Assembly (NCBI GenBank): GCA_013335535.1
Contig: JAAXVL010000010.1
Span: 78,992 to 142,991, forward strand
Direction: 5' to 3'
Length of the DNA stretch: 64,000 bases
Source of the DNA: Azonexaceae bacterium
Lineage (GTDB): Bacteria > Pseudomonadota > Gammaproteobacteria > Burkholderiales > Rhodocyclaceae
Shown: positions 1 to 64,000 of the stretch, one piece after another
Layout of the letters: each line of letters opens with the position of its first letter
Position numbering within the stretch: position 1 is the stretch's first letter
Made by a program: the position numbers and the translations under genes
Notes under the pieces: model-generated
What the model saw: the letters and a program-made list of their open reading frames with translations, nothing else
Told to the model about the DNA's origin: nothing
Databases searched by the model: none

Positions 1-209
1 GCCGCCTTGCCATTGTGCAGCAAGGCCTCGCCCAGGCTCAGCCAGCCCCGTTCCGGCGCCAACGTCTCCGCCCTCGCCCACTGCTGGACGCGGCTCTGGT
101 TCAACTGCGAGGCATAGACGATCAGCAGCCCGGAGAAGAACCAGAGCACCATGAACAGGGCGAGCGCGACGCCGCCCCAGCGGTGGATGAGAAAGAGAAG
201 ACGTTTCAT
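1..209 (-). CDS. PepSY-associated TM-helix membrane protein, N-terminal part only (gene runs off the left window edge)
   Basis: Own minus-strand translation from ATG at 209: MKRLLFLIHRWGGVALALFMVLWFFSGLLIVYASQ... The HRWxG motif followed by a hydrophobic helix is typical of PepSY-TM proteins. Absent from the ORF track because it is truncated by the window edge. Confidence 0.5.
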   Translation of the reverse strand, partial: MKRLLFLIHRWGGVALALFMVLWFFSGLLIVYASQLNQSRVQQWARAETLAPERGWLSLGEALLHNGKA

Positions 210-257
210 GTTGGGCTTCCGGAAATGAGGTGGATCGCGGCGATGTCGCCGGTCTGG

Positions 258-725
258 TTAGTCCTTGACCTTGTAGTCGTCGTGGCACGCCTTGCAGGTT
301 TGGCCGAGCTTGCCGAACTGCGCCTTGACGGCGGCCTGGTCGCCATTCACGGCGATCTTGGCCAGTTCATTGGCCTCGCGGACGAAGTTGCCAGCCAGGT
401 CGCCGACCTTCTTGCCGTCCTTGAAGATTTCCGGTTTGGCCGAGGTGTCGTGCCAGCCCTTGCCCTGTTCGGTGCCCGGTGCGTAAAGCGCGCCGAGACC
501 GGAGTTGGCGATGGCGGCCGTACTGTTCGCGGCACGGACGACTTCCTCGCGGTTGAACTGGCCGTCAACATTGGCCTTGATGCGGCTGCTATTCCAGGCC
601 AGCACTTGATAGACCGACTGGCGCCACTTGATGACCGTTTCCGGCTTCGGGGCGGCCTGCTGGGCGAATGCGCTGGCGGTGACGGACAGTGCCACGGCGA
701 TGAGGAAGGGTTTTACTTGCTTCAT
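258..725 (-). CDS. cytochrome c-prime (class II c-type cytochrome)
   Basis: 155 aa with a signal peptide (ALSVTASAFA-QQ) and a single C-terminal heme motif CKACH. Length and four-helix-type composition fit cytochrome c-prime. Confidence 0.88.
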   Translation of the reverse strand: MKQVKPFLIAVALSVTASAFAQQAAPKPETVIKWRQSVYQVLAWNSSRIKANVDGQFNREEVVRAANSTAAIANSGLGALYAPGTEQGKGWHDTSAKPEIFKDGKKVGDLAGNFVREANELAKIAVNGDQAAVKAQFGKLGQTCKACHDDYKVKD

Positions 726-769
726 GAATGCTCCTTGAACGGATTGGGGATGATTTAGTGGGGGTTGAA

Positions 770-1480
770 TTACCAGGCCGGTGCGGCCTGATGGTCGGCT
801 GGTGGCGGCGCTGGCTGACCGATGAAGCCACCGGCCGCCGCATAAACGCCAGCCGAGGCAATCGCACTGGCTGCCACAAAGGCGGCGAGACGCAGAACGA
901 AGGAATGCTTGTGATGCGGCACGACGGGCGTTCCCTCGTTCAGCGCCTGATAGCCGGTGATCATGGGCAGGACGAGGTTGGTTTTCTTGACGCGGGCGTA
1001 GAAGACGATGGCCGCCACATGCAGCCCGACCACGGCGAGCAAGCCGTTGAACAGCCAGACGTGGGCGCCGGTGATCTGGCCGGACAACTCGGTGCTGACC
1101 AGGGTGGCCAGAGGACCGGCGAAGGCGATGTCATCGTTGGCGAACAGGCCGCTGAAGACCTGGATGGCCGTGAGCGTCAGCAAGCCAATCACGGCCAGCG
1201 CACCGAGCGGGTTGTGCCCGACGCCATGCCATTCACCCTTGAGATAGGCCTTGATGGCACGCGGTCCACGAATGAAATTGGCGAAGCGGGCCGTCGGCGA
1301 CCCGACAAAACCCCAGATCACCCGGAAGATGATCAGGCCGAGGATGAACAGGCCGCTCCGGCCATGCCACTCGATCCAGTTGCCGCCGATCTTGCCGGAG
1401 ACCACGGCGAAGACAATGGCGCCGACCAGCGACCAGTGGAACAGGCGGGTCGGCAGATCCCAAATGCGTTGACGACTCAT
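770..1480 (-). CDS. cytochrome b561 / Ni-hydrogenase-type cytochrome b family membrane protein
   Basis: N-terminus IWDLPTRLFHWSLV, conserved His in TM helices, AGGAGGA RBS before ATG 1480. Sits directly upstream of cytochrome c-prime, a common pairing. Confidence 0.82.
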   Translation of the reverse strand: MSRQRIWDLPTRLFHWSLVGAIVFAVVSGKIGGNWIEWHGRSGLFILGLIIFRVIWGFVGSPTARFANFIRGPRAIKAYLKGEWHGVGHNPLGALAVIGLLTLTAIQVFSGLFANDDIAFAGPLATLVSTELSGQITGAHVWLFNGLLAVVGLHVAAIVFYARVKKTNLVLPMITGYQALNEGTPVVPHHKHSFVLRLAAFVAASAIASAGVYAAAGGFIGQPAPPPADHQAAPAW

Positions 1481-1493
1481 GATGTCCTCCTGC

Positions 1494-2384
1494 TCAGGCT
1501 TTCAGATGCTGTTTGAAGAAATTCACCGTGCGCGACCAGGCCAGCTTGGCAGCTGCCTCGTCGAAACGTGGGGTGGTGTCGTTGTTGAAACCGTGCTGGA
1601 CGCCGGCGTAGATGTAGGCTTCGTAGCGAATACCGGCAGCCTTCAGCGCGGCTTCATACTTCGGCCAGCCGGCGTTGATGCGCTCGTCGTTCTCGGCGTA
1701 ATGAATGAGCAGCGGCGCCTTGATCCGCGCCACCTCCTCGGCTGGCGGCTGGTTGCCGTAGAACGGCACGGCCGCACCGAGATCGGGGACGCGGGAGGCG
1801 AGGAAATTGGCGATACCGCCGCCGTAGCAAAAGCCGACGGCGCCGACCTTGCCGTTGCCTTCCGGCAATTGCTTGAGCCATTCAGCCGAAGCGAGGAAAT
1901 CCTCGCGCGTCTTGGCCTGATCAAGCTTGGGAAACAGTTCGCGGGCCTTGTCCTCGTCGCCGGGATAGCCGCCGAGCGGGAACAATGCATCCGGCGCGAA
2001 GGCGATGAAGCCGTCGAGCGCCAAACGACGGGCGATGTCCTCGATGTGCGGATTGAGGCCACGGTTTTCATGGACGACCAGCACGGTCGGCAGCTTGCCC
2101 TTGGCGTTGGCCGGTTGCACGAGGTAGCCGCGCACGCTGCCGTCGCCCTTGGGCGACGGCAGCTCGACGAAGCGGGTCCTGATGCGCGGGTCGCCGTTGG
2201 AAACCTGCTGCGCTTCGGCGAAGCGAGGACTGAGCGCCTGCAACAGGCCTTCGGCCGTCGCTGCGCCGACGGCGAACTTGCCGGCCGACTTGAGGAATTC
2301 ACGGCGCGGCAGCAGGCCGTGCACGTATTTGTCGAACAATTTGAGGACTTCCGGGTGAAAGTCCTTGGCGGTCTGTCGGGTCAT
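1494..2384 (-). CDS. dienelactone hydrolase family protein (Tat-type signal)
   Basis: RREFLKSAGKFAVGAA twin-arginine-like leader; GAVGFCYGG nucleophile-elbow region; HGF near the C-terminus. Confidence 0.82.
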   Translation of the reverse strand: MTRQTAKDFHPEVLKLFDKYVHGLLPRREFLKSAGKFAVGAATAEGLLQALSPRFAEAQQVSNGDPRIRTRFVELPSPKGDGSVRGYLVQPANAKGKLPTVLVVHENRGLNPHIEDIARRLALDGFIAFAPDALFPLGGYPGDEDKARELFPKLDQAKTREDFLASAEWLKQLPEGNGKVGAVGFCYGGGIANFLASRVPDLGAAVPFYGNQPPAEEVARIKAPLLIHYAENDERINAGWPKYEAALKAAGIRYEAYIYAGVQHGFNNDTTPRFDEAAAKLAWSRTVNFFKQHLKA

Positions 2385-2410
2385 GGGGATGGCTCTCTTT
2401 TTTGGAAAAA

Positions 2411-3418
2411 TTATTTGGCGCGACCGGTGTAGCCGGCCGTCTGGGTGACGATGCGGTAGGCGGCGCCGCGCCCGACGATGTAGAGCGATTTCTTGCCGGC
2501 GCCGGCGAAGGCCAGGTTCTGCGGCTTTCTGGGCAGGGCGATGGCGCCCAGCGCCTCGCCGGACGAACTGAAGACTTCAATCCCGGCGTTGGACGCCACG
2601 TAGAGGCGACCCAATTCATCGACGGCCAGGCCATCGGCCCCGCTCGACCAGACGCCGCTGTCGTTCTTGCTCCAGCCGGCCAGTTTGGCGAAATTGCGCC
2701 GGGCACCGACGGAACCGTCGGCCGCCAAGTCGTAGGCCAGCACATGCTCGCCGAGCGTATTGGCGACGTAGAGCACCTTTTCGTCCGGGCTCAACTGGAT
2801 GCCGTTCGGGCGTTCGATATCGGCCGCCAGGCGCTTCAGAACACCTTCCGGCGAAATGCGATAGACCGCCGGCTTGGCAAACACCTTGGTCGGCCCCGGC
2901 TGGCCCGGTGGGACATTGACGCCGGAGTCGGTGAAATAGACGCCACCGCGCTTGTCGACGACGAGGTCGTTGGGACGACCGAAGGGCAAGCCCTCGTAGC
3001 TGCTGGCCAGCGTCCGTTCATGGCCTTGCGGATAAACGACGCCGACGCGGGTATCGTCCACCTGCACGCTGATCAGCTCACCCTTGGCATTGAAGCCGAG
3101 GCCGTTCGAGCCGTTGCTGTTCTCGAGGAAGGTCGAGGTCGTGCCGTCGGCGGCAATGCGCGTGATGCGGCTGGCCTGGGTTTCGGTAAAGGCCAGGCTG
3201 CCGTCCGGCAGCGCGACCGGGCCTTCGGTGCCTTTGAAGCCATCCTTGATCTGCTCGATTTTCGTGCCGGCCGCCACAACGCCGGGAATGGCCTGGCTGA
3301 CGGCTTCCTGGGCATGGGCAGCGCTGATCGCCACTACACCGCCGAGCAAGACCACCAGGCCCAGCGTCAGGCGAGACAGCGCGGGACGGACAACATGGCG
3401 GTTCGAACGAAAAGACAT
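2411..3418 (-). CDS. SMP-30/gluconolactonase/LRE-like beta-propeller protein
   Basis: Start moved to ATG 3418 (MSFRSNRHVV...AAHAQEA signal peptide). Motifs EGPVALPDGSL, RPNDLVVD, PNGIQLSPDEKVLYV, ADGLAVDELGRLYVA. Confidence 0.8.
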   Translation of the reverse strand: MSFRSNRHVVRPALSRLTLGLVVLLGGVVAISAAHAQEAVSQAIPGVVAAGTKIEQIKDGFKGTEGPVALPDGSLAFTETQASRITRIAADGTTSTFLENSNGSNGLGFNAKGELISVQVDDTRVGVVYPQGHERTLASSYEGLPFGRPNDLVVDKRGGVYFTDSGVNVPPGQPGPTKVFAKPAVYRISPEGVLKRLAADIERPNGIQLSPDEKVLYVANTLGEHVLAYDLAADGSVGARRNFAKLAGWSKNDSGVWSSGADGLAVDELGRLYVASNAGIEVFSSSGEALGAIALPRKPQNLAFAGAGKKSLYIVGRGAAYRIVTQTAGYTGRAK

Positions 3419-3708
3419 CGAATACTCCTGAAATTGGGTTGGCGGGCATAAGCCCGGTGGCCGGCAGCCCATCGCTGCGGCGTTTGCGCCTTATCAGCAG
3501 CAAATGTGCCAAATGCCAGCCCAACCCTCTTCGTCTTTAAAACCACCAGGAACGGAGGCGCCAATTCCATGATTTCAATAGGGATTTAGCCGGCGCTTAT
3601 CGAGTCGGGAAGGAGCCATCGCCATCCACCCTAGCCCGCCCGAGTGCTGCCTGCGAAGCATCCGCCGCCGCCAGCTGTTGCCCACGCAACAGGTGCCGCA
3701 AGCAGGCG

Positions 3709-3738
3709 AAAAAAAACCCGCCATCTTTCGACGGCGGG
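3709..3738 (-). terminator. candidate rho-independent terminator about 190 nt downstream of cysW
   Basis: On the minus strand: CCCGCC-10 nt loop-GGCGGG followed by T8 (the plus strand shows an A8 run at 3709-3716). Confidence 0.55.
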
Positions 3739-3818
3739 CAATCAGAGGAGACGAGACAGAGAACAGCACCCATCGGATAGCCGCTGCGATCAAGTTAAGG
3801 CATCAGGATCGGCCGTGA

Positions 3819-3848
3819 AACGAATTTGTCCTGATATGCAAATTCGTT
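3819..3848. other. perfect 10-bp inverted repeat (AACGAATTTG-N10-CAAATTCGTT) in the cysW 3' region
   Basis: Read directly from the sequence; function unknown. Confidence 0.5.
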
Positions 3849-3886
3849 CCGTGGATTTGGGCAGGCCGGATCGACGCAAACCTGAC

Positions 3887-3926
3887 TTCCACGGTCAACC
3901 GGAAAAACTGCCCAAAATTGAAATCC
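3887..3926 (-). repeat. dispersed 40-bp repeat, copy 1 (core CCACGGTCAACCGGAA)
   Basis: ttccacggtcaaccggaaaaactgcccaaaattgaaatcc; abuts the cysW stop codon. Confidence 0.85.
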
Positions 3927-3930
3927 TTCA

Positions 3931-4824
3931 TCAGGCTTCGCTGTCTTCCTTGGCCGCCTGCGCGGCACGCCATTCGATGAAACTCTTGATGACCAGCGTG
4001 AGCAGCGCGAGGATGGCGAGCAGTGAGGCCACGGCGAAAGCCGCGGCGAACTTGTATTCGCTGTAGACGATCTCGACGTGCAGCGGCATGGTGTTGGTCT
4101 CGCCGCGAATGTGGCCGGACACCACCGACACCGCGCCGAACTCGCCCATGGCGCGGGCGTTGCAAAGGATCACGCCGTAGAGCAGACCCCATTTCACATT
4201 GGGAATGGTGACATGCCAGAAGGTCTGCCAGCCGGACGCACCGAGCACCGTCGACGCCTCTTCCTCGTCCCGGCCCTGGGCCTCCATGAGCGGAATGAGT
4301 TCGCGGGCGACGAAGGGAAAGGTCACGAAAATGGTGGCCAGTACGATGCCGGGCACGGCGAAGATGACCTTCATGTCATTGTCGATGAACCACGAGCCGA
4401 GCCAGCCGGTACGCCCGAAGACGAGGACGAAGATGAGGCCGGCGACGACAGGCGAAACCGAGAACGGCAGGTCGATCAGCGTAATCAGGAAGGATTTCCC
4501 CGGAAAGTTGAATTTGGCAATGGCCCAGGCCGCCGCCACGCCGAAGGCCAGATTGAGCGGCACCGCGATGATCGCGGCAGTCAGGGTCAGACGTATGGCG
4601 CTCAGGGCATCCGGCTCGACCAGAGCGACCAGATAGGCATCCCAGCCCTTGCGCAGCGCCTCGTAAAAAACGACGACCAGCGGCAGCAGCAGGAACAGGG
4701 CGAAGAAGCTCAGCGAAATGCCGATGACGGTCCATTTGACCCAGTTGCTCTCCCGGGTGGCCGGATTGCTTTCGTAACGCTCGGCATGTGCCGGCCCAAG
4801 ATGTAATGAGATTGCGGCAGCCAT
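3931..4824 (-). CDS. cysW: sulfate/thiosulfate ABC transporter permease CysW
   Basis: Start set at ATG 4824, overlapping the cysT stop (TAATG). Typical CysW sequence including the EAA-loop region GASGWQTFWHVTIPNVKWGLLYG. Confidence 0.9.
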   Translation of the reverse strand: MAAAISLHLGPAHAERYESNPATRESNWVKWTVIGISLSFFALFLLLPLVVVFYEALRKGWDAYLVALVEPDALSAIRLTLTAAIIAVPLNLAFGVAAAWAIAKFNFPGKSFLITLIDLPFSVSPVVAGLIFVLVFGRTGWLGSWFIDNDMKVIFAVPGIVLATIFVTFPFVARELIPLMEAQGRDEEEASTVLGASGWQTFWHVTIPNVKWGLLYGVILCNARAMGEFGAVSVVSGHIRGETNTMPLHVEIVYSEYKFAAAFAVASLLAILALLTLVIKSFIEWRAAQAAKEDSEA

Positions 4825-5651
4825 TAGGTAGACCTTCCGGTACGTTTCGCCGTCCACGCCTGGAGGCTGTTGATGGTGATAAGCAGGATGAAGGAAACGA
4901 TCAGCATGACGGCCGCGATGGCCGTCGCGCCACGGTAATCGTACTGCTCGAGCTTGGTGATGATCATGAGCGGGGTGATTTCGGAGACCATCGGGATGTT
5001 GCCGGCGATGAAGATCACCGAGCCGTATTCGCCGACCGCGCGGGCGAAAGCGAGCGCGAAGCCGGTCAGCAAAGCCGGAAACAGCGTCGGGAAAATCACC
5101 TTGCTGATCGTCTGCCAGCGGTTCGCACCGAGGCTGGCGGCCGCTTCTTCAATCTCGATCTGCAGATCCTCCAGCACCGGCTGCACGGTCCGCACGACGA
5201 ATGGCAGGCCAATGAACACCAGCGCCAGCAAAACGCCGAGCGGCGTGAAGGCCACCTTGATGCCGAACGATTCGACAATGCTGCCGATCCAGCCATTTCC
5301 GGCCCACAGCGCAGTCAAGGCAATGCCGGCCACCGCCGTGGGCAGTGCAAACGGCAGATCGACCAGCGAATCGACGATTTTCTTGCCCGGAAAGGTGTAG
5401 CGCACGAGGCTCCAGGCCAGCAACAGCCCGAACACCGCATTGATCGCCGCCGCCGCCAGCGAGGCGCCGAAGGTCAGCTTGTACGAAGCCACCACGCGCG
5501 GCGTCGTCACCACGTACCAGAACTGGTCCAACGTCAGTTCGGCCGACTTGATGAACACCGCCGCCAGAGGGATCAGCACGATCAACGACAGCCAGGTCAG
5601 CGTATAACCGAGCGAAAGCTTGAAGCCGGGCAAGGCATTGCGATTGCTCAT
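4824..5651 (-). CDS. cysT: sulfate/thiosulfate ABC transporter permease CysT (CysU)
   Basis: Start set at ATG 5651 (MSNRNALPGFKLSLGYTLTWLSL...). EAAASLGANRWQT loop motif. Confidence 0.9.
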   Translation of the reverse strand: MSNRNALPGFKLSLGYTLTWLSLIVLIPLAAVFIKSAELTLDQFWYVVTTPRVVASYKLTFGASLAAAAINAVFGLLLAWSLVRYTFPGKKIVDSLVDLPFALPTAVAGIALTALWAGNGWIGSIVESFGIKVAFTPLGVLLALVFIGLPFVVRTVQPVLEDLQIEIEEAAASLGANRWQTISKVIFPTLFPALLTGFALAFARAVGEYGSVIFIAGNIPMVSEITPLMIITKLEQYDYRGATAIAAVMLIVSFILLITINSLQAWTAKRTGRST

Positions 5652-5821
5652 CGCGCCACCTCGCCGAGCCGAGTATTTCTGTAAAACACTGAAAACATGA
5701 GAACTCCGAAACGCTTCTGACAAGCCCAAAGCTTAGAGAGTGCCCGGTCAATCCATAACCAATTTATTCCTCTTTGCTTATTCCGATTGCTGCAATACGC
5801 AGAGGAACGACGGGGCCTGGT

Positions 5822-5860
5822 ATTTCAAAATTGGCCGTTTTTTCCGGTTGACCGTGGCAA
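5822..5860 (+). repeat. dispersed 40-bp repeat, copy 2
   Basis: atttcaaaattggccgttttttccggttgaccgtggcaa; lies between sbp and cysT. Confidence 0.85.
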
Positions 5861-5864
5861 GGCA

Positions 5865-5904
5865 ACAAAAAAGCCCCGGCGACCTTGAAAGGCCGACCGG
5901 GGCT
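5865..5904 (-). terminator. hairpin plus T-run after sbp (terminator or attenuator inside the sbp-cysTW cluster)
   Basis: Minus strand: AGCCCCGGTCGGCC-loop-GGTCGCCGGGGCT followed by TTTTTT. Confidence 0.6.
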
Positions 5905-5947
5905 TTCCGGACAGCGCCCCCAAGCGCCGCCCGTTCCGCAACAAAAC

Positions 5948-6952
5948 TTACTTGATGTAGATCTGGTCGAAAACACCGCCGTCGTCGAAGTGGTCCTTCT
6001 GCACCTTGGTCCAGCCACCGAACTCCTTGTCGATGGTGACCAGCTTGAGCTTGGCGAACTGCTTGGCGTACTTGGCTGCCACCTTCGCATCGGTCGGGCG
6101 ATAGAAGTTCTTGCCCGCGATGTCCTGACCTTCCGGCGTGTAGAGATAGTTCAGGTACTCGGTTGCGACCTTGCGCGTCCCCTTCTTGTCGACCACCTTG
6201 TCGACCACGGCCACCGGCGGCTCAGCCAGGACGGAGATGGACGGCGTGATGATTTCAAACTTGTCCGGCCCCAGTTCCTTGACCGACAGGTAGGCTTCGT
6301 TTTCCCAAGCGATCAGCACGTCACCGATACCGCGCTCGACGAAAGTCGTCGTCGAACCACGAGCGCCGGAATCGAGCACCTTCACATTGCCATAGAGCTT
6401 CTTGACGAATTCCTTGGCCGTTGCATCGCTACCGCCCGGCAATTGCTTGGCGTAAGCCCAGGCCGCCAGGTAGTTCCAGCGGGCGCCGCCGGAGGTCTTC
6501 GGATTCGGGGTCACCACTTCAATACCCGGCTTGACGAGATCACCCCAGTCCTTGATGCCCTTGGGGTTACCCTTGCGGACGAGCAGGACGATGGTCGAGG
6601 TATACGGCGAAGCGTTGAGCGGCAACTTCTTCTGCCAGTCCTTCGCCAGCAGGCCGGCATTGGCCACGGCGTCAATATCACCACCCAGGGCCAGAGTCAC
6701 CACATCGGCATCCAGACCATCGATCACGGCCCGCGCCTGCTTGCCGGAACCGCCGTGGGCAGCCTTGATCGTAACCGTCTCGCCCGTCTTGGCTTTCCAG
6801 TGCTTGGCGAACGCAGCGTTGTACTCCTGATAGAGTTCGCGCGTCGGATCATAGGAGACGTTGAGCAGATTGACGTCAGCGAAAGCGTTGCCGCCGAAGG
6901 CAAGGCCAAGAGCCAGAGCGATCAGGCCGCGGCGGGTGTTGTTGAACTGCAT
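5948..6952 (-). CDS. sbp: periplasmic sulfate-binding protein
   Basis: 334 aa with a signal peptide. Sulfate-binding-protein-like sequence along the whole length ([11 protein letters not shown]..., [11 protein letters not shown]). Confidence 0.9.
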
Positions 6953-7550
6953 TTGCGTAATCCCTGTTTAGTTGTGGAAGCCTTAATTTAAGGAAGCATC
7001 CACACGCCAGGAACGACGATATTTTTATTTAGTTATGCAAAGCTGGCACTCGATTTGTTCAACATTGCTTATATTCAATCGCACCAAGCCGTCTCTTTCG
7101 CAAGATTGCAGGCACAACCAGAGCCTCCGCTAAAAAGGCAACAAAAAACCCGCCGAGCTTTGCGCTGATGTGCCGTTAAGTATTTCCCGGCCCGAAATAA
7201 AGCATTAACTGACCAAGCAGCCCATTAGAGGGGCGAAATTTTAGCCCAGCCCCCCCTCGAAACCCACCCAAAACACGCCTCTCACAACCATTGAAAAGCA
7301 TATCTTGGCCATTCGTGACGAAATAAAGCAATTCTTGTCCAAAAAATATCCCTGAAAATTCAATGATTTTTCGGACATGAAGCACCCTGACCATGCCATT
7401 GACCACCTGACAACCTGACAACCAATAAAACTTCACAAACAGCCATCATCGATTCGATTTTTTCGAACCATCACTCAGAAGTGGATTGATTTCTTAGTAA
7501 CAAGCCCCGACTTACAGTGGCATCACCAACCACTGGAGGAACAATCCACC

Positions 7551-8225
7551 ATGCGCACTGAAGCACGTGTTATCGACCTGAGCAGAACCGAATATGGCAC
7601 GTATGCGGCGCCCGACAGCACCCGTGTCATTCGCAACACTTACCAACTGCTCGCTCTTTCGACTGCGGTAGCCGGCGTAGGGGCTGGTATCACCATGCTG
7701 GCCGGCTTTGGCCCGCTGGCCGGTATTCTATTTACGCTGCTCGGTCTGGTTCCGCTGTTCTATCTGCACAAGAAACGAAATGCCGCAGCAGCCGTGCCGG
7801 CCATGCTGACCTTTACCGCCCTCAGCGGTCTGGGCCTCGGTCCGACGCTAACTCACTACATCAACATGCCGGGTGGAAGCAGTACGGTGCTGACGGCTGC
7901 GGTCATCACGACGGCAGTCACCTTAGCGCTCACGGCTTATGTTCATAAGACCGGCAAGGATTTCTCGCGCATGGGCGGCTTCCTGTTCGCAGGCCTTATT
8001 GTTGTCATCCTGGCCAGCATTGCTGCGATTTTCGTCCCAGCCATGCAGGCTGGTGTATCCGCTGTCGCCGCGCTGCTGTTCTCTGGCTTCATTCTTTACG
8101 ACACCAGCCGTTTGGTGCGTGGTGAAGAAGACAACTACGTGATGGCTGCGGTCAGCATGTACCTGAATGTGCTGAACCTCTTCCTGTCGGTACTGCAACT
8201 GCTCGGCTTCTCCAGCAACGACTAA
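7551..8225 (+). CDS. BAX inhibitor-1 / YccA family membrane protein
   Basis: 224 aa, 7 predicted TM helices. C-terminal LYLNVLNLFLSVLQLLG motif; GGAGGA RBS. Confidence 0.88.
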   Translation: MRTEARVIDLSRTEYGTYAAPDSTRVIRNTYQLLALSTAVAGVGAGITMLAGFGPLAGILFTLLGLVPLFYLHKKRNAAAAVPAMLTFTALSGLGLGPTLTHYINMPGGSSTVLTAAVITTAVTLALTAYVHKTGKDFSRMGGFLFAGLIVVILASIAAIFVPAMQAGVSAVAALLFSGFILYDTSRLVRGEEDNYVMAAVSMYLNVLNLFLSVLQLLGFSSND

Positions 8226-8253
8226 CCCAGTTCGCCACAGACAGGTACCACAA

Positions 8254-8282
8254 CGGCTCGCCAATTGGCGGGCCGTTTTTCC
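8254..8282 (+). terminator. candidate terminator after the YccA-family gene
   Basis: CGGCTCGCC-AATT-GGCGGGCCG stem followed by TTTTT. Overlaps a degenerate copy of the dispersed repeat. Confidence 0.5.
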
Positions 8283-8296
8283 GTTCTACCAGTGGA
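8262..8296 (+). repeat. dispersed repeat, degenerate copy
   Basis: caattggcgggccgtttttccgttctaccagtgga versus consensus CAATTTTGGCCGTTTTTTCCGGTTGACCGTGGA; several indels and mismatches. Confidence 0.4.
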
Positions 8297-8547
8297 CTTT
8301 TTAATCCGGAGGGGTAATCTGGAATCGAAGCCTGACGGGCAGTTGGTCAGGCCCTTCAGGAACAACGCGATTGGAGGCAGCATGACTGAAAATCCGCCGC
8401 AGTTCGACAAGATGAGTGAGTAGCACCCAACGGCAATAAACCGTTCGCCTTGGCCGTGAGCGCTAAGGATCGATATTTACGAAGCCCATGTTTAGCAGAC
8501 ATGGGCTTTATGCATTTATGGATATGTGAATTAGGGTGTGTGGACTA

Positions 8548-8748
8548 TCAGGCGAGCCAAATTAGAGCGGCTACGATTGAAATGAATACTTCAAAGCGGA
8601 CATCGAGTTTGTCATAGCGCGTAGCGATGCGGCGAAACTGCTTCAGGCGGGCAAAGAACCTTTCGATGAGATTTCGACTTTTATAGACATGCTTGTCATA
8701 GCTTCTGAGCACCTTCCGATTGGCTTTTGGCGGAATGACGGCCGCCGT
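8548..8748 (-). pseudogene. IS5-family (DDE) transposase, C-terminal remnant (about 66 codons)
   Basis: Own translation: TAAVIPPKANRKVLRSYDKHVYKSRNLIERFFARLKQFRRIATRYDKLDVRFEVFISIVAALIWLA*. The IERFF..LKxFRRIATRYDK motif is diagnostic. An in-frame stop lies immediately upstream and no N-terminal part is present. Confidence 0.75.
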
Positions 8749-9015
8749 TCAAATTCGCGATATTTCGACAAGCTACGATAAGTAGCACGAATTAAAGGGA
8801 AAAGCAGACAACGAACCGCTAGCCATGAGTGCAGACCTCGAAGGTCTATCGTGGAATCTGATAGTGCAGTGAAGATGCGGGAATCAGATTGCCAATTTTT
8901 GTTCCGCCCCCATCTCTGGACCGCTACTGACACCTTCGCACTCCTCGAAAATTCGGCTCGCCTGCCTTGGTTGTCGTACGACTGCGCAAGGATTGAACAG
9001 TCAGCCACGAAAAAA

Positions 9016-9852
9016 TTAGTCGTCAGTATCGGTTGCAAATGCGCTCTCACGTTGAGATTCGATTGCCGCCAACCGGGCGCACAATATAGCCTGCATGCGA
9101 GTGTAGGCATCACTGCCCAGTACCAGACGTCGGGGCGGATTTTCAGACAGTGCACACTTGATCATCGCGGCAACCATGCGAGCGGGATCTCCGGGGCGCC
9201 TGAAGGAAGGAGATGCAATCTTGCGCCTAAACTCCCCCACCGGTCCCGTTTCGTACTCTTGCATAACATCAGCCTGTACAGCACTTGTACCACTAAAATT
9301 TGTGCGTGCGCTTCCTGGCTCAACTAATGTTACTTGGATATTGAAACCTGTAACCTCCTGAGCCACCGACTCATAAAAACCTTCTACCGCCCATTTGGTC
9401 GCGTGATATAGGCTCAGCGCAGGCAGTGCAATTTGTCCGCCCATGCTCGATAACTGGAGAATGCGACCTGCGCCTTGGCGTCGCAGGTGTGGTATGACCG
9501 CACGTGCAAGCTGAATAGAGCCGATAAGATTTGTATCTATCTGTGCCCGGATTTGCGCGTCAGTTAGCTCTTCCGCTGCCCCGAACAAACCGTAACCTGC
9601 GTTGCTAACGACCACATCTATACGCCCCATCTCAGCAAACGCTTCATTGACAGTTTTACGAAGGTTCTCCGTATCGGTGATATCGAGGATTCCCACCCGT
9701 AGTCGATCGCCATAGCTAGCCTTTAAATCGGCTAGCGCATCAGCCTTGCGAACTGTCGCAGTTACACGGTGCCCGTTTGCCAGTAATTGCTCGACAAACT
9801 GACGACCAAAACCGCTTGATGCGCCTGTAATGAACCATGTCTTAATTGTCAT
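9016..9852 (-). CDS. short-chain dehydrogenase/reductase (classical SDR)
   Basis: TGASSGFG cofactor motif, NAG, and the YHATK catalytic Tyr-x3-Lys. Visibly lower GC than its neighbours. Confidence 0.85.
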   Translation of the reverse strand: MTIKTWFITGASSGFGRQFVEQLLANGHRVTATVRKADALADLKASYGDRLRVGILDITDTENLRKTVNEAFAEMGRIDVVVSNAGYGLFGAAEELTDAQIRAQIDTNLIGSIQLARAVIPHLRRQGAGRILQLSSMGGQIALPALSLYHATKWAVEGFYESVAQEVTGFNIQVTLVEPGSARTNFSGTSAVQADVMQEYETGPVGEFRRKIASPSFRRPGDPARMVAAMIKCALSENPPRRLVLGSDAYTRMQAILCARLAAIESQRESAFATDTDD

Positions 9853-9959
9853 TGCCTTCCTTTCGAGTAAAAGTTAGCCCGCTTGACTCCGAAGCGATCC
9901 TTGAAACACCGGGCAAAAGAGTTCTTGGCGATGAGAGACTCGAAGCCAGCCTCGGTAAA
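9849..9959 (-). pseudogene. AraC-family HTH regulator, C-terminal remnant (36 codons)
   Basis: Own translation: FTEAGFESLIAKNSFARCFKDRFGVKRANFYSKGRQ*, matching the second HTH of AraC/XylS proteins. Its stop overlaps the SDR start (ATGA) and an in-frame stop lies directly upstream. Confidence 0.5.
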
Positions 9960-9994
9960 TTAACGACACTAAAAAATCGAGAAACATCGGTGAC

Positions 9995-12079
9995 TCAGAA
10001 ACTGTAGCGGGCGCTGACGCCAGCCAGCCAGGTGCGCCCCGGCGCCGCTTCGTAGTAGCGGTTGTTGCCGTCGCCGACGATGACCGAGCCGACGTACTGG
10101 CGATCGAAAATATTGTCGAAGCGCAGGAAGGTGCGCAGGTTCACATCGCCGACTTTGCGGTCGAGCCCGAAGCGCAGGTTGGCGATGGCGTAGCCCGGCG
10201 CCGCCTGCCTGGTGTTGGTATCCTCGACGTACACCTTGCTCCGGGCAATGCCTTCAACGGCGGCATGGAAGCCGCTGGCCGGATGTTTCCAGGCCAGTTC
10301 GCCGAACAGGCTCTGGGCGGGAACGCCGGGCAGTCGGCTGTCAGCATTGACCAGACCGGACGAGGAGGTGAAGGCTTCGTCGTAGCGAGCGTCGAGCAGC
10401 GTGTAGGCGAGGCGGGTCGACAGGTTGTTGGCCCAGCGGCTGTCGAGCCCGGCTTCGATACCACGACGCAGGGTCTGCCCGGCATTGCGGTAGGTCGTCC
10501 GGCCGCCGGAGGCCGAATCGACGACCAGTTCGTCCTCGGTCTCGATCTGGAAGACCGCCAGATCAAGGCGGCTGTCGTTGCCGATAAAGGCTTTCAAGCC
10601 GGTTTCGTAGTGCGTGCTGGTGGACGGCTTGAGGTTATAGCTGAAGGTGCCGCCGACGCCGGAATAGAACAGTTCGTTGAAGGTCGGCGCCTCGAAGCCG
10701 CGCGCCGCGCTGGCGTAGATGTTCACCGTTGGCGTCAGGCGGAACATCGCGGCGATGGTCGGCGTGGTCTTCTCGTAGCTGACGCTGCCACCATCGTTGC
10801 CGTTGCTCAGGTAGGCATCCTTGACGCTGAACGAGACATTGCTGTGCCGAACGCCACCGCTGAAGGTCCAGCGCTCCCCCTGCCATTCGGCCTGGGCGTA
10901 CTGGTCGAAGCTGGACACGCGATCCTCTTCGGCCCGGCGCTGGACGCCCTTGACACCGAGCGTGGCGCCGATGAAATTCTCGTAACCGCGCCGATTGTCG
11001 ATCGACTGATCATAATCGACACCGACCGTCGTCGTCAGCTTGCCGCCGGCCAGCTGAAAGCGGCCGATCCAGCGCGTCGAGGCGCCGGCGAAGTCGCGGT
11101 CGAAATCGATGATGCCGCCGGAGTGCTTCACGTTGCCTTGCGGGCCGGGTGGAATCGACTGGTACTGAATGGTCGAGCGCTGCCCGGCGTAAGCCGAGGC
11201 CAGCACGGAATGATCGCCAAAACGGTGCTCGTAGGTCAGCCCGCCCTGCATGTGGTCGATGCTCTTGCGCGTGTTGTAGTCGAGCGCCAGCTGAGCAACG
11301 CTGCGCGGATCAGCCTGGTAGCCAGCCCAGGTCTGGCCCTGCGGGTCTTCGGCCGTCTGCTTGAAACTATTGGCGATGAAGGTCAGCTTGCCGTCCTCGC
11401 TCGGGCGGTAGGTCAGCTTGACCATGGTCTGATCACGTTCGGCCTTGCTGTGCTGGCGATAGCCGTCGGTCGTGAAATGCGAGGCGTCGATGACGTAGCC
11501 GAGGCCGCCGACTTCGCCCTGGGCGCTGACGTCTTCTTTCCACGTATTGTTGCTGCCGGCGACCAGGCCGCCTTCGACGCTCGGTGCACCCTTGCCGTCC
11601 GGCGTGAACATCTGGATGACACCACCGGCATGGTTGCCATAAACCACGGCCATAGGACCGCGCAGAACTTCGATGCGTTCGGCACGATCAAGGTTGAAGG
11701 TCGCCGCCTGCCCCTGGCCGTCGGGCATCGAGGCCGGAATGCCGTCGGAAATGAGGCGAATGCCGCGCACGCCAAAGGCGGATCGGGCACCGAAGCCGCG
11801 CGACGAAATCTGCAGGTCCTGCGCGTAATTCTGGCGGTTCTGCACGGTGATGCCGGGCACCGCGATGAGCGCTTCGGAGGCATTGACCCGCGCCTGATCG
11901 GCGCCGATGCGTGCAGCATCGACCACATCGACGGCCGCCGGCAGGTCGAAGGTGTTGTGCTCGACCCGGCTGCCGCTGACGACGACCGAATCGAGCGTCA
12001 GCGCCGTTTCGGCAGCGATGCCGAGGCAGGGAAAGGTGGCGGCGAGGATGACGGCAAGGCGTTTCGGGTGATGTCTCAT
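9995..12079 (-). CDS. TonB-dependent outer-membrane receptor
   Basis: Start moved to ATG 12079 (MRHHPKRLAVILAATFPCLGIAAETA). TonB-box/plug region (LDSVVVSGSR, IEVLRGP) and a C-terminal ...RYSF. The longer ORF-track N-terminus only reads through two repeat copies. Confidence 0.85.
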   Translation of the reverse strand: MRHHPKRLAVILAATFPCLGIAAETALTLDSVVVSGSRVEHNTFDLPAAVDVVDAARIGADQARVNASEALIAVPGITVQNRQNYAQDLQISSRGFGARSAFGVRGIRLISDGIPASMPDGQGQAATFNLDRAERIEVLRGPMAVVYGNHAGGVIQMFTPDGKGAPSVEGGLVAGSNNTWKEDVSAQGEVGGLGYVIDASHFTTDGYRQHSKAERDQTMVKLTYRPSEDGKLTFIANSFKQTAEDPQGQTWAGYQADPRSVAQLALDYNTRKSIDHMQGGLTYEHRFGDHSVLASAYAGQRSTIQYQSIPPGPQGNVKHSGGIIDFDRDFAGASTRWIGRFQLAGGKLTTTVGVDYDQSIDNRRGYENFIGATLGVKGVQRRAEEDRVSSFDQYAQAEWQGERWTFSGGVRHSNVSFSVKDAYLSNGNDGGSVSYEKTTPTIAAMFRLTPTVNIYASAARGFEAPTFNELFYSGVGGTFSYNLKPSTSTHYETGLKAFIGNDSRLDLAVFQIETEDELVVDSASGGRTTYRNAGQTLRRGIEAGLDSRWANNLSTRLAYTLLDARYDEAFTSSSGLVNADSRLPGVPAQSLFGELAWKHPASGFHAAVEGIARSKVYVEDTNTRQAAPGYAIANLRFGLDRKVGDVNLRTFLRFDNIFDRQYVGSVIVGDGNNRYYEAAPGRTWLAGVSARYSF

Positions 12080-12107
12080 GATTTTTGTCTTATTCAGGTT
12101 GATGCGT

Positions 12108-12148
12108 GATTTCGTTTTTGGCCAAATTTTCCGGTCGACCGTGGAAGG
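12108..12148 (+). repeat. dispersed 40-bp repeat, copy 3
   Basis: gatttcgtttttggccaaattttccggtcgaccgtggaagg. Confidence 0.8.
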
Positions 12149-12212
12149 CGACCTCGATCCGATTATCGGCAAAGCGCGCGCGACCGACGACGAGGCAATC
12201 GCCAAATGAGCC

Positions 12213-12227
12213 TCATGAAAATCATGA
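12213..12227. promoter_or_regulatory. Fur-box-like palindrome TCATGAAAATCATGA upstream of the receptor gene
   Basis: About 10/12 match to the TGATAATCATTA Fur-box core, read by eye. Located between the two tandem repeat copies. Confidence 0.3.
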
Positions 12228-12235
12228 GACAGCGG

Positions 12236-12276
12236 GATTTCGTTTTTGGCCTTTTTTTTCCGGTTGACCGTGGCAA
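12236..12276 (+). repeat. dispersed 40-bp repeat, copy 4
   Basis: gatttcgtttttggccttttttttccggttgaccgtggcaa; same orientation as copy 3, 128 bp away. Confidence 0.85.
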
Positions 12277-12372
12277 TCGACTGCGCCGACACACCACCGA
12301 TTGCCACGCTCACCACTTCCCGCTAACGTGCGCCCTGAACATTTTTTCAACCTCGCACCAAAGGCTCCCAAT

Positions 12373-12780
12373 ATGCAGAAACGCTTCATCGCCAGCGCCG
12401 TCCTCCTCCTCGCCCTCTCCGCTCAGGCCACGGCCGCAGAGCCGAAGGAAGAAATGACCGCCTCGGGCATCGCCATCACGATGCTCAAGGAAGGCAGCGG
12501 CGCCAGCCCGAAGGCCAGCGACACGGTCAAGGTGCACTACCGCGGCACGCTGACCAACGGCCAGGAATTCGACAGTTCGTACAAGCGCAACGAGCCGGCC
12601 GCCTTCCCGCTCAACCGCGTCATTCCGTGCTGGACCGAAGGCGTGCAGAAGATCAAGGTCGGCGGCAAGGCCAAGCTCGTCTGCCCGTCCAACCTGGCCT
12701 ACGGCAGCCGCGGCGTGCCGGGCATCCCGCCCAATTCGACGCTGATTTTCGAAGTCGAATTGCTCGACATCGCCAAGTAA
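12373..12780 (+). CDS. FKBP-type peptidyl-prolyl cis-trans isomerase (periplasmic)
   Basis: Start moved to ATG 12373 (MQKRFIASAVLLLALSAQA signal peptide). VKVHYRGTLTNGQEFDSSY and LIFEVELLDI motifs. Confidence 0.85.
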   Translation: MQKRFIASAVLLLALSAQATAAEPKEEMTASGIAITMLKEGSGASPKASDTVKVHYRGTLTNGQEFDSSYKRNEPAAFPLNRVIPCWTEGVQKIKVGGKAKLVCPSNLAYGSRGVPGIPPNSTLIFEVELLDIAK

Positions 12781-12783
12781 AGA

Positions 12784-12810
12784 AAAAGCCGGCTCCCGCC
12801 GGCTTTTTTA
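12784..12810. terminator. bidirectional hairpin terminator between convergent genes
   Basis: AAAAAGCCGGC-TCCC-GCCGGCTTTTTT; overlaps the stop codon of the DsbA-like gene. Confidence 0.6.
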
Positions 12811-13446
12811 CACCAGCGTCCGGCGGATTGCCGCCGCCAAAATGGCCGGATCTTCTGCTCCAACCACGATCTCCCGGCCATCGACGATGAAGGTCGGCAC
12901 CATCGAAATGCCCATCGCCCGGTAACGTCGCTCCACCGCCCGCACCTCGTCGCTGTCCTGGCCAGAAGTCAGATAGGACTCGACTTCGTCGCCCGGATAG
13001 CCGCATTCGACAGCAGCCCGAACCAGCAACGCCGTATCGCCGACATGCTCGCCGCGCTGGAACTGGGCGACAAACAGCCGCTCGACCAACCGGGCGGCAT
13101 CGCCGCGTTGCTGCGCCCAGTGGATCAGCCTGTGCGCCTGCTGGGTATTAGCGCGATACTCGATTTTCTCGAAAGCGTAGTCGATACCCCAGGCCCGGCC
13201 GGCGGCACGCACGCGCTCGAACAAGGCGGCGACCGGGGCCGGTCCCCCAAATTTCTTTTCCAGAAACGGCAGATACGGCTCGCCTTCGGGCGGCGTGTCG
13301 GGATTCAGGAAAAACGGGCGCCAGCGCTTCTCGCAGGAAAAGTCGGGCATCTCCCGACGAACTTCGGCAATGGCTGCATCAAGCCGGCGCAGGCCGATGT
13401 AGCACCACGGGCAAACGAGGTCGGAAACGATTTCAATGGAGGTCAT
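12808..13446 (-). CDS. DsbA-family oxidoreductase (FrnE / 2-hydroxychromene-2-carboxylate isomerase-like)
   Basis: Start at ATG 13446 ([18 protein letters not shown]). The CPWC thioredoxin-fold motif lies at the N-terminus. Confidence 0.8.
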
Positions 13447-13561
13447 GACGCAAATAATAGCGGCCTTTTCGAGCAAAGACAGTTTGCCCGGAGATACACA
13501 CCTTCGTCGTATGGCGAATGCATGGTCAGAAGCCTATACTGGTTTGAGCAAAGGGTCATCG

Positions 13562-16500
13562 ATGACCAGCGGAGGATTTGTGGTTTCGTCATTACTCACC
13601 GTCAGTTGCATACGGCAGGCTTTCCGTAATGCCCTGCTCTGCATGCTGCTTGCGTCCTGCCCAGCCATTGCCCAGTACCTGCCCGAACCCGAGCCATACC
13701 CGGCCAGATCGATCACGGTCGTTCTCGGCGACGCCTCGCCGCCCTTCATCTTTCGCGACGCCAGCGGCCAGTTGCGCGGGGAATTGAAGGATTTATGGAC
13801 GCTGTGGGAAGAGCGCAACGGCATCAGGGTCAATCTGCTCTCTTCAGAACCTTCGCTGGCCTGGGAACGGATCAACTACGGCAAGGCCGATGTGATCGAC
13901 ATGATCACGGCCAGCCAGGAGCGCAAGACGACAGTTGTTTTCTCGCTGCCCTACCTGACGGTCAATGCCATGCTGTATTTCCACGAGAGCATCTCGGGGA
14001 TCGTCGATGCCGCGACGGCCAGAGGATTCCTGGTCGGCGTCGACGAGGGCGACGCCTGCGCGGACAAACTTCTGGCGGAAGGCGTCGTCAACCTCAAGAA
14101 ATACGCCAATCACGAAACGATGGTCAAAGCCGCGGTCAACGGCGACATTCACGTATTTTGTGGCCACGAGCCGCAAGTCAATTACTTCCTGGCCCGCGCC
14201 GGGAAAGCCCGGGAATTCCGGCACTCTCCGCCTTTGTATCAAGCCAGCATGCACTGGGCCGTGCGCAAGGGCGACGATGCGACGAGAGCGCTGGTGGCCG
14301 AAGGTTTTGCCAAAATCACGCCTGACGAGCGCCAGCAAATCACCCGGAAATGGACTGGTGCCTATATCCAGTCACCCGACACGCCACCCCGTCTCGATTT
14401 CGCCGGTTACATCCTGCTCGCCCTGACCGCGCTAGGCCTGTTGCTCCTCGGCTGGACCCGGATGCTCCAGCGGGAAGTGGCCTCCCGCACGGCCGACCTA
14501 AATCTCACCCTCGACTCCCTGCAAGCCGCACAGCAGGCCAGCGAAGCGGCGAACCAGCAACTGGCTGCCACCCTCGAAGCCATTCCCGACCTGCTGCTTG
14601 AAATTAGCGCGGATGGCCTGGTGCTCGACGCGCGCACCAGCCGGAAAACCCCGCTCGCTCCCTCGGCCCGCCAGCTGATCGGCCAGAACTATCACGCCTT
14701 CCTTCCGCTGGCAGCGGCGGCGACCGTTGACGAATCAATTGCTGCCGCGTCGCGCCATGGCAACGACTACGGTCGGACCTTTTCGCTGACCGACAGCGAA
14801 GGGGAACACTGGCTGGACTTCTCGGTAGCCCGAAAAAGAGCCCCGGGAACGGAGCAAGCGACATTCATCGTCATTTCACGCGACGTCACCGAGCACGTCA
14901 GATCGGAGCAGACAAGTCGTGCCGCCAGCCGCGCCCTGCGCCTTGTCTCCGACTGCAACATTGCGCTCTTCCGCGCCGAGGATGAAAAGTGGCTGCTCGG
15001 CGAAGTTTGCCGCCTGCTCTGCGAATCGGGCGACTACCGCATGGCCTGGGTCGGCTACGCCCGCAACGACGCCGAAAAATCGGTCACGCCGGTTGCCCAC
15101 TGGGGCTTCAATGACGGCTATCTCGACCACATCCGTATCTCCTGGAGCGATCTTTCCGAGTTCGGCCGAGGCCCGACCGGAACCGCCATTCGAACAGCCA
15201 CCTGCCAGGTCAACCAGGACTTCCACAACAACCCGAACATGGCACCGTGGCGGGCAACGGCGCTGGCCCGCGGCTACCAGTCGAGCATTGCCTTGCCGCT
15301 GCATGGCAAGGACCGCGTTCTGGGCGCCCTGACGATCTACTCTGCGGCCCCCGATGCCTTTGCCAGCGACGAAGTGGAACTGCTCGAAGAACTGGCCAAC
15401 AATCTGGCCTTCGGCATCATCACCATCGAAGAACGCCAGCGCCGCCAGAAAGCCGAGTCGGCGACGCAAGCCAAGAGCGAATTTCTGGCCAACATGAGCC
15501 ACGAAATCCGTACGCCGATGAACGCGATCATCGGCCTGGCCTATCTGCTGCGCAAAAAAACGACCAATGAGGAGCAGATCGACAAGCTCGAGAAAATCAG
15601 TCGTTCGGGCGAACACCTGCTGGCCATCATCAACGACATTCTCGACTTTTCCAAAATCGAGGCCGGCCAACTGATGCTCGAAAAACGTGACGTCGATTTG
15701 CGCAGCCTGGCCAGCAACATCGTGTCGATGCTGGCCGAACCGGCCCGGCTGAAGGGAATCCAGCTCAAAGTCGAACTCGACCAACTGCCCCGCAACGTGT
15801 GCGGCGATATCACGCGCCTGACCCAGGCCTTTCTCAATCTGGCCAACAATGCCGTCAAATTCACCACCCACGGCTCGGTCACGCTGCGCACGCTCAAGCT
15901 GGCCGAAACCGCCGACGCGGTCCACGTCCGCTTCGAGGTCATCGACACCGGCATCGGCATCCCGCCCGACACCATGGCGCGGCTTTTTGCCCCTTTTCAA
16001 CAGGCCGACAGTTCGACCACCCGAAAATTTGGCGGAACCGGGCTCGGCCTGGCCATCACCCGTCGCCTGGCTGAACTGATGGGCGGCGAAGCGGGCGCCG
16101 AGAGCACACCCGGCCGGGGCAGCACCTTCTGGTTTTCCGCCGTGCTCGAAAAGGCCGATGTCGCGGGCAAGACCTCAGCCACCAGCCAGCCGGGTGAATC
16201 GCCCAGCCACGTACTGGCCCGTGACTTTTCGGGAACCCGGCTGTTGCTGGTCGAGGACGACAGGATCAATCAGGAAGTCGGCCGCGAGCTGCTCGAAGAA
16301 GTCGGGATGGTCATCGATATCGCCGAAGACGGCGTCGAGGCCGTAGCCCGGATTCGCGACGCCCACCCCTGCCCCTACGCGCTGATCCTGATGGACATGC
16401 AGATGCCGCGCATGGATGGGGTGGAAGCGACGCGGCATATTCGCGCCCTGCCCGGCCGGCCCAGCGTGCCCATCATCGCCATGACGGCGAATGCTTTCAG

Positions 16501-16618
16501 CGAAGACCAGAATCGCTGCGTCAGTGCCGGCATGAACGACTATGTGACCAAGCCAGTCGATCCCGACGTGCTCTACGCCACCCTGCTCAAGTGGCTACGG
16601 CAGAAAAAAACGGACTGA
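13562..16618 (+). CDS. hybrid sensor histidine kinase (periplasmic family-3 SBP domain, TM, PAS, GAF, HisKA, HATPase_c, REC)
   Basis: H-box [13 protein letters not shown]; N/G boxes ([23 protein letters not shown]); receiver region DMQMPRMDG...TANA. The start is uncertain (13436, 13511 or 13562); 13562 gives a plausible signal/TM start. Confidence 0.85.
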
Positions 16619-16623
16619 CCGCA

Positions 16624-17532
16624 TCAGACCTGCGCGCACTCGGCCATCCAGCCCAGCGCCTTGACGCAGGCGCGGGCCATGGCCGGTGACAGGGCATCGT
16701 GGCCGGCGCTGGCCACCGGCACCCAGGCCGCTTCCGGCCAGGCCCGATGCAGGGTTTCGGCCGCAATCGGCGGGCAAACCGGGTCGGCCATGCCTTGAAC
16801 GATGACGGCCGGCAGATGGTGGATGCGGGCAATACCGGCCAGTAGCTGGCCGGGCACGAGAAAGCAGTCGCGCGTCAGGTAATGCATCTGGATGCGCGCC
16901 CGGGCCAGTTGCATCGCATCGAGCGTGCCGTCGAGCGGTGCCTTGCCGACCAGTTGGCGCTGATAGTTGAGCCAGAGCCGCGCCGTCTGCTGCGCCGTTT
17001 CCGGCTCATCGCCGAGGATGCGCCGGGCAAACGCCGTCAGCGGATGCGCCTGCTCGGCTGGCGGCAGCAAGCCGCCCAGACCACGCGCGTAGGCGACGAT
17101 TTCGTCGTGCGAGCCGAGAAAGATGCCGTGCATGATCAGGCCATACACGCTTTCGGGATAAATCTGGGCATAGGCCAGCGCCAAAAGGCTGCCCCACGAA
17201 CCGCCGAAAACGATCCAGCCGGGTATGCCGAGCGCCTCGCGCACGTAGTCGAGATCGGCCACCAGATCGAGCGTCGTGTTCGCCCCCAGCTCGCCACTGG
17301 GCAGGCTGCGCCCGGCGCCGCGCTGGTCGATCAGGACAACGCGAAAAATGGCGGGGTCGAACAGCCGGCGATGTTCGGTCAGGCAGCCACCACCCGGCCC
17401 GCCGTGCAGGAACAACACAGGAATCCCGTCAACCGGGCCGCATTCCTCGACGTGCAGGATATGCCCGTCGCCGACGGCCATCTGCCGGACGCAGCGCGGC
17501 CGGCACTCGGGAAAGAGATGATCGTCTGACAT
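16624..17532 (-). CDS. pip: proline iminopeptidase (alpha/beta hydrolase)
   Basis: LFLHGGPGGG, DQRGAGRS and GGSWGS nucleophile motifs. The start overlaps the response-regulator stop. Confidence 0.85.
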   Translation of the reverse strand: MSDDHLFPECRPRCVRQMAVGDGHILHVEECGPVDGIPVLFLHGGPGGGCLTEHRRLFDPAIFRVVLIDQRGAGRSLPSGELGANTTLDLVADLDYVREALGIPGWIVFGGSWGSLLALAYAQIYPESVYGLIMHGIFLGSHDEIVAYARGLGGLLPPAEQAHPLTAFARRILGDEPETAQQTARLWLNYQRQLVGKAPLDGTLDAMQLARARIQMHYLTRDCFLVPGQLLAGIARIHHLPAVIVQGMADPVCPPIAAETLHRAWPEAAWVPVASAGHDALSPAMARACVKALGWMAECAQV

Positions 17533-18179
17533 CAGGCCTCGATCAGTCCGTTGCGGACGGCGACCAGCGTCAGCTCGGCGGCGTTCTGCACGTTGAGCTT
17601 CTGCTTGATGTGATACAGATGGGTGCCGACCGTGCTCGGGCTCAGGCAGAAATCCTCGGCCACGTCATTGACTGAGCGGCCTTCGGCCAGCTTCATGAAG
17701 ACAGCCAGTTCCTTCTCGGTCAGCGTGTCGACCGGGCTGCTCGAGCCGGAAAGCTGGGCCAGCGCGACAGCCTGTGCCAGTTCCGGGTCGAGGTAACGAC
17801 GGTCACTGGCCACCTGGCCGACAGCGCGCAGAAATTCCTCCGGCGATGCCCGCTTGCACAGGTAACCACGGGCACCGAGGCGCAGGGCGCGCACCGGCAC
17901 GACGTCGTCGTTGTGTGCCGAAAGCATGAGCACCTTCGCCTTCGCCTCCCAGGCGATGAGCCGTTCGAGCGCGGCGAGACCGCCAATGCCGGGCATCGAG
18001 ACGTCCATCACGACGACATCCGGGTTGGTTTCGGCGTAGAGGCGGACAGCGCTTTCGCCGTTTTCGGCTTCGCCGACCACCGTCGCGCCAGCTCCTTCGA
18101 GCAGGCAACGGAAGCCAAGGCGAACCATCGCGTGGTCGTCGGCGAGCAGGACGCGCTTGCCGTGCAGTGCGTTGTTCAT
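17532..18179 (-). CDS. NarL/LuxR-family response regulator (REC plus HTH)
   Basis: VLLADDH...DVVVMDVSMPG receiver region and a C-terminal LTEKELAVFMKLAEGRSVNDVAEDFCLSPSTVGTHLYHIKQKL. Resembles ExaE/PedR2-type regulators found next to PQQ-ADH genes. Confidence 0.9.
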   Translation of the reverse strand: MNNALHGKRVLLADDHAMVRLGFRCLLEGAGATVVGEAENGESAVRLYAETNPDVVVMDVSMPGIGGLAALERLIAWEAKAKVLMLSAHNDDVVPVRALRLGARGYLCKRASPEEFLRAVGQVASDRRYLDPELAQAVALAQLSGSSSPVDTLTEKELAVFMKLAEGRSVNDVAEDFCLSPSTVGTHLYHIKQKLNVQNAAELTLVAVRNGLIEA

Positions 18180-19585
18180 GCGAATTCCTCCGGTGAAGGT
18201 TGAAGCGCTGCATCCGGCAGGCGGGCAAAAATGCGGAAGCCGCCGCCGGCCGGTTGTTCGAATTGAAGATCGCCACCCAGCGCGGCAATGCGCTCGGCCA
18301 TGCCCGCCAGGCCAAGGCCGCAGCCGGGTTGCGTCGAAGGCTGGCCGGAACGGCCGCGACCGTTGTCGGACAGCGTCAGCTGCAGGCAGCCAGCCACACG
18401 GCTGATGGCCAGATCGACCTGCGAAGCGTGGGCGTGGCGCACGACATTGGTCAGGCCTTCCTGAACGATACGGACGACGGCCATGGCCAGATCGTCGGCG
18501 ACGGGCTGGGGGCCGATGGCGAGCTGGCTGTTGACGGTGATGTCCGGGTGCTGCACCTGCCAGCCGGCGAGCTGGCGCTCGAGCCTCACGGACAGACTGT
18601 TGCCGGCCACCGGGCGCAGGCGATGCAGTATATTGCGCACGCCGTCCTGCATTTCGCCGGTGACAGCGACGATGCCCTGAGCCGGAATGTGCAGCGATGG
18701 CGCGTCGCCGGTACGCTGGACGATGGCGCCGGCCAGCGCGCGGACAGCGGTGATGCCCTGAGCCAGTTCATCGTGCAGTTCGCGGGCGATGACCCGGCGC
18801 TCCTCTTCGAGGCGATCATGCATCTGGCGGTCGACTTCGCGGGCGCTTTCGAGGCGGACGTTGTCGTCCACCGCCTCGCCCAGCCGGTCGGCCATGCCGT
18901 TGAAGGCGCGCGAAATGCGGCCGAGTTCGGGCGTCGCGAAGACCGGCAGACGGGTGTCGAAACGGCCGCGCGCCGTGCGGTCAAGCGCGCGCATGATCTG
19001 GGCAAGCGGGCGCAGGGCGCGCCCCAGCGCCGTGCGCGTCGCCACGAACAGCAGGCAAAGCAGGGCCAGCGCCCAACCCGCCATGGCCGCCAGATCGTCC
19101 CAGGCGTCGAGAATGGCGCGCGAATCATCAGGATGCAAAGTCAATGTATAGCCCTCGACAGCCAGCGTGCGCGCCGGCAATTCAGTAGCGAGCAGCCCGG
19201 CAAACCAGCCCGGCACGGTGCGCCCGGCCTTGTAGCTCGGACCGGGCGAGCGGTAGATGGATGCACCGGCCGCCGAGCGGATTTCCAGCTCGTTGGCGCG
19301 GACCCGGCCGATGGCGCGCACCACGCCGAGCAGGCGCTCGCCGCGCACAATCGGCGGCACGTCCTGGATCTCACCGATGACGGCCTTGAGCCATTGCTCG
19401 GAGACCCGCGTCGCCGCCTCGACCTCCTCGTGAATGGCATTGCGCGTGGCGTGCAGCCAGAAGCCGGCCATGACGACGAGCAGGCTGGCGGCTAGGGCGG
19501 TGAGGACGAGGCCGACACGGGTGTGGAGGCTCAAGCGCCGGCTTCCACGGTCAACCGGAAAAAATGGCCGAAATTTGAATTTCAT
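18176..19585 (-). CDS. NarX-type sensor histidine kinase (TM, HAMP, HisKA_3, HATPase_c)
   Basis: H-box ARELHDELAQ plus C-terminal ATPase motifs (DNGRG, GCGLGLAGM). ATG 19585 overlaps the receptor stop as ATGA, like every other junction in this operon, and then includes repeat copy 5 in frame. The alternative is TTG 19534. Confidence 0.8.
   Translation of the reverse strand: MKFKFRPFFPVDRGSRRLSLHTRVGLVLTALAASLLVVMAGFWLHATRNAIHEEVEAATRVSEQWLKAVIGEIQDVPPIVRGERLLGVVRAIGRVRANELEIRSAAGASIYRSPGPSYKAGRTVPGWFAGLLATELPARTLAVEGYTLTLHPDDSRAILDAWDDLAAMAGWALALLCLLFVATRTALGRALRPLAQIMRALDRTARGRFDTRLPVFATPELGRISRAFNGMADRLGEAVDDNVRLESAREVDRQMHDRLEEERRVIARELHDELAQGITAVRALAGAIVQRTGDAPSLHIPAQGIVAVTGEMQDGVRNILHRLRPVAGNSLSVRLERQLAGWQVQHPDITVNSQLAIGPQPVADDLAMAVVRIVQEGLTNVVRHAHASQVDLAISRVAGCLQLTLSDNGRGRSGQPSTQPGCGLGLAGMAERIAALGGDLQFEQPAGGGFRIFARLPDAALQPSPEEFA
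19543..19583 (-). repeat. dispersed 40-bp repeat, copy 5
   Basis: ttccacggtcaaccggaaaaaatggccgaaatttgaatttc; lies between the receptor stop and the first TM helix of the kinase. Confidence 0.85.
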
Positions 19586-21909
19586 TTTTCGCCTGCACCG
19601 CCAAAGGCGTAGCGCACGCCAATCCACGCAGCCCGCGGGGCGCCCGGAGCGACAAAGGTTTCCCGATGCCAGTTGTCAGGGTTGGTCTGAAAACCACCAA
19701 CGAAGGGATTCTCGGCCAGTGCGCCGGCTGTGGCGTAGCGCTTGTCGAAGACGTTGTTGACCTTGGCGAACATCTGCCAACCGCCGCCCAGCTTGGCCTC
19801 GGCATTGAGGTTGAGGATGGCGTAGCCGGGAATGCGCCCCGGGCCCTCGAAGGTACGCGTGTTGGCATTGACGTCGGTAAAGGTGCCACTCTGGTGCTGG
19901 TTGTTCTCGTTGCCGCGCACGTACTGGCCGGAAAAGGCCTGCACGTCGCCGCCGACGCGCAGCCAGTCGGTGGCGCGCCAGGCCAGGCCGAACTTGAGGC
20001 TGTGCTGCGGCAGGCCGGGAATGCGGTTGCCCTTTTTCACGAGAATCTCATCATCCTGGCCAGCCCCCGTGCATTCGGCAGTCGTGCCGCGTGTGCTGTT
20101 GTTGGCACCGAGCAGACAGGCATCGGAACGGAACGTGGCCTGCAGCCAGGTGTAGTTGGCGTACCAGTCGACGCGATGGAGGTTGCCGTTGAGGCCAAGT
20201 TCGAGGCCCTGGCGCAGGGTCTTGCCGTAGTTGGTGAAGTAACCGGCGCTGGTCGACGTCCCGACGAACAGGATGTCGTCGCTGCTCATGGTGCGGAACA
20301 GGCCGGCGTTCCAGTTCGCGTCCCCCAACAACTCACCGGCCAGCTTGCCGCGCAGGCCAGCTTCGAGCGTGCGGGCGACGACCTGCTTGAGGTAGGGGTC
20401 GGACGCCATCGAATTGGGCAGGGTGCACGGGTTGGCCGGATCGGCGCAGCCCAGTTCGATTGGCGTCGGCACACGGTTGCCCTGGCTGAAGCCGGCATAG
20501 GCGTTGAGCGCCGGGACGATCTGCCAGCTCAGGCCAAGCGCCGGGTTGAGCTTGCGGTAATGGTGGTCGCCGTCGAGATTGGGCGCCGTGCGGGTAAGCT
20601 CGTCGAAGGTCATGACGTGGCTCAGGTTGTAGCGCGCCGAGCCGGTCAGGTGCAGGTTGTGCAACAGCGACCAGGTGTCGGTGACGAACAGGCTGGCGGT
20701 GCTGGTCTTGCCGTGGATCTGGTTCTCGACGGCCAGCGCCTGCAAGTTGCTGATGCCGCGGCTGTCGTCAAGTTCGCCGAGCTCCTGCGTCTGCTGAAAA
20801 TGAATGCGTGACTGATCGTAGGAGGCGCCAACCGCCAGCTGATGCTGCTGGCCGCTGAAATTCCACTGGCCGGCGACGCCCGTGCCGTGCTGCGAAGTCC
20901 TGGTCCGGTTATTCGCGCCGCTTGGCGTCGTCGGATCGCTTGCCCAATCGTTCTCGTAGTCGTCGTTCATGTCGCCGTTCAGCGTTCGCGTCTTGGTCCG
21001 GCGGTGATAGACGCTGCCGCTCAGGCTCTGCGTGTCGCTGAGCCAGAGTTTGCCATTGAGGGCGAGCTGGGTGAGGTCATTACGCGTCTCGTCGGGGTGT
21101 GTGAAGATATTTTCACGACGCTGGGCGAGCAGCGACTGCGGCACGAGGCCGTTGCCGATCAGGCGGCTGCGCGCCTTGGTCAGCGTCAGGTCGGCCTCGC
21201 CGGCAGCATTGCGGAAGGAGAGTTTGCCAAAAAACTGTTTGACGTCGGACGGTGAATGATCGCGCCAGCCGTCTTCGCGGAACCAGTCGCCGGCACCGTA
21301 CCAGCCGATGGTGCCGTTGTTGCCGCCGTATTCAAATTCGGTGTTGGTTCGGTTGAAACTGCCGCCCGAAACCTCGAGCTTGCCGCCCGGGTGCGAGAAG
21401 CCGCTCTTGGTCCGCATGGCCAGCGCGCCGCCCAGAGTGTTGAGGCCAAAGGCCGGGTTGGAACCGGGAACGAGGTCGATGCCGGCAATGGCCGAATGGG
21501 GTATCAGATCCCAGTTCACCGTGTCACCGAAGGGCTCGTTGATCCGCACGCCATCGACGTAGACCGACAGCCCCTGCGCCGTGCCGAGCAGCGGCGACGC
21601 GGTGAAACCACGGTAATTGAGGTCGACCTGATAAGGATTGCCCTGAATTTCATTGACCGTGACCGAGGGCATCTGGCGCACCATCTGTTCGGCGATGTTG
21701 AGGCTTTCGATTTCTTCTAGGCGCTGATCGTCGAAGGACTGGACATTGGCCGGCAGATGCAGGCGCGGCACACCGATGCCGGAGAGCGGCGTGGTGCCGA
21801 CGACTTCGACGGTCGCCGTGGTGACCACCGATTCGGCGGCGAAGGCCGGCGCGAAGGCGGCGGACAGGGCGATGGCGATCAGCGAGCGGGCTGGGGTTTG
21901 TCTCTTCAC
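19582..21909 (-). CDS. TonB-dependent outer-membrane receptor
   Basis: GTG start overlapping the tonB stop. Signal peptide, plug motifs (VEVVGTTPL, NYRGF, GVRINEPFGD) and a large beta-barrel with terminal aromatic-rich strands. Confidence 0.85.
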   Translation of the reverse strand: MKRQTPARSLIAIALSAAFAPAFAAESVVTTATVEVVGTTPLSGIGVPRLHLPANVQSFDDQRLEEIESLNIAEQMVRQMPSVTVNEIQGNPYQVDLNYRGFTASPLLGTAQGLSVYVDGVRINEPFGDTVNWDLIPHSAIAGIDLVPGSNPAFGLNTLGGALAMRTKSGFSHPGGKLEVSGGSFNRTNTEFEYGGNNGTIGWYGAGDWFREDGWRDHSPSDVKQFFGKLSFRNAAGEADLTLTKARSRLIGNGLVPQSLLAQRRENIFTHPDETRNDLTQLALNGKLWLSDTQSLSGSVYHRRTKTRTLNGDMNDDYENDWASDPTTPSGANNRTRTSQHGTGVAGQWNFSGQQHQLAVGASYDQSRIHFQQTQELGELDDSRGISNLQALAVENQIHGKTSTASLFVTDTWSLLHNLHLTGSARYNLSHVMTFDELTRTAPNLDGDHHYRKLNPALGLSWQIVPALNAYAGFSQGNRVPTPIELGCADPANPCTLPNSMASDPYLKQVVARTLEAGLRGKLAGELLGDANWNAGLFRTMSSDDILFVGTSTSAGYFTNYGKTLRQGLELGLNGNLHRVDWYANYTWLQATFRSDACLLGANNSTRGTTAECTGAGQDDEILVKKGNRIPGLPQHSLKFGLAWRATDWLRVGGDVQAFSGQYVRGNENNQHQSGTFTDVNANTRTFEGPGRIPGYAILNLNAEAKLGGGWQMFAKVNNVFDKRYATAGALAENPFVGGFQTNPDNWHRETFVAPGAPRAAWIGVRYAFGGAGEK

Positions 21910-22646
21910 GTTGTTTTTTTAAGTTTGTAATTGATCGGTACGACGACTTGAATTTCGTTGCTGTCGAGCGACTCGGGCAGCGGCGGCAAGCCGGCCAGCG
22001 CTTCGAGCATGGCCAGCGCGTGCTGGTCGAGCACCTCGAAACCGCTCGAACGGTCGAGGGCGATGCCGAGCAGGTTGCCCTTGCGGGCGACTTTCAGGCG
22101 CAGGCGAACCTCGCCTTCCCAGCCGCGCATGGCGGCGATGCGCGGGTATTCCTGATGGCGGGCGAGCAGTTCGCCGAGGCGCTGGCGGTAGCTGTCGAGG
22201 ATTTCGCTTTGCGGGCGCTGCGGGGCGACGGCGGGCGCCGGGCGGGCTGTTTCGGCAACGGGTGCCGCGGGTGCCGCGGGTGCCGATGCTAGCTTGTCGG
22301 AAGACGTTGCGACTGTCGACGACGCCACGGGTGCCGGCACATTGGCCGGCCCGGCAGTCTGCGTCACGCGCGGAGCCGGCCGCTCCGTGCGAATGGCTTC
22401 CTGCCGGGCCTTCTGGGGGACGGTTGCCGGCGCAGGGGCGGCAGCGGCAACGGGTCCGGATTCGGTAACGGCGACCAGGCGGATTGACGCCAGGATGGGC
22501 GGCAGGCTGATCGGGCCGTTCTTGCGTTGCCACGAAGTTACGGCGAACAGCGTGGCGTGGAGCAGGATGGACAAGGCCAGAATTGCCCAGAATTTCCGGT
22601 TGACCGTGGGAACCGCCGGCATATCGATGAGGGCCGCCGCCATCAT
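21906..22646 (-). CDS. tonB: TonB energy-transducer protein
   Basis: N-terminal TM helix with the SxxxH motif (ALSILLHA), a Pro/Ala-rich spacer, and a C-terminal TonB domain (YPRIAAMRGWEGEVRLRLKV...). ATGA overlap with the upstream MBL gene. Confidence 0.8.
   Translation of the reverse strand: MMAAALIDMPAVPTVNRKFWAILALSILLHATLFAVTSWQRKNGPISLPPILASIRLVAVTESGPVAAAAPAPATVPQKARQEAIRTERPAPRVTQTAGPANVPAPVASSTVATSSDKLASAPAAPAAPVAETARPAPAVAPQRPQSEILDSYRQRLGELLARHQEYPRIAAMRGWEGEVRLRLKVARKGNLLGIALDRSSGFEVLDQHALAMLEALAGLPPLPESLDSNEIQVVVPINYKLKKTT
22581..22612 (+). repeat. dispersed repeat, right-half copy inside the tonB coding region
   Basis: aattgcccagaatttccggttgaccgtgggaa; read on the minus strand it encodes TVNRKFWAI of TonB. 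Confidence 0.65.
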
Positions 22647-23581
22647 GGTTTTGCCCCCAATGCTTCCTGCTCGGCCGCCGGAAAAAGATGGCCAACCGAA
22701 CGGCGATATTCGCTGGCGGCGACCGGCAGGCGAGCAAACTCGGCGGGCAGCGGGCGAGCCAGCACGTCGTTCATGTCCAGCCCGGCTTTCGCCGCGTCGC
22801 GCATGGCGGCGGTCAGCCAGGTCAGCCAGGCGCGGGTCTGGCGAATCGGCGCGGCATCGCTGGTCGGCGCGCCGTGGCCGGGCAGCAACGCCTTGAAGCC
22901 GGCTTCGCGGGTCACCCCTTCGAGCTGGTCGAGCGCCTTGAGCCAGTGGGCGACGTCCGCGTGCGGCGTGGTCGGGGCGCGGCCGTTGAAGGCGAGATCG
23001 CCGGCGAAGACGACGCCGCTCGTTTCATCGACGATGACCAGGTCGGCGCCGGTATGGCCGTCGAGCCCGACGAGGCGCAGGCTCCGACCAGCCACCTCGA
23101 GGCGGCCGGCATTCAGCGTCTTGCCGGGCAGCTGAACTTCGGTGCCCTTCATCCAGTCGCCGCTCATGCGGAAGAGGTTCTCGGCGAAGGCGTTGCCATC
23201 GGCGGCGATGCCGTTACGCGTCTCGGCCAGCGCAGCGATGGGCACATCGGCAAAAGCCTGGTTGCCGAGAAAATGGTCGGGATGGTGGTGGGTGTTGATG
23301 ACCAGCGCGATGGGCTTGTTCGTCACGGCGGCAATGGCCCGGCGCATCTGCTGGCCGTAGCGCAGCGACGGGCCGCTGTCGATGACGATGACGCCCTGCG
23401 CAGCGACGATGAAGGCGGTGTTGACGATATTGCCGCCGTTGTCGGTGGTGAAATCCTCGGTCTTGCCGATGAAGGCGTAGACGTCCCTGGCGATCTCGAC
23501 CGGGCTCAGGCGATAGTCGAAATCGACCGCCCCGAGCTGGCCGGCGACGAGCATGAGTAACGCGCAGAGCAGGCGTTTCAC
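22643..23581 (-). CDS. periplasmic metallo-beta-lactamase-fold hydrolase (recalled family: quinoprotein relay system zinc metallohydrolase)
   Basis: HHHPDH zinc motif and a signal peptide. The family name is from memory of TIGRFAM-style PQQ-linked families and needs an HMM check. Confidence 0.7.
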   Translation of the reverse strand: MKRLLCALLMLVAGQLGAVDFDYRLSPVEIARDVYAFIGKTEDFTTDNGGNIVNTAFIVAAQGVIVIDSGPSLRYGQQMRRAIAAVTNKPIALVINTHHHPDHFLGNQAFADVPIAALAETRNGIAADGNAFAENLFRMSGDWMKGTEVQLPGKTLNAGRLEVAGRSLRLVGLDGHTGADLVIVDETSGVVFAGDLAFNGRAPTTPHADVAHWLKALDQLEGVTREAGFKALLPGHGAPTSDAAPIRQTRAWLTWLTAAMRDAAKAGLDMNDVLARPLPAEFARLPVAASEYRRSVGHLFPAAEQEALGAKP

Positions 23582-24348
23582 TGCGCAATCCTCGCTGTGA
23601 AGGCATTGCCGTTGTTGTCGCGGCCGCTCGCTTCGACCGGGCCGTCGGCGCTGGTCCGTTGCAGGGTGAATACCGGATTTTCGCTGACCGGCTCATAGGT
23701 CTGGACGCGCATCAGACGCTTGCCAGCGGCGTCGGCGAAGTTGATTTCCTCGAGAAAGAAGGCTGGCGTGCCGGCAACCAGGCCGGTATCCATCGGATGC
23801 ACGATGCGCATGCGCAGCCGGCCGGCGTTCGGGCCTTCGCTCCACTGGCGGCCGCTCACTTCGTTGAGGCGCTGCTGCCACTCCTTCGAACCACCGGCCG
23901 CCGACGGGGCCGTGCAGCCGCCGCCCACGGTGTTCACCCAGGTGCCGCCGACATGCCAGACGCCATCGGCCGTGCGCACGGCAGCGCGGACCGGCGTCGA
24001 TTGCTGCAGCTTGACGCGAAAGCCGAGGAAAGCCGGGGCATCTTCAGGAAAGAAGCGCAGCACCTGCACAATCGGATTGAAATCGGCAAAGACGACGACT
24101 TCGACAACCCCGGGCAGCGCCGTTGCATCGACGGTGACCGGCACCTGCATCGGATTTTCAGCCGTCGACGGGGCAACCACCTTGACGCGCGGGTCGAACA
24201 ACACCGGCGCGCCGGCCAGGAAAGCTTTCTGCATTTCCGACCAGCGCGCCGAGGCGAGCGGATCGCCGTTCTCGCGCAAGGCGGCAGCTTCGGCCGGGGG
24301 CATCAATGCCGCCAGGGCAATCGCCGCAATGGTCAGTGGGTATTTCAT
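23578..24348 (-). CDS. SoxYZ-like fusion protein (recalled family: quinoprotein dehydrogenase-associated SoxYZ-like carrier)
   Basis: Signal peptide and an internal GGGC motif (VNTVGGGCTAPS) resembling the SoxY carrier cysteine. The C-terminal half is SoxZ-like by composition. Confidence 0.55.
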   Translation of the reverse strand: MKYPLTIAAIALAALMPPAEAAALRENGDPLASARWSEMQKAFLAGAPVLFDPRVKVVAPSTAENPMQVPVTVDATALPGVVEVVVFADFNPIVQVLRFFPEDAPAFLGFRVKLQQSTPVRAAVRTADGVWHVGGTWVNTVGGGCTAPSAAGGSKEWQQRLNEVSGRQWSEGPNAGRLRMRIVHPMDTGLVAGTPAFFLEEINFADAAGKRLMRVQTYEPVSENPVFTLQRTSADGPVEASGRDNNGNAFTARIAQ

Positions 24349-24394
24349 CTTGTCTCACTCCTTTTGCCCTGTGGGCTCTTTGCCGAGAACCGTT

Positions 24395-24410
24395 TGCAAA
24401 GCGCGTGCCA
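24395..24410 (-). promoter_or_regulatory. sigma-54 (-24/-12) promoter for the 7-gene minus-strand operon
   Basis: Minus strand reads TTGGCACGCGCTTTGCA (TGGCAC-N5-TTGCA), about 50 nt upstream of ATG 24348. Confidence 0.65.
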
Positions 24411-24506
24411 AGAACCGCCGGTTTTGCCGAATCGCTGATCTGGCCAGCAAAGGCGCTGTGGCGCCGCACACTGTCACAGCACCTGATCAACCGGTGTGTG
24501 CAACTT

Positions 24507-24513
24507 TGGAGCA
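24507..24513. promoter_or_regulatory. TGGAGCA half-site (candidate enhancer/UAS element) between the divergent sigma-54 promoters
   Basis: The same heptamer forms a perfect palindrome at 26718-26738 and recurs at 35973-35979, each about 100-190 bp upstream of a sigma-54 promoter. Confidence 0.3.
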
Positions 24514-24623
24514 GGTGGTGACAATTGGAACAGCGCTCCTGCCAACTGCCCGGCCCGGCAAAAAATCCGCGAAATGCCGGCTTCAGCCCCGCCAACAGGA
24601 GCGCCGGGGGTTTCGGCCCGGCT

Positions 24624-24639
24624 TGGCACAGCCCTTGCA
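24624..24639 (+). promoter_or_regulatory. sigma-54 promoter upstream of the PQQ alcohol dehydrogenase gene
   Basis: TGGCACAGCCCTTGCA, a perfect TGGCAC-N5-TTGCA, about 130 nt upstream of ATG 24770. Confidence 0.7.
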
Positions 24640-24769
24640 GATTGTGTCCCCGCCAGCGAGCCGGTTCAGGGAATGGAGGTGGCTCGCCAGCATGTCATTC
24701 CACGCAGGCAGACCGTGTTCAGCACGGTTTTTCTGCGGAGGAACCATCGGATAATCAAGGAGACAATCC

Positions 24770-26551
24770 ATGCATAGTCATACCCCTTTCAAGCGGAGAG
24801 TCGTTACCCTCGCGCTTCTGACGGCAGCGGCATTTGCCGGCAGCCCGGCCAGCGCCGTCGTCACTGACGCCGACATCCTCAACGACGCCACGACCAAGGG
24901 CGACGTCGTCAGCTTCGGCCTCGGCACCCAGGGTCAGCGCTTCAGCCCGTCCACCCAGATCAACGCCAAGACGGTGAAGAACCTGGTCCCGGCCTGGTCG
25001 ATGTCCTTCGGCGGCGAGAAGCAGCGCGGCCAGGAATCGCAACCGGTCATCCACAACGGCAAGATGTTCGTCACCGCTTCCTACAGCCGCCTGTTCGCCA
25101 TCGACGCGAAGACCGGCAAGAAGCTGTGGAAGTACGAGCACCGCCTACCGGACGGCATCATGCCGTGCTGTGACGTGATCAACCGCGGCGCTGCCCTGTA
25201 CGACAACCTCGTCATCTTCGCGACGCTGGATGCCCAGCTCGTCGCCATGAACCAGGACACCGGCAAGGTCGTCTGGAAGGAAAAGCTCGGTGACTACGCT
25301 GCCGGCTACTCCGCTTCCGCTGCCCCGATCATTGCCAAGGGCAAGCTGATCACCGGTATCTCCGGTGGCGAATTCGGCGCCGTCGGCCGTATCGACGCCC
25401 GCGATCCGAAGACCGGCAAGCTGCTGTGGACGCGTCCGACCGTCGAAGGCCACATGGGCTATCGTTTCGACGCCGATGGCAAGCAGATCGAAAACGGCAT
25501 CTCCGGCACGACCAACGCCACCTGGACCGGCGACCTCTGGCAAACCGGCGGCGCAGCCACCTGGAACGGCGCCACCTACGATCCGGAAACCAACCTGATC
25601 TTCGCCGGCACCGGCAACCCGGCCCCGTGGAACAGCCACCTGCGTCCGGGCGACAACCTGTTCTCGTCCTCCACCGTGGCCATCGACGCCGACACCGGCA
25701 AGATCGCCTGGCACTACCAGAACACCCCGCACGACGGCTGGGACTTTGACGGCGTGAACGAATTCGTTTCCTTCGATTACAAGGATCCGAAGACGGGCAA
25801 GATCATCAAGGCCGGCGGCAAGGCCGACCGTAACGGTTTCTTCTTCGTGAACGACCGCACCAACGGCAAACTGCTCAACGCCTTCCCGTTCGTCAAGAAG
25901 ATCACCTGGGCTAGCGGCATCAACCTGGAAACGGGCCGTCCGAACTACATCGAAGAAGGCCGTCCGGGTGACCCGACCGCCAGCACCGATGGCAAGAAGG
26001 GCAAGGTCGTCTTCTCGGCTCCGTCCTTCCTCGGCGGCAAGAACCAGCAGCAGATGGCCTACTCGCCGCAGACCGGCCTGTTCTACGTGCCGGCCAACGA
26101 GTGGTCGATGGACATCTGGAATGAGCCGGTTTCGTACAAGAAGGGCGCGGCCTACCTGGGCGCCGGCTTCACCATCAAAGCGCTCAACGACGACCATATC
26201 GGCGTCCTGCGCGCTGTCGATCCGGCCACCGGCAAGATCGTCTGGGAAAACAAGAACTACGCCCCGCTCTGGGGTGGCGTCCTGACGACCGCTGGCGGCC
26301 TGATTTTCTACGGCACCCCGGAAGGCTTCCTGAAGGGTGTTGATGCCAAGACCGGCAAGGAACTGTGGTCCTTCAACGTCGGTACCGGCATCGTTGCACC
26401 GCCGGTCAGCTGGGAACAGGATGGCGAGCAGATGATCGCCGTGACGACTGGCTGGGGCGGCGCTGTTCCGCTCTGGGGCGGCGATGTGGCCAAGCGCGTG
26501 AACTTCCTCGAACAGGGTGGTTCCGTCTGGGTCTTCAAGCTGCACAAGTAA
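24770..26551 (+). CDS. PQQ-dependent alcohol dehydrogenase, methanol/ethanol family (type I quinoprotein), lanthanide-type active-site signature
   Basis: Signal peptide, vicinal-disulfide motif MPCCDV, W-motif propeller repeats, and the catalytic region [13 protein letters not shown] with D325 and D327. AAGGAGA RBS. Confidence 0.9.
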
Positions 26552-26592
26552 TCAATGCTCTGTCTTTCGGGCGCTTCGGCGCCCGATTGAAA

Positions 26593-26625
26593 CGGCGCGA
26601 TGACTTCGGTCCTCGCGCCGTTTTT
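26593..26625 (+). terminator. rho-independent terminator after the ADH gene
   Basis: CGGCGCGA-12 nt-TCGCGCCG followed by TTTTT. Preceded by a second small hairpin GGGCGC-TTCG-GCGCCC at 26569-26584. Confidence 0.65.
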
Positions 26626-26660
26626 CATTTTTGGGCGATTTTTCCGGTTGACCGTGGCAA
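26623..26660 (+). repeat. dispersed 40-bp repeat, copy 7
   Basis: tttcatttttgggcgatttttccggttgaccgtggcaa. Confidence 0.85.
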
Positions 26661-26717
26661 ACGCGCTGACTTCAATAAAGGCCAGCAGCGCGAGACTGTT
26701 CGACTTTGCACCACCCT

Positions 26718-26738
26718 GTTGCTCCATTCTGGAGCAAC
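26718..26738. promoter_or_regulatory. perfect palindrome GTTGCTCCA-TTC-TGGAGCAAC (candidate activator-binding site)
   Basis: Read directly from the sequence; about 190 bp upstream of the sigma-54 promoter at 26916. Confidence 0.35.
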
Positions 26739-26915
26739 TCTGCTCGTCGCCCGCAGATGGCGCCCGTGAGCCCGGCTCCGCGCAGGCAAGCCGGCGTCCG
26801 GCAAGGCTCGCTGGCCCTCGCCGGCAGGGTCGCAGCCGTCTCGCCGGGCCATCGACATGCCGCATAACGGGTCAAAACCGGTGCAGCCGCTGAATTATTC
26901 GGCAAAGCCCCTACC

Positions 26916-26931
26916 TGGCGCGGGATTTGCC
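26916..26931 (+). promoter_or_regulatory. sigma-54-type promoter upstream of the cytochrome c / Cache genes
   Basis: CTGGCGCGGGATTTGCC has the GG-N10-GC spacing and one mismatch in each element; about 118 nt upstream of ATG 27050. Confidence 0.55.
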
Positions 26932-27049
26932 TTTAGGGACTCAACGTCGTCAAGGAATTCGAAAAATCCTGGGCAATTTAGCCTTACATTTTTAATTGGG
27001 CCGCTCGGCATTATTTTTGAGCCGGCTTTTTAACCTTTGGGAGTAGAAC

Positions 27050-27427
27050 ATGTCATTGCTACGTCAACTGATCATCACCGCCGCACTCGCTGCCGCAGCG
27101 CAAACGGCCTGTGCCGATGCCGCCAACGACGAAAAGATGAAAAAACTGGCCGCCTACGCCGGCTGCTTTACCTGCCACACCATCGAGCACAAGGACAACC
27201 CGGATGGCAGCAAGCCGATCGGCCCGGCCTGGAAGGATGTGGCCGAGCAGTACCGCGGCAAACCCGGCGCCACCGATTTCCTGACCCGCGTCGTCCAGGA
27301 AGGCTCGAATCCCTATTCGAGCCACTGGAAGAACCGCGTTACCGGCATCGCCATGCCGCCGAACGCCGTCGCCATCAGCGCCAACGACACGCGCCAGCTC
27401 GTCTCGTGGATACTGTCGCTGAAATAA
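27050..27427 (+). CDS. mono-heme c-type cytochrome (c551/c552-like)
   Basis: Signal peptide, CFTCH heme motif and GPAWKDVAEQY, related to the GPAYKDVAAKY of the cytochrome at 38250. Confidence 0.8.
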   Translation: MSLLRQLIITAALAAAAQTACADAANDEKMKKLAAYAGCFTCHTIEHKDNPDGSKPIGPAWKDVAEQYRGKPGATDFLTRVVQEGSNPYSSHWKNRVTGIAMPPNAVAISANDTRQLVSWILSLK

Positions 27428-27485
27428 GCTGCTGCACCTTCATGCCGCGCCGGCTTGCCGGCCAACCCTTTTGGAGTTTCCGCGT

Positions 27486-28340
27486 ATGAGCACTTTCTCC
27501 CTCGCCCTTCGCCTGGCCGGCCTTCTGCTGGCGCTTGCTTGCGGCGTCGCAACGGCCGGCGAGCGCGCCACGCCGCGCGAAGCCCGCGCCTTTTTCGACC
27601 AGGCGGTGAAATACCTGCAGGCCAACGGCCCCGAAAAGTCATGGGCAGCCTTCAGCAATCGCAAAGGCCCGTTCGTCAAGAAGGACCTCTACGTTTACGT
27701 CATCGACCGGCAAGGCACCTACATCGCCAACGGTGCGTCGCCGGAGGCGCTGGTCGGGATGAACGTGCTCGACAGCGTCGATGCCTCGGGCACCCCCCTC
27801 TTCCGGCACATGATCGCTGTCACCGAGAAGCAGACCGAGGCGCGCATCCGCTACGTCTGGCTCAACCGCAAGACCAACCACGTCGAGCCGAAGAATGCCT
27901 GGCTGCACCGCGAAGGGGACTACATCCTCGGCGTCGGCTACTACTCTCCGCACGCCACAGCGCTCGATGCCCAGAAGCTCCTCGGCGATGCCGTCGCCTT
28001 CGCCATCAAGAACGGGATGAGCGTAGCCACCAAGGCTTTCAACGAGACCAAGGGAGCCTTTGTGCGCGACGATCTCTACGTCTTTGCCGTCAATCTCGAC
28101 AGCGGAAAATTCGAGGCGCACGGCGTGAACCCGGCCTGGACCGGAACCGATGCGCTGAGCCTCCACGATGTCGAAGGTCACGCCCTGATTCAGGACATGA
28201 TCGACCAGGCGAAGAGCAAGGGCACCGGCGTCGTCGATTATGTCTGGCGCAATCCGGTCACCAATGCTGTCGAGCGCAAGCGCTCCTTCATCCAGCGCGT
28301 CGATAACAGCCTGCTCGGCGTCGGTTACTACCTGGACTGA
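27486..28340 (+). CDS. secreted protein with two tandem single-Cache (sCache_2-like) domains and no output domain
   Basis: Start at ATG 27486 (MSTFSLALRLAGLLLALACG). There are two internally repeated halves, each with KG.F.(K/R)DLYV(Y/F).., Y(V)W.N(R/P).T and LGVGYY motifs. Confidence 0.7.
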   Translation: MSTFSLALRLAGLLLALACGVATAGERATPREARAFFDQAVKYLQANGPEKSWAAFSNRKGPFVKKDLYVYVIDRQGTYIANGASPEALVGMNVLDSVDASGTPLFRHMIAVTEKQTEARIRYVWLNRKTNHVEPKNAWLHREGDYILGVGYYSPHATALDAQKLLGDAVAFAIKNGMSVATKAFNETKGAFVRDDLYVFAVNLDSGKFEAHGVNPAWTGTDALSLHDVEGHALIQDMIDQAKSKGTGVVDYVWRNPVTNAVERKRSFIQRVDNSLLGVGYYLD

Positions 28341-28386
28341 TTCGATCGCGATCAATTCGGGGAAAACACCGGTTTTCCCGAACCCG

Positions 28387-28418
28387 AAACCGGCCCACGT
28401 GGCCGGTTTTGTTTTTTT
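28387..28418 (+). terminator. rho-independent terminator
   Basis: AAACCGGCC-CACGT-GGCCGGTTT followed by TGTTTTTTT. Confidence 0.7.
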
Positions 28419-28424
28419 GGGGCC

Positions 28425-28461
28425 GAAAAATAAGGCCCGGCAGGTTTCCCCGACGGGCCTT
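28425..28461 (-). terminator. candidate terminator after the hemerythrin gene
   Basis: Minus strand: AAGGCCCG-14 nt-CGGGCCTT followed by ATTTTT. Preceded by the perfect palindrome GGTCACCCGCGGGTGACC (28469-28486). Confidence 0.5.
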
Positions 28462-28503
28462 ACTCACAGGTCACCCGCGGGTGACCTCCTCCTTTGCTGC
28501 TCT

Positions 28504-28911
28504 TTAGTGGATGCCGTTGGCCGACAGGGTCGGGGCATACTTGAAATCGACTTTGGGGATGTGTTCGATCAGCCAGTCACGCAGGAAAGCGGTCGTCTGC
28601 TCGGAAATCTCGGCGGCGCCAGCATGAAATTTCGCTTGCAGATCGGCGCAGGTCTGCACCAGCTTGGCGTGCTCCAGTTTGTGCTGATCCAGGGCGGCGT
28701 ATCCCGCGGCAGCCATGTTCTTCTCTTCGGAAGAAAAGTGTTCGACGACATAGGCAATCAGTCCATCCAGCGATGCACCGATAGCGCTCCGCTCGTTCTT
28801 GCCAACATTCCTGTGCAGCTCGTTGAGCAGGTTGAACAGATGCTTATGTTCGTTGTCGTGGGTGACGACGTTGGTAGCGAATTGTTCCGGAGTCCAGGTG
28901 ATAAGAGACAT
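28504..28911 (-). CDS. bacteriohemerythrin
   Basis: Start moved to ATG 28911 (MSLITWTPEQFATNVVTHDNEHKHLFNLLNELH...). His/Glu iron ligand pattern H..H..E...H..H...D (HFSSEE, HKLEH, IEHIPKVD). Confidence 0.85.
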   Translation of the reverse strand: MSLITWTPEQFATNVVTHDNEHKHLFNLLNELHRNVGKNERSAIGASLDGLIAYVVEHFSSEEKNMAAAGYAALDQHKLEHAKLVQTCADLQAKFHAGAAEISEQTTAFLRDWLIEHIPKVDFKYAPTLSANGIH

Positions 28912-29221
28912 ATTGATCCTTTGCGTAGTTTGCAAATGGTGAAAATCCTGCCGCTTTTGCGGAAGGGCTGACAGCGGCTGCCGAGACTTTGCGCTGGCTG
29001 ACCGCTTGCATTGAACGCCCGGCGGCATCCTATAACATTACTTTGTCATATGCAATTATCATTATTGCGACATATTGCCGCAGTGAAAAACGCCTGCCGA
29101 GGCAAGCCGTGACTGGGTTTTTCGGGAAAATCCCATTGCTTTTTCTGCTTCCTGGGCACGCAGGTAAAAAAGCGGGGGCACACCTTGGCTGGCAGGAGCG
29201 CTGCCAGGCAACGGAAACAGC

Positions 29222-29260
29222 GATTTGAAATTTGGGCCAAATTTCCGGTTGACCGTGGAA
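29222..29260 (+). repeat. dispersed 40-bp repeat, copy 8
   Basis: gatttgaaatttgggccaaatttccggttgaccgtggaa. Confidence 0.85.
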
Positions 29261-29372
29261 AAGGCATCGCGGTCCCGGAAATGGATTCCGGCGAATTGAC
29301 GAAGAAAATCCCGCGCTGCTTTGCCGGGCGGGATTAACAGCCGATTGGCCTATCCCGGAAGAAAGGCCGGAG

Positions 29373-31907
29373 CTAATCGACCTGTGTGCGCAGTGCGATC
29401 AGGGTCTGCTCGGCGGTTTCGAAATCGAACATCTTGATCTGCCTCACCAGTTTTTCGCCTTCACCGGGGAAGGCGGCGCGCAGCAGGGCGGCGTGCTTGT
29501 CGAGCAGGCCGAGGGCGGCGGTGTCGCTCTGCTGGAGCAGCTCGCCGAGCTCGTCGAGGACGGCAAGCAGGGATTCGCGGGATACGCTGATTTCGCTGGC
29601 GACCGGCAGGCGGGTCTGCGTGGGCATGGCGCCAGCGAGCGTGGTGAATTCATCGCGGATGGCATCCATGACCTGGTAAACCTGATCGCCAACAGGCTCG
29701 CCGGCGCCAGCGAGACGCAATATCTCCTCGGCCTGGCGTGCCTTGTCGGCCAGCCGCACGATGCCCAGCGTGGCCGCCGCGCCTTTCAGGGAGTGCGCCA
29801 GGTGACGGGCCGGCTGGTAATCGCGCTCGGCCAGGTGGGTGGCAAGCTGCGTCATGTCGTCAGCGTGAGCATTGACGAAGAAACAGAGCAATTCGACGTA
29901 TTTCCCGGCCTTGCCACGCACGGCAGCGAGCCCCTGGGCGACGTCCATGCCGGGCAGGCATTTGAAACTGTTCAGGATATGTTCCACGTTCGCAGCCGGG
30001 ATCGCCGGCAGGCCTACCGGGGCAGATTTGATACCGGGCGGGGCAAGCGGCAGCGGCCGTTCGGCTTCGCGCCGGGGCAGCCAGCGCAGCAGCGTGGCGT
30101 AGAGATTGACCGGATCGACCGGTTTGGCGATGAAATCGCTCATGCCGGCCTGGCGGCAGGCCTCCCGGTCTTCATCGAAAGCGTTGGCGGTCATCGCCAG
30201 GATGGGCAGTCGCGCCATGCCGGGCTGCGCACGAAGAACCCGGGTTGCTTCAAGACCATCCATGTTGGGCATCTGGACGTCCATCAGGATCAGTTCATAG
30301 GGATGCCCCCCGGCTTTTTTGACTGCTTCCATGCCGTCAACCGCGACATCCACGGACAGGCCGACACCATGCAGCAGCTCCAGAGCAACTTCGGCATTGA
30401 TCGCGTTGTCCTCGGCGAGCAGCAGGCGGGCACCGGCATACTGCTCCCGCAGGCGCATCTCGGCATCGATGACTTCCGGCGCCAGTTCTTGCTGCGAGCT
30501 GCCATGGCCGCGCTGCAGGCGGGCAGTGAACCAGAAGGTACTGCCTTGACCCGGGGTGCTATCGACGCCGTATTTGCCGCCCATGAGCTGGGCGATGCGG
30601 CGAGTGATGACGAGGCCGAGTCCGGTGCCGCCGAATTTGCGGGTGGTCGACACATCGACCTGTTCGAAGGCGTGAAAGAGCCGGTCCACCTTGTCCGGCG
30701 CGATGCCGATGCCGGTGTCGGCAACTTCGAAACGGACCAGCAGTCCGTCGCCGCCGTCCTCGAGAAGCCGGGCGCGCAGACTGACGCTACCGCGTTCGGT
30801 GAACTTGATGGCATTGCTGGCGTAGTTGAGCAAGGCCTGACGCAGGCGGGTCGGATCGCCGCGCAGCCAAACAGGCACGTCGTCTTCGTCCACGAGAATG
30901 CTCAGCCCCTTGGCTTGCGCGGAATCCGAGATCATCGAGCGGACATGGTCGAGGACGGAGCCCAGGGCGAAATTGGTTTCGTCGAGATGGATCTTGCCGG
31001 CCTCGATTTTCGACAGGTCGAGAATGTCGTTGATGACTGACAGCAGGTGATGGCCGGCGCTGTTGATCTTGTCCAGGCGCTCGATCTGCTCCGGGCTGGC
31101 GCCGTTGTGCAGCAGGTGGGTGAGGCCGAGGATGGCGTTCATCGGCGTGCGGATTTCGTGGCTCATGTTGGCCAGGAAGATGCTCTTCGCCTCGTTGGCC
31201 GCCTCGGCCTGTTGCTTGGCGATGGTCAGGTCGGCGGTGCGAATCAGGACGAGATTTTCCAGATGGTCGCGGTGCCGCTTGAGCTCGGCTTCGGCCTTTT
31301 GCCGCTTGTAGTTGCGGATTTCGTTGCTGAGCAAAAGCGCGGCGTGGCTGAAGAAGATTGGCAGATAGTGGACCAGCGACGCCCCGATGATGTGGATGTT
31401 CTCCAGCTTGACGATGCCGATCAGCTCGTCGCCGAGCAGCAGCGGAAAACACCAGGTGCACGAGCCGGGCAAGGCCCCGTCGCGCAGCAGCGAATCGGCG
31501 GCGTCACCGTTGACTTCGACGAAGCGCCGGGTGGTCAAGAGCTGCCGGGCGACTGGGTCGTCAATTTCCCGGACGATGCGCATGTCGCCGAACAGCTCGG
31601 ACAAATAGAGGTCTTCGTCGATCCAGTACCAGATCTTGATATTGGTTCCGCCGATGGTCTCGATGATGTTGCGCAGCATGGCATTGACCATGTCGTGGAC
31701 GCCGGGCAAGGGGTCGAGCTGCTCGATCATGCGGACGATCAGCTGCAAATAGGACTTCTCCTCGGCCAACCGGCGCACGCGTCCGCGCAGGCGCTCGATT
31801 TCGGCCTGCGGACTATCGTTACCGGGGATCGGGAAATCAACTGGCAAGCTGTTTTTTCCGGGAAAGGGCGTCGGCGATGACCGCCTCGAGATGCGAGAGG
31901 TCGGCAT
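29373..31907 (-). CDS. soluble hybrid sensor histidine kinase (coiled coil, GAF, HisKA, HATPase_c, REC, HPt)
   Basis: H-box [13 protein letters not shown]; ATPase boxes; receiver region [11 protein letters not shown]; C-terminal HPt ([11 protein letters not shown]). No TM segment. The start is uncertain (31958 GTG, 31934, 31907 or TTG 31847), and all candidates overlap the end of the DUF1638 gene. Confidence 0.8.
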
Positions 31908-32460
31908 CCATCCACTGCAAAGGCAGGTCGACATAGGCCGCCGCCACTTCGGCAGCACGCGTGAAATCGCCGGAACAGGGCGTGCGGATCGCCGTCATGA
32001 ACTTATGGCTGCTGTGAAAGATTTCCCGGATCACGGCAGGATTGTCGCCAAAGCACTTGCTGATCATCGGTTCCCAGGTCAGCGCCCAGTCCTCGAGCAG
32101 AAAATAGGCACCCTTTTCGAGTTCCTCCATGAATTTCTCGTAGCCGATCAGCATGACGATGCAGTTCTGGCCCTGAGTACGCAGGGTGTGGTGTTTCTCG
32201 AGAATGCTGTCGATCTGCGGATGGCAGCAGCCGTAAAAAACCACCGTATCGCGCCCCTGCAACTCGTCGTTGGCCAGCGTCGCGTTGAGCTGCTCGGACA
32301 GCTTGCCCAGGTAGTTGTGCAGCGCCGAATCGAGAAACTGGGTTTCGACCTGCCAGCCGTTCTTCCTGACCAGCCAATCGACCTCCTTGTGCAGGATGCC
32401 GCAACCGACAATGGTCAACGGCTTGTCAGCGGCAACGACGGGGGGCATGACGGTTTTCAT
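31837..32460 (-). CDS. DUF1638-family protein
   Basis: Start at ATG 32460 overlapping the stop of the upstream gene (ATGA). [13 protein letters not shown] and [11 protein letters not shown] motifs fit DUF1638 as I recall it. The longer ORF-track N-terminus overlaps the upstream gene. Confidence 0.65.
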
Positions 32461-33485
32461 GAGTAACTCCCGAATTCGAAGGCGGCATCGAGCATGGCCT
32501 GGATATTGGCTGCCGGCACGCTGAGCGGCACAACCCCGGTGCCGAACAGGAAATGCTGCCCAACCTTGCCGATGTCGCACAGGCGTCTGACTTCGTCTCG
32601 CGTCTGTTCCGTTGTCCAGTGAATCATCTTGATGTCGTCGATGACGCCGCAGGTCAGCCCCTGGCTGCCGATGATCCCCTTGGCCTCGGCCAGGTCGGCC
32701 AGCGGGCTGATGTAATGGACATTGATTTTCAGTTCGTCCATGACCTGGGCAATGACGCTGTTGAACGGCGCCATGCCGCAGTAGTAGACGATGTCGCGGA
32801 TGCCACCCGGCGCCAGATCGCGCTGCATCCACGGCATGATCAGGGACTGGAAGCGCTTCATGCCGACGAAAGAGGTCGAGCCGAAGGGGGTCGAGTACAC
32901 CAGCACATTAGCCCCGGCGGCCCGGTAGGCAGCGACTTCCTTCTGATAGAAATCGGAACATTTCCGGAGCAGTTCGTCGCGCACGTCGGCCGGGCCGATC
33001 AGCAGCAATTCCAGCCATTTATCCATGCCCATGAGAATCGAGGGCAGCGTCGTCGAGGCGGTCAGGTAAGCGCAGATGGAGTGCGTCTTGCCCACCTCGT
33101 CGCGCAGGATGTTCAGGCAACGGGCCGTTTCCTGCCAGGCCGGATGGGCCGTGATGTCGTCCGGCACCTCGAGCTTGGCGATGTCGTCGTAACTCTTGAT
33201 GACGAAATCGCCAACATTGGGCGGGCCATCGTCGGCGAAGAGGATCTCGTTGCACCCCAACAGTTCGGCTTCCTTGCCGACGTAAAACAGGCTCCACACG
33301 TTGTCGTAGCCGTAGCGGGCGCGCAGTTTCAACTGGCCCGCGGCGACATGCTCGCCATTGGCAAAATATTCCCGGAACGACATGCCCAGTTCGCGCGGCC
33401 CCTGATCGAGCAGGCTGCAAAAGACCGGGATGCGCGGCGCCGGCGTGCCGTTGACGGCAGCGGCGAGAATGTCGCGCGGAGTCAT
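32457..33485 (-). CDS. uroporphyrinogen decarboxylase (URO-D) superfamily protein, MtaA/CmuA-like corrinoid methyltransferase candidate
   Basis: 342 aa with a URO-D-like layout and an ATGA overlap with the corrinoid-protein gene. The position where MtaA/MtbA carry HxCG appears to read YYCG (by-eye alignment, tentative). Confidence 0.75.
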   Translation of the reverse strand: MTPRDILAAAVNGTPAPRIPVFCSLLDQGPRELGMSFREYFANGEHVAAGQLKLRARYGYDNVWSLFYVGKEAELLGCNEILFADDGPPNVGDFVIKSYDDIAKLEVPDDITAHPAWQETARCLNILRDEVGKTHSICAYLTASTTLPSILMGMDKWLELLLIGPADVRDELLRKCSDFYQKEVAAYRAAGANVLVYSTPFGSTSFVGMKRFQSLIMPWMQRDLAPGGIRDIVYYCGMAPFNSVIAQVMDELKINVHYISPLADLAEAKGIIGSQGLTCGVIDDIKMIHWTTEQTRDEVRRLCDIGKVGQHFLFGTGVVPLSVPAANIQAMLDAAFEFGSYS

Positions 33486-34150
33486 GATTTTTTTATTCCC
33501 CGGATCAGGTCGACAATGATCCGCCCGGCGTTGACGCCATCGGCCGCCCAGGCATCGGCGCCCACCGTCTGGTAAAGGCCATCGTCGAAGCGATACGGCG
33601 CGCCGCCGACGACCAGCTTGATGCGGTCTTCGAGCCCCCGCTCGTGCAGGATGCGGCGCACCTTGCTGGCACCGTTCTCGCCGGTGGCGGTATGCACCAT
33701 CATGGCCGAGATGGCAATGACCTGGGCATTTTCGGCCTGCGCCACGTCGACGAATCGCTCGGCCGGCACATTGACGCCAAGGTCGACGACATCGACCATC
33801 AGCGCCTTGAGGCAGCCCATGACGATACGTTTGCCGAGCGAATGCAGGTCGCCGTGCGCGGTGCCCATGACGACCTTGCCAATGATTTCCGGCGGCTGCT
33901 TGAAACTGAGCAGCATCTTCTCGGTGACTTCGGCAGCGATCTGCGCCGTCATGAAGTGCTGGGCGAGGTTGGCGTCCGGGTCCTTGGTAATGTTGGACAT
34001 CATTTCCTCGACGGCCGGAATGACCACCTTGAACACGATGTCCTCGGCCGTCAGCCCCCCGGCCAGCGCGGCCTCGACCACCTCGAAGGCAGCCTCCTTG
34101 TCGGTCTCGAAAACGGCCTCGTTGTACGCTTTGACGATACGTTCAAGCAT
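33482..34150 (-). CDS. cobalamin-binding corrinoid protein (B12-binding_2 cap plus B12-binding Rossmann domain)
   Basis: DxHxxG motif present (GDLHSLGKRIV). 222 aa, the size of MtaC/MtbC/MttC-type corrinoid proteins; AGGAG RBS. Confidence 0.85.
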   Translation of the reverse strand: MLERIVKAYNEAVFETDKEAAFEVVEAALAGGLTAEDIVFKVVIPAVEEMMSNITKDPDANLAQHFMTAQIAAEVTEKMLLSFKQPPEIIGKVVMGTAHGDLHSLGKRIVMGCLKALMVDVVDLGVNVPAERFVDVAQAENAQVIAISAMMVHTATGENGASKVRRILHERGLEDRIKLVVGGAPYRFDDGLYQTVGADAWAADGVNAGRIIVDLIRGIKKS

Positions 34151-34164
34151 GTTGGCTCCTGACG

Positions 34165-35769
34165 CTAGGGAGACGGTGCGACGGCGATGGGCCGCAGGCG
34201 CAGGTGGTTGATATAGGCTTCGTCGTAGTCAGCGATCAGAGACAGATTGATCGCTTTGATTGTGTCCGTCAATGCCGCGAAGCGCTGTGCTCCATTCGGG
34301 CTGAGCAGCGCCCTTTCACCGCCGGCCAGACTGGCGTCGGCATGCAGTTCGACGTCTTGCGCAGCGATCGGCGGCAGCAGCCCGAGCGACTGCGCACGAC
34401 CGACATCGAGCGTATGGCCAAAGGCCCCGCAGATGCAGAGGCGCCGCAGCTCGCCCCAGCCCATCCCGGCCTGGCGCAGCAACACCTCCATGGCCGCGGC
34501 AATGGCCGCCTTGGCGCGCTGGAAGGCATCGACGTCGATGCCAGTGATGGCCGTCGCCGGATTGGCCGGATCGAGCGCGTAGCCCTCCGGCCCCGGCGAA
34601 ACAACAAAGCGGCCCGACGGCTTGAGGCGGCCGTCGGCGAGCAGCACGGCAATGGCGTCGGTCAGCCCGGAGCCGCAGAACCCACGGGCCGTTTCGCCGG
34701 CGAGGGTGGCGCAGGCATAGCCCGCGTCACTGCGGCTGACCCGGTAGATGGCACCCGGCTCGGCCGGCATGCCGTGACGAATGCCGACGCCTTCGAAGGC
34801 CGGGCCGCCCGGCACCGAGGTGACGTGCAGGCAGGCACCGTCCCACAGCGCGATTTCGGTATTGGTCCCGACGTCGAGCAGGAGCGAGCCGGGCGGCCCG
34901 TCGACCAGGCCGGTGGCGACTAGGTCGGCCACCAGGTCGGAGCCGACAAAGCCGGCGACCGGCCCGGGCAGCACGATCCGGGCGTTGGGCAGATGCCAGG
35001 GCTGTTGCCAGGCGCTGCGGTCGGCCGGCTGGAAATCGACTTTTTTCTGCCAGTAGGCGGGGTCGAGCAACGCGTCACCGCCCTGCCCGGTAAGCAAGGC
35101 AAGCATCGCGGTGTTGCCGACGATGAGGACTTCGCCGATCTCGGCCAGCATCGGCGTGACTTCGCCGATATCGCGCGCCAGGATGTCGCGCACGGCGTGC
35201 ATGATGGCCTCACGCGCGCTGGCGGCCAGTTCGGCGGCATGTTCGGGATGGGCGCGGGCGGCTTCCAGGCGATTCAGCACGTCAGCGCCGAAACTGCCTT
35301 GCGGATTGGCCCCGCGCCGGGTGGCGATGCGCTTGCCGGCGCGGCGGTCCCACAGGGCGAGGCGGATATGCGTCGTCCCCAGGTCGACGGCCAGGCCGTA
35401 GCGATGGGCCGACAGTTCCGGCCGGCAGGCCGTGATCTCGGCCAGGTTTTCAGGGACGATGCTTTTCCATGCCGACGGCGGCGCCGGGTGTTCCAGTTCG
35501 ATATGCACGTCGCCCTGGATGCGCAGCTGGCAGGCCAGGCGCTGGCCGGCGGCGCGTTCTTCCGGCGTGAGCTTGAGGTATTCGGCAACGGTCGGCGGCG
35601 ACACTTCGCCGGCGATCAGGCGCACGGAGCAGGCGCCGCAGGTGCCGCTGCCGCCGCAGGCCGCACGCACGCGCAGGGCCGTGGTGTCGAGCAGGTCGCG
35701 CACCGACTGGCCGTCGCTCGCCGGCAGGCGATGCAAGCCCGTCGCGCTGCTGACGAGCAGGACGCTCAT
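34165..35769 (-). CDS. corrinoid reductive activase (RACo/RACE-like: N-terminal [2Fe-2S] ferredoxin plus ASKHA ATPase domain)
   Basis: Plant-type ferredoxin cysteines CGGSGTCGACSV...LACQ, followed by a long ASKHA/DUF4445-like region (AVDLGTTHIRLAL, LLLDVGTNTEIAL). Confidence 0.8.
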   Translation of the reverse strand: MSVLLVSSATGLHRLPASDGQSVRDLLDTTALRVRAACGGSGTCGACSVRLIAGEVSPPTVAEYLKLTPEERAAGQRLACQLRIQGDVHIELEHPAPPSAWKSIVPENLAEITACRPELSAHRYGLAVDLGTTHIRLALWDRRAGKRIATRRGANPQGSFGADVLNRLEAARAHPEHAAELAASAREAIMHAVRDILARDIGEVTPMLAEIGEVLIVGNTAMLALLTGQGGDALLDPAYWQKKVDFQPADRSAWQQPWHLPNARIVLPGPVAGFVGSDLVADLVATGLVDGPPGSLLLDVGTNTEIALWDGACLHVTSVPGGPAFEGVGIRHGMPAEPGAIYRVSRSDAGYACATLAGETARGFCGSGLTDAIAVLLADGRLKPSGRFVVSPGPEGYALDPANPATAITGIDVDAFQRAKAAIAAAMEVLLRQAGMGWGELRRLCICGAFGHTLDVGRAQSLGLLPPIAAQDVELHADASLAGGERALLSPNGAQRFAALTDTIKAINLSLIADYDEAYINHLRLRPIAVAPSP

Positions 35770-35972
35770 GACATTTGGCCGTGAAATAAATGGATGTTGC
35801 GCACAGGGATCAATCGCGAACGGCTCACCCGAAAAAGCATACGCAATTTTTCACTTCGGTGGTGGTGGCGAAAGTTGGCTGGAAGCTCAATTTTTCAAAA
35901 TTTACGGCCGTCGCCGTGCGCCTCACCTCGGCGGCAATTGTGCGCAATCACGTTGTGCTCAGCCAAGGCGAC

Positions 35973-35979
35973 TGCTCCA
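35973..35979. promoter_or_regulatory. TGCTCCA half-site (candidate UAS) upstream of the aldehyde dehydrogenase promoter
   Basis: acTGCTCCAttcc matches the left half, including the TTC spacer, of the palindrome at 26718-26738. About 130 bp upstream of the sigma-54 promoter. Confidence 0.3.
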
Positions 35980-36060
35980 TTCCTGAACACCTGTTGAGCA
36001 GTTGATCACGCAAAAACCTCCTCCGGGTCATCTCGTGCACCGTCAACAAAATCTCAAGCC

Positions 36061-36097
36061 TTTGAAATTTGGCCATTTTTCCCGGTTGACCGTGGAA
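36061..36097 (+). repeat. dispersed 40-bp repeat, copy 9
   Basis: tttgaaatttggccatttttcccggttgaccgtggaa; ends 10 nt before the sigma-54 promoter. Confidence 0.85.
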
Positions 36098-36107
36098 GTG
36101 GCACGGC

Positions 36108-36123
36108 TGGCACACGGCATGCA
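36108..36123 (+). promoter_or_regulatory. sigma-54 promoter upstream of the aldehyde dehydrogenase gene
   Basis: TGGCACACGGCATGCA (TGGCAC-N5-aTGCA), about 115 nt upstream of ATG 36240. Confidence 0.6.
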
Positions 36124-36239
36124 CATTAGATGGCACGAGCACGGCAGGTCGCATCTTGAAACAACTGAACCGGCCGGCTTCGAGTTAGCCCTTTGAGTTA
36201 CCTGTTTTGCAACTTCATTCAAGAACACTGGAGACAAAC

Positions 36240-37760
<1,521 letters not shown>

Positions 37761-37859
37761 AACCGGGCATCTCCTCCACTGGCCGCATTTAGATTTGCGG
37801 GCAACTCTTGGGGGCGGGCAACCGCCCCCCTTTTTTAAACTCGTTTCCAGGAGAAATTC

Positions 37860-38231
37860 ATGGTCGACCGCGTCATCGCCACCCCGGCAACGCTGGAACT
37901 CATCGCGCTCCTGAAACAGCAATACGGCCCGGAACTGATGTTCCACCAGTCCGGCGGCTGCTGCGACAACAGCGCGCCCAACTGCTACCTGCCCACCGAC
38001 CTGACCGTCGGCGCCTACGATGTCCATCTCGGCGATATCGGCGGCGTTCCTTTCTACATCAATGCCTCGCAGTACGAGTACTGGAAACACACGCAACTGA
38101 TCATCGATGTCGTCGCCGGCCAAGGCGGCAATTTCTCGCTCGAAGGCAACACCGGCAAGGCTTTCCACACCCGTTCGCGGCTCTTTACCGATGCCGAATG
38201 GGCCGAACTGCAGGCGGCCGGCCTCGTTTAA
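37860..38231 (+). CDS. DUF779-family protein (usual partner of this aldehyde dehydrogenase type)
   Basis: 123 aa with the FHQSGGCCDNS motif; conserved adjacency to the ALDH gene. Confidence 0.8.
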   Translation: MVDRVIATPATLELIALLKQQYGPELMFHQSGGCCDNSAPNCYLPTDLTVGAYDVHLGDIGGVPFYINASQYEYWKHTQLIIDVVAGQGGNFSLEGNTGKAFHTRSRLFTDAEWAELQAAGLV

Positions 38232-38249
38232 ATCCAAGGAACCATTCAC

Positions 38250-38588
38250 ATGACCAAGCAACTGCGCACCACCCTGCTGCTGCCCCTGCTCGCAGCCGCC
38301 ACCTTCGCTGCCACCTTTCCGGCCCATGCCACCGATGGCGAAGCCGCCGTCAAGAAAGCCCGCTGCATCGCCTGCCATGCCGTTGACACAAAGCGCGTCG
38401 GCCCGGCCTACAAGGACGTCGCCGCCAAATACAAGGGTGACGCCAAGGCACCAGGCGTCCTCTTCGACAAGGTCCGCCACGGCGGCTCCGGCAATTGGGG
38501 CACGGTGCCGATGATTCCGCACCCGGCCGACAAGATCAGCGACGAAGAACTGCACGCAGCGATCCAGTGGATCCTCTCGCTGCACTGA
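38250..38588 (+). CDS. cytochrome c551/c552 family mono-heme cytochrome
   Basis: Signal peptide, CIACH heme motif, GPAYKDVAAKY, and Met ligand region GTVPMIPH. Confidence 0.85.
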   Translation: MTKQLRTTLLLPLLAAATFAATFPAHATDGEAAVKKARCIACHAVDTKRVGPAYKDVAAKYKGDAKAPGVLFDKVRHGGSGNWGTVPMIPHPADKISDEELHAAIQWILSLH

Positions 38589-38658
38589 GCAACAAGCGGT
38601 AATACGCTGCCAGACCAGGGGAGAACAGCAAGCCCCGGCATGTTGGCAGCACGAAATC

Positions 38659-38691
38659 GGGGAGAAGCGGCGTCGCTTCTCCCCTTTTTTT
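38659..38691 (+). terminator. rho-independent terminator
   Basis: GGGGAGAAGCG-GCGT-CGCTTCTCCCC followed by T7. Confidence 0.75.
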
Positions 38692-38798
38692 GCCCTTCGG
38701 CGGACGCATAAGCAAATAATAATCAAGTCGTTCGTCGGCAAATCCCTGCTTGGTAGCCTGTGCTTCCCCAAAGACACAGACCAACAGAGATACCCCTC

Positions 38799-40043
38799 AT
38801 GAACAAACATCAACTGCTCCCGATTGTCCTGGCGCTCGGGCTGGCCGCGCCGGGCGTGGCATTCGCCACCAATGGTTATCTGTCGCACGCCTACGGCGTC
38901 AAGGCGCAAGGCCTGGCCGGCGTCGGCATTGCCCTGCCACAGGACGGCCTGGCTGCCGCCACCAATCCGGCCGGCACAGCCTTCGTCGGCGACCGTGCCG
39001 ACATCGGCATCACCTGGTTCCAGCCGACGCGCGGCGTCGATATCAGCGGCAACGGCGCCGGGCTCGATGGCAGCTACGACGGGAACGACACGAAGAATTT
39101 CTTCATCCCCGAAATCGGCTACACCAAGCAGCTGAACCAGCAGTGGGCGGTCGGCGTCGCGGTCTATGGCAATGGTGGCATGAACACCGACTACGGCCGC
39201 AACCCGTGGGCGTCCTTCGGCGCCACCGGCTCGGCCGGGGTCAATCTCGAACAGCTCTTCGTCTCGCCCAACGTCGCCTTCAAGATCACCCCGGACCACG
39301 CCGTCGGCCTCGCCCTCAATCTCGCCTACCAGCGCTTCGAGGCCAAGGGCATCGGCATCTTCGCCGGCGGCGGCAATTCCGAATCGCCGGCCGATTTTTC
39401 CGACCGCGGCACCGACACATCCTACGGTGCGGGTGTGCGCATCGGCTACACCGGCAAGCTGACGCCCTCGCTGACCGTCGGCGCCACCTATTCCAGCAAG
39501 ACCAAGACGAGCAATTTCGACAAGTACAAGGGCCTCTTCGCCGAACAGGGCGGCTTCGACGTGCCGGCCAACTACGGCCTCGGCCTGGCCTGGCAGGCTA
39601 CCCGGCAACTGACGCTGGCCGCCGACGTGCAGCTCATCAAATACAGCGACGTCAAGTCGGTGGGCAATCCGCTGGTCACTGGCAGTCAGTTCGGTTCGTC
39701 GAACGGCCCCGGTTTCGGCTGGAAGGACGTGACAACCGTCAAGATCGGCGCCAGCTTCGAGCTCAATCCCGACCTCACGCTACGCGCCGGCTACAGCCAC
39801 GCCACCCAGCCGATTCCGTCTGACCAGGTATTCCTCAACATCCTCGCCCCCGGCGTCGTACAGGACCACCTGAGCCTGGGCGCCACCTGGAAACCGAGCA
39901 AGAACGGCGAACTGAGCGTGGCCTACACCCACGCCTTCAAGGAAACCGTGAGCGGCGCCATCCCCGCCGCCTACGCCGGCGGCCGGGCCGACATCCACCT
40001 GCAGGAAAACGTCCTCGGGATCGCCTACGGCTGGAAATACTGA
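38799..40043 (+). CDS. OmpP1/FadL/TodX-family outer-membrane transporter for hydrophobic compounds
   Basis: Start at ATG 38799 (MNKHQLLPIVLALGLAAPGVAFA). N-terminal hatch motif TNGY..H.YG.KA.G.AG; C-terminal GIAYGWKY. Confidence 0.85.
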   Translation: MNKHQLLPIVLALGLAAPGVAFATNGYLSHAYGVKAQGLAGVGIALPQDGLAAATNPAGTAFVGDRADIGITWFQPTRGVDISGNGAGLDGSYDGNDTKNFFIPEIGYTKQLNQQWAVGVAVYGNGGMNTDYGRNPWASFGATGSAGVNLEQLFVSPNVAFKITPDHAVGLALNLAYQRFEAKGIGIFAGGGNSESPADFSDRGTDTSYGAGVRIGYTGKLTPSLTVGATYSSKTKTSNFDKYKGLFAEQGGFDVPANYGLGLAWQATRQLTLAADVQLIKYSDVKSVGNPLVTGSQFGSSNGPGFGWKDVTTVKIGASFELNPDLTLRAGYSHATQPIPSDQVFLNILAPGVVQDHLSLGATWKPSKNGELSVAYTHAFKETVSGAIPAAYAGGRADIHLQENVLGIAYGWKY

Positions 40044-40063
40044 CACCGACCTGCGATCATCTC

Positions 40064-40098
40064 GCCCCCGGCTGCGCCGCCAGCCCGGGGCTTTTTTT
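40064..40098 (+). terminator. rho-independent terminator
   Basis: GCCCCCGGCTG-loop-CAGCCCGGGGC followed by T7. Confidence 0.7.
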
Positions 40099-40121
40099 GT
40101 AAACCAGCCCACCGCAGACCC

Positions 40122-40574
40122 ATGATCATCGACTGGAACCATTTCTCCCCGTGGAGCGCCCTGACCGGCGGCGCCCTGATCGGCCTGGCCGCTTCGCTAC
40201 TGCTCCTGGCCAATGGCCGGATTGCCGGCGTCAGCGGCATCCTGGGCGGCCTGCTGCGTCTGGACGAGAACGATACGCCATGGCAGGCCGCCTTCGTCGC
40301 CGGCCTGCTCTTCGCCCCGGCGCTGTGGGCCATCCTCATGCCCGGCGGCCTGCCGCTGCCCAGTTTCACGCCGGAAGACGGCGCCGGCTGGGGGGCGTTG
40401 ATCCTCGGCGGCCTGCTCGTCGGCATCGGCACCCGGCTCGCCAACGGCTGCACGAGTGGCCACGGCGTCTGCGGCCTGGCCCGCCTGTCGGTCCGTTCGC
40501 TTGCTGCCGTGCTCGTCTTCATGGCCTTCGGCTTCCTGACCGTTTTTGTCGTGCGGCACATTCTGGGGAACTGA
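40122..40574 (+). CDS. YeeE/YedE-family membrane protein (sulfur-compound transport component), half-size form
   Basis: GIGTRLANGCTSGHGVCG motif typical of YeeE/YedE. Confidence 0.8.
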   Translation: MIIDWNHFSPWSALTGGALIGLAASLLLLANGRIAGVSGILGGLLRLDENDTPWQAAFVAGLLFAPALWAILMPGGLPLPSFTPEDGAGWGALILGGLLVGIGTRLANGCTSGHGVCGLARLSVRSLAAVLVFMAFGFLTVFVVRHILGN

Positions 40575-40575
40575 C

Positions 40576-41016
40576 ATGGCAAAAACACTCGTCGCCCTGC
40601 TCAGCGGGCTGATCTTCGGTTTCGGCCTGATCGCCTCCGGCATGAGCAACCCTGGCAAGGTCAAGGGCTTTCTCGACCTCGCCGGCCAGTGGGACCCCTC
40701 GCTGGCGCTCGTCATGGCTGGCGCCTGCGGCGTTGCCCTTGTTCCGTTTGCCTGGGCGCGCCAGCGCACCACCAGCTGGCTCGGCGCCGCCATGCCCGAC
40801 AACAGTTTGCAGAGCATCGACCGCCGGCTGCTCATCGGCAGCGCCCTGTTCGGCGTCGGCTGGGGGCTATCCGGCTTCTGCCCTGGCCCCGCCGTCGTCG
40901 GCCTCGGCGCCGGCTACCAACCCGGCATCGTCTTCGTCATCGCCATGCTGCTCGGCATGGTGACGTTCGAATGGCGGCTGCGCAGGGGGGTTGCTGGCGC
41001 CAGGGGCGACGAATAA
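40576..41016 (+). CDS. YeeE/YedE-related membrane protein, second half-size subunit
   Basis: Start at ATG 40576, 1 nt after the upstream stop. Contains the GVGWGLSGFCPGPA motif. Confidence 0.8.
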   Translation: MAKTLVALLSGLIFGFGLIASGMSNPGKVKGFLDLAGQWDPSLALVMAGACGVALVPFAWARQRTTSWLGAAMPDNSLQSIDRRLLIGSALFGVGWGLSGFCPGPAVVGLGAGYQPGIVFVIAMLLGMVTFEWRLRRGVAGARGDE

Positions 41017-41043
41017 GCACGGGAATGACCTCGATCAGGCCAA

Positions 41044-41083
41044 TTCCACGGTCAACCGGAAAAAACGGCCAAAATTGAAATCC
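41044..41083 (-). repeat. dispersed 40-bp repeat, copy 10 (closest to consensus)
   Basis: ttccacggtcaaccggaaaaaacggccaaaattgaaatcc. Confidence 0.9.
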
Positions 41084-41154
41084 CGGCTTGCCTCGACAGA
41101 GGCCGGGAGACGCAACAAATTATCGAATCGGGTCTGCATTTCGGAGCCCATGAT

Positions 41155-41176
41155 AAAATTGGCCGCTTTTTCCGGT
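41155..41176 (+). repeat. dispersed repeat, left-half copy
   Basis: aaaattggccgctttttccggt then diverges. Inverted relative to copy 10, 72 bp away; ends 20 nt before ATG 41196. Confidence 0.5.
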
Positions 41177-41195
41177 AAAAGAAGCGGAGAGCAAG

Positions 41196-42056
41196 ATGAG
41201 CACCCTAACCACAGGCGATCGCGTGACGCACCCCAACCAGCAGGAATGGGGTCTGGGCAAAGTGCTTAGCGCAACCCCCGACAATCTCGATGTATTTTTT
41301 GTCGGCGCCGGCCGCAAGCGGCTTTCACGCTCCTTCATCAAACTCGAGAAAGCCGAAGGGGCTGCCTCGAAACACCGCCTGCTCGACAACCTGATCGAGA
41401 CCTCGCAAATTGTTGGCGACAGCTATGTCACCATCCCCATGGCGATTGATCGCTTCATGGCGAAATACCCGAACGGCTTCGAGGACGCTGATTTCATCAA
41501 ATCCGTGCGCGAAGCCAACATGCGCGGGCAAAAGATGTGCGCCCAGCTGCTCAGCCAGGACGAGCTGTCCCGGCTCATTGCCGACAGCAACTTCGACGCC
41601 GTCTGCGATCGAGCCCGGCACGTCGAATCCAGCACCAACCTGCTGACCAAGAGCGAACGCAAGGCACTCCACGAAGCACTCGAACTGCCCGCCTGCCAAA
41701 AGCTCTTCTCGCTGGCCCTGGCCGACCTGCTCTACGGCACCGAAACCGAAGAAGCGCGCTTCAAGCATTTCCTGCGCACGCTCGGCATCCTGGAACTGAA
41801 CAAATGGCAGTACGCCACGCTGTTCAGCTTCATCCGCCACCCGCAGCAATCGGCCTTCATCAAGCCGACCGTCATCCAGAATGCCGCCAAGGCACTTTGC
41901 TGGCGGATCAACTACAAGCCCGAGCCGAACTGGAAGACCTACGACGCTGTCACCCGGCTGTACAGCTACGTCCGCACCAATCTGCTTGAAGAAGGCCTGA
42001 TGCCGCGCGACCTGATCGACGTCCAGGCCTTCATCTGGTCCGTCGTCCAGAAATAA
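41196..42056 (+). CDS. hypothetical protein with an N-terminal DUF3553-like (UvrD/PcrA C-terminal tudor-like) motif
   Basis: GGAGAG RBS. GDRVTHPNQQEWGLGKVL resembles DUF3553. The C-terminal part (PRDLIDVQAFIWSV) resembles a motif I associate with N-terminal regions of McrB-type proteins, but I cannot assign it. Confidence 0.6.
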   Translation: MSTLTTGDRVTHPNQQEWGLGKVLSATPDNLDVFFVGAGRKRLSRSFIKLEKAEGAASKHRLLDNLIETSQIVGDSYVTIPMAIDRFMAKYPNGFEDADFIKSVREANMRGQKMCAQLLSQDELSRLIADSNFDAVCDRARHVESSTNLLTKSERKALHEALELPACQKLFSLALADLLYGTETEEARFKHFLRTLGILELNKWQYATLFSFIRHPQQSAFIKPTVIQNAAKALCWRINYKPEPNWKTYDAVTRLYSYVRTNLLEEGLMPRDLIDVQAFIWSVVQK

Positions 42057-42137
42057 TCCAGCCCGGACCACTACCGACTTTTTATCCGCAGGGGGCAGCC
42101 ATCATCAGGCTTCGCCCCACTATCCGAAAGGAAAAAC

Positions 42138-42404
42138 ATGAACGCCCAAGCCCTAGCCGAAAAACTGAACAAGCTCGGATTTACGCCCGTCGCCCTGAGC
42201 GAACCGTCGAAACGGGAGGACGGCATGATCGTTTTCACCAAGGGCGTGCACGTCCAGGTGCCGCTGCATGGCGACGAACCCAACGTCGTTCTGGAAAGTG
42301 ACGATGGCGACCTGGAGTTTTACGACGCCCAGCGCAACATTGAGGATCTGATCACCGATCTGAAGGCCGCCATGCAAAGCGAACAGGCCATGAATTCGCG
42401 CTGA
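42138..42404 (+). CDS. hypothetical small protein (88 aa)
   Basis: ATG with an upstream AAAGGAAAAA. Acidic, with no recognisable motif. Coding status rests on ORF length and codon look only. Confidence 0.4.
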   Translation: MNAQALAEKLNKLGFTPVALSEPSKREDGMIVFTKGVHVQVPLHGDEPNVVLESDDGDLEFYDAQRNIEDLITDLKAAMQSEQAMNSR

Positions 42405-42466
42405 ATCCGGGATAGCCGACAGCGCGAGCGGGGCCAGAACAGAGGCGTCTTCGGCGCCAGTGCCCC

Positions 42467-43093
42467 TCAGGCCACCCCAGCCAAAACCGAGTGCAGCACA
42501 CCCGCCCCCTTCGCCGTCAGCGACCAGGCCAGCACCCCGCAATTGATCAGTACCGTCGCCCAGAACGTCCTCTGAAACGAGGCCTTGCTCGACTTGTGGC
42601 GCAGCACGCGCTGCGCCACCAAAGCCCCCGGCCAGCCGCCAAACAGCGCGATCATGTGCAAGGTACTTTCCGCCGTCCGCCAGTGCCCGCCTCGTGCCGC
42701 CGACTTGTCCCAGGCATAGACCGCAAAAGCCAGCAAGCTCGCCCCGACGTACAGGCCGACCACCGCCACGGGCAACTTGCCGGCCAGCGCACAAGCACCG
42801 ACGAAAACAAAAAACAGCACGGCCAGCATCGGCAAACCGCTACCGGAACTTTTCCCACCGCCAGTAGCAACTCGCGACCGCGTCGACTCGACAAAAGCCA
42901 CACTTTCCGCCCGCGCCCGGCCCTTCGCATCCATCACCAGCTCGTAAGTCACGATCGCCCCCTCGACCGGCCGCCTGCCCCGCCGGGCGAAGGCCTTGAT
43001 GTGCAGAAAGACCTGCTCACCGCCGCCGTTGGGCGTGATGAAGCCAAAGCCCTGATCGTCCTTCCAGCTCGTTATTTTTCCCTGGTAGCGCAT
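42467..43093 (-). CDS. cold-shock domain plus DUF1294 membrane protein
   Basis: N-terminal CSD (GKITSWKDDQGFGFITP...VFLHIKAF) and a C-terminal DUF1294-like region (YAWDKSAARGGHWRTAESTLH). ATG 43093 preferred over TTG 43105. Confidence 0.8.
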   Translation of the reverse strand: MRYQGKITSWKDDQGFGFITPNGGGEQVFLHIKAFARRGRRPVEGAIVTYELVMDAKGRARAESVAFVESTRSRVATGGGKSSGSGLPMLAVLFFVFVGACALAGKLPVAVVGLYVGASLLAFAVYAWDKSAARGGHWRTAESTLHMIALFGGWPGALVAQRVLRHKSSKASFQRTFWATVLINCGVLAWSLTAKGAGVLHSVLAGVA

Positions 43094-43488
43094 GGATTTA
43101 TTCAAATTGAGGGGATTTAATCGATTTCGCCAGTCAAGATCATCGGCTCTGAGTAGTAATTATCAGATCAAGAGCAATGGCTGTTTTAGGCCATAGCAGT
43201 CGTTCTTCTTTCGGTTATTTGGCCTCACCGCTAACCAAGGCCATTGTCACCTTGAGGTGATCGAATGCTGAATTAGGTGCAACGTTATGCACTTCAATGC
43301 GGTAAGCCCCTTCTTTCAAAGGTAGGGGTGGGACACGTCGGTCCACTTTTCAGGTTCGCCGCCGGAAAGCGGTCGTGGTAGTTTCGCTTCCCGGAAGCTG
43401 TCATTCGTCACCTGGTGCGAGCGCACCAAAGCGGTACCTGGCGGATTAGGGAAGAGGACGTTCGGGAACGTGTAGGCGAGATGCTTTT

Positions 43489-44226
43489 TCATAATCCTGT
43501 CTCGACAATGCGTCGGTTAAGGATTGGCGCTGTCAAAGCCGAGAGTCGGGTCCTCTGGTTTCCTTGCTCGTTGAAGTTAGTGGGGCTAAGCCACTGTAAA
43601 AGCGCCTCTTTGAGAGCAGGCCATTCACAATCAATTGCGGCATACCAAGCTGTATCGCGGTTTCTTCCCTTGACGACTGTCGCTTGCCGAAAAACGCCCT
43701 CAAAAGAAAACCCCAATCTCTGCGCCGCGGCGCGCGATGGAGTATTTAATGCATCGCATTTCCACTCATAGCGCCGATAACCAAGCTCGAATGCCCTGGC
43801 CATCATGAGATACATGGCCTCGGTGGCTGCGGGAGTACGCTGAAGTAACGGCGAATAGTTGATGTGTCCCACTTCAATTGAGCCGCTACTCGGCGTAATT
43901 CGCAAATAGCTGGCGACGCCTACAGCTTCCTGTCTTGTAAGGTCAATAATTGCATAAAACTGCGGGTCATTTCCGCAACATTGCTGCTCAATCCAAGCGC
44001 GAAAGGCCGCCAGAGTCTCGAATGGCCCATACGGAAGATAGGTCCAATTCCTTCCTTCAACGTCCAGGCTATTTGCGGAATACAGGCTTTCGGCATGACG
44101 CGCATCAAGGGGTTCAAGACGGCAAAAACGCCCCTCAAGAATTTCTCGCCCCGGATGGGGCGGAGATTGCCACTCGCGGACCAAATGGCCAACCGCCTGG
44201 TTCAATTGATTCATCTCGCAATGCAT
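43489..44226 (-). CDS. GNAT-family N-acetyltransferase (RimJ/RimL-like, Acetyltransf_3)
   Basis: Motifs IEVGHINYSP, EAMYLMMARAFELGYRRYEWKCDALN.PS...A.RLGF.FEG. Embedded in AT-richer DNA; alternative start at 44214. Confidence 0.8.
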   Translation of the reverse strand: MHCEMNQLNQAVGHLVREWQSPPHPGREILEGRFCRLEPLDARHAESLYSANSLDVEGRNWTYLPYGPFETLAAFRAWIEQQCCGNDPQFYAIIDLTRQEAVGVASYLRITPSSGSIEVGHINYSPLLQRTPAATEAMYLMMARAFELGYRRYEWKCDALNTPSRAAAQRLGFSFEGVFRQATVVKGRNRDTAWYAAIDCEWPALKEALLQWLSPTNFNEQGNQRTRLSALTAPILNRRIVETGL

Positions 44227-44911
44227 TGGTGTGTTGCCTGACAGTGTTTACACGGACGCTGGGGTTTGTATACCAATTGATATTGGTAACGCTTGATTAG
44301 TAGCCCTAAACCCATGACTTTAAATCATTCGGAATATTGACTGTCAGTATAACAACATCAATATCCTGACAACTTCACCGAGCCAATGTCTGCTTTTTGG
44401 AACAGTATCCATGGGGCCGCTTCTGACCGGGTTGAGGCAATGACGGCAGCCATTTGCTCGCCGTAAACCGGCCGTTGAGCTGGGGTAACTGAGGCCCAGG
44501 TAATTCAACTTGAAAGGCAACCTCGACCGGCAGTTCTTGGCCGAGAGTGACTGTTGGGCGGTGTTGCCGCAAAGGCGCCGTTGGCATCCTGGGCAAAAAG
44601 TTGAGTGGTAGCTTACTGCCGTGAGAGCGAACTCACCCTACCAGCCAGGAGCGGAAATTCGAAACGGTGGATGAGCAGCCATTTAAGCGGATTCTCCACT
44701 CTGAAACCTGCCAGTTAGTGCCAAAGCTTGGTGAACAGCAGCCTCCTTACTCGGCTCGGTTCAAAGCAGACGTCGAAAGTCATAGCGCCACGAACTCTAT
44801 GAAGCAAAGCACCGATATCTCAGACCATACCTGAAGAGTACAGTGGGACGCAGCCATAGTGGCGGTACGCCGGCAATCCGCAGCGGACTGCCGGCGCACT
44901 GACTTCTGGTG

Positions 44912-47900
44912 CTAGGTCGCGACCGGTTCCGGCCGCACCGCAGGAACCGCTTGCCCGTCTCCCGCCGTTGGCTTTATCTTGAACCAGATCGCGTACAAGG
45001 CCGGCAGGAAGACCAGGGTCAGGATCGTCCCGGCGAAGGTGCCGCCGATGAGCGTATAGGCCAGCGTTCCCCAGAAAACCGAATGGGTGAGCGGAATGAA
45101 CGCCAGCATCGCGGCAAGCGCGGTGAGTATGACCGGGCGGGCACGCTGCACGGTGGCCTCGACGACGGCGTCGAAGGGCGTCAACCCATCCGCGATGTTG
45201 TCGCGGATCTGCCCGATCAGGATCAGCGTGTTGCGCATCAGGATGCCGGACAGCGCAATCAGGCCGACCAGCGCATTGATGCCGAACGGCTGCCCGAACA
45301 GCAACAGCGTCGGCACGACGCCGATCAGGCCGAGCGGTGCGGTGGCGAATACCATCATCATCGCGGCGATCGAGCGGACCTGGAAGATGATGGTGATCAG
45401 GGTCAGCGCGATCATGATCGGGAAGACCGGCGCCAGGGCCCGATTGGCCTTGCCCGACTCCTCGATGGCGCCGGCCATTTCGATCCGGTAACCGGCCGGC
45501 AGTTTGGCAATGATCGGCTGCAGATCCTGCCACACAGCGCTGGAGACATCCGGCGGCTGCAAGCCTTCGGCGATATCGCCACGCACGGTGATGGTTGGGG
45601 TGCGGTCGCGGCGGCGCAGGATGGGATCCTCCATGCGGACATCAACCTTGCCGACCTGTGACAGCGGAATCTTTTGACCGGCCGCGCCGACCAGGGTGAA
45701 GTCGCCTATCCTGCCCGGATCGAGCCGCGTGTTGCCGCCCGATCTGGCCGTGACCTGCACCGAACGGATGTCCTCGCGCACTTCCGTAATCGGGATGCCG
45801 CTCAGCAGGAACTGCAGTTGCTGGGCCACATCGCTGGACGTCAGGCCGATGCTCTGCAGGCGATCCTGGTCGAGCGAAAAGTGCAGTGCGGGCACGCGCT
45901 CGCCCCAGTCGGTGTTGACCGTCCGCATCTGGGCGGAGGCCTGCATGACGCCACGCACCTCGGCTGCGATGTCGCGCAGCTTGTCCGGGTCCGGCCCCAT
46001 GACGCGGAAGGCCACGGGGAACGGCGACGGGGGGCCGAAGACGATCTGGGTCACGCGCACCCGCGCCTCGGGCGCCAAGCCGTCGGCGGCCGCCTGGCGC
46101 AATCTGAACTTGAGGGCTTCGCGTTCCTTGTCATCGCCCGTCAGGACGACGATCTTGGCGAAGGACGGATCGGGCAATTCAGGCGACATCGCCAGGAAGA
46201 AGCGGGGCGCGCCCTGGCCGATGTAGGACGTCACGACCCTGGCCTCCTGCTGCTCTGCCAGCCAGGCTTCGACCTTGGCTGTCGCGGCGCTGGTTTGCGC
46301 GATCGAGGTGCCATACGGCATCTGCACCTCGACCAGCACCTCCGGCCGGTCGGAGGTCGGGAAGAATTGCTTGTTGACCACGCCCATGCCGAGAATCGCG
46401 ACCACGAAGGCGCCGATCACGCTTGCCGCGACCAGCCATTTGCGTCGGATCACCCAGCCTAGCAGCCGGCGGAAGCGCTCGTAGTTCGGCGTGCCGTAGA
46501 TAGCCCCGTGCCCGCCCGCATGCTTCTCGTAGTTTGGCAGCAGCTTGACCCCGAGGTAGGGTGTGAACACGACGGCAACGATCCACGAGGCGATCAAGGC
46601 CGTGCCGACGATCCAGAACATGTTGCTGGTGTACTCGCCGGCGGTCGACTTGGCAAAGCCGTTGGGCATGAAGCCGATCGCCGTCACCAGCGTACCGGCC
46701 AGCATCGGCGCGGCGGTGTGGCTCCAGGCATAGGCGGCGGCGCGGATGCGGTCGTAGCCTTCCTCCATCTTCACGACCATCATCTCGATGGCGATGATCA
46801 CGTCGTCGACCAGCAGCCCGAGGGCCAGGATCAAGGAGCCGAGTGTGATGCGGTCGAAATTCTTGCCGGTCGCCGCCATGATGATGAAGACAGCAGCGAG
46901 GGTCAGTGGAACAGCAGCCGCAACCACGATGCCGGCGCGCCAGCCCATGCTCAGGAAGCCGACCAGGATCACGACGCCGAGGGCGACCATGAACTTGACC
47001 ATGAACTCGCCGATGGCGGAATGGATATTGACTGCCTGGTCCGTTACCTTGGACAGGCTCATGCCGAGCGGCATTTCGGCGTTGATCGCCGCCGCTTCCG
47101 CCTCCAGCGCCTTGCCCAGATTGAGGCCGTTCCAGCCCTCGCGCATGACCACGCCGAGCAGCAAGGTCGGTTCGCCGTTGTTGCGAATCAGGAAGGTGGC
47201 CGGGTCTTCGTAGCCGCGCTTCACCTCGGCGATGTCGCCGAACTTTAGCGTCCGGCCGCGCGCCGCGACCGGCGTATTGCGGATCGCTTCCAGATCGTCG
47301 ATGGCGCCGTCCAGCCGGATGAAGACCTGCGGGCCCTTGGCTTCGATCGAGCCGGCCGGGGTCATGACATTGCGGCTGTTGAGCGCGGCGAAGAGGTCGC
47401 GCGGGGAGACGCCCAGCGTCGCCAGGCGGTCATGCGAGAACTCGACGAAAATCCGTTCCGCCTGCTCGCCGATGATGTTCACCTTCTTGACGCCGGGTAC
47501 GTGCAGCAGACGCTGACGCATGACCTCGGCGTCGCGCACCAGGTGACGATGCGGCTCGCCCTTGGCTTTCAAGGCGTAGAGCGCAAAGGTCACGTCGGCG
47601 TATTCGTCATTCACCATCGGGCCGATGACGCCGCGCGGCAGTTTGAGCGCCTCGTCGCCGAGCTTCTTGCGCGCCTGATAGAACTGGTCGGGGACGTCGG
47701 CCGGCGGCGTGCTGTCGAGCAGGACGACCGTGGTGAAAGCCAGCCCCGGCCGCGTAAAGGTCTCGGTCCGGTCATACCAGCGCAGCTCCTGCATGCGCTT
47801 TTCCAGCGGTTCGGCGACCAGTTCTTCCATCTCCTTGGCGGTCGCGCCGGGCCAGGCGGTGATCACGGTCATCTGCTTGATGGTAAAAGCCGGGTCCTCG

Positions 47901-48013
47901 GCTCGACCCAAGGTCAGGAAGGCGATGATGCCGGCGATGAAGATCGCCAGCATCAGGAACAGGGTGACCGGGCGCTCGCGGACGGCGAGGGCGGAGAGGT
48001 TGAAAGCACTCAT
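44912..48013 (-). CDS. RND-family efflux transporter permease (AcrB/ACR_tran type)
   Basis: 1033 aa, 12-TM architecture with two large periplasmic loops. The N-terminus reads FNLSALAVRERPVTLFLMLAIFIAG. ATGA overlap with the adaptor gene. Confidence 0.9.
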   Translation of the reverse strand: MSAFNLSALAVRERPVTLFLMLAIFIAGIIAFLTLGRAEDPAFTIKQMTVITAWPGATAKEMEELVAEPLEKRMQELRWYDRTETFTRPGLAFTTVVLLDSTPPADVPDQFYQARKKLGDEALKLPRGVIGPMVNDEYADVTFALYALKAKGEPHRHLVRDAEVMRQRLLHVPGVKKVNIIGEQAERIFVEFSHDRLATLGVSPRDLFAALNSRNVMTPAGSIEAKGPQVFIRLDGAIDDLEAIRNTPVAARGRTLKFGDIAEVKRGYEDPATFLIRNNGEPTLLLGVVMREGWNGLNLGKALEAEAAAINAEMPLGMSLSKVTDQAVNIHSAIGEFMVKFMVALGVVILVGFLSMGWRAGIVVAAAVPLTLAAVFIIMAATGKNFDRITLGSLILALGLLVDDVIIAIEMMVVKMEEGYDRIRAAAYAWSHTAAPMLAGTLVTAIGFMPNGFAKSTAGEYTSNMFWIVGTALIASWIVAVVFTPYLGVKLLPNYEKHAGGHGAIYGTPNYERFRRLLGWVIRRKWLVAASVIGAFVVAILGMGVVNKQFFPTSDRPEVLVEVQMPYGTSIAQTSAATAKVEAWLAEQQEARVVTSYIGQGAPRFFLAMSPELPDPSFAKIVVLTGDDKEREALKFRLRQAAADGLAPEARVRVTQIVFGPPSPFPVAFRVMGPDPDKLRDIAAEVRGVMQASAQMRTVNTDWGERVPALHFSLDQDRLQSIGLTSSDVAQQLQFLLSGIPITEVREDIRSVQVTARSGGNTRLDPGRIGDFTLVGAAGQKIPLSQVGKVDVRMEDPILRRRDRTPTITVRGDIAEGLQPPDVSSAVWQDLQPIIAKLPAGYRIEMAGAIEESGKANRALAPVFPIMIALTLITIIFQVRSIAAMMMVFATAPLGLIGVVPTLLLFGQPFGINALVGLIALSGILMRNTLILIGQIRDNIADGLTPFDAVVEATVQRARPVILTALAAMLAFIPLTHSVFWGTLAYTLIGGTFAGTILTLVFLPALYAIWFKIKPTAGDGQAVPAVRPEPVAT

Positions 48014-49140
48014 TTCGGTGCCCCACCGTTTGCCGCTGCGCCGGGCGCGCCGTCAGCCAGTCGAACCGCCTCGCCTTCGTGCAGCAGATGGGCGCCGAGC
48101 ACGACGACACGATCACCCGTCGCCAGCCCTCCGCTGATCGCAGCGGATTCACTGCTGAGGCCGGCTACCTGCACGGCGCGCCAGCTTGCCTGAAGCCCCT
48201 GTCCTTGCTCCTCCTGACCTTTGACCAGCCAGACGCCGGGCCCCTTGCCCTGATCGAAGAGCGCGCTGACAGGAATCTGGAGCACCGGGGTGGCGCGGCT
48301 GCTTTGAATTTCGATGGAAACGGTCGAGCCGAGCGGCGCGGCGGCCAGTTGGCCCTCCAGTACGTAGCGCCCCTCGAAAGTACGTGTCTGTGGGTTGGCG
48401 GCATCCGACAACTGACGCAGTTTCGCGGCGCCGGTCAGCCCGCTGCCATACAAGGTGGCGCGCCCCGCGGAGCCGATTGCCGGACGCAGGTTTTCGGGGA
48501 GCGCAATGAGCGCTTCGCGGCGCCCGGCGTGCGCCACGCGAACGACGACCTGGCCAGCGCCGACCACCTGGCCCGGCTCGGCCAGGGTATCGACGACGAC
48601 CCCGTCCGCATCGGCGAGCAGGACGGCATAACCCGTTTCGTTGTGGGCCACGTCGGCCTGGGCCTGGGCCGCCTTGAGCTCGGCCCGTGCCGAATCGGCG
48701 GCCGCCTTGATCTTGTCGTAGGCGGAAGCCGACACTGCGCCCGCCGCGACGAGATCGCGGTAGCGCGCCTCATCCTCGGCGGTCTGGCGCGCGCGCGCCG
48801 TGGCGGCGGCAACGGCCTCGTCGCGGGCATGCGTGGCGAGCCGCAAGTCGGTGGGGTCTATGCGCATCAGTGCCTGACCGCGCTTGACGGTCTGGCCAGC
48901 ATCGACCAGGCGCTCCAGAATTTTGCCCGGAACGCGAAAACCCAGGTCGCTCTGCACCCGTGCCGCGATGACGCCGCTGAACGTAGGCTCGGACTGGGTG
49001 GCGCTGGCAACCGGTGCGACCCGGACGAGTGGCGCCTGGGTCCGCGGATCGAGTGAAGAAGTGGCATCGCTGCAGGCTGCCAAGGCGACAGGCAACAGAC
49101 CGACGACGGCGAGGAAGGGAATATTGCGGCGCTGAAACAT
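48010..49140 (-). CDS. RND efflux periplasmic adaptor (membrane fusion protein), lipoprotein
   Basis: Start at ATG 49140 (MFQRRNIPFLAVVGLLPVALAAC lipobox). Contains a coiled-coil hairpin region. Confidence 0.85.
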   Translation of the reverse strand: MFQRRNIPFLAVVGLLPVALAACSDATSSLDPRTQAPLVRVAPVASATQSEPTFSGVIAARVQSDLGFRVPGKILERLVDAGQTVKRGQALMRIDPTDLRLATHARDEAVAAATARARQTAEDEARYRDLVAAGAVSASAYDKIKAAADSARAELKAAQAQADVAHNETGYAVLLADADGVVVDTLAEPGQVVGAGQVVVRVAHAGRREALIALPENLRPAIGSAGRATLYGSGLTGAAKLRQLSDAANPQTRTFEGRYVLEGQLAAAPLGSTVSIEIQSSRATPVLQIPVSALFDQGKGPGVWLVKGQEEQGQGLQASWRAVQVAGLSSESAAISGGLATGDRVVVLGAHLLHEGEAVRLADGAPGAAANGGAPK

Positions 49141-49179
49141 GACGACCTCCATTAATGCGAAGGCCTTCATCTTCTATCT

Positions 49180-49205
49180 AGTGACTATTATTGTCAATAG
49201 TCACT
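49180..49205. promoter_or_regulatory. candidate TetR operator: AGTGACTA-N10-TAGTCACT
   Basis: Perfect 8-bp inverted arms between tetR and the adaptor gene. Confidence 0.55.
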
Positions 49206-49223
49206 TATTGCCCAGACAGCGTT

Positions 49224-49841
49224 CTAGGGGGCTAGGCTACGCAGCACGAGATTCGAAAGCTGCGTGGGCGCCTCATCGACGCGGTCGAGGTTGTACTGGA
49301 GCAGCAACGGATTGGCAAAGGGCAGCATGACGAGATAGATCGCATGCGCCGTCTCGTCGAGCGGTGTCTTGCGCTCGAACTCGCCCACTTCCCGCCCTTC
49401 ACGGACGATCTCTGTCAGGGTCTGCCGAATGCGCTGTCCGTAGGCAACGGCGGACGGCCAACCCTCGCCGGCGGAATGCGCGGCAATGTCATACAGCTTG
49501 CGGTCGTTGAAGAAGAGTTCCACGCTCGTAGCCACCATAGCCTTGAATAATCGACGGAATTTCTCCGTCGGCGTACTGGCGCCGGCAACTGCTTCATCGA
49601 CTGCGGCGAGGATGGTGTTCAAGGTCTTGCTGCAGATGGCTTCGCCGATCGCCTGCTTGGAATCGAAGAACTTGTAGATATAAGCCTTGGAAAAGCCTAT
49701 CGCCTTGGCCAGGTCGGAGACCGTGGTCTTGTCGTAGCCGTAGTGGCTGAAGTGCGCCTCGGCCGCCTCGACGATCTGGTCGCGAACGCTATGGTCGATG
49801 GGGCCGCGGGCCTGGGGGGTGGAAGATTCGATTTCGCTCAT
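49224..49841 (-). CDS. TetR/AcrR-family transcriptional repressor
   Basis: N-terminal HTH YDKTTVSDLAKAIGFSKAYIYKFF. Confidence 0.85.
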   Translation of the reverse strand: MSEIESSTPQARGPIDHSVRDQIVEAAEAHFSHYGYDKTTVSDLAKAIGFSKAYIYKFFDSKQAIGEAICSKTLNTILAAVDEAVAGASTPTEKFRRLFKAMVATSVELFFNDRKLYDIAAHSAGEGWPSAVAYGQRIRQTLTEIVREGREVGEFERKTPLDETAHAIYLVMLPFANPLLLQYNLDRVDEAPTQLSNLVLRSLAP

Positions 49842-49878
49842 GGGAAAACAATACCGCGTTTGCCGCTGGTTGACAACC

Positions 49879-49904
49879 AGTGACTAATTTGGGTTATAGT
49901 CACT
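49879..49904. promoter_or_regulatory. second candidate TetR operator: AGTGACTA-N10-TAGTCACT
   Basis: Same arms and spacing as 49180-49205, located in the tetR / outer-membrane-factor divergent region. Confidence 0.55.
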
Positions 49905-49932
49905 TCCGCAAACCAAACCCCGAAGGACTCCC

Positions 49933-51411
49933 ATGTTTCCCCATCCCCGCTCTCTTGCTCTACTTTTGGGTGCCGGCATCTTGTCGGGCTGCGCTGTCGG
50001 CCCCGACTACCAGCCTCCCCTGGTCGAGCTGACATCGACCTTTGTCGGGCAGAAGGGCGTCGAGCAACGTTCGGTGCAAGGCAAGGCAGACCTGCAACGC
50101 TGGTGGGCCGCCTTTGACGATGCTTTGCTCGCGCACTATGTTGCTCTTGCACTCGAGCAGAATCTAGACATCGCCCAGGCTACGGCGCGCCTCGCCCAGT
50201 CGCGGGCGGCATTGCGCTACGCCGATGCGGCCTTGTTGCCCGCGGGCAATGTGAGTGCGAGCGCCGGGCGAGGCTACCTGTCGGTGGAGACACCGCTCGG
50301 GCAGGTGCTCAATAGCAGGCCCGGCTTCGACCGCTGGGGCGGCGCTTACGAGGCCAATCTCGGGGCGAGTTGGGAGATCGACCTGTTCGGCGGTCTGCAG
50401 CGATGGCGGGAGACTGCCCGCGCCGAATACGAGGCGTCCGAAGCTGGCGTTGCGGCGACACGGCTGGCCATCGCCGCGCAGACCGCGGACGTGTACGTCA
50501 TGATCCGTGGCCTGCAGGCGCGCATTGCGATTGCCCAACAGCAGGTCGAGACCCGACGCCGCTTGCTCGCCATGATCCAGCTCCAATACGAGAAGGGAAT
50601 CGCCGCCGAACTCCAGAAGAACCAGGCTGAGGGTTCGCTGACCCAGGCCGAGGCACAGATTCCCGTCCTCGACGCCGGCCTCGATTCGGCGATGAACGCG
50701 CTCGACGTGCTGCTCGGCGTGCAGCCGGGAACCCATCGCGCCGAACTGGCGCCGGTGAAGCCGATCCCGGCCGCGCCGGCCATGGCCGAGACCGGCACCC
50801 CGGCCGAGATGCGGCGCCGCCGGCCGGACCTCATTGCCGCCGAACGCCGTCTGGCTGCGGCCAATGCGCGCATCGGCGTGGCAGTCGCGGAGTATTACCC
50901 GAAGTTCTCGCTCGGCGCGCTGCTCGGCAGCGCCACCGCAATCGCCAGCGGCAACCTGTTCACCGGGGGCGCCAGCCAGGCCCAGGGCGTGCTCGGGCTG
51001 CGCTGGCGGCTGTTCGACTTCGGCCGTGTCGACGCGCAGATCGCTGCCGCGCGCGGCCAGGAGGCCGAAGCCCTGGCGGCCTACCGGCTGGCCGTATTGC
51101 GGGCGACCGAGGATGTCGAGAACGCCTTCTCCGCCCTGGTCAACCGCGAGGCCCAGGTTGGCATCCTGACCCGGGGTGAGGCGTCGTTTGCCAGGGCGCG
51201 CGAAAACTCGTTTGCCGCCTATCAGGGCGGCGTCGTCAGCCTGATCGAGGTGCTCGATGCCGACGGCAACCTGCTGCAGGCGCGCGATGCCAAGGCCCAG
51301 GCACAAACCGAGGCGGCGCGTGCCGCCATCGCCTCCTTTCGGGCCTTGGGCGGCGGCTGGGATACCCCATCGACAAACACCATCAAGCCCTCCACCAACG
51401 AAAACAGGTAA
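49933..51411 (+). CDS. efflux outer-membrane factor lipoprotein (NodT/OprM family)
   Basis: Lipobox LSGC followed by AVGPDYQPP, the hallmark N-terminus of NodT-family proteins. Confidence 0.85.
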   Translation: MFPHPRSLALLLGAGILSGCAVGPDYQPPLVELTSTFVGQKGVEQRSVQGKADLQRWWAAFDDALLAHYVALALEQNLDIAQATARLAQSRAALRYADAALLPAGNVSASAGRGYLSVETPLGQVLNSRPGFDRWGGAYEANLGASWEIDLFGGLQRWRETARAEYEASEAGVAATRLAIAAQTADVYVMIRGLQARIAIAQQQVETRRRLLAMIQLQYEKGIAAELQKNQAEGSLTQAEAQIPVLDAGLDSAMNALDVLLGVQPGTHRAELAPVKPIPAAPAMAETGTPAEMRRRRPDLIAAERRLAAANARIGVAVAEYYPKFSLGALLGSATAIASGNLFTGGASQAQGVLGLRWRLFDFGRVDAQIAAARGQEAEALAAYRLAVLRATEDVENAFSALVNREAQVGILTRGEASFARARENSFAAYQGGVVSLIEVLDADGNLLQARDAKAQAQTEAARAAIASFRALGGGWDTPSTNTIKPSTNENR

Positions 51412-51416
51412 GTAAA

Positions 51417-52202
51417 ATGACCTCAACCAATAATTCATGGGTACTCATCACGGGCGCATCGAGCGGCTTCGGCGAGGAATTCGCCCGCCAATATGCCGAA
51501 CAAGGTCACTCGCTGGTCCTCGTGGCGCGCCGGCTGGACCGCCTGGAAGCACTTGCCGAGACGCTGCGCCGGCAATACCGCGTCGAAATCGCGGTCGAGC
51601 AGGTCGATCTCTCCGATATTGAAGCGATCACCCAACTGCATCGGCGCCTCCGCGAGCGCGGCATTGCCATTGAAATCCTGATCAACAATGCCGGTCATGG
51701 ATTGCAAGGCCCTTTCGTGGACAGCCCGTTGGACGCAACCCTGGCCATGGTGCAGCTCGATGTGGCCAGCCTGACTGCGGTCACCCATGTCTTCGCCCAG
51801 GACATGCGGGCGCGAAAACGCGGGAAGGTCCTGCTGGTCGCCAGCCTGCTGGCCTACCAGGGCGTGCAGAACTTCGCCGTCTATGCCGCCGCCAAGGCCT
51901 ACGTGTTGCGTCTGGGTGAAGCGTTGCATCGCGAACTCAAGCGCGATGGCGTTACCGTGACGACGCTGTGTCCCGGCATGTCGGATACCGGCTTCGCCAC
52001 CGCCGCGCAGCAGAGGCTGACGCCCGCATTGAAGCTGTTGATGATGCAGCCGGCGCCCGTCGTGCGCGCCGGTATTCGCGCCTTGCAGGCCGGACGCATC
52101 AGCGTTGTGGCGGGCTGGGCGAACAAGGCCCTGGTGATCCTGACCTGGGCGACGCCGCGCTGGCTGCACCAGGCCTTCATGTCGCAAGCGATGAATGGAT
52201 GA
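51417..52202 (+). CDS. short-chain dehydrogenase/reductase
   Basis: TGASSGFG, NNAG and YAAAKAY motifs. Confidence 0.85.
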   Translation: MTSTNNSWVLITGASSGFGEEFARQYAEQGHSLVLVARRLDRLEALAETLRRQYRVEIAVEQVDLSDIEAITQLHRRLRERGIAIEILINNAGHGLQGPFVDSPLDATLAMVQLDVASLTAVTHVFAQDMRARKRGKVLLVASLLAYQGVQNFAVYAAAKAYVLRLGEALHRELKRDGVTVTTLCPGMSDTGFATAAQQRLTPALKLLMMQPAPVVRAGIRALQAGRISVVAGWANKALVILTWATPRWLHQAFMSQAMNG

Positions 52203-52252
52203 GCGAGTCGGTCAAACGCTCACAACGAATATCCACAGTAAGGAGTGGCCCC

Positions 52253-52807
52253 ATGACAGCACCAACCGACGCGATGAATCCTGAAGACACGCTTGCCCGC
52301 TGGCGGGCCGAGGAAGCGGCCGTACGCGCCCGCTTGCAGAAGGCTCCCGGCTTGGCCACGCCTGCCCAAATCGCCGGACGCTCCGGATTGGCGGTGTTTC
52401 AGGCGCTGCTCGCCGGGGAAATTCCTCCCCCGCCAATGGCCGTCACCCTCGACTTCACCCTGCTTCGCATCGAGCCCGGATTCGCGGTGTTTCAGGGGCA
52501 GCCAGGGTTCAGTCATTACAACCCGATGGGCACGGTGCACGGCGGCTGGTTCGCAACCATGCTCGACAGCGCCCTGGGATGCGCCGTGCATTCCACGCTA
52601 TCGGCGGGCAGGGCCTACACCACCCTGGAACTGAAGCTCAACATTGTCCGCGCTCTCACCAACGCCGTTCCGCTGGTGCGCGCGGAAGCACGGCTGGTCC
52701 ACGGCGGCCGCCAGGTGGCGACCGCAGAAGCCCGGCTGGTCGGACCGGATGGCAAACTCTATGCCCATGCGACCACCACTTGCCTGATCTTTGATCTCGC
52801 TTCATAG
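52253..52807 (+). CDS. PaaI-family (hotdog fold) thioesterase
   Basis: Start at ATG 52253 with an AAGGAG RBS. Contains the NPMGTVHGGWFATMLDSALG motif. The ORF-track version from 51968 overlaps the SDR gene. Confidence 0.8.
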   Translation: MTAPTDAMNPEDTLARWRAEEAAVRARLQKAPGLATPAQIAGRSGLAVFQALLAGEIPPPPMAVTLDFTLLRIEPGFAVFQGQPGFSHYNPMGTVHGGWFATMLDSALGCAVHSTLSAGRAYTTLELKLNIVRALTNAVPLVRAEARLVHGGRQVATAEARLVGPDGKLYAHATTTCLIFDLAS

Positions 52808-53172
52808 GGCGGCACTAAAGCGTTCAGTCCTGTGGGGATACCTTAGCCCAGCAAACAGTAGCTTTCGCTTGGCGTAGCGTTACCCTGAATGGCCGCTTTT
52901 GAAATCTTCAAGCGGCGGGTAACCGCCCCAATACCGCCGGGCTTTCGGATGATGTCCAGGATCGGCTTTGGCCGATGTCCCGTCGGTCGCCCAAATTTCC
53001 AATCGGACAACGCTTAACCTCAACGCACATTCGGGGATCACAGATTGAGTGCGCAAATGGGCCGTAGATCTCTTTGTCCGATTAGTAGGCTTACTATGCC
53101 GAAATCCTTGCCATGACTCACTCACACAGCAATAGTGGCGTTTTTACACGGCATAGGCTGCGGTGGCGTTTA

Positions 53173-53211
53173 ATTTCAATTTTGGCTGTTTTTCCCGGTT
53201 GACCGTGGCAA
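53173..53211 (+). repeat. dispersed 40-bp repeat, copy 11
   Basis: atttcaattttggctgtttttcccggttgaccgtggcaa. Confidence 0.85.
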
Positions 53212-53259
53212 CGACTATTACTTTGGTCAGAGCACCTTGCTCCGTCGTGGAGCAGTTGT

Positions 53260-53793
53260 TCAGTTTTTGAACAGCCCACCGGGCAACATGCGTTGCAAGG
53301 TGCCGTCACGGTTGAACAAGTGTTTGAGCGCGCCGGCGATGTGCAGGGCGATGAGGCCAGCGAGGCCCCAGACGAAGGCGACGTGTGCCAGTTTGAAAGC
53401 GCCGTTGAGCGACTCGTCGGGCCAGCCCATCCTGGGCAGTTCGATGCCGAAGAACTTGATGGCGTAGGGCGTGAAGGACGAGGCGAGGAAGCCGGCCAGC
53501 GGCGCCATGAACAACAGGGCGTAGAGCGCGTGATGAACCGCCGTGGCCAGTTTGGCTTCCCAGCCGGTGGCCAGCGGCTTTGGGGCTGGATGACCACGGC
53601 GCCAGGCGAGGCGGGCAACGATGAGGAGCAGCGCGAGCAGGCCGAGCGATTTGTGCAGGCCGTAGGCGGCGCTGCGCTCAGCGCCCTTGGGCAGATCGAC
53701 CATGGTCCAGCCCAGCCAGAGCAGCCAGATCACGACGATGGCCTGCGCCCAGTGCAGCACGATGGCCGGTAATGTGTAGCGTTGCGCGCTCAT
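53260..53793 (-). CDS. cytochrome b561 family protein (CybB-like)
   Basis: Motifs YTLPAIVLHWAQAIV, HKSLGLL, HHALY and ALHIAGALKH. ATGA overlap with the propeller gene. Confidence 0.85.
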   Translation of the reverse strand: MSAQRYTLPAIVLHWAQAIVVIWLLWLGWTMVDLPKGAERSAAYGLHKSLGLLALLLIVARLAWRRGHPAPKPLATGWEAKLATAVHHALYALLFMAPLAGFLASSFTPYAIKFFGIELPRMGWPDESLNGAFKLAHVAFVWGLAGLIALHIAGALKHLFNRDGTLQRMLPGGLFKN

Positions 53794-54725
53794 CGGATGC
53801 TCACACCCCAGGGCAATTCGCCGACTTCGATATCAGAGAGCTTCTTGAAGCTGGCGGTATCGATGACGGAAACAGTGCCGGAACGGCCATTGGCGACGTA
53901 AAGCTTGGCGCCGTCTGGCGTGATCGCCATGTTCCACGGGCGTTTGCCGACTTCGACAGTGGCGACGACGGCATTGCTGGCAACATCGATAGCCATCACC
54001 GACGGGTCGCGCCCGTTGGAAACGAAGATCCGCTTGCCGTCCGGATGCACGGCGATCCCGTTCGGATACTGGCCGGCAGTGATTTCAGCGATGACGCGGC
54101 GCTCGGCAACGTCGATGGCGTACACCTTGCCGGCCATTTCGCTGGCCACATAGGCCCGGCTACCGTCGGGCAGGAAGCCGATGCCGCGCGGCCGCTTGCC
54201 GACCGCAATGCTGGCCACCTGTTTGCGCGCCTTGACGTCGACCACATCGACCTGCTCCGCCTCCTCTGCGCTCACATAAAGCCAGCGGCCGTCCGGGCTG
54301 AACACGGCGTGTTCCGGGTTCTTGCCCTGCACCTTGATGCGCGCCAGCTCCTTGCCCTGCGGCGCGGCGAGCAGGACAACGCTGTTGTCGTCCTCGACAG
54401 CCACGGCAAGCCGCGTACCGTCGGCCGAAAGGCTCACGCCTTCAGGCGAATCACCGACCTTGACGGTCTTCAGCAATTTGCCGGAAGCGCCGTCAACAAC
54501 GAGCAGGCTGCCCGTCTTGCCATCCGTCAGATAAACCTGCCCCGCCCCGCTGGCAATGCCGCGCGGCCGTTCGCCGACGGGAAAGTCGCCGACGCGCTGG
54601 TCGGTAGCGGTGTCGATGATGCTCAGCGTGGCCGTCTTTTCATTGGGCACATAGGCCATCGGCCCGGCCAGAACAGCGCCGGAAAACACCGCAAACAGTA
54701 CAGCCAGAAGGCGTTTGGGGGACAT
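53790..54725 (-). CDS. YVTN-repeat beta-propeller protein (PQQ-dependent-catabolism-associated type)
   Basis: Repeated V.VGxxPxGIA / LYV.N motifs; signal peptide. Confidence 0.8.
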   Translation of the reverse strand: MSPKRLLAVLFAVFSGAVLAGPMAYVPNEKTATLSIIDTATDQRVGDFPVGERPRGIASGAGQVYLTDGKTGSLLVVDGASGKLLKTVKVGDSPEGVSLSADGTRLAVAVEDDNSVVLLAAPQGKELARIKVQGKNPEHAVFSPDGRWLYVSAEEAEQVDVVDVKARKQVASIAVGKRPRGIGFLPDGSRAYVASEMAGKVYAIDVAERRVIAEITAGQYPNGIAVHPDGKRIFVSNGRDPSVMAIDVASNAVVATVEVGKRPWNMAITPDGAKLYVANGRSGTVSVIDTASFKKLSDIEVGELPWGVSIR

Positions 54726-54727
54726 CG

Positions 54728-55576
54728 TCAGCTCGCCTGATGGGTAATGCCGTGACGTTTGAAGATGCCGGCGATGGTGCCGTCGTTCTTCAGTTCCGCC
54801 ATGGCGCGCCCGAGGGCTTCGGCCAGCGCCTGATCCTCGACCTTGACTGCCATGCCGAGCGGCCAGCTGTCGACCTTCAGTTCGGCGAATTTCGGGCTGT
54901 CGAGAACGACATTGCCCTGCCCCTTGGTCGCTGCTTCAAGTTCGGCACGCGAGCCGAGCACCGCCGCCACCTTGCCATCGGCCATACCCTTGGCGGCATC
55001 GGCCACCGTCTTGAAATGCACGACGTTCTCGCGCAAGCGGCCATTCAGCACGCCCAGCAGGAAGGAGTCAGCCAGCGAGGTGGTTTCAACACCGATCTTT
55101 TCGCGCGTGAAAATTTCCAGCGCAACGGCCGCCGAGCCTGCGAGCGCCTTCGGCACACGTTCCGGATTGCGCGCCAGGGCCAGCGTTTCGACGTGATAGG
55201 CGCCAAAAATGCGGACCTTGTCGTTGGCGCGCGCCAGATATTCGTCGACTGGCACGTGCATCATGACGTCGGACGGCTGGGTGCCCAGATAATGGCCCTT
55301 CCAAACCATGTTGCGCAGGTCGTCGTTCATGTCCTCGTCGGCGTTGTAGCCGACGACTTCGGCCGTCAGACCGATCTTGGCGGCGAGCGCCCGGGCGATG
55401 TCGGCATCGATGCCCTTGCCGCCCGCCATCGAGTACGGCGCGAAGTCGTTATAGACCGCAACGCGCAGACGACCGCGCTGACGGATATCTTCGAAGCCAT
55501 CGGCCATGGCCGGCAAAGCTGCAGCCATGGGCAGCGCGGCCAGCGCCTTCAACCAGAGACGACGATCATTCTTCAT
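54728..55576 (-). CDS. periplasmic family-3 substrate-binding protein, MoxJ-like / quinoprotein-dehydrogenase-associated
   Basis: Signal peptide followed by LRVAVYNDFAPYS. No ABC permease or ATPase is adjacent. Confidence 0.75.
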   Translation of the reverse strand: MKNDRRLWLKALAALPMAAALPAMADGFEDIRQRGRLRVAVYNDFAPYSMAGGKGIDADIARALAAKIGLTAEVVGYNADEDMNDDLRNMVWKGHYLGTQPSDVMMHVPVDEYLARANDKVRIFGAYHVETLALARNPERVPKALAGSAAVALEIFTREKIGVETTSLADSFLLGVLNGRLRENVVHFKTVADAAKGMADGKVAAVLGSRAELEAATKGQGNVVLDSPKFAELKVDSWPLGMAVKVEDQALAEALGRAMAELKNDGTIAGIFKRHGITHQAS

Positions 55577-55994
55577 GGACAGTTTCCAACCAGGTGCGGA
55601 TGGCCCACATGGCCTCCTGACTCAGTGTACCTTCGAACGGCGGCATGTAAACACGGCCGTCGCGCACAGCGCCCTTGCGGATGCGCTGCAGGAAAACCTC
55701 GTCGCCTTCGTCGCCGAGCGGCAGGAAACGCAGATCGGGGGCAATACCGCCGGAGATGGCGCCCAGGCCGTGGCAGCGGGCACAGTTCTGGTTAAAGGCG
55801 GAATCTCCAATGCGAATCGCGGTCTTATCCTTGCGGTAAGGATTGCTCGGCAGGAAATCGGCGCCCAGGTTTTTCAGGCCGGTCGTATCGACGGCCTGCG
55901 GCACGACGTCACCGTGGGCGAAAACCTGGGACGCGGCCGTGCAAATGAGAAGGGCTGCGGCAACAGCACCGAGTTGTCGGAAGGGATGTTTCAC
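55566..55994 (-). CDS. cytochrome c550 of the ExaB/PedF type (electron acceptor of quinoprotein ADH)
   Basis: GTG 55994 preceded by AAGGAGA. Signal peptide (AAALLICTAASQVFA), CARCH heme motif and MPPF Met-ligand region. Confidence 0.75.
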   Translation of the reverse strand: MKHPFRQLGAVAAALLICTAASQVFAHGDVVPQAVDTTGLKNLGADFLPSNPYRKDKTAIRIGDSAFNQNCARCHGLGAISGGIAPDLRFLPLGDEGDEVFLQRIRKGAVRDGRVYMPPFEGTLSQEAMWAIRTWLETVHEE

Positions 55995-56042
55995 AATGTC
56001 TCCTTGTTTGATTGCGGGGTACTGCCTTTGTGACAAGGCATC

Positions 56043-56058
56043 TGCAAACCCTGTGCCA
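56043..56058 (-). promoter_or_regulatory. sigma-54 promoter for the cytochrome c550 / SBP / propeller / b561 operon
   Basis: Minus strand reads CTGGCACAGGGTTTGCA, about 50 nt upstream of GTG 55994. Confidence 0.7.
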
Positions 56059-56139
56059 GCTCGCCGGGCAAACCGCAAAATCCCTTTGCTGGCGGCTTTC
56101 AGCGGAGACTGCGCAAAAATGGCAACATTTGCCAGTGCA

Positions 56140-56155
56140 TGGCACGGCATTTGCT
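56140..56155 (+). promoter_or_regulatory. sigma-54 promoter upstream of the activator gene itself
   Basis: TGGCACGGCATTTGCT, about 105 nt upstream of ATG 56261. Confidence 0.6.
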
Positions 56156-56260
56156 GAAAGGTGTAGCGCACTGCTCGCTTCATTGCTAATAAAAAGGGCA
56201 GGTGTTACGTTATGAAGCAATAAAACTATAAATAGAGTTAGAGAAGACGCCGGAGGAGAG

Positions 56261-58246
56261 ATGGGACAGATTCAATTAGTGGCCGAAATTCACGGCCAGC
56301 GCCTGGAACAGGCACGACAGCTGTTTTTTGATCAGGGCAGCCTGCCCGATGGTTTGATCGATCCGGTGATCGTCCGTTCGTGGGAACGTTGCCGGCGCTT
56401 CGGGCTGGGCGAAGCCCACGCCATTCCGGCCGTCGATGCCATGGACCGCGTCGCCCTGAAAACCGAGCAGGACCGCAATCGCCTCCTGCTCGCCCAAGGC
56501 CGGCCGATCATGGAGCATGTTTACGAGCAGATCCGCGAATCCGGCAGCATGGTCATTCTTGCCGACGCCAACGGTCTGCTCCTCGAAACCGTTGGCGATG
56601 CCGACTTCGTCAACCGCGCCGACCGCGTTGCGCTGTCGGCCGGCGCTTCGTGGGACGAGAACCTGCGCGGCACCAATGCCATCGGTACCGCCCTGTCCGA
56701 AGAAAGCCCCGTCTCCATCCTCGGCGGCGAGCACTTCCTCGAACACAACAGTTTCCTGACCTGCTGCGCCAGCCCCATCTTCGGGCCGGACGGCCGGCTG
56801 ATCGGCGTTCTCGACATTTCCGGCGATTACCGCAGCTACCAGCGCCACACGCTGGGCCTGGTCCGCATGTCCTCGGCCATCGTCGAGCGGCGCCTCTTTG
56901 AATCGGTCCACACCCGCGACATCCTCGTCTGCTTCCACCACCGTGCCGACTACCTAGGCAGCCCGAAGGAAGGCATCGCTGCCGTTTCGCCGGACGGCCA
57001 GGTGCTGGCCATGAATCGCAACGGCACCGAACTGCTTGGCATCCGCCAGGTAGACGCCGTGCGCCGCGACTTTTCGATGGTTTTCGAAAGCAACCTGTCG
57101 GCGCTTGTCGACCGTCTGCGCCATACGCCATTCGGCAGCTACGAGATCAACGTCAATGGCAAATCCCTGCACGTCCAACTGCGCGGCCAGTTGCCGCCGC
57201 TCGCCATGGCCGGCCGGGTGTACGACGAACCGGCCGCCATCCGCGCCCCGCGCCGGCCCGAAGCCGCCGCCCCTTCCGGCCCGACGCTCGACACGCTGAA
57301 CACCGGCGATGCCCGCCTGCAGGCCGCCATCGAGCGCGCCCGACGCATCCTCGGCAAGGACATTCCCATCCTCATCCAGGGCGAATCGGGTGCCGGCAAG
57401 GAAATGTTCGCCAAGGGCTTCCACAACAGCGGCCCGCGCAGCACCGGCCCCTTTGTTGCCCTCAACTGCGCGTCGATCCCGGAAACACTCATCGAATCCG
57501 AACTCTTCGGCTACCAGGGCGGCGCCTTCACCGGCGCCCGCAAGGAAGGCGCCCCGGGCAAGATCCAGCAGGCGCACGGGGGTACCCTCTTCCTCGACGA
57601 AATCGGCGACATGCCGCTCAACCTGCAGGCCCGACTGCTGCGCGTGCTGCAGGAACGTTGCGTCACGCCGCTGGGCAGCACACGGGCGATCCAGGTCGAT
57701 ATTTCGCTGGTCTGCGCCACCCACCGAAAATTGCGCGAAGAAGTCGCCCGTGGCGCCTTCCGCGAAGACCTTTATTACCGGCTCAACGGCATGAGCGTCA
57801 CCATGCCAGCCCTGCGCGAGCGCACCGACATTCGCGCCCTGGTCACCAAGATCGCCGCCTCGGAAACGACGAACCGCAGCCTGCAGGTCCGTTTCTCCGA
57901 AAAGGCCCAGCACGCCATTGAGAACTATGCCTGGCCGGGCAACATCCGCCAGCTGTTCAACGTTATCCGCGTCGCCATCGCGCTACTCGACGACGACGAA
58001 GCCGTCATCAACGAAAGCCATCTGCCGGAAGAACTGTTCGAAACCATCATCGCCAGCCCCCCCAACGCGCCGCAAGGCTTCGACCCGTGGGCAGCAGCGC
58101 CGCTCGAAGGTGCCAACAGCATGGATGCGATCAGTCGTCAGGCCGCGATGCGCGCCCTCGACGCCGCTGGCGGCAACATCTCGTCAGCCGCGCGCCAGCT
58201 CGGCATCAGCCGCAACACGCTGTACCGCAAGCTGGGACGGATGTAG
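56261..58246 (+). CDS. sigma-54-dependent transcriptional activator, AcoR type (N-terminal GAF-like sensor, AAA+, Fis-type HTH)
   Basis: Walker A GESGAGKE, the GAFTGA loop (YQGGAFTGA), RVLQE, and C-terminal HTH AARQLGISRNTLYRKL. Confidence 0.9.
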   Translation: MGQIQLVAEIHGQRLEQARQLFFDQGSLPDGLIDPVIVRSWERCRRFGLGEAHAIPAVDAMDRVALKTEQDRNRLLLAQGRPIMEHVYEQIRESGSMVILADANGLLLETVGDADFVNRADRVALSAGASWDENLRGTNAIGTALSEESPVSILGGEHFLEHNSFLTCCASPIFGPDGRLIGVLDISGDYRSYQRHTLGLVRMSSAIVERRLFESVHTRDILVCFHHRADYLGSPKEGIAAVSPDGQVLAMNRNGTELLGIRQVDAVRRDFSMVFESNLSALVDRLRHTPFGSYEINVNGKSLHVQLRGQLPPLAMAGRVYDEPAAIRAPRRPEAAAPSGPTLDTLNTGDARLQAAIERARRILGKDIPILIQGESGAGKEMFAKGFHNSGPRSTGPFVALNCASIPETLIESELFGYQGGAFTGARKEGAPGKIQQAHGGTLFLDEIGDMPLNLQARLLRVLQERCVTPLGSTRAIQVDISLVCATHRKLREEVARGAFREDLYYRLNGMSVTMPALRERTDIRALVTKIAASETTNRSLQVRFSEKAQHAIENYAWPGNIRQLFNVIRVAIALLDDDEAVINESHLPEELFETIIASPPNAPQGFDPWAAAPLEGANSMDAISRQAAMRALDAAGGNISSAARQLGISRNTLYRKLGRM

Positions 58247-58248
58247 GG

Positions 58249-58629
58249 CTAGAGGCCGAGCAGCGGGCTACGCGTCAGTGCCACACTGACGATGTAGCCG
58301 TAGGCCAGCACGGCCAACCCGAGGTAGCGCGTCCGGATTGACTTGGTTCGGCCGCGCTTGAGCGCCATCATGCCGAACAAAATGTAGGCGAGCAGGCCGA
58401 AGAGCTTGGCGGTCAGCCAGCCGTTCACAAACGGGTACTGGCCGCTCAGCCAGGCCATGGTCAGCGCGCTGCCGAGCAGCAGCGTATCGACGATGTGGGG
58501 CAGGATGCGCGTCAGGCGGTGCTGGCGCAGCGGCGATTCGCGCAGCATCCACCAGCCACGCAGGCCAAAACCCAGGCCACTGAGCACGACGCAGGTAACG
58601 TGCAGATGTTTGAGGGCGAGATAGCTCAT
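58249..58629 (-). CDS. SirB2-family small membrane protein
   Basis: Start at ATG 58629 overlapping the upstream stop (ATGA). MSYLALKHLHVTCVVLSGLGFGLRG is typical of SirB2/YchQ-like proteins. Confidence 0.65.
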   Translation of the reverse strand: MSYLALKHLHVTCVVLSGLGFGLRGWWMLRESPLRQHRLTRILPHIVDTLLLGSALTMAWLSGQYPFVNGWLTAKLFGLLAYILFGMMALKRGRTKSIRTRYLGLAVLAYGYIVSVALTRSPLLGL

Positions 58630-59927
58630 GGCGCCGTCAGCTTGGCGGCGAGTTTGGCCTCGATGTCTGCCTGATGGTGACGATAGCGCCCGATGGCACC
58701 GGCCAGATTCCACCACAGCCAGCCATTGGCCACGGCAAAAGCCAGCCCGGCTGGTCGGGCCAGCCAGGCCGGGATGACGATGGCGGCGAGAAGCAGAGCC
58801 AGGGCGGCGGCGTAAGCCAGCAACTGCCGGTGCATGGCGGGTTCGGCGAGAATCTTGTTCATGGCCGGGGCCGGCACCTTGGCCTGGCCGCAAGTCTGCA
58901 GGTGCGTCCAGGATAAAAAGGGAACGATCTTGTAGAGCATGCCGGTGATGAAGGGGATGAATCCGCCGGCAATGAGCAAAACACCGAACATGAGGGTCCA
59001 GCCATCGATGTCAGCCAGCGCCGGCCGGATTGCCACGGTCAACAGGAAAAACAGCCCAAAAATGGAAAGTATCAAACCGAGCTGCCAGTAGCGGTAGGTG
59101 GCATCCGGCCGCGCCCGCCGCCGCTGCCCCTGCAGGCGCAGGGTCAGCCCGGCGAAGGCCATGCCGGCCAATGCCGCGCCAAGCTGGCCGAGGCGGACGA
59201 GCAGTGACCAGTCGCCGAGCACGCCGATGCTCCACAGCAGCAGCATGAGCAGCATGAAGAGCGGGAACCACCAGCTGGCGCGCGCCGGGTAGCCGGGCGT
59301 CAACTGGAACATCGGCACCACGACGTAGGCCATGGCCGCCAGCAGGACACCGGCCCAGCCGCCCAGCCCCCAACCGGCGTGCAGGTCAGCCAGCGCCATG
59401 AGGGGCAATGGCCAGCCATAGGCCAGCGCCAGTGCCAGAACGACGCCGAGCCCGACGACACCGGACAAGCCGAACAGCGCGACCTTGATGCCGCGGATGG
59501 TCGGGCTGGTTGTCGGGACGGCGATCAGGGCGCTGACGGTTACCGCCAGGAAGAACAGCATGCTCAGACCGAGCGTCAGGGCCGCGATGCCGAGCAGCGC
59601 AGGTGCCCCGAAAAAGAACCCGGCAGCCAGCAGGAGCGCCCCGACCGTGAGGCCGACATGGACGACGCGGGCTACGGCCACCGGCCGTTTCAGGCTAGCA
59701 CCGGCGACCACTGGCAGAATCTGGATGAGCGCGCCGAGCATGACCTGCAGCATGAAGCCGATGGTGATCAGATGCGTCGCCGCCAGGGCGCCGGGCGTCC
59801 ACCGCGAGGCGAAGATATCCGGCCCTTCGAAGGCGACGAGCAGGCCGGCCAGTGCTGCAAAGAGCGGCGCGGTCAGAAAGAAGCGCAGCGGCGCGGCGAA
59901 GGGCGGTGCGTTTTCGAAGGCCAGCAT
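58626..59927 (-). CDS. polytopic inner-membrane protein of unknown function (about 12 TM)
   Basis: 433 aa, almost entirely hydrophobic helices. No motif I can assign. Confidence 0.7.
   Translation of the reverse strand: MLAFENAPPFAAPLRFFLTAPLFAALAGLLVAFEGPDIFASRWTPGALAATHLITIGFMLQVMLGALIQILPVVAGASLKRPVAVARVVHVGLTVGALLLAAGFFFGAPALLGIAALTLGLSMLFFLAVTVSALIAVPTTSPTIRGIKVALFGLSGVVGLGVVLALALAYGWPLPLMALADLHAGWGLGGWAGVLLAAMAYVVVPMFQLTPGYPARASWWFPLFMLLMLLLWSIGVLGDWSLLVRLGQLGAALAGMAFAGLTLRLQGQRRRARPDATYRYWQLGLILSIFGLFFLLTVAIRPALADIDGWTLMFGVLLIAGGFIPFITGMLYKIVPFLSWTHLQTCGQAKVPAPAMNKILAEPAMHRQLLAYAAALALLLAAIVIPAWLARPAGLAFAVANGWLWWNLAGAIGRYRHHQADIEAKLAAKLTAP
59030..59073 (-). repeat. dispersed repeat, degenerate copy inside the membrane-protein coding region
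   Basis: ttgccacggtcaacaggaaaaacagcccaaaaatggaaagtatc; encodes LSIFGLFFLLTVAI within a predicted TM helix. Confidence 0.6.
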
Positions 59928-59966
59928 CGCTTGAATGGAACCTGAATTGTCGGAAAAACCGCTGGT

Positions 59967-60194
59967 CTAGCGTGAAATCAGGATTTCGAAGGTGCCGTCG
60001 GGCAGCAACTCGGTTTCGTAATTGTGGCCATTCTGGCGCAGCACCTTGTAGAGCGGGTGCGGCTCGCGGAAGAGCAAAAGCAGCATCTTCTCGCCCTCCT
60101 TCAGCGTGTCGAGCATTTCCATGGTGGCCACGAAGGGGCCGGGCGGCTCCATGTAGCGGGCGTCGACAACGTGCGGGGTCTTGGGGTGGGTCAT
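59967..60194 (-). CDS. DUF2249-family protein
   Basis: ATG 60194 overlaps the hemerythrin-like gene stop (ATGA). HVVDARYMEPPGPFVATMEMLDTL matches the DUF2249 pattern as I recall it. Confidence 0.8.
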   Translation of the reverse strand: MTHPKTPHVVDARYMEPPGPFVATMEMLDTLKEGEKMLLLLFREPHPLYKVLRQNGHNYETELLPDGTFEILISR

Positions 60195-60637
60195 TGTTCG
60201 CAAAGTTCCGTTTCCAGCCGCTCGAGAATGGCCGGCAGTTCAGCCGTCAGATGCTGGTCGCACATCGGGTAGAGCATGTTCTCTTCCTTCATGTTGTGCT
60301 GCTGCATCATGATGACCAGCGTATCGGCCAGCCCGAGGTAGTCTTCGGCATTGGCCATCTTCAGGGCTTCGGCGGCATCGTCGAGCAGGCTGCGCAGTTG
60401 CTCGTGTTCCATGCGCATGACCTGGGTCGGTCCCATGCGCATGCCGGTCTTCGCTTCGAAGGTCGGGAAAAGCGTCTTTTCCTCGCTGTCGAAGTGCGCC
60501 AGCATGGCTGAATGAAAATGCCCGAAGGCGGCGCGGGCAAGGTCGAAACTGCCCTTGCCGACAGCCTGTTCGGCTTCGGCAAAAAGATCGTCGCAACGGC
60601 GATGATCGTCGGTCATGAAACTGCGAATGGTGGTCAT
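60191..60637 (-). CDS. hemerythrin HHE cation-binding domain protein
   Basis: Motifs MTDDHRRCDDLF, HFDSEEKTLFP, MRMEHEQL and HNMKEENMLYP (H/E iron ligands). Confidence 0.85.
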   Translation of the reverse strand: MTTIRSFMTDDHRRCDDLFAEAEQAVGKGSFDLARAAFGHFHSAMLAHFDSEEKTLFPTFEAKTGMRMGPTQVMRMEHEQLRSLLDDAAEALKMANAEDYLGLADTLVIMMQQHNMKEENMLYPMCDQHLTAELPAILERLETELCEQ

Positions 60638-60693
60638 GGACGGCTCAATGGCTAAGGATGAGCCATTCTCGGGGTAGCCCCCCGAGCGGCACC

Positions 60694-60707
60694 TTGACCG
60701 CCATCAA
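60694..60707. promoter_or_regulatory. FNR/Dnr/NnrR-type box TTGAC-CGCC-ATCAA
   Basis: One mismatch to TTGAT-N4-ATCAA; centred about 63 nt upstream of ATG 60637. Confidence 0.5.
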
Positions 60708-60718
60708 ATCCGGTTCAA

Positions 60719-61459
60719 TCAGCCGCCGCAGATGCCAACCTGCAAATCGTCGAACCAGTTGATGAAGCGCTGCACATCAGCCCCCTGGTAGATCGCCCCG
60801 TGCTGCGGGCAGAGCATGTCGATCTCCATTTGCGAAACCCGCTCGCACCAGCGGCGCTTGGCCTCGTTGGAACCCATCCAGCGGCGGTGGAAACCCTCGG
60901 CATGACGAATGTGCTTGTCAAAACTTTCCACGAACAGGCCATCTTCGCCCGGCGGCAACAGGGCCGCGCCGACGTCACCGGAAAACAGCACCTTGGCGAC
61001 CTTGTCATAGAGGTGCAAATTGCCCGACGAATGCAGGTAATGCGCCGGAATGGCCTTGAGCATCAGGCCGTCAAGCGAGATGTCGGCACCTTCGTCGGGC
61101 ATCGAGACGAAAGTTTCTGCCGTACCACCAAAATGCGGAATGAAGCTGCTCCACAGCCAGCTGACGTAGCAACGCATCTTCGGATTGAATTCGAGCCACA
61201 GGGCCAGTGAAGAACAGATATCAGGGTCCTGGTGCGAGGCGAAAATGGCGCTCAACGCCGACGGATCGAACTCCGACGACAAGGCCGAGAAAACCGCCGG
61301 GAACACTTCGGCGCCGCCCGGGTCGAGCAGAATCCCCTGGCCGCCATGGGTCACCAGGTATTCATTGGTATCGATCAGGTAGTTCGGCTTGTCCGGATCG
61401 CGCACGATAGCGACCCATTTGTGGTTGCCATCCTGAAAGATCGTTTTTGTTTTTTTCAC
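60719..61459 (-). CDS. metallo-beta-lactamase-fold di-iron protein without a flavodoxin domain (ODP / FprA-core-like)
   Basis: 246 aa with a GTG start. Ligand-like positions SHQDPD, PAHYLHS, FSGDVG and CPQHG are in the order of flavodiiron/ODP di-iron sites. Confidence 0.65.
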   Translation of the reverse strand: MKKTKTIFQDGNHKWVAIVRDPDKPNYLIDTNEYLVTHGGQGILLDPGGAEVFPAVFSALSSEFDPSALSAIFASHQDPDICSSLALWLEFNPKMRCYVSWLWSSFIPHFGGTAETFVSMPDEGADISLDGLMLKAIPAHYLHSSGNLHLYDKVAKVLFSGDVGAALLPPGEDGLFVESFDKHIRHAEGFHRRWMGSNEAKRRWCERVSQMEIDMLCPQHGAIYQGADVQRFINWFDDLQVGICGG

Positions 61460-61477
61460 GCATCCGCTCCCGTATTC

Positions 61478-62107
61478 TCAGTTGCCGGCAAAAAAGGCTG
61501 ACCGGCGCAGCGCTTCCAGTGAAGCACGAATTTCTTCGACGACGCCGTCGAATTCCCCCGAAACCTGCGACAGCGGCACGGCAAAACTCTGGCCGTAAGC
61601 CGCTTCGATCTTGGCCGACTTGGCCAGCACGCCCCCCAGCTCGACCATCCTGAAGGCATCGTCGAGCGCCCCCCGGAGCTGTTTGCGCAAGCGGGCCAGA
61701 CGCTCGGCGTGGCGGTTATTCTCGACTTCACGTGCGGCCAGCACGTCACGCCCGCAACCGGCCGGCGACAGGTCGACAGCCCGCCGCAACAGCGCGGTAT
61801 GGCGGATATCCTGCAGGACCAGCGACACCTCGGTAACGCAGCCGTGGATAAGGCTGGTCAGCGATGACATGCCGTCGCGCAGATCCTGCGAAAACACCCG
61901 CAGTTCATTGGACAGCACACCAAAGCCCCGCGCCGCCGTCCCCGCCCGTTTGGCCAGGAAAATGGCGTTGAGGGCCATGATATTGATCTTGAAGGCGACG
62001 CCGACGACCGACTTGATCTCCTCGTTAATGCGGACGATGCGCAACAGGTCGACGCCGGCCTGCTGCGTCTTGGTCGGTAGGGTGGTCAGTGCAGTCGTCA
62101 TGGTCAT
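61478..62107 (-). CDS. soluble mini-MCP: methyl-accepting-chemotaxis signalling-tip domain only (209 aa)
   Basis: INIMALNAIFLAKRAGTAARGFGVLSNELRVFS aligns by eye to the MCP hairpin-tip consensus (LALNAAIEAARAGE.GRGFAVVADEVR.LA). No TM or sensor domain. Confidence 0.6.
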   Translation of the reverse strand: MTMTTALTTLPTKTQQAGVDLLRIVRINEEIKSVVGVAFKINIMALNAIFLAKRAGTAARGFGVLSNELRVFSQDLRDGMSSLTSLIHGCVTEVSLVLQDIRHTALLRRAVDLSPAGCGRDVLAAREVENNRHAERLARLRKQLRGALDDAFRMVELGGVLAKSAKIEAAYGQSFAVPLSQVSGEFDGVVEEIRASLEALRRSAFFAGN

Positions 62108-62185
62108 TGCGCAGCCGGTTGTTCAGTCAGATAGCAATGTATCAATTTCAGCAAGGAACAACCAGAAGACTGTTGATTTTGCCAC

Positions 62186-63934
62186 TTATTTTTCGAGCAC
62201 ATAGCTACCGGGCGCATCGGCCAGGGCCGGGAACTTGCGGTTGGCCGCCGGGTAAGCCGCGACCAGATCGCCGGTCCGTTCGCCGAGCCAGCGCGTCCAG
62301 TCTTCCCACCAGGTGCCGGGCTTTTTCTCGGCACGCTCGAACCAGTGTTCCCAGTGCTCGTTGCGTTCGGGTTCGCCGATCCAGTAGGCACGCTTGGGCG
62401 GGTTGGCCGGTGGATTGACGATGCCGAGAATGTGCCCCGAGGTCGACAGCACGAAGCGCACCGGCGCCTTGACGTTGATCTGCTTGCGAATGCGGTAGCA
62501 CTGTTTCCACGGCGCGATATGGTCGTCTTCGGCGGTCACGGCGTAGAGCGGCTGCTCGATGAGGTCAAGGTCAATGGACTCGCCACCGATGGTCAGCTTG
62601 TCGCGCTTGATCAGGTTGTTGTTGAGGTACAACTCGCGCAGGTAGTAGGAATGCATGGCCTGCGGCATGCGCGTCGTGTCCATGTTCCAGAACAGGACGT
62701 CGAACGGGGGCAGCGGCTGGCCGAGCAGATAGCTGTTGACCCAGTAGTTCCAGATCAGCGGGTTCGAACGCAGCATGCGGAAGGAACTGGCCATTTCGCT
62801 GCCATCGAGGAAACCCTTCTTGGCCATCGACTCTTCGAGCGCGTTGATACAGGCTTCGTCGATGAAGACATCAATGTCGCCCGGATGAGCAAAATCGGTC
62901 AGCGTTGTAAACAACGTCCAGTGGGCAACCGGCACCTTGTCGACACCAAAATGCTTGTTGGCCCAGGCCATGTAGGTGCTGACCAGCGTGCCGCCGATGC
63001 AGTAGCCGACCAGATGGACCTTGGGCACCTTGCAGAATTCGGTCACGACGCGCACGACCTCGTTGACGCCTTCGAGCAGGTAATCGTCGAAGCGGACGTC
63101 GGACAGATCCTCGCCCGGATTCTTCCAGCTCGTGATGAAGACCGAGAAGCCCTGATCGGTCAGATACTTGACCATGCTCTTCTTGGCCGTAAGGTCGAGG
63201 ATGTAGAACTTGTTGATCCACGGCGTGATGATGACGATGGGCATCGCCCGTACTTTTTCGGTGGTCGGCGTGTAGTGGATCAGTTCGACCAGACGATTGC
63301 GGAAAACCACCTTGCCCGGCGTCGTTGCGAGATCCTCGCCAACCTTGAAGGCGTCCGGTTCGACCATCAGGATGTTCTTGGCCTTGACGTCGCGCTGGAA
63401 GTTTTCCCATCCCTGCTTGAGGCTGCCGCCATTGGTTTCGACGAAGCGCTTCATGGCCACCGGATTGAGCCAGAAGAAATTGGTCGGTGCCACCATGTTG
63501 AGCCAGTTCCGCAGCCAGAAGGCGGAGCGACGACGTTCCTTGTCGGAGAGCCCCGGGGTTTCAAACAGCATGTCCTCGAAGCGGTGCTCGAAGGCGACGT
63601 ACCATTCCTTGACGATGTCCCAGCTCGCCGATTCGGTCCAGATCGGGTCCGCGAAGCGGGCGTCGTCGGCACTCGGCCGGACCACATCGCCGGACGGAAT
63701 CCCCAACGCCCTACGCATGACGTGCGACTGAAGCGCAACGAGGTCGCCGGACAGTGCGCTCATGGCGCGGGTCAGCTCCTGCGGGTGCATCAACCAGGCC
63801 ATTTGTGCATTGAGTAGCGAGGTCGTCACGCCATAGGGATCGATGGCGTTGCTGACGGCCTTGCCGAGCGATTCAACCGGACTCAGAGTGTTGATATCGA
63901 CGCCGTTGTGGCGCGCGGTTCCATTGCCAGACAT
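62186..63934 (-). CDS. phaC: class I poly(3-hydroxyalkanoate) synthase
   Basis: 582 aa with the lipase-box GYCIGG (catalytic Cys) and PhaC N-terminal domain motifs; conserved His region near the C-terminus (SGHI). Confidence 0.9.
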   Translation of the reverse strand: MSGNGTARHNGVDINTLSPVESLGKAVSNAIDPYGVTTSLLNAQMAWLMHPQELTRAMSALSGDLVALQSHVMRRALGIPSGDVVRPSADDARFADPIWTESASWDIVKEWYVAFEHRFEDMLFETPGLSDKERRRSAFWLRNWLNMVAPTNFFWLNPVAMKRFVETNGGSLKQGWENFQRDVKAKNILMVEPDAFKVGEDLATTPGKVVFRNRLVELIHYTPTTEKVRAMPIVIITPWINKFYILDLTAKKSMVKYLTDQGFSVFITSWKNPGEDLSDVRFDDYLLEGVNEVVRVVTEFCKVPKVHLVGYCIGGTLVSTYMAWANKHFGVDKVPVAHWTLFTTLTDFAHPGDIDVFIDEACINALEESMAKKGFLDGSEMASSFRMLRSNPLIWNYWVNSYLLGQPLPPFDVLFWNMDTTRMPQAMHSYYLRELYLNNNLIKRDKLTIGGESIDLDLIEQPLYAVTAEDDHIAPWKQCYRIRKQINVKAPVRFVLSTSGHILGIVNPPANPPKRAYWIGEPERNEHWEHWFERAEKKPGTWWEDWTRWLGERTGDLVAAYPAANRKFPALADAPGSYVLEK

Positions 63935-64000
63935 GAGATTTCCTCTTACTGATTCAGTGTGAATACAACGAATTGATGTTACGCCGATATGAACTCACCG

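Follow-up and report, generated by a model that had tools for sequence, protein, structure and literature searches.

Why would a set of corrinoid methyl-transfer genes be chained to a soluble hybrid histidine kinase, and does the resulting unit feed a metabolic pathway or a sensor? The question arose in a window of 64,000 nucleotides, the whole stretch of DNA that was analysed, for which the initial annotation had left both answers standing: a catabolic methyl-transfer pathway or a B12/redox-based sensory device.

Gene layout and boundaries

All five minus-strand genes that the annotation had placed in 29373-35769 were found there, and its domain calls were supported by Pfam and, for the GAF domain of the kinase, by an AlphaFold model and PDB matches. 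Read 5' to 3', they encode a RACo-type activase, a corrinoid protein, a URO-D-like protein, a DUF1638 protein and the hybrid kinase. They are as tightly chained as had been claimed: a 14-nt gap separates the activase gene from the corrinoid protein gene, and the following junctions overlap by 4 nt (corrinoid protein/URO-D-like), 4 nt (URO-D-like/DUF1638) and 11 nt (DUF1638/kinase). Hydropathy analysis revealed no membrane-span-like hydrophobic stretch in any of the five proteins.

From the gene layout, we infer that the operon promoter would lie between the divergently oriented activase and aldehyde dehydrogenase genes (intergenic region 35770..36206), where a consensus scan found no sigma-70-like site. 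A terminator-like hairpin 3' of the kinase gene (29092..29107, minus strand) is likely the 3' end of the five-gene unit, in a scan whose terminator-like sites were no more numerous than shuffled expectation. After the hairpin comes a promoter-like site (29089-29061) before a hemerythrin gene.

The corrinoid methyl-transfer proteins

The first gene (34165..35769, minus strand) encodes a RACo/RamA-type ATP-dependent reductive activase of corrinoid proteins, with Pfam matches to Fer2 (178.5 bits), Raco_middle (98.1 bits) and RACo_C_ter (40.4 bits) and a PDB match to RACo (3ZYY, E 6.7e-54). Its N-terminal [2Fe-2S] ferredoxin domain (Cys38, 44, 47 and 80) is followed by a middle domain and an ASKHA domain. 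The second gene (33482..34150, minus strand) encodes a corrinoid (B12-binding) protein of the methyltransferase-cognate type (Pfam B12-binding, 73.7 bits). It carries the His-on motif DLHSLG at residues 101-106, its homologues conserve DlHsLGK at 90% or more, and its top PDB matches are 1Y80, MttC (7XCN), MtmC (3EZX) and MtaC (2I2X).

B12-binding domains are also established light sensors and can share one polypeptide with GGDEF, GAF or further signalling domains; the PDB matches of this corrinoid protein include the B12-binding GGDEF protein 8J2Y. The methyl-cobalt bond is photolabile. The unit could be a renewable photoreceptor, in which light would photolyse corrinoid-bound methylcobalamin, the GAF domain would sense the change, and the activase, DUF1638 protein and URO-D-like enzyme would rebuild the methyl-cobalt bond in the dark; a regeneration kit beside a sensor would then make sense. 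We consider this very improbable, given that the CarH-type light signature (GxxW, EH) is absent (residues 1-90 contain no Trp, and QH stands for EH) and that the closest relatives of the protein are methyltransferase partners rather than CarH (TransRegCarH, 21.5 bits; cut-off 400). Dark habitats supply many of the hosts (groundwater, Mariprofundus, Geobacter, anaerobic reactors), and photolyase or carotenoid genes are not conserved near the module. CarH, AerR and the photocobilins do use a B12-binding domain for signalling instead of catalysis, sometimes with GGDEF or GAF partners, but they lack the activase and methyltransferase that accompany the methyltransferase-type corrinoid protein here.

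The third gene (32457..33485, minus strand) encodes a member of the URO-D superfamily (Pfam URO-D, 128.8 bits), a putative MtaA-like corrinoid methyltransferase that scores 67.7 bits against the NCBIfam MtaA/CmuA model, whose cut-off is 235.4. The annotation had tentatively read YYCG in place of the HxCG zinc motif of MtaA-type enzymes, and this was correct: alignment to MtaA (4AY7) sets H-I-C-G against Y-Y-C-G (residue 234) and G-C-G against G-T-G (residue 315), so that only one of the three zinc ligands is left. The replacement is family-wide, VYYCG being at least 90% conserved among 66 homologues.

A DxHxxG corrinoid protein, a URO-D-fold MtaA-like methyltransferase and an ATP-dependent activase are likewise encoded together in the methanogen MtaABC and MtsA/MtsB plus RamA systems. 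The present unit differs from these in its zinc ligands and in scores far below the NCBIfam cut-offs, in having DUF1638 and no substrate-specific MT1, in ending in a dedicated sensor protein, and in its bacterial hosts, many of them aerobic or microaerophilic. Because this is the architecture of methanogen and acetogen methyl transfer, an ordinary corrinoid pathway (demethylase or detoxification) has to be weighed, in which the GAF domain would bind the substrate or product and merely regulate expression. The URO-D-like enzyme would load the substrate methyl group, and unloading would fall to that enzyme itself or to another methyltransferase whose gene lies elsewhere; in MtsA/MtsB, one MtaA-type enzyme can catalyse both half-reactions. 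Strong conservation of the URO-D-like protein (50-91% identity between phyla) would also fit such a housekeeping catalytic role, but the zinc site for thiol activation is absent.

The fourth gene (31837..32460, minus strand) encodes a 207-residue DUF1638 protein (PF07796, 95.5 bits) with invariant Cys20, Cys79-His80 and Cys100 and a near-invariant Cys162. The annotation had suggested that DUF1638 may supply the missing half-reaction, a suggestion that our results do not support. Its confidently predicted structure (pLDDT 86.6) matched no methyltransferase, nor anything else, in the PDB, and the gene is missing from 8 of 62 loci that retain the corrinoid protein, URO-D-like gene and sensor; in the other 54 it follows the URO-D-like gene. 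Published fitness and proteome data place DUF1638 with the RamA-like activase in corrinoid reactivation rather than in methyl transfer, and phylogenetic co-occurrence of DUF1638 with the RamA-like activase has been published as well. DUF1638 is thus probably an accessory to reductive activation. In the split methionine synthase and glycine-betaine demethylase of Phaeobacter inhibens and Ruegeria pomeroyi, a corrinoid protein, a RamA-like activase (ferredoxin + DUF4445/RACo) and DUF1638 also cooperate. The methyltransferases of those systems are pterin-binding and homocysteine or MttB-type enzymes, and their phenotype is clearly metabolic; the present unit has a URO-D-like protein as its sole methyltransferase and a GAF sensor as its conserved partner.

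The sensor domain and its recurrence across phyla

The last gene (29373..31847, minus strand) encodes a soluble hybrid histidine kinase of 824 residues, comprising a GAF-like input domain, HisKA (H-box SHEIRTP, His230), HATPase, REC and HPt domains (Pfam HisKA, HATPase_c, Response_reg and Hpt). Its start is the TTG at 31847, as called on an identical metagenomic contig. Against the NahK/ErcS-family model it reaches 181 bits (cut-off 400). Pfam detected GAF in its N-terminal domain only below threshold (GAF_3, 16.4 bits; cut-off 27). An AlphaFold model of residues ~1-195 (31263..31847, minus strand; pLDDT 82.5) showed an N-terminal helix and a divergent GAF fold, which Foldseek matched to GAF domains in the PDB (E 2e-6, probability 1.0). 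The domain contains no conserved Cys, and it could bind a small molecule instead of the corrinoid protein.

We then surveyed 68 loci anchored on the URO-D-like gene, ranging from Proteobacteria to Chloroflexi, Verrucomicrobia and Planctomycetes. The corrinoid protein gene adjoins the anchor in 66 of the 68; an activase gene lies upstream on the same strand in 41 of the 58 loci with room for it and is divergent in three more. Where enough downstream sequence was available (61 loci), the module is followed directly, in all but one, by a gene whose product starts with a homologue of the input domain (kinase residues ~10-205), at a median gap of ~12 nt. Conversely, each of ten reverse look-ups from sensor-domain proteins found a B12-binding protein immediately upstream. 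Gene order is the same in at least 60 independent loci, an arrangement that recurs far beyond chance. Variants include one locus with a single corrinoid/URO-D pair followed by two sensor proteins, one (L007) with the four enzyme genes and no sensor, and a DUF1638-sensor-kinase fusion (P0215/L075), a single case from a short-read assembly.

What is co-conserved across phyla is the input domain, not the kinase as such. An exhaustive search returned 423 representative clusters; among the best 150 listed, the domain almost always sits at the extreme N terminus. The outputs fused to it are HK, HK-REC, HK-REC-HPt, PAS-GGDEF, PAS-GGDEF-EAL-CZB, PocR-PAS-HK, multi-PAS/GAF or none at all. Kinases are the majority, which favours an ordinary pathway and makes the classic role, a regulator of the operon's own expression, possible. 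Yet c-di-GMP enzymes and stand-alone domains also occur, and such variety typifies a sensor input, not the regulator of a single operon. Two of the ten reverse look-ups (P0004 and P0237) hold only a corrinoid protein and a stand-alone sensor, overlapping by 4 nt, so that the pair also exists without the URO-D-like enzyme. The sensor's position as last operon gene, with overlapping codons, further suggests a stoichiometric partner over a regulator.

No published description of the module was found, and the GAF-type input domain is previously undescribed. Since the corrinoid protein, URO-D-like enzyme and input domain are paired across many phyla, the module is most likely an uncharacterised B12-based sensory device, not a food-processing pathway. 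The co-conservation of the input domain across phyla, its interchangeable outputs and the reverse look-ups all favour the sensory alternative.

Neighbourhood and proposed mechanism

As the annotation had stated, no MttB, MtaB or pterin-type methyltransferase is present among the window ORFs scanned, and no partner methyltransferase is conserved at the loci, though one could be encoded elsewhere in each genome. No lineage conserves a second methyltransferase or folate-linked gene near the URO-D-anchored loci, which speaks against a catabolic C1 pathway; neither a transporter nor a DNA-binding response regulator is a conserved feature at any of the >60 loci, and the surroundings of the module hold no further conserved gene family. 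A substrate had been guessed from the neighbouring PQQ-ADH and aldehyde dehydrogenase genes. This guess was not supported: only the closest relative (L002) and an overlapping fragment carrying the aldehyde dehydrogenase gene (L001) share the context, and none of the other loci, at least 60 in number, does. An ordinary pathway is rather unlikely, even though a metabolic role is assumed for related bacterial mlp clusters, in which a folate methyltransferase is likewise missing. The type 1 mlp clusters of Kountz and Balskus require Mlp2 and Mlp3 as a minimum, are confined to obligate anaerobes (mostly Firmicutes) and were proposed to serve methyl-sulfur/selenium metabolism; here a single URO-D-like gene stands with DUF1638 and a sensor, and their paper mentions neither sensors nor Proteobacteria.

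In the sensory device that we favour, the five genes would form one unit with the corrinoid protein as its signal-bearing element. The URO-D/MtaA-like enzyme would move a methyl group between a small molecule and the corrinoid cobalt, and the activase with DUF1638 would return oxidised Co(II) to Co(I) using ATP and low-potential electrons. On balance, we lean toward a read-out by the GAF domain, which would tell the methyl-Co(III) form of the corrinoid protein from its Co(I)/Co(II) forms, probably by binding that protein directly, and so register its methylation or redox state. This reading would set the activity of the attached output: here a HisKA-HATPase-REC-HPt phosphorelay kinase, elsewhere a plain kinase or a c-di-GMP cyclase/phosphodiesterase. 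The signal may be whether a methyl donor or acceptor is available, the presence of cobalt-trapping oxidants, or both.

The last possibility could also stand by itself, as a sensor of redox, oxygen or an oxidant (e.g. N2O or NO) whose read-out would be whether the cobalt is kept reduced, methyl transfer being incidental. Co(I) corrinoids oxidise readily, and many hosts are denitrifying or live at oxic-anoxic interfaces (Thiobacillus denitrificans, Competibacter denitrificans, Sulfuricella, Gallionellaceae, Mariprofundus, methanotrophs and magnetotactic bacteria). The hemerythrin gene just downstream in the window would suit such a sensor but is not conserved at other loci. The module also occurs in strict anaerobes, and the near-universal, conserved URO-D-like methyltransferase would go unexplained while the activase is the more dispensable neighbour; we judge a pure redox sensor quite improbable.

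Other signalling systems also resemble the proposed device. H-NOX/HnoK, NosP/NahK and heme oxygenase/bacteriophytochrome operons place a separate cofactor-bearing or cofactor-making protein beside signalling proteins with varying outputs (kinase, GGDEF/EAL); here the accessory is a four-protein corrinoid methyl-transfer/repair kit instead of a heme protein, and the receiver is a specific GAF subfamily, known from sequence. MsmS and RdmS of Methanosarcina acetivorans are cytoplasmic GAF-containing kinases linked to corrinoid methyltransferase genes. These archaeal kinases have no H-box, use heme or thiols in a GAF domain for sensing, and are thought to regulate methyltransferase expression; they have neither the shared module-specific N-terminal GAF subfamily nor its variable outputs. 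Signalling genes are frequent neighbours of the module, an HD-GYP-type protein being encoded nearby in 12 loci.

The five genes of the module and their products

ORF listing, translation and scans against Pfam and NCBIfam bore out the initial annotation's account of five consecutive minus-strand genes at 29373-35769. They encode a 534-aa activase (34165-35769) composed of a [2Fe-2S] ferredoxin domain, Raco_middle and RACo_C_ter; a 222-aa corrinoid protein (33482-34150) whose B12-binding domain carries DLHSLG at residues 101-106; a 342-aa URO-D superfamily protein whose nearest models are MtaA/CmuA (32457-33485); a 207-aa DUF1638 protein (31837-32460); and an 824-aa HisKA-HATPase-REC-HPt hybrid kinase (29373-31847). 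A 14-nt gap separates the activase and corrinoid genes, ATGA-type overlaps of 4 nt link the corrinoid, URO-D-like and DUF1638 genes, and the kinase gene overlaps the DUF1638 gene by 11 nt at its TTG start; gene calling on an identical metagenomic contig chose that same start. No hydrophobic segment resembling a membrane span is present in any of the five proteins. Consensus scans found no conserved promoter upstream of the activase gene, with counts no better than in shuffled sequences; between the kinase and the downstream hemerythrin gene they returned a terminator-like hairpin and a promoter-like site, which are weak evidence because the counts do not exceed those of shuffles. Neither a cobalamin riboswitch nor any other Rfam family was found in the window.

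The module's parts all belong to known families (RACo, corrinoid proteins, the URO-D superfamily, DUF1638 and GAF), of which they are new members. The activase has the features of RACo/RamA (RACE) proteins, scoring 178.5 bits for RACo_C_ter, 98.1 for Raco_middle and 40.4 for Fer2 (Pfam), with Fe-S cysteines at Cys38/44/47/80 and RACo (PDB 3ZYY, E 6.7e-54) as its closest structure. The kinase is a phosphorelay hybrid histidine kinase in which the H-box His, HATPase, receiver Asp and HPt His are intact across the Pfam domains; the motifs seen include a 16-residue stretch (not shown) and HSLKG.

The corrinoid protein matches PF02310 at 73.7 bits and has a Rossmann-like B12-binding domain with the DxHxxG motif, while SaMM..T and VGGAP, which answer to the SxL and GG motifs, are kept among its homologues. 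A putative N-terminal helical cap (B12-binding_2) scored 19.9 bits against a cut-off of 23, and full-length alignments to 1Y80, 7XCN and 3EZX span the cap. The best structural relatives are the methyltransferase corrinoid proteins 1Y80, MttC, MtmC and MtaC, and no curated NCBIfam subfamily cut-off was reached (TIGR02370, 93.3 versus 215.3 bits; the MtgC, MtbC and MtaC models all far below). B12 is known in signaling mainly as a light-sensitive chromophore, and one reading of the module is a methylcobalamin photoreceptor with enzymatic regeneration. CarH-type light sensing, however, has a signature of GxxW, EH, GxxH and GxxxP around the upper face of AdoCbl (PMC11796333), and this is missing here: residues 1-90 contain no Trp, and QH is found instead of EH. 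The NCBIfam CarH model scored 21.5 bits against a cut-off of 400, and we consider a photoreceptor very improbable.

The third protein has the URO-D fold over its full length (Pfam URO-D, 128.8 bits) and aligns full-length to MtaA 4AY7 (phmmer, E 1.3e-6). In this alignment, HICG and GCG of 4AY7 lie opposite YYCG and GTG with high posterior support, and the tentative YYCG reading of the zinc motif made from the sequence alone was thus correct. In MtaA, the aligned positions hold the zinc-binding His and two Cys, and this zinc activates coenzyme M. Because, across 66 homologues, conservation of VYYCG is 90% or higher and the Thr of GTG is the majority residue, loss of the zinc ligands is a family trait and not a sequencing quirk. 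The curated MtaA/CmuA cut-offs were not reached (TIGR01463, 67.7 versus 235.4 bits; PRK06252, 72.9 versus 244), and, judged by its sequence, the protein fails two defining tests of an MtaA, zinc ligands and family cut-off. Further Cys residues are conserved in the family (in FCNL, LGC, PICAY, KCS and LTCG), so a substitute Cys-based metal site is possible.

Membership of the fourth protein in DUF1638 is clear (PF07796, 95.5 bits versus a gathering score of 27). In the alignment of its subfamily (A3), Cys20 (GCG), Cys79-His80-Pro81 and Cys100 (GQNC) never vary and Cys162 (RTPC) hardly does; these conserved Cys/His residues point to a possible metal or Fe-S site. The AlphaFold model is a confident alpha/beta structure (pLDDT 86.6) for which Foldseek returned no significant match in the PDB (best E 4e-3, TM ≤0.46), and a profile search of the PDB gave only noise. 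In Phaeobacter inhibens, mutants in DUF1638 and in a ferredoxin-DUF4445 (RamA-like) protein show a methionine-auxotroph fitness pattern like that of the split methionine synthase; both families co-occur across Alphaproteobacteria; and in Ruegeria pomeroyi DUF1638 and RamA-like proteins are both up during growth on methylated osmolytes. The literature therefore ties DUF1638 to corrinoid reactivation. It had been suggested that DUF1638 supplies the missing half-reaction of methyl transfer, and neither this literature nor the model without a PDB match gives any sign of a methyltransferase.

Distribution of the module and its sensor domain

With the URO-D-like protein as query, a scan of GTDB genomes, one per species, gave 69 loci, with homologues 50-91% identical to the window protein apart from a single outlier (L069) at 32%. 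Among the hosts are Rhodocyclaceae, Thiobacillus, Gallionellaceae, Sulfuricella, Sterolibacterium, Methylomonas, Methylobacter, Methylomicrobium, Competibacter, Magnetococcales, Mariprofundus, Geobacter, Desulfobulbaceae, Bacteroidales, Verrucomicrobiota, Phycisphaerae, Anaerolineae, Hydrogenedentota and others. Neighbors were counted by searching the loci with the five window proteins, omitting L069 and the window's own fragment (L001). The corrinoid gene adjoins the URO-D-like gene in 66 of 68 loci; adjacency is what was observed here, and methyl transfer itself is putative. DUF1638 follows the URO-D-like gene in 54 of the 62 loci with room for it, and the activase lies upstream on the same strand in 41 of 58 and is divergent in three more. 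The next gene begins with a homologue of kinase residues ~10-205 in 60 of 61 loci with room, after a median gap of ~12 nt. The sole exception (L007) has a convergent unrelated gene in the sensor's place, and the outlier L069 has the corrinoid protein and no sensor, from which we conclude that the sensor association belongs to this URO-D-like orthologous group. When all ORFs in the ±10-kb flanks were clustered all-against-all, the five module families were the sole families present in more than 14 loci.

The conserved portion of the downstream proteins is their ~190 N-terminal residues, as determined by Pfam scans of 20 of them and a local domain survey of all. What follows this domain varies: HisKA-HATPase; HisKA-HATPase-REC with or without HPt; PAS-GGDEF (Competibacter); PAS-GGDEF-EAL-CZB; PocR-PAS-kinase; long PAS/GAF arrays; or, in stand-alone sensor proteins of 238-310 aa, no output at all. 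Word-indexed searches found just two proteins when queried with the domain alone and six when queried with a 40-sequence profile, and an exhaustive search was therefore needed. Using phmmer against 1.84 billion representatives, we found 423 clusters with the sensor domain, 354 of them at E ≤1e-10; among the best 150 of the 423, the domain begins within about the first 20 residues in 149, in proteins of 171-2057 aa.

The domain of the window kinase does not reach a gathering score of the Pfam GAF clan (GAF_3, 16.4 versus 27 bits), sub-threshold GAF_2 matches occur in just 18 of 40 homologues, and a PDB sequence search gave only noise. Its AlphaFold model (pLDDT 82.5) consists of a long N-terminal helix and a GAF fold, and the top 50 Foldseek matches in the PDB are nearly all GAF domains, including those of PDE5 and PDE2 (probability 1.0, best E 2.3e-6). 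R23, L36, G67, D97, W132, P135, L136 and L173 are invariant. No Cys is conserved, and the domain is therefore unlikely to be a methyl acceptor. MEDS or PocR identity was ruled out by the absence of a Pfam hit together with the GAF fold. One homologue carries a separate PocR domain after the sensor. In that protein, from a Sulfuricella MAG (L010:11733-14567), the sensor domain is followed by PocR (149 bits) and then PAS and kinase domains; on the contig of sensor protein P0264, a kinase with a PocR domain is encoded ahead of the module.

We examined the association from the other side, using the contigs of ten sensor-domain proteins picked from the searches. A B12-binding protein is encoded just upstream in the same orientation in all ten, with a URO-D-like gene between the corrinoid and sensor genes in eight. 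In the other two (P0004 and P0237), the corrinoid gene is followed directly by a stand-alone sensor gene with a 4-nt overlap. On the 32-kb P0004 contig (ENA ERZ1426827), this pair has PAS kinases, receivers and a GGDEF protein for neighbors, and no URO-D, DUF1638 or activase gene is found within 8 kb of it. The minimal system, a B12-binding protein followed by a free-standing sensor domain whose tail is a coiled coil, is seen on the P0004 contig and at L076:237-1654.

At L077:225-10017, one corrinoid/URO-D pair precedes two consecutive sensor-domain proteins (469 and 2057 aa), which suggests that one corrinoid module can serve several outputs. Three MAGs (Methylobacter, Methylococcaceae, Methylicorpusculum) carry two paralogous modules each (L060/L063, L062/L064 and L046/L070), with copies ~57% and ~74% identical to the window enzyme, and this suggests diversified specificities. 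In 12 loci, most of them from Methylobacter (e.g., L005:7081-8409), an HD-GYP-type protein (HD_5 plus DUF3391) is encoded no more than a few kb from the module and is possibly a c-di-GMP branch of the same circuit. Protein P0215 (L075:2698-4623) joins DUF1638, the sensor domain, HisKA and HATPase in one polypeptide of 641 aa, a fusion of the Rosetta-stone kind hinting that DUF1638 acts at the sensor; as a single case from a short-read assembly, it could reflect a frameshift error.

A corrinoid protein as a candidate ligand of the sensor domain

The recurring pattern combines a constant cofactor-bearing protein, the enzymes that determine its state and one specific, adjacent input domain with many outputs. 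The same pattern is seen in accessory-sensor systems, where H-NOX or NosP accompanies kinases and cyclases. In the most economical mechanism, which we modestly favor, the GAF domain would read out the corrinoid protein's state through an inferred contact between the two. The URO-D-like enzyme would set the methylation state of the corrinoid protein, the activase and DUF1638 would keep it reducible, and the GAF domain would sense the resulting corrinoid state. A purely redox or oxidant sensor is a rival reading that we think quite improbable.

Corrinoid methyltransferase systems are known from the catabolism of methanogens and acetogens and from methionine synthase, and the module could likewise be a metabolic methyl-transfer pathway with a neighboring substrate sensor. 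Catabolic operons with a cognate regulator, in contrast, do not show the pattern described here. No MttB, MtaB or pterin-type methyltransferase was found among the window ORFs scanned, in agreement with the initial annotation, and no cobalamin synthesis genes were found among them either. The suggestion of a C1, methoxy or methyl-ammonium substrate, drawn from the PQQ alcohol dehydrogenase and aldehyde dehydrogenase neighbors, does not generalize: these flanking genes, with those for cytochrome c and the Cache protein, recur only in the nearest relative, L002 (86-98% identical), and the overlapping fragment L001 also has the aldehyde dehydrogenase gene. We regard a metabolic pathway as unlikely.

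Type 1 mlp clusters contain two or more MtaA-like proteins (Mlps) and are confined to obligate anaerobes (Kountz and Balskus). Such a cluster needs at least Mlp2 and Mlp3 with a corrinoid protein and Ram/RACE, whereas the window and related loci have a single URO-D-like gene per module, which rules out this identity.

Reading of the corrinoid state by the GAF domain may, more tentatively, amount to a new sensing principle, and we would put the chance of this somewhat short of even. Enzymes would cycle the corrinoid protein, with a zinc-less MtaA-like enzyme methylating it and RACo and DUF1638 repairing it, and the protein would act as the ligand of a dedicated GAF domain. Methyl-group or cobalt-redox chemistry would thereby be turned directly into a phosphorelay or c-di-GMP response across many phyla. 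If true, this would give DUF1638 its first defined partner. We rate the module as akin to known accessory-protein-coupled sensors and B12-based signaling; the open-access literature yielded no account of a dedicated sensor domain paired with a corrinoid methyl-transfer kit, an absence that is not proof. Coupling a complete methyl-transfer and repair kit of this kind, in a conserved operon, to one specific sensor domain whose outputs are interchangeable would add a third use of B12. The analysis also defines an unannotated GAF subfamily of at least 423 sequence clusters and gives DUF1638 a second, independent functional context. Hosts include methanotrophs, iron/sulfur oxidizers, denitrifiers, Geobacter, Competibacter and numerous uncultured lineages of importance to methane, nitrogen and wastewater processes, and Methylomonas and Methylobacter tundripaludum are tractable.

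Surroundings of the module in the window

A 174-aa hemerythrin-domain protein is encoded 344 nt downstream of the kinase gene (28504-29028, minus strand) and is not conserved in related loci. Beyond it, 13436-28340 holds regulatory and uptake genes around a PQQ alcohol dehydrogenase (24770-26551) and resembles the exa/ped-type alcohol oxidation regions of Pseudomonas. It encodes a second hybrid kinase with SBP_bac_3-PAS-GAF input (13436-16618), a NarL-type two-component pair made up of a NarL/LuxR-type response regulator and a HAMP-HisKA_3 kinase (17532-19627), TonB and a TonB-dependent receptor (19582-22646), a metallo-beta-lactamase-fold protein (22643-23581), cytochrome c (27050-27427) and a periplasmic Cache protein (27471-28340). 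Ethanol oxidation in Pseudomonas is under multi-kinase control, which the kinase-rich region of the window recalls. The module kinase scored 181 bits against the NahK/ErcS-family model (NCBIfam cut-off, 400). Its HPt output may feed the neighboring alcohol-oxidation regulon, as a possible local link.

Additional signaling genes elsewhere in the window encode a GAF-sigma54 activator of AcoR-like architecture (56261-58246, plus strand) and a diiron metallo-beta-lactamase-fold protein of the ODP family (60719-61459, minus strand), a family linked to oxygen sensing. An open frame of 1129 aa on the minus strand (36219-39608), antisense to the aldehyde dehydrogenase gene and its neighbors, has no Pfam match and is most likely a high-GC artefact and not a gene. 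The stretch at 6001-10000 has a G+C content of 0.52-0.56, versus ~0.62-0.67 elsewhere in the window, and could be foreign or intergenic DNA.

What the first reader, a model, noticed from the sequence alone, without database searches (positions are those of the whole stretch)
60719..62107. ODP-like di-iron protein paired with a 209-aa signalling-tip-only MCP
Gene 61478-62107 encodes a soluble protein whose centre (INIMALNAIFLAKRAGTAARGFGVLSNELRVFS) matches the highly conserved hairpin tip of methyl-accepting chemotaxis proteins. It has no TM segment, sensor domain or obvious methylation helices.

Immediately downstream (an 18-nt gap) is a 246-aa MBL-fold protein with His/Asp/Glu positions ordered as in flavodiiron cores, but lacking the flavodoxin domain. 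As I recall, an oxygen-binding di-iron protein (ODP) partnered with a minimal soluble chemoreceptor (TM14 type) was characterised in Treponema/Thermotoga as an O2/Fe(II) chemotaxis input.

Here a similar pair sits in a betaproteobacterium, downstream of phaC and upstream of a hemerythrin/DUF2249 operon. No che genes are nearby. The tip is divergent (K/T/A where MCPs have E/E/G), so the output partner may not be CheA/CheW.
Basis: partly seen in the sequence, partly recalled or inferred. Interest (0 to 1): 0.7.

Follow-up and report, generated by a model that had tools for sequence, protein, structure and literature searches.

The report
Oxygen-sensor ODP with single-chain chemoreceptor tip
The two genes encode a known type of iron/oxygen sensor protein (ODP) and a very small partner that looks like only the signalling end of a chemotaxis receptor, apparently built from one chain instead of the usual two; this is a previously undescribed variant of a known sensing system.

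Summary
Gene 60719-61459 (-) is an ODP: Pfam ODP E 7e-75, and E 1e-69 and 2e-61 to the two solved ODP sequences, with all metal-site motifs kept. Gene 61478-62107 (-) is a soluble 209-aa protein whose residues 27-104 match the MCP signalling tip.

The partner is not TM14-type. It belongs to a distinct family of about 200 aa (227 clusters at E<=1e-10). AlphaFold2 (pLDDT 95, pTM 0.86) and Foldseek indicate a single-chain four-helix bundle. Hairpin A is a canonical MCP tip (0.6 A rmsd to the Tsr tip). Hairpin B looks like a second, degenerate tip with an invariant "IEAAYG" block. The partner of the characterised T. denticola ODP, and TM14, have the tip at mid-chain.

The family gene was followed directly by an ODP gene in 82/82 Rhodocyclales loci and in 10/10 other contexts. 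Four of those ten contexts (three gene arrangements) lie inside che clusters (cheW/cheR/cheD/cheB). The Tsr residues that touch CheA/CheW are mostly conserved.

The adjacent hemerythrin cluster has its own conserved FNR-type box.

Verdict: an O2/Fe(II)-type sensory input to a chemosensory pathway, and a new architectural variant of a known kind. No experiments exist for this family.

The parts
61478..62107 (-). MCPt: 209-aa soluble tip-only MCP-like protein, predicted to be a single-chain four-helix bundle
   Evidence: Pfam MCPsignal 37.1 bits, residues 27-104. The family of about 200-aa proteins aligns end to end. AF2 gives pLDDT 95 and pTM 0.86. Foldseek finds single-chain 4-helix bundles and the Tsr tip.
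61769..62074 (-). Hairpin A (residues 12-113): canonical MCP signalling tip, with the turn at about residues 57-61
   Evidence: It aligns to Tsr 362-429 without gaps. It superposes on the Tsr tip fragment 6s1k_E over 85 columns at 0.6 A rmsd. N47 and G61 are invariant, and G56, F62, E68 and R70 are >=90% conserved.
61505..61750 (-). Hairpin B (residues 120-201): second, degenerate tip-like hairpin with a conserved G158...AKIEAAYG(168-172)...L179 block
   Evidence: The AF2 helix breaks at residues 171-172. E168 is invariant, 115/115. BLASTP aligns residues 135-203 to the same T. denticola MCP tip as residues 23-70. The C-half profile hits MCP tips in register at E 0.02-0.2, which is not significant on its own.
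60719..61459 (-). ODP: oxygen-binding di-iron protein (MBL fold, no flavodoxin domain)
   Evidence: Pfam PF19583 E 6.9e-75. PDB 6qrq E 1.1e-69 and 6qnm E 1.6e-61. Motifs D46, H76-x-D78-x-D80, H140, D162 and Q219-H220 are identical in the two solved ODPs.
62134..62145 (-). Conserved TTG(A/G)TACATTGC motif about 25-35 nt upstream of the MCPt start; possible extended -10 promoter element
   Evidence: It is conserved in most Azonexaceae phaC-MCPt intergenic regions. The consensus promoter scan did not flag it, so the promoter role is inferred only.
60694..60707 (.). FNR/DNR-type palindrome TTGAYN4RTCAA between ODP and hemerythrin. It is context and marks a separate promoter for the downstream cluster.
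   Evidence: It is the only match in the 64-kb window. A box with at most 2 mismatches sits at the same distance from the hemerythrin start in 75/75 related loci.
60191..60637 (-). Hemerythrin-domain protein (context, probably not part of the pair's unit)
   Evidence: Pfam Hemerythrin E 1.2e-22.
59967..60203 (-). DUF2249/TusA-like small protein (context)
   Evidence: Pfam DUF2249 E 1.4e-15.
58626..59927 (-). 433-aa polytopic membrane protein with no family assignment (context)
   Evidence: No Pfam or NCBIfam hit even at E 10. It is conserved after hemerythrin-DUF2249 in most loci.
58249..58629 (-). SirB-family membrane protein; its start overlaps the stop of the 433-aa gene (ATGA) (context)
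   Evidence: Pfam SirB E 1.8e-43. The start was placed by comparison with the 123-aa gene called in L001.
62186..63934 (-). Class I-type PHA synthase PhaC, directly upstream (context; synteny is specific to Rhodocyclales)
   Evidence: Pfam PhaC_N and Abhydrolase_1. phaC lies upstream of MCPt in 77 of 83 loci and abuts it in several Azonexus genomes.

Best explanation
The two genes form a two-protein sensory module for a chemosensory (Che) pathway.

ODP is the sensor. By homology it binds two Fe(II) ions and O2. In the characterised orthologues its metal/oxygen state changes its conformation and subunit association.

MCPt is its dedicated adaptor. It is a soluble protein of about 200 aa that consists only of the kinase-control tip of a chemoreceptor. 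It is built as one chain of two hairpins, which together imitate the four-helix bundle that ordinary receptors form as homodimers.

[quoted passage not shown] MCPt could therefore insert at the baseplate of receptor arrays, or form its own complexes with CheA/CheW encoded elsewhere in the genome. Hairpin B, and/or the membrane-distal end, is proposed to dock ODP. The O2/Fe state of ODP would then be converted directly into a change of CheA activity. This would need no transmembrane, HAMP or methylation modules.

Shown here: the identities of both proteins, the predicted architecture, strict gene pairing, conservation of CheA/CheW contact residues, and che-cluster embedding in other lineages.

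Inferred: physical ODP-MCPt binding, binding to CheA/CheW, which hairpin does what, the ligand (O2/Fe(II) rather than NO), and whether the output is motility or a stress response.
For: - ODP identity: Pfam ODP E 6.9e-75; solved ODPs at E 1e-69 and 2e-61; all metal-site motifs identical.
- Published function of ODP with a sensor-less MCP as an O2/Fe(II) chemotaxis input that modulates CheA.
- MCPt is a real, selected family: 227 50%-identity clusters at E<=1e-10, aligning over residues about 20-202, with invariant N47, G61 and E168.
- Structure: AF2 pLDDT 95, pTM 0.86. Foldseek matches the Tsr tip in the E. coli core signalling unit (6s1k_E) over 85 columns at 0.6 A, and the best whole-chain matches are single-chain 4-helix bundles.
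- The Tsr residues within 4 A of CheA/CheW in both core-unit structures are kept: N381=N 115/115, R404=R 105/115, R388=R/K 90/115, and I377, L380 and V384 stay hydrophobic. F396=F 112/115 and E402=E 104/115 are also kept.
- Pairing: ODP lies directly downstream in 82/82 Rhodocyclales loci and in 10/10 other contexts at 30-65% MCPt identity, often with a 4-nt overlap.
- che embedding: cheA-STAS-cheY-MCP next to cheR-cheD-cheB-MCPt-ODP in Methylococcaceae; MCPt-ODP-cheR-cheD-cheB in Thiobacillus; MCP-cheW-MCPt-ODP-cheR in a metagenomic contig.
Against: - No che gene lies in the 64-kb window or within about 6 kb of the pair in any of 83 Rhodocyclales loci. There the neighbours are phaC and a hypoxia/NO-type cluster.
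- The MCPsignal score is only just above Pfam's cut-off and covers less than half of the domain.
- The Glu equivalent to Tsr E385 is never present in hairpin A. Hairpin B is too diverged to be called an MCP tip by statistics alone.
- A pseudo-dimer with one degenerate face may not be able to make both trimer contacts and CheA/CheW contacts.
- The architecture rests on a prediction whose coordinates I could not inspect. DSSP printed no break at tip A.
- I could not check whether this genome has cheA/cheW.
- The primary ODP paper was not readable here.
Confidence: 0.6

Rival explanations
1. In Rhodocyclales the pair has a local role unrelated to Che pathways. ODP senses O2 (or NO) and, through MCPt, regulates the adjacent PHA synthase or the neighbouring hemerythrin/DUF2249/membrane-protein (NnrS) cluster. 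MCPt would be only a helical scaffold derived from an MCP.
For: - phaC is directly upstream in 77 of 83 loci, and its stop abuts or overlaps the MCPt start in several Azonexus genomes.
- The hemerythrin-DUF2249-membrane-(NnrS)-SirB block follows in most loci.
- No che genes lie nearby in this order.
- No terminator was predicted between the genes.
Against: - The phaC and hemerythrin neighbours are confined to the Rhodocyclales-like clade. In Vogesella, Methylococcaceae, Thiobacillus and several metagenomic lineages the pair stands alone or lies in che clusters.
- The hemerythrin cluster carries its own conserved FNR-type box.
- The CheA/CheW contact residues are under purifying selection across the family, which a mere scaffold would not need.
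Confidence: 0.15
2. MCPt is a decoy rather than a receptor. In one ODP state it binds CheW/CheA-P5 (or caps receptor trimers) and thereby sequesters array components or disorders arrays. This would switch a Che pathway down instead of transmitting graded signals.
For: - There is no methylation region, so MCPt has no adaptation of its own.
- Only one of its two hairpins keeps the canonical surface.
- Hairpin A has L/I/V at the Tsr-E385 position. In Tsr such changes still allow assembly and kinase activation but prevent normal switching off.
- In T. denticola, loss of ODP changes CheA ordering in arrays.
Against: - In che clusters the pair occupies the position of a receptor gene, between cheW and cheR.
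- The characterised ODP partner receptors modulate CheA as receptors.
- There is no direct evidence either way.
Confidence: 0.15
3. The physiological ligand in these denitrifying Betaproteobacteria is nitric oxide (or nitrosative stress) rather than O2/Fe(II). The module would steer cells, or a stress pathway, relative to NO.
For: - The ODP core is homologous to flavodiiron NO/O2 reductases.
- The pair sits next to an FNR/DNR-type-regulated hemerythrin-DUF2249 cluster that includes NnrS in 8 loci.
Against: - Characterised ODPs were reported as O2 and Fe(II) sensors.
- The metal-site motifs are identical to theirs.
- The neighbourhood is lineage-specific.
- No NO-binding data exist.
Confidence: 0.2
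4. The 209-aa ORF is a decayed fragment of an MCP gene, or a chance match without function.
For: The Pfam score is marginal and covers only 78 residues.
Against: - Full-length conservation in hundreds of clusters of constant length.
- Invariant residues in both halves.
- A very confident fold prediction.
- Strict pairing, often translationally coupled, with ODP.
Confidence: 0.01

Closest known systems
T. denticola ODP (TDE2498) with its soluble receptor TDE2496 (Muok et al. 2019, PNAS 116:14955; cited through PMC7319448, PMC7666581, PMC6978683)
   Same: - The ODP belongs to the same family (E 2e-61 to the solved ODP sequence that I assign to T. denticola, with identical metal-site motifs).
- It is genetically coupled to a soluble MCP-like protein with no TM or sensor domain.
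   Different: - Gene order is ODP then MCP, with a 174-nt gap, in T. denticola. Here it is MCP then ODP.
- The ODP-adjacent MCP there (284 aa, taken to be TDE2496) has a canonical tip (IEAARAG) at mid-chain, as in a symmetric hairpin. MCPt is 209 aa with the tip at residues 55-62, lacks the Glu in hairpin A, and adds a second degenerate hairpin.
- The family profile matches that MCP only over the tip.
T. maritima ODP with TM14 (PDB 6qrq/6qwo; 3g67/3g6b)
   Same: - This is the closest solved ODP (E 1e-69).
- The partner is a short soluble receptor of similar length (213 aa) that binds CheA/CheW through its tip (PDB 3ur1 and 4jpb hits).
   Different: - MCPt residues 14-82 align to TM14 residues 66-134. 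TM14 therefore has about 50 more residues before the tip and about 50 fewer after it.
- Foldseek aligns TM14 only partially.
Aer2/McpB-type soluble PAS-haem O2 receptors of Che2/F7-type clusters (P. aeruginosa, Vibrio, Shewanella)
   Same: - A soluble O2-sensing input encoded inside che clusters of the cheW-mcp-cheR-cheD-cheB type, some with an anti-sigma antagonist (STAS) gene.
- MCPt-ODP occupies the same kind of position in Methylococcaceae, Thiobacillus and a metagenomic contig.
   Different: - Aer2 is one polypeptide with PAS-haem, HAMP and a full-length methylatable signalling domain.
- Here the sensor is a separate non-haem di-iron protein, and the receptor is reduced to the tip.
- I did not classify these che clusters phylogenetically.
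Flavodiiron proteins (e.g. T. maritima FDP 1vme/4dik; NorV)
   Same: MBL-fold di-iron core (E about 1e-9).
   Different: - There is no flavodoxin domain.
- Motif 2 is H-x-D-x-D without the last His, and a Gln precedes the motif-5 His, as described for ODP.
- ODP is a sensor, not a reductase.
DcrH (Desulfovibrio MCP with a C-terminal hemerythrin domain)
   Same: A non-haem di-iron O2-binding module coupled to an MCP signalling domain.
   Different: - DcrH is a single transmembrane polypeptide with a different di-iron fold.
- The hemerythrin gene next to this pair is a separate, FNR-box-controlled gene.

Membership tests
ODP (oxygen-binding di-iron protein, Pfam PF19583) | Full-length match to the ODP model and to solved ODPs | tested here: met
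   PF19583 251.6 bits (cut-off 27.2), profile positions 1-194 of 194. 6qrq E 1.1e-69 and 6qnm E 1.6e-61 over residues 4-243.
ODP (oxygen-binding di-iron protein, Pfam PF19583) | MBL-fold di-iron core without a flavodoxin domain | tested here: met
   246 aa, with only the ODP and Lactamase_B domains. FDPs align only over their N-terminal core.
ODP (oxygen-binding di-iron protein, Pfam PF19583) | ODP-type metal-site motifs: H-x-D-x-D in motif 2, His in motif 3, Asp in motif 4, Gln-His in motif 5 | tested here: met
   H76-Q-D78-P-D80, H140, D162 and Q219-H220 are identical in the window protein, both solved ODPs and six other MCPt-linked ODPs. The Gln substitution is described in PMC7785958. Exact ligand numbering from the primary paper could not be checked.
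ODP (oxygen-binding di-iron protein, Pfam PF19583) | Binds Fe(II) and O2 as a stable peroxo adduct | not testable with these tools
   Needs UV-vis, resonance Raman or EPR on purified protein.
ODP (oxygen-binding di-iron protein, Pfam PF19583) | Genetic coupling to a signal-transduction partner (an MCP gene in one of two orders) | tested here: met
   The MCP-then-ODP order was found in 82/82 and 10/10 contexts. Both orders are reported in the literature.
MCP signalling domain (Pfam PF00015) | Score above the curated cut-off | tested here: met
   37.1 bits against 34.6, but only profile positions 35-112 of 172.
MCP signalling domain (Pfam PF00015) | Conserved hairpin tip with the CheA/CheW contact surface | tested here: met
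   Ungapped alignment to Tsr 362-429. 0.6 A rmsd to the Tsr tip in 6s1k. Contact residues are conserved.
MCP signalling domain (Pfam PF00015) | Conserved Glu at the Tsr-E385 position of the tip | tested here: not met
   The five commonest residues at this column of hairpin A are L, I, V, T and A (106/115), and Glu is not among them. An invariant Glu (E168, 115/115) sits at the equivalent place in hairpin B.
MCP signalling domain (Pfam PF00015) | Methylation (adaptation) helices flanking the tip, so that the protein is 'methyl-accepting' | tested here: not met
   The helices are only about 29-52 residues long. The profile regions outside positions 35-112 are not matched.
MCP signalling domain (Pfam PF00015) | Four-helix bundle formed by a homodimer of symmetric hairpins | tested here: not met
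   By prediction only. AF2 gives four helices in one chain (pTM 0.86), and the best whole-chain Foldseek matches are single-chain 4-helix bundles. Oligomeric state was not tested.
TM14/TDE2496-type ODP-coupled soluble receptors | Sensor-less soluble MCP encoded next to ODP | tested here: met
TM14/TDE2496-type ODP-coupled soluble receptors | Tip at mid-chain, with N- and C-arms of similar length | tested here: not met
   The tip is at residues 55-62 of 209. In TM14 it is at about residue 107 of 213. In the T. denticola ODP-adjacent MCP it is at about residue 150 of 284.
TM14/TDE2496-type ODP-coupled soluble receptors | Modulates CheA together with ODP | not testable with these tools
   Needs reconstitution with CheA/CheW.

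The most novel reading that the evidence does not exclude
MCPt is a natural single-chain pseudo-dimer of the chemoreceptor signalling tip that arose by tandem duplication of a tip hairpin.

Hairpin A keeps the CheA-P5/CheW (and trimer) surface. Its Glu at the Tsr-385 position is replaced by an aliphatic residue, which in Tsr biases the tip towards kinase-on. Hairpin B has been repurposed as the docking and switch surface for ODP.

The whole sensory, transmembrane, HAMP and methylation apparatus of a receptor would thus be replaced by a protein-protein switch on an intrinsically asymmetric 'dimer'.

In Rhodocyclales the module has additionally been recruited next to phaC and an FNR-controlled hemerythrin/NnrS cluster. 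This may tie oxygen sensing to the anoxic/oxic storage-polymer lifestyle.
Probability: 0.35. Interest if true: 0.7.

Novelty: new variant of a known kind. Interest (0 to 1): 0.52.

Why it matters
ODP-coupled sensor-less receptors are so far known from one spirochaete and one thermophile. How such receptors plug into arrays is unresolved: in T. denticola, ODP changes CheA ordering but has no assigned position in the array.

A widespread proteobacterial family reduces the receptor to about 200 residues in one chain. If that architecture is correct, it would be the smallest natural kinase-control module. Its two 'subunits' would also be genetically distinct. That would make an old question directly testable by mutating one hairpin at a time: whether the inner and outer subunits of a receptor dimer have different jobs (trimer contacts versus CheA/CheW binding).

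The family also offers a compact, soluble O2/Fe-responsive switch for structural work. It points to oxygen-related behaviour in Dechloromonas/Azonexus-type denitrifiers and polyphosphate-accumulating bacteria of wastewater systems.

Tried and rejected
- The primary ODP paper (PMC6660769 / doi 10.1073/pnas.1904234116) is not held. Its content is cited only through secondary papers.
- A first genome scan with the 115-sequence alignment failed because no stretch was conserved enough. It was repeated with 12 sequences. The 80 loci returned are all Rhodocyclales-like, so wider contexts came from 12 single look-ups.
- A profile search with the 30 most distant members returned almost only Methylobacter relatives because of the word filter.
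- Internal duplication tests:
  - hhalign of the N-half against the C-half gave only probability 13%.
  - Pfam finds no MCPsignal in any of 42 C-halves.
  - The C-half profile against PDB gives MCP tips at E 0.02-0.2, mixed with coiled-coil noise such as coronavirus spike HR1.
  - The duplication therefore remains a supported hypothesis, not a result.
- A sigma-54 promoter upstream of MCPt was considered and rejected. The GG-N9-GC spacing is one base short, and the conserved motif has the wrong spacing.
- The simple sigma-70 and terminator scan found nothing useful.
- An FNR-type box upstream of MCPt was not found.
- A fused MCPt-linker-ODP fold was prepared but dropped, because the tool returns no coordinates or PAE.
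- The 433-aa protein is not a detectable NnrS relative.
- The 1129-aa ORF at 36219-39608 (-) is an antisense artefact over an aldehyde dehydrogenase gene and a FadL-type gene.
Full report
**Observation**

On the minus strand the window carries phaC (62186-63934) and a 209-aa ORF (61478-62107, ATG). After an 18-nt in-frame gap with a GGGAG ribosome-binding site comes a 246-aa ORF (60719-61459, GTG). Downstream lie a hemerythrin-domain gene (60191-60637), a DUF2249/TusA-like gene (59967-60203), a 433-aa membrane protein gene (58626-59927) and a SirB-family gene. The large ORFs elsewhere in the window include a PQQ alcohol dehydrogenase, an RND efflux system and hybrid histidine kinases, but no che genes. 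Homologue names place the window in Azonexaceae (Dechloromonas/Azonexus/Ferribacterium).

**The 246-aa protein is an ODP**

- It matches Pfam ODP (PF19583) over the whole model at E 6.9e-75.
- It matches the two solved ODP sequences at E 1.1e-69 (6qrq/6qwo) and 1.6e-61 (6qnm/6r9n) over residues 4-243.
- Flavodiiron proteins match only at about 1e-9, over their N-terminal core.
- There is no flavodoxin domain.
- The MBL metal-site motifs are identical in the window protein, both solved ODPs and six ODPs from other lineages. These are D46, H76-Q-D78-P-D80, H140, D162 and Q219-H220.
- The Gln before the motif-5 His and the missing last His of motif 2 are the ODP peculiarity noted in PMC7785958.

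According to the papers I could read, ODP acts with a sensor-less soluble MCP as an O2/Fe(II) input to chemotaxis in T. denticola. ODPs occur in operons with MCP genes in two gene orders, with other signalling genes, or as fusions. The primary paper was not available.

**The 209-aa protein defines a family of its own**

Pfam MCPsignal matches residues 27-104 at 37.1 bits (cut-off 34.6), covering profile positions 35-112 of 172. PDB searches find the tips of Tsr, TM1143 and TM14 at E 5e-7 to 2e-5. The alignment to Tsr 362-429 is ungapped.

An exhaustive HMMER search of 1.8 billion cluster representatives finds 227 clusters at E<=1e-10. Nearly all are 190-215 aa and align over residues about 20-202. 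A 115-sequence alignment shows N47, G61 and E168 invariant, and two conserved blocks:
- the tip block N-L-x-A-L-N-A-x-L-x-A-x-R-A-G-x-x-A-x-G-F-G-V-x-S-x-E-L-R (residues 42-70);
- a second block G158-x-x-L-A-R-x-A-K-I-E168-A-A-Y-G-G...L179-x-Q-V.

Named members come from Azonexaceae, Vogesella, Thiobacillus and Methylobacter/Methylococcaceae.

**Architecture**

AlphaFold2 on this alignment gives pLDDT 95.0 and pTM 0.86, with helices 12-113, 120-170 and 173-201. DSSP printed no break at the expected tip (residues 57-61). However, Foldseek superposes the model on the Tsr tip fragment of the E. coli core signalling unit (6s1k_E) over 85 columns at 0.6 A rmsd and 33% identity. That is possible only if residues about 20-105 form the canonical hairpin. 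The best whole-chain matches are de novo single-chain four-helix bundles of about 195 residues, such as 6z0c and 8d9p.

The chain therefore reads as follows:
- helix 1 running down, tip A, helix 2 running up;
- a six-residue loop;
- helix 3 running down, turn B at residues 171-172, helix 4 running up.

Both turns lie at the same end. This is the topology of an MCP homodimer tip made from one polypeptide. I could not inspect coordinates, so this is a strong prediction and not an observation.

**Is hairpin B a second tip?**

BLASTP against the MCP next to T. denticola ODP aligns residues 23-70 (E 9e-7) to its tip. It also aligns residues 135-203 (E 3e-3, with a four-residue deletion at the turn) to the same tip, pairing AKIEAA--YG-SFAV with ASIEAARAGSVGNGFRI. 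A profile of 42 C-halves hits the TM14, TM1143 and Tsr tips in register, but only at E 0.02-0.2 and among coiled-coil noise. hhalign of the N-half against the C-half gives probability 13%. Pfam sees no MCPsignal in any C-half. Tandem duplication of a tip hairpin is thus the best reading, but it is not statistically established.

**Does the tip still look able to bind CheA/CheW?**

Query position equals Tsr position minus 334. The Tsr residues within 4 A of CheA and/or CheW in both core-unit structures are Q374, I377, L380, N381, V384, R388 and R404 (PMC13098124). The family has the following at these and other key tip positions:

| Tsr residue | Family residues (of 115) |
|---|---|
| I377 | L/I/M/V |
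| L380 | L/I/V |
| N381 | N, 115/115 |
| V384 | L/F/V/I |
| R388 | R 73 plus K 17 |
| R404 | R 105 |
| G390 | G 112 |
| G395 | G 115 |
| F396 | F 112 |
| V398 | V 99 |
| E402 | E 104 |

The clear departure is Tsr E385. The top residues at that position are L 52, I 21, V 15, T 9 and A 9, and Glu is not among them. In Tsr, all E385 replacements still assembled trimers and core complexes. E385I/L/M activated CheA but could not be switched off by serine in an adaptation-deficient host (PMC6681711).

**Co-conservation**

A scan of one genome per species found 232 genomes with a relative. The 80 best loci are all Rhodocyclales-like. In these, plus three close loci, ODP follows directly in 82 of 82 cases where the contig continues.

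Ten further contexts of members at 30-65% identity all have ODP immediately downstream, often with a 4-nt overlap:
- Vogesella: one;
- Methylobacter/Methylococcaceae: two;
- Thiobacillus: one;
- metagenomic contigs: six.

ODP is much better conserved (65-78%) than MCPt (30-65%) across these pairs.

Four of the ten contexts, representing three gene arrangements, are inside che clusters:
- cheA-STAS-cheY-MCP divergent from cheR-cheD-cheB-MCPt-ODP (Methylococcaceae);
- MCPt-ODP-cheR-cheD-cheB-PAS/GGDEF/EAL (Thiobacillus);
- MCP-cheW-MCPt-ODP-cheR (metagenomic contig).

This gene repertoire resembles the Che clusters that carry the soluble O2 receptor Aer2 and, in Shewanella, an anti-sigma antagonist. 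Those clusters are thought to control stress responses rather than swimming (PMC9855816). I did not classify the clusters.

**Local neighbourhood**

In Rhodocyclales the block phaC-MCPt-ODP-hemerythrin-DUF2249-433-aa membrane protein-(NnrS in 8 loci)-SirB is largely conserved. Several Azonexus genomes have phaC abutting MCPt. Most others have an intergenic region of about 80 nt with a conserved TTG(A/G)TACATTGC motif, possibly an extended -10.

Between ODP and hemerythrin lies TTGACCGCCATCAA (60694-60707). It is the only TTGAYN4RTCAA match in the window. A box with at most 2 mismatches to TTGAT-N4-ATCAA is present at the same distance from the hemerythrin start in 75 of 75 loci. It is centred about 63 nt upstream of the ATG, which fits a class II FNR/DNR-type promoter (inference). 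The hemerythrin cluster is therefore probably a separate, anoxia- or NO-regulated unit that merely neighbours the pair. Outside this clade the pair lacks both phaC and hemerythrin neighbours.

**Mechanism proposed**

ODP senses Fe(II)/O2, by homology. MCPt is its adaptor. Hairpin A engages CheW/CheA-P5, or joins receptor trimers at the baseplate, of a Che system encoded elsewhere. ODP binding to MCPt shifts the tip conformation and thus CheA activity. The interface is unknown; hairpin B or the distal end is my guess. MCPt cannot adapt by methylation.

Rivals are:
- a local non-Che role tied to phaC or the hypoxia cluster;
- a decoy function;
- NO rather than O2 as the ligand.

None is excluded for this organism, because no che genes are linked here and I could not examine the rest of its genome.

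**Comparison and novelty**

- As an ODP, the 246-aa protein is an ordinary member.
- As an ODP-MCP pair, the locus belongs to a published kind.
- The partner fails three features of TM14/TDE2496-type receptors and of MCPs in general: a mid-chain tip, a homodimeric bundle, and methylation helices plus the E385-type Glu. It passes the tip-surface and pairing tests.

I found no description of this single-chain, two-hairpin family in the searchable literature. The primary paper's supplementary phylogenomics may already list these genes as 'MCP'. I therefore rate it a new variant of a known kind, of moderate interest.

Noticed in passing
window 60694-60707 (ODP-hemerythrin intergenic region): A palindrome TTGACCGCCATCAA (TTGAYN4RTCAA, FNR/DNR/NnrR type) is the only such match in the 64 kb. 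A box with at most 2 mismatches is found at a fixed distance (about 63 nt from box centre to ATG) upstream of the hemerythrin gene in 75/75 related loci. This suggests that the hemerythrin-DUF2249-membrane-SirB cluster is an anoxia- or NO-regulated unit of its own.
   Followed up: partly
window 58626-59927 (-): A 433-aa polytopic membrane protein has no Pfam or NCBIfam match even at E 10 and no detectable similarity to NnrS. It is conserved right after hemerythrin-DUF2249 and is followed by an NnrS gene in 8 related loci. It has many invariant His, Trp, Pro and Met residues (for example H52, H183, W186, M206). Its function is unknown.
   Followed up: partly
window 62108-62185, and loci L040, L049, L054, L063, L064, L067, L070, L072, L074: The PHA synthase gene phaC is directly upstream of MCPt in 77 of 83 Rhodocyclales loci. 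In several Azonexus genomes its stop abuts or overlaps the MCPt start. This hints at co-transcription of a storage-polymer enzyme with an oxygen-sensor module. Most other genomes carry a conserved TTG(A/G)TACATTGC motif there (window 62134-62145).
   Followed up: partly
loci L084, L088, L089, L091, L092, L093 compared with the window: Across lineages ODP stays 65-78% identical, while its partner MCPt drops to 30-65%. The sensor evolves much more slowly than its adaptor.
   Followed up: no
loci L048 and L081: Two MAGs labelled Bacteroidota and Nitrososphaerota carry a locus 64-85% identical to the Rhodocyclales phaC-MCPt-ODP block. This is most likely contig mis-binning, not cross-phylum distribution.
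   Followed up: no
window 61478-62107, AF2 model mc238fa8895c1: The DSSP string shows one unbroken helix over residues 12-113, even though Foldseek superposes residues about 20-105 on a receptor hairpin at 0.6 A. The turn at residues 57-61 must have been assigned as helical.
   Followed up: no
window 56261-58246 (+), 55566-56183 (-), 54728-55576 (-), 24770-26551 (+): A sigma-54 activator (GAF-PAS-AAA-HTH; its homologue carries a MimR_N domain) sits next to a cytochrome c gene, a solute-binding protein gene and, further off, a PQQ alcohol dehydrogenase gene. This is an ordinary alcohol-oxidation regulon and is unrelated to the pair.
   Followed up: no
window 36219-39608 (-): A 1129-aa ORF without any Pfam match is an antisense artefact. 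The plus strand there encodes an aldehyde dehydrogenase (36207-37760) and a FadL/TodX-type outer-membrane transporter (38760-40043).
   Followed up: yes
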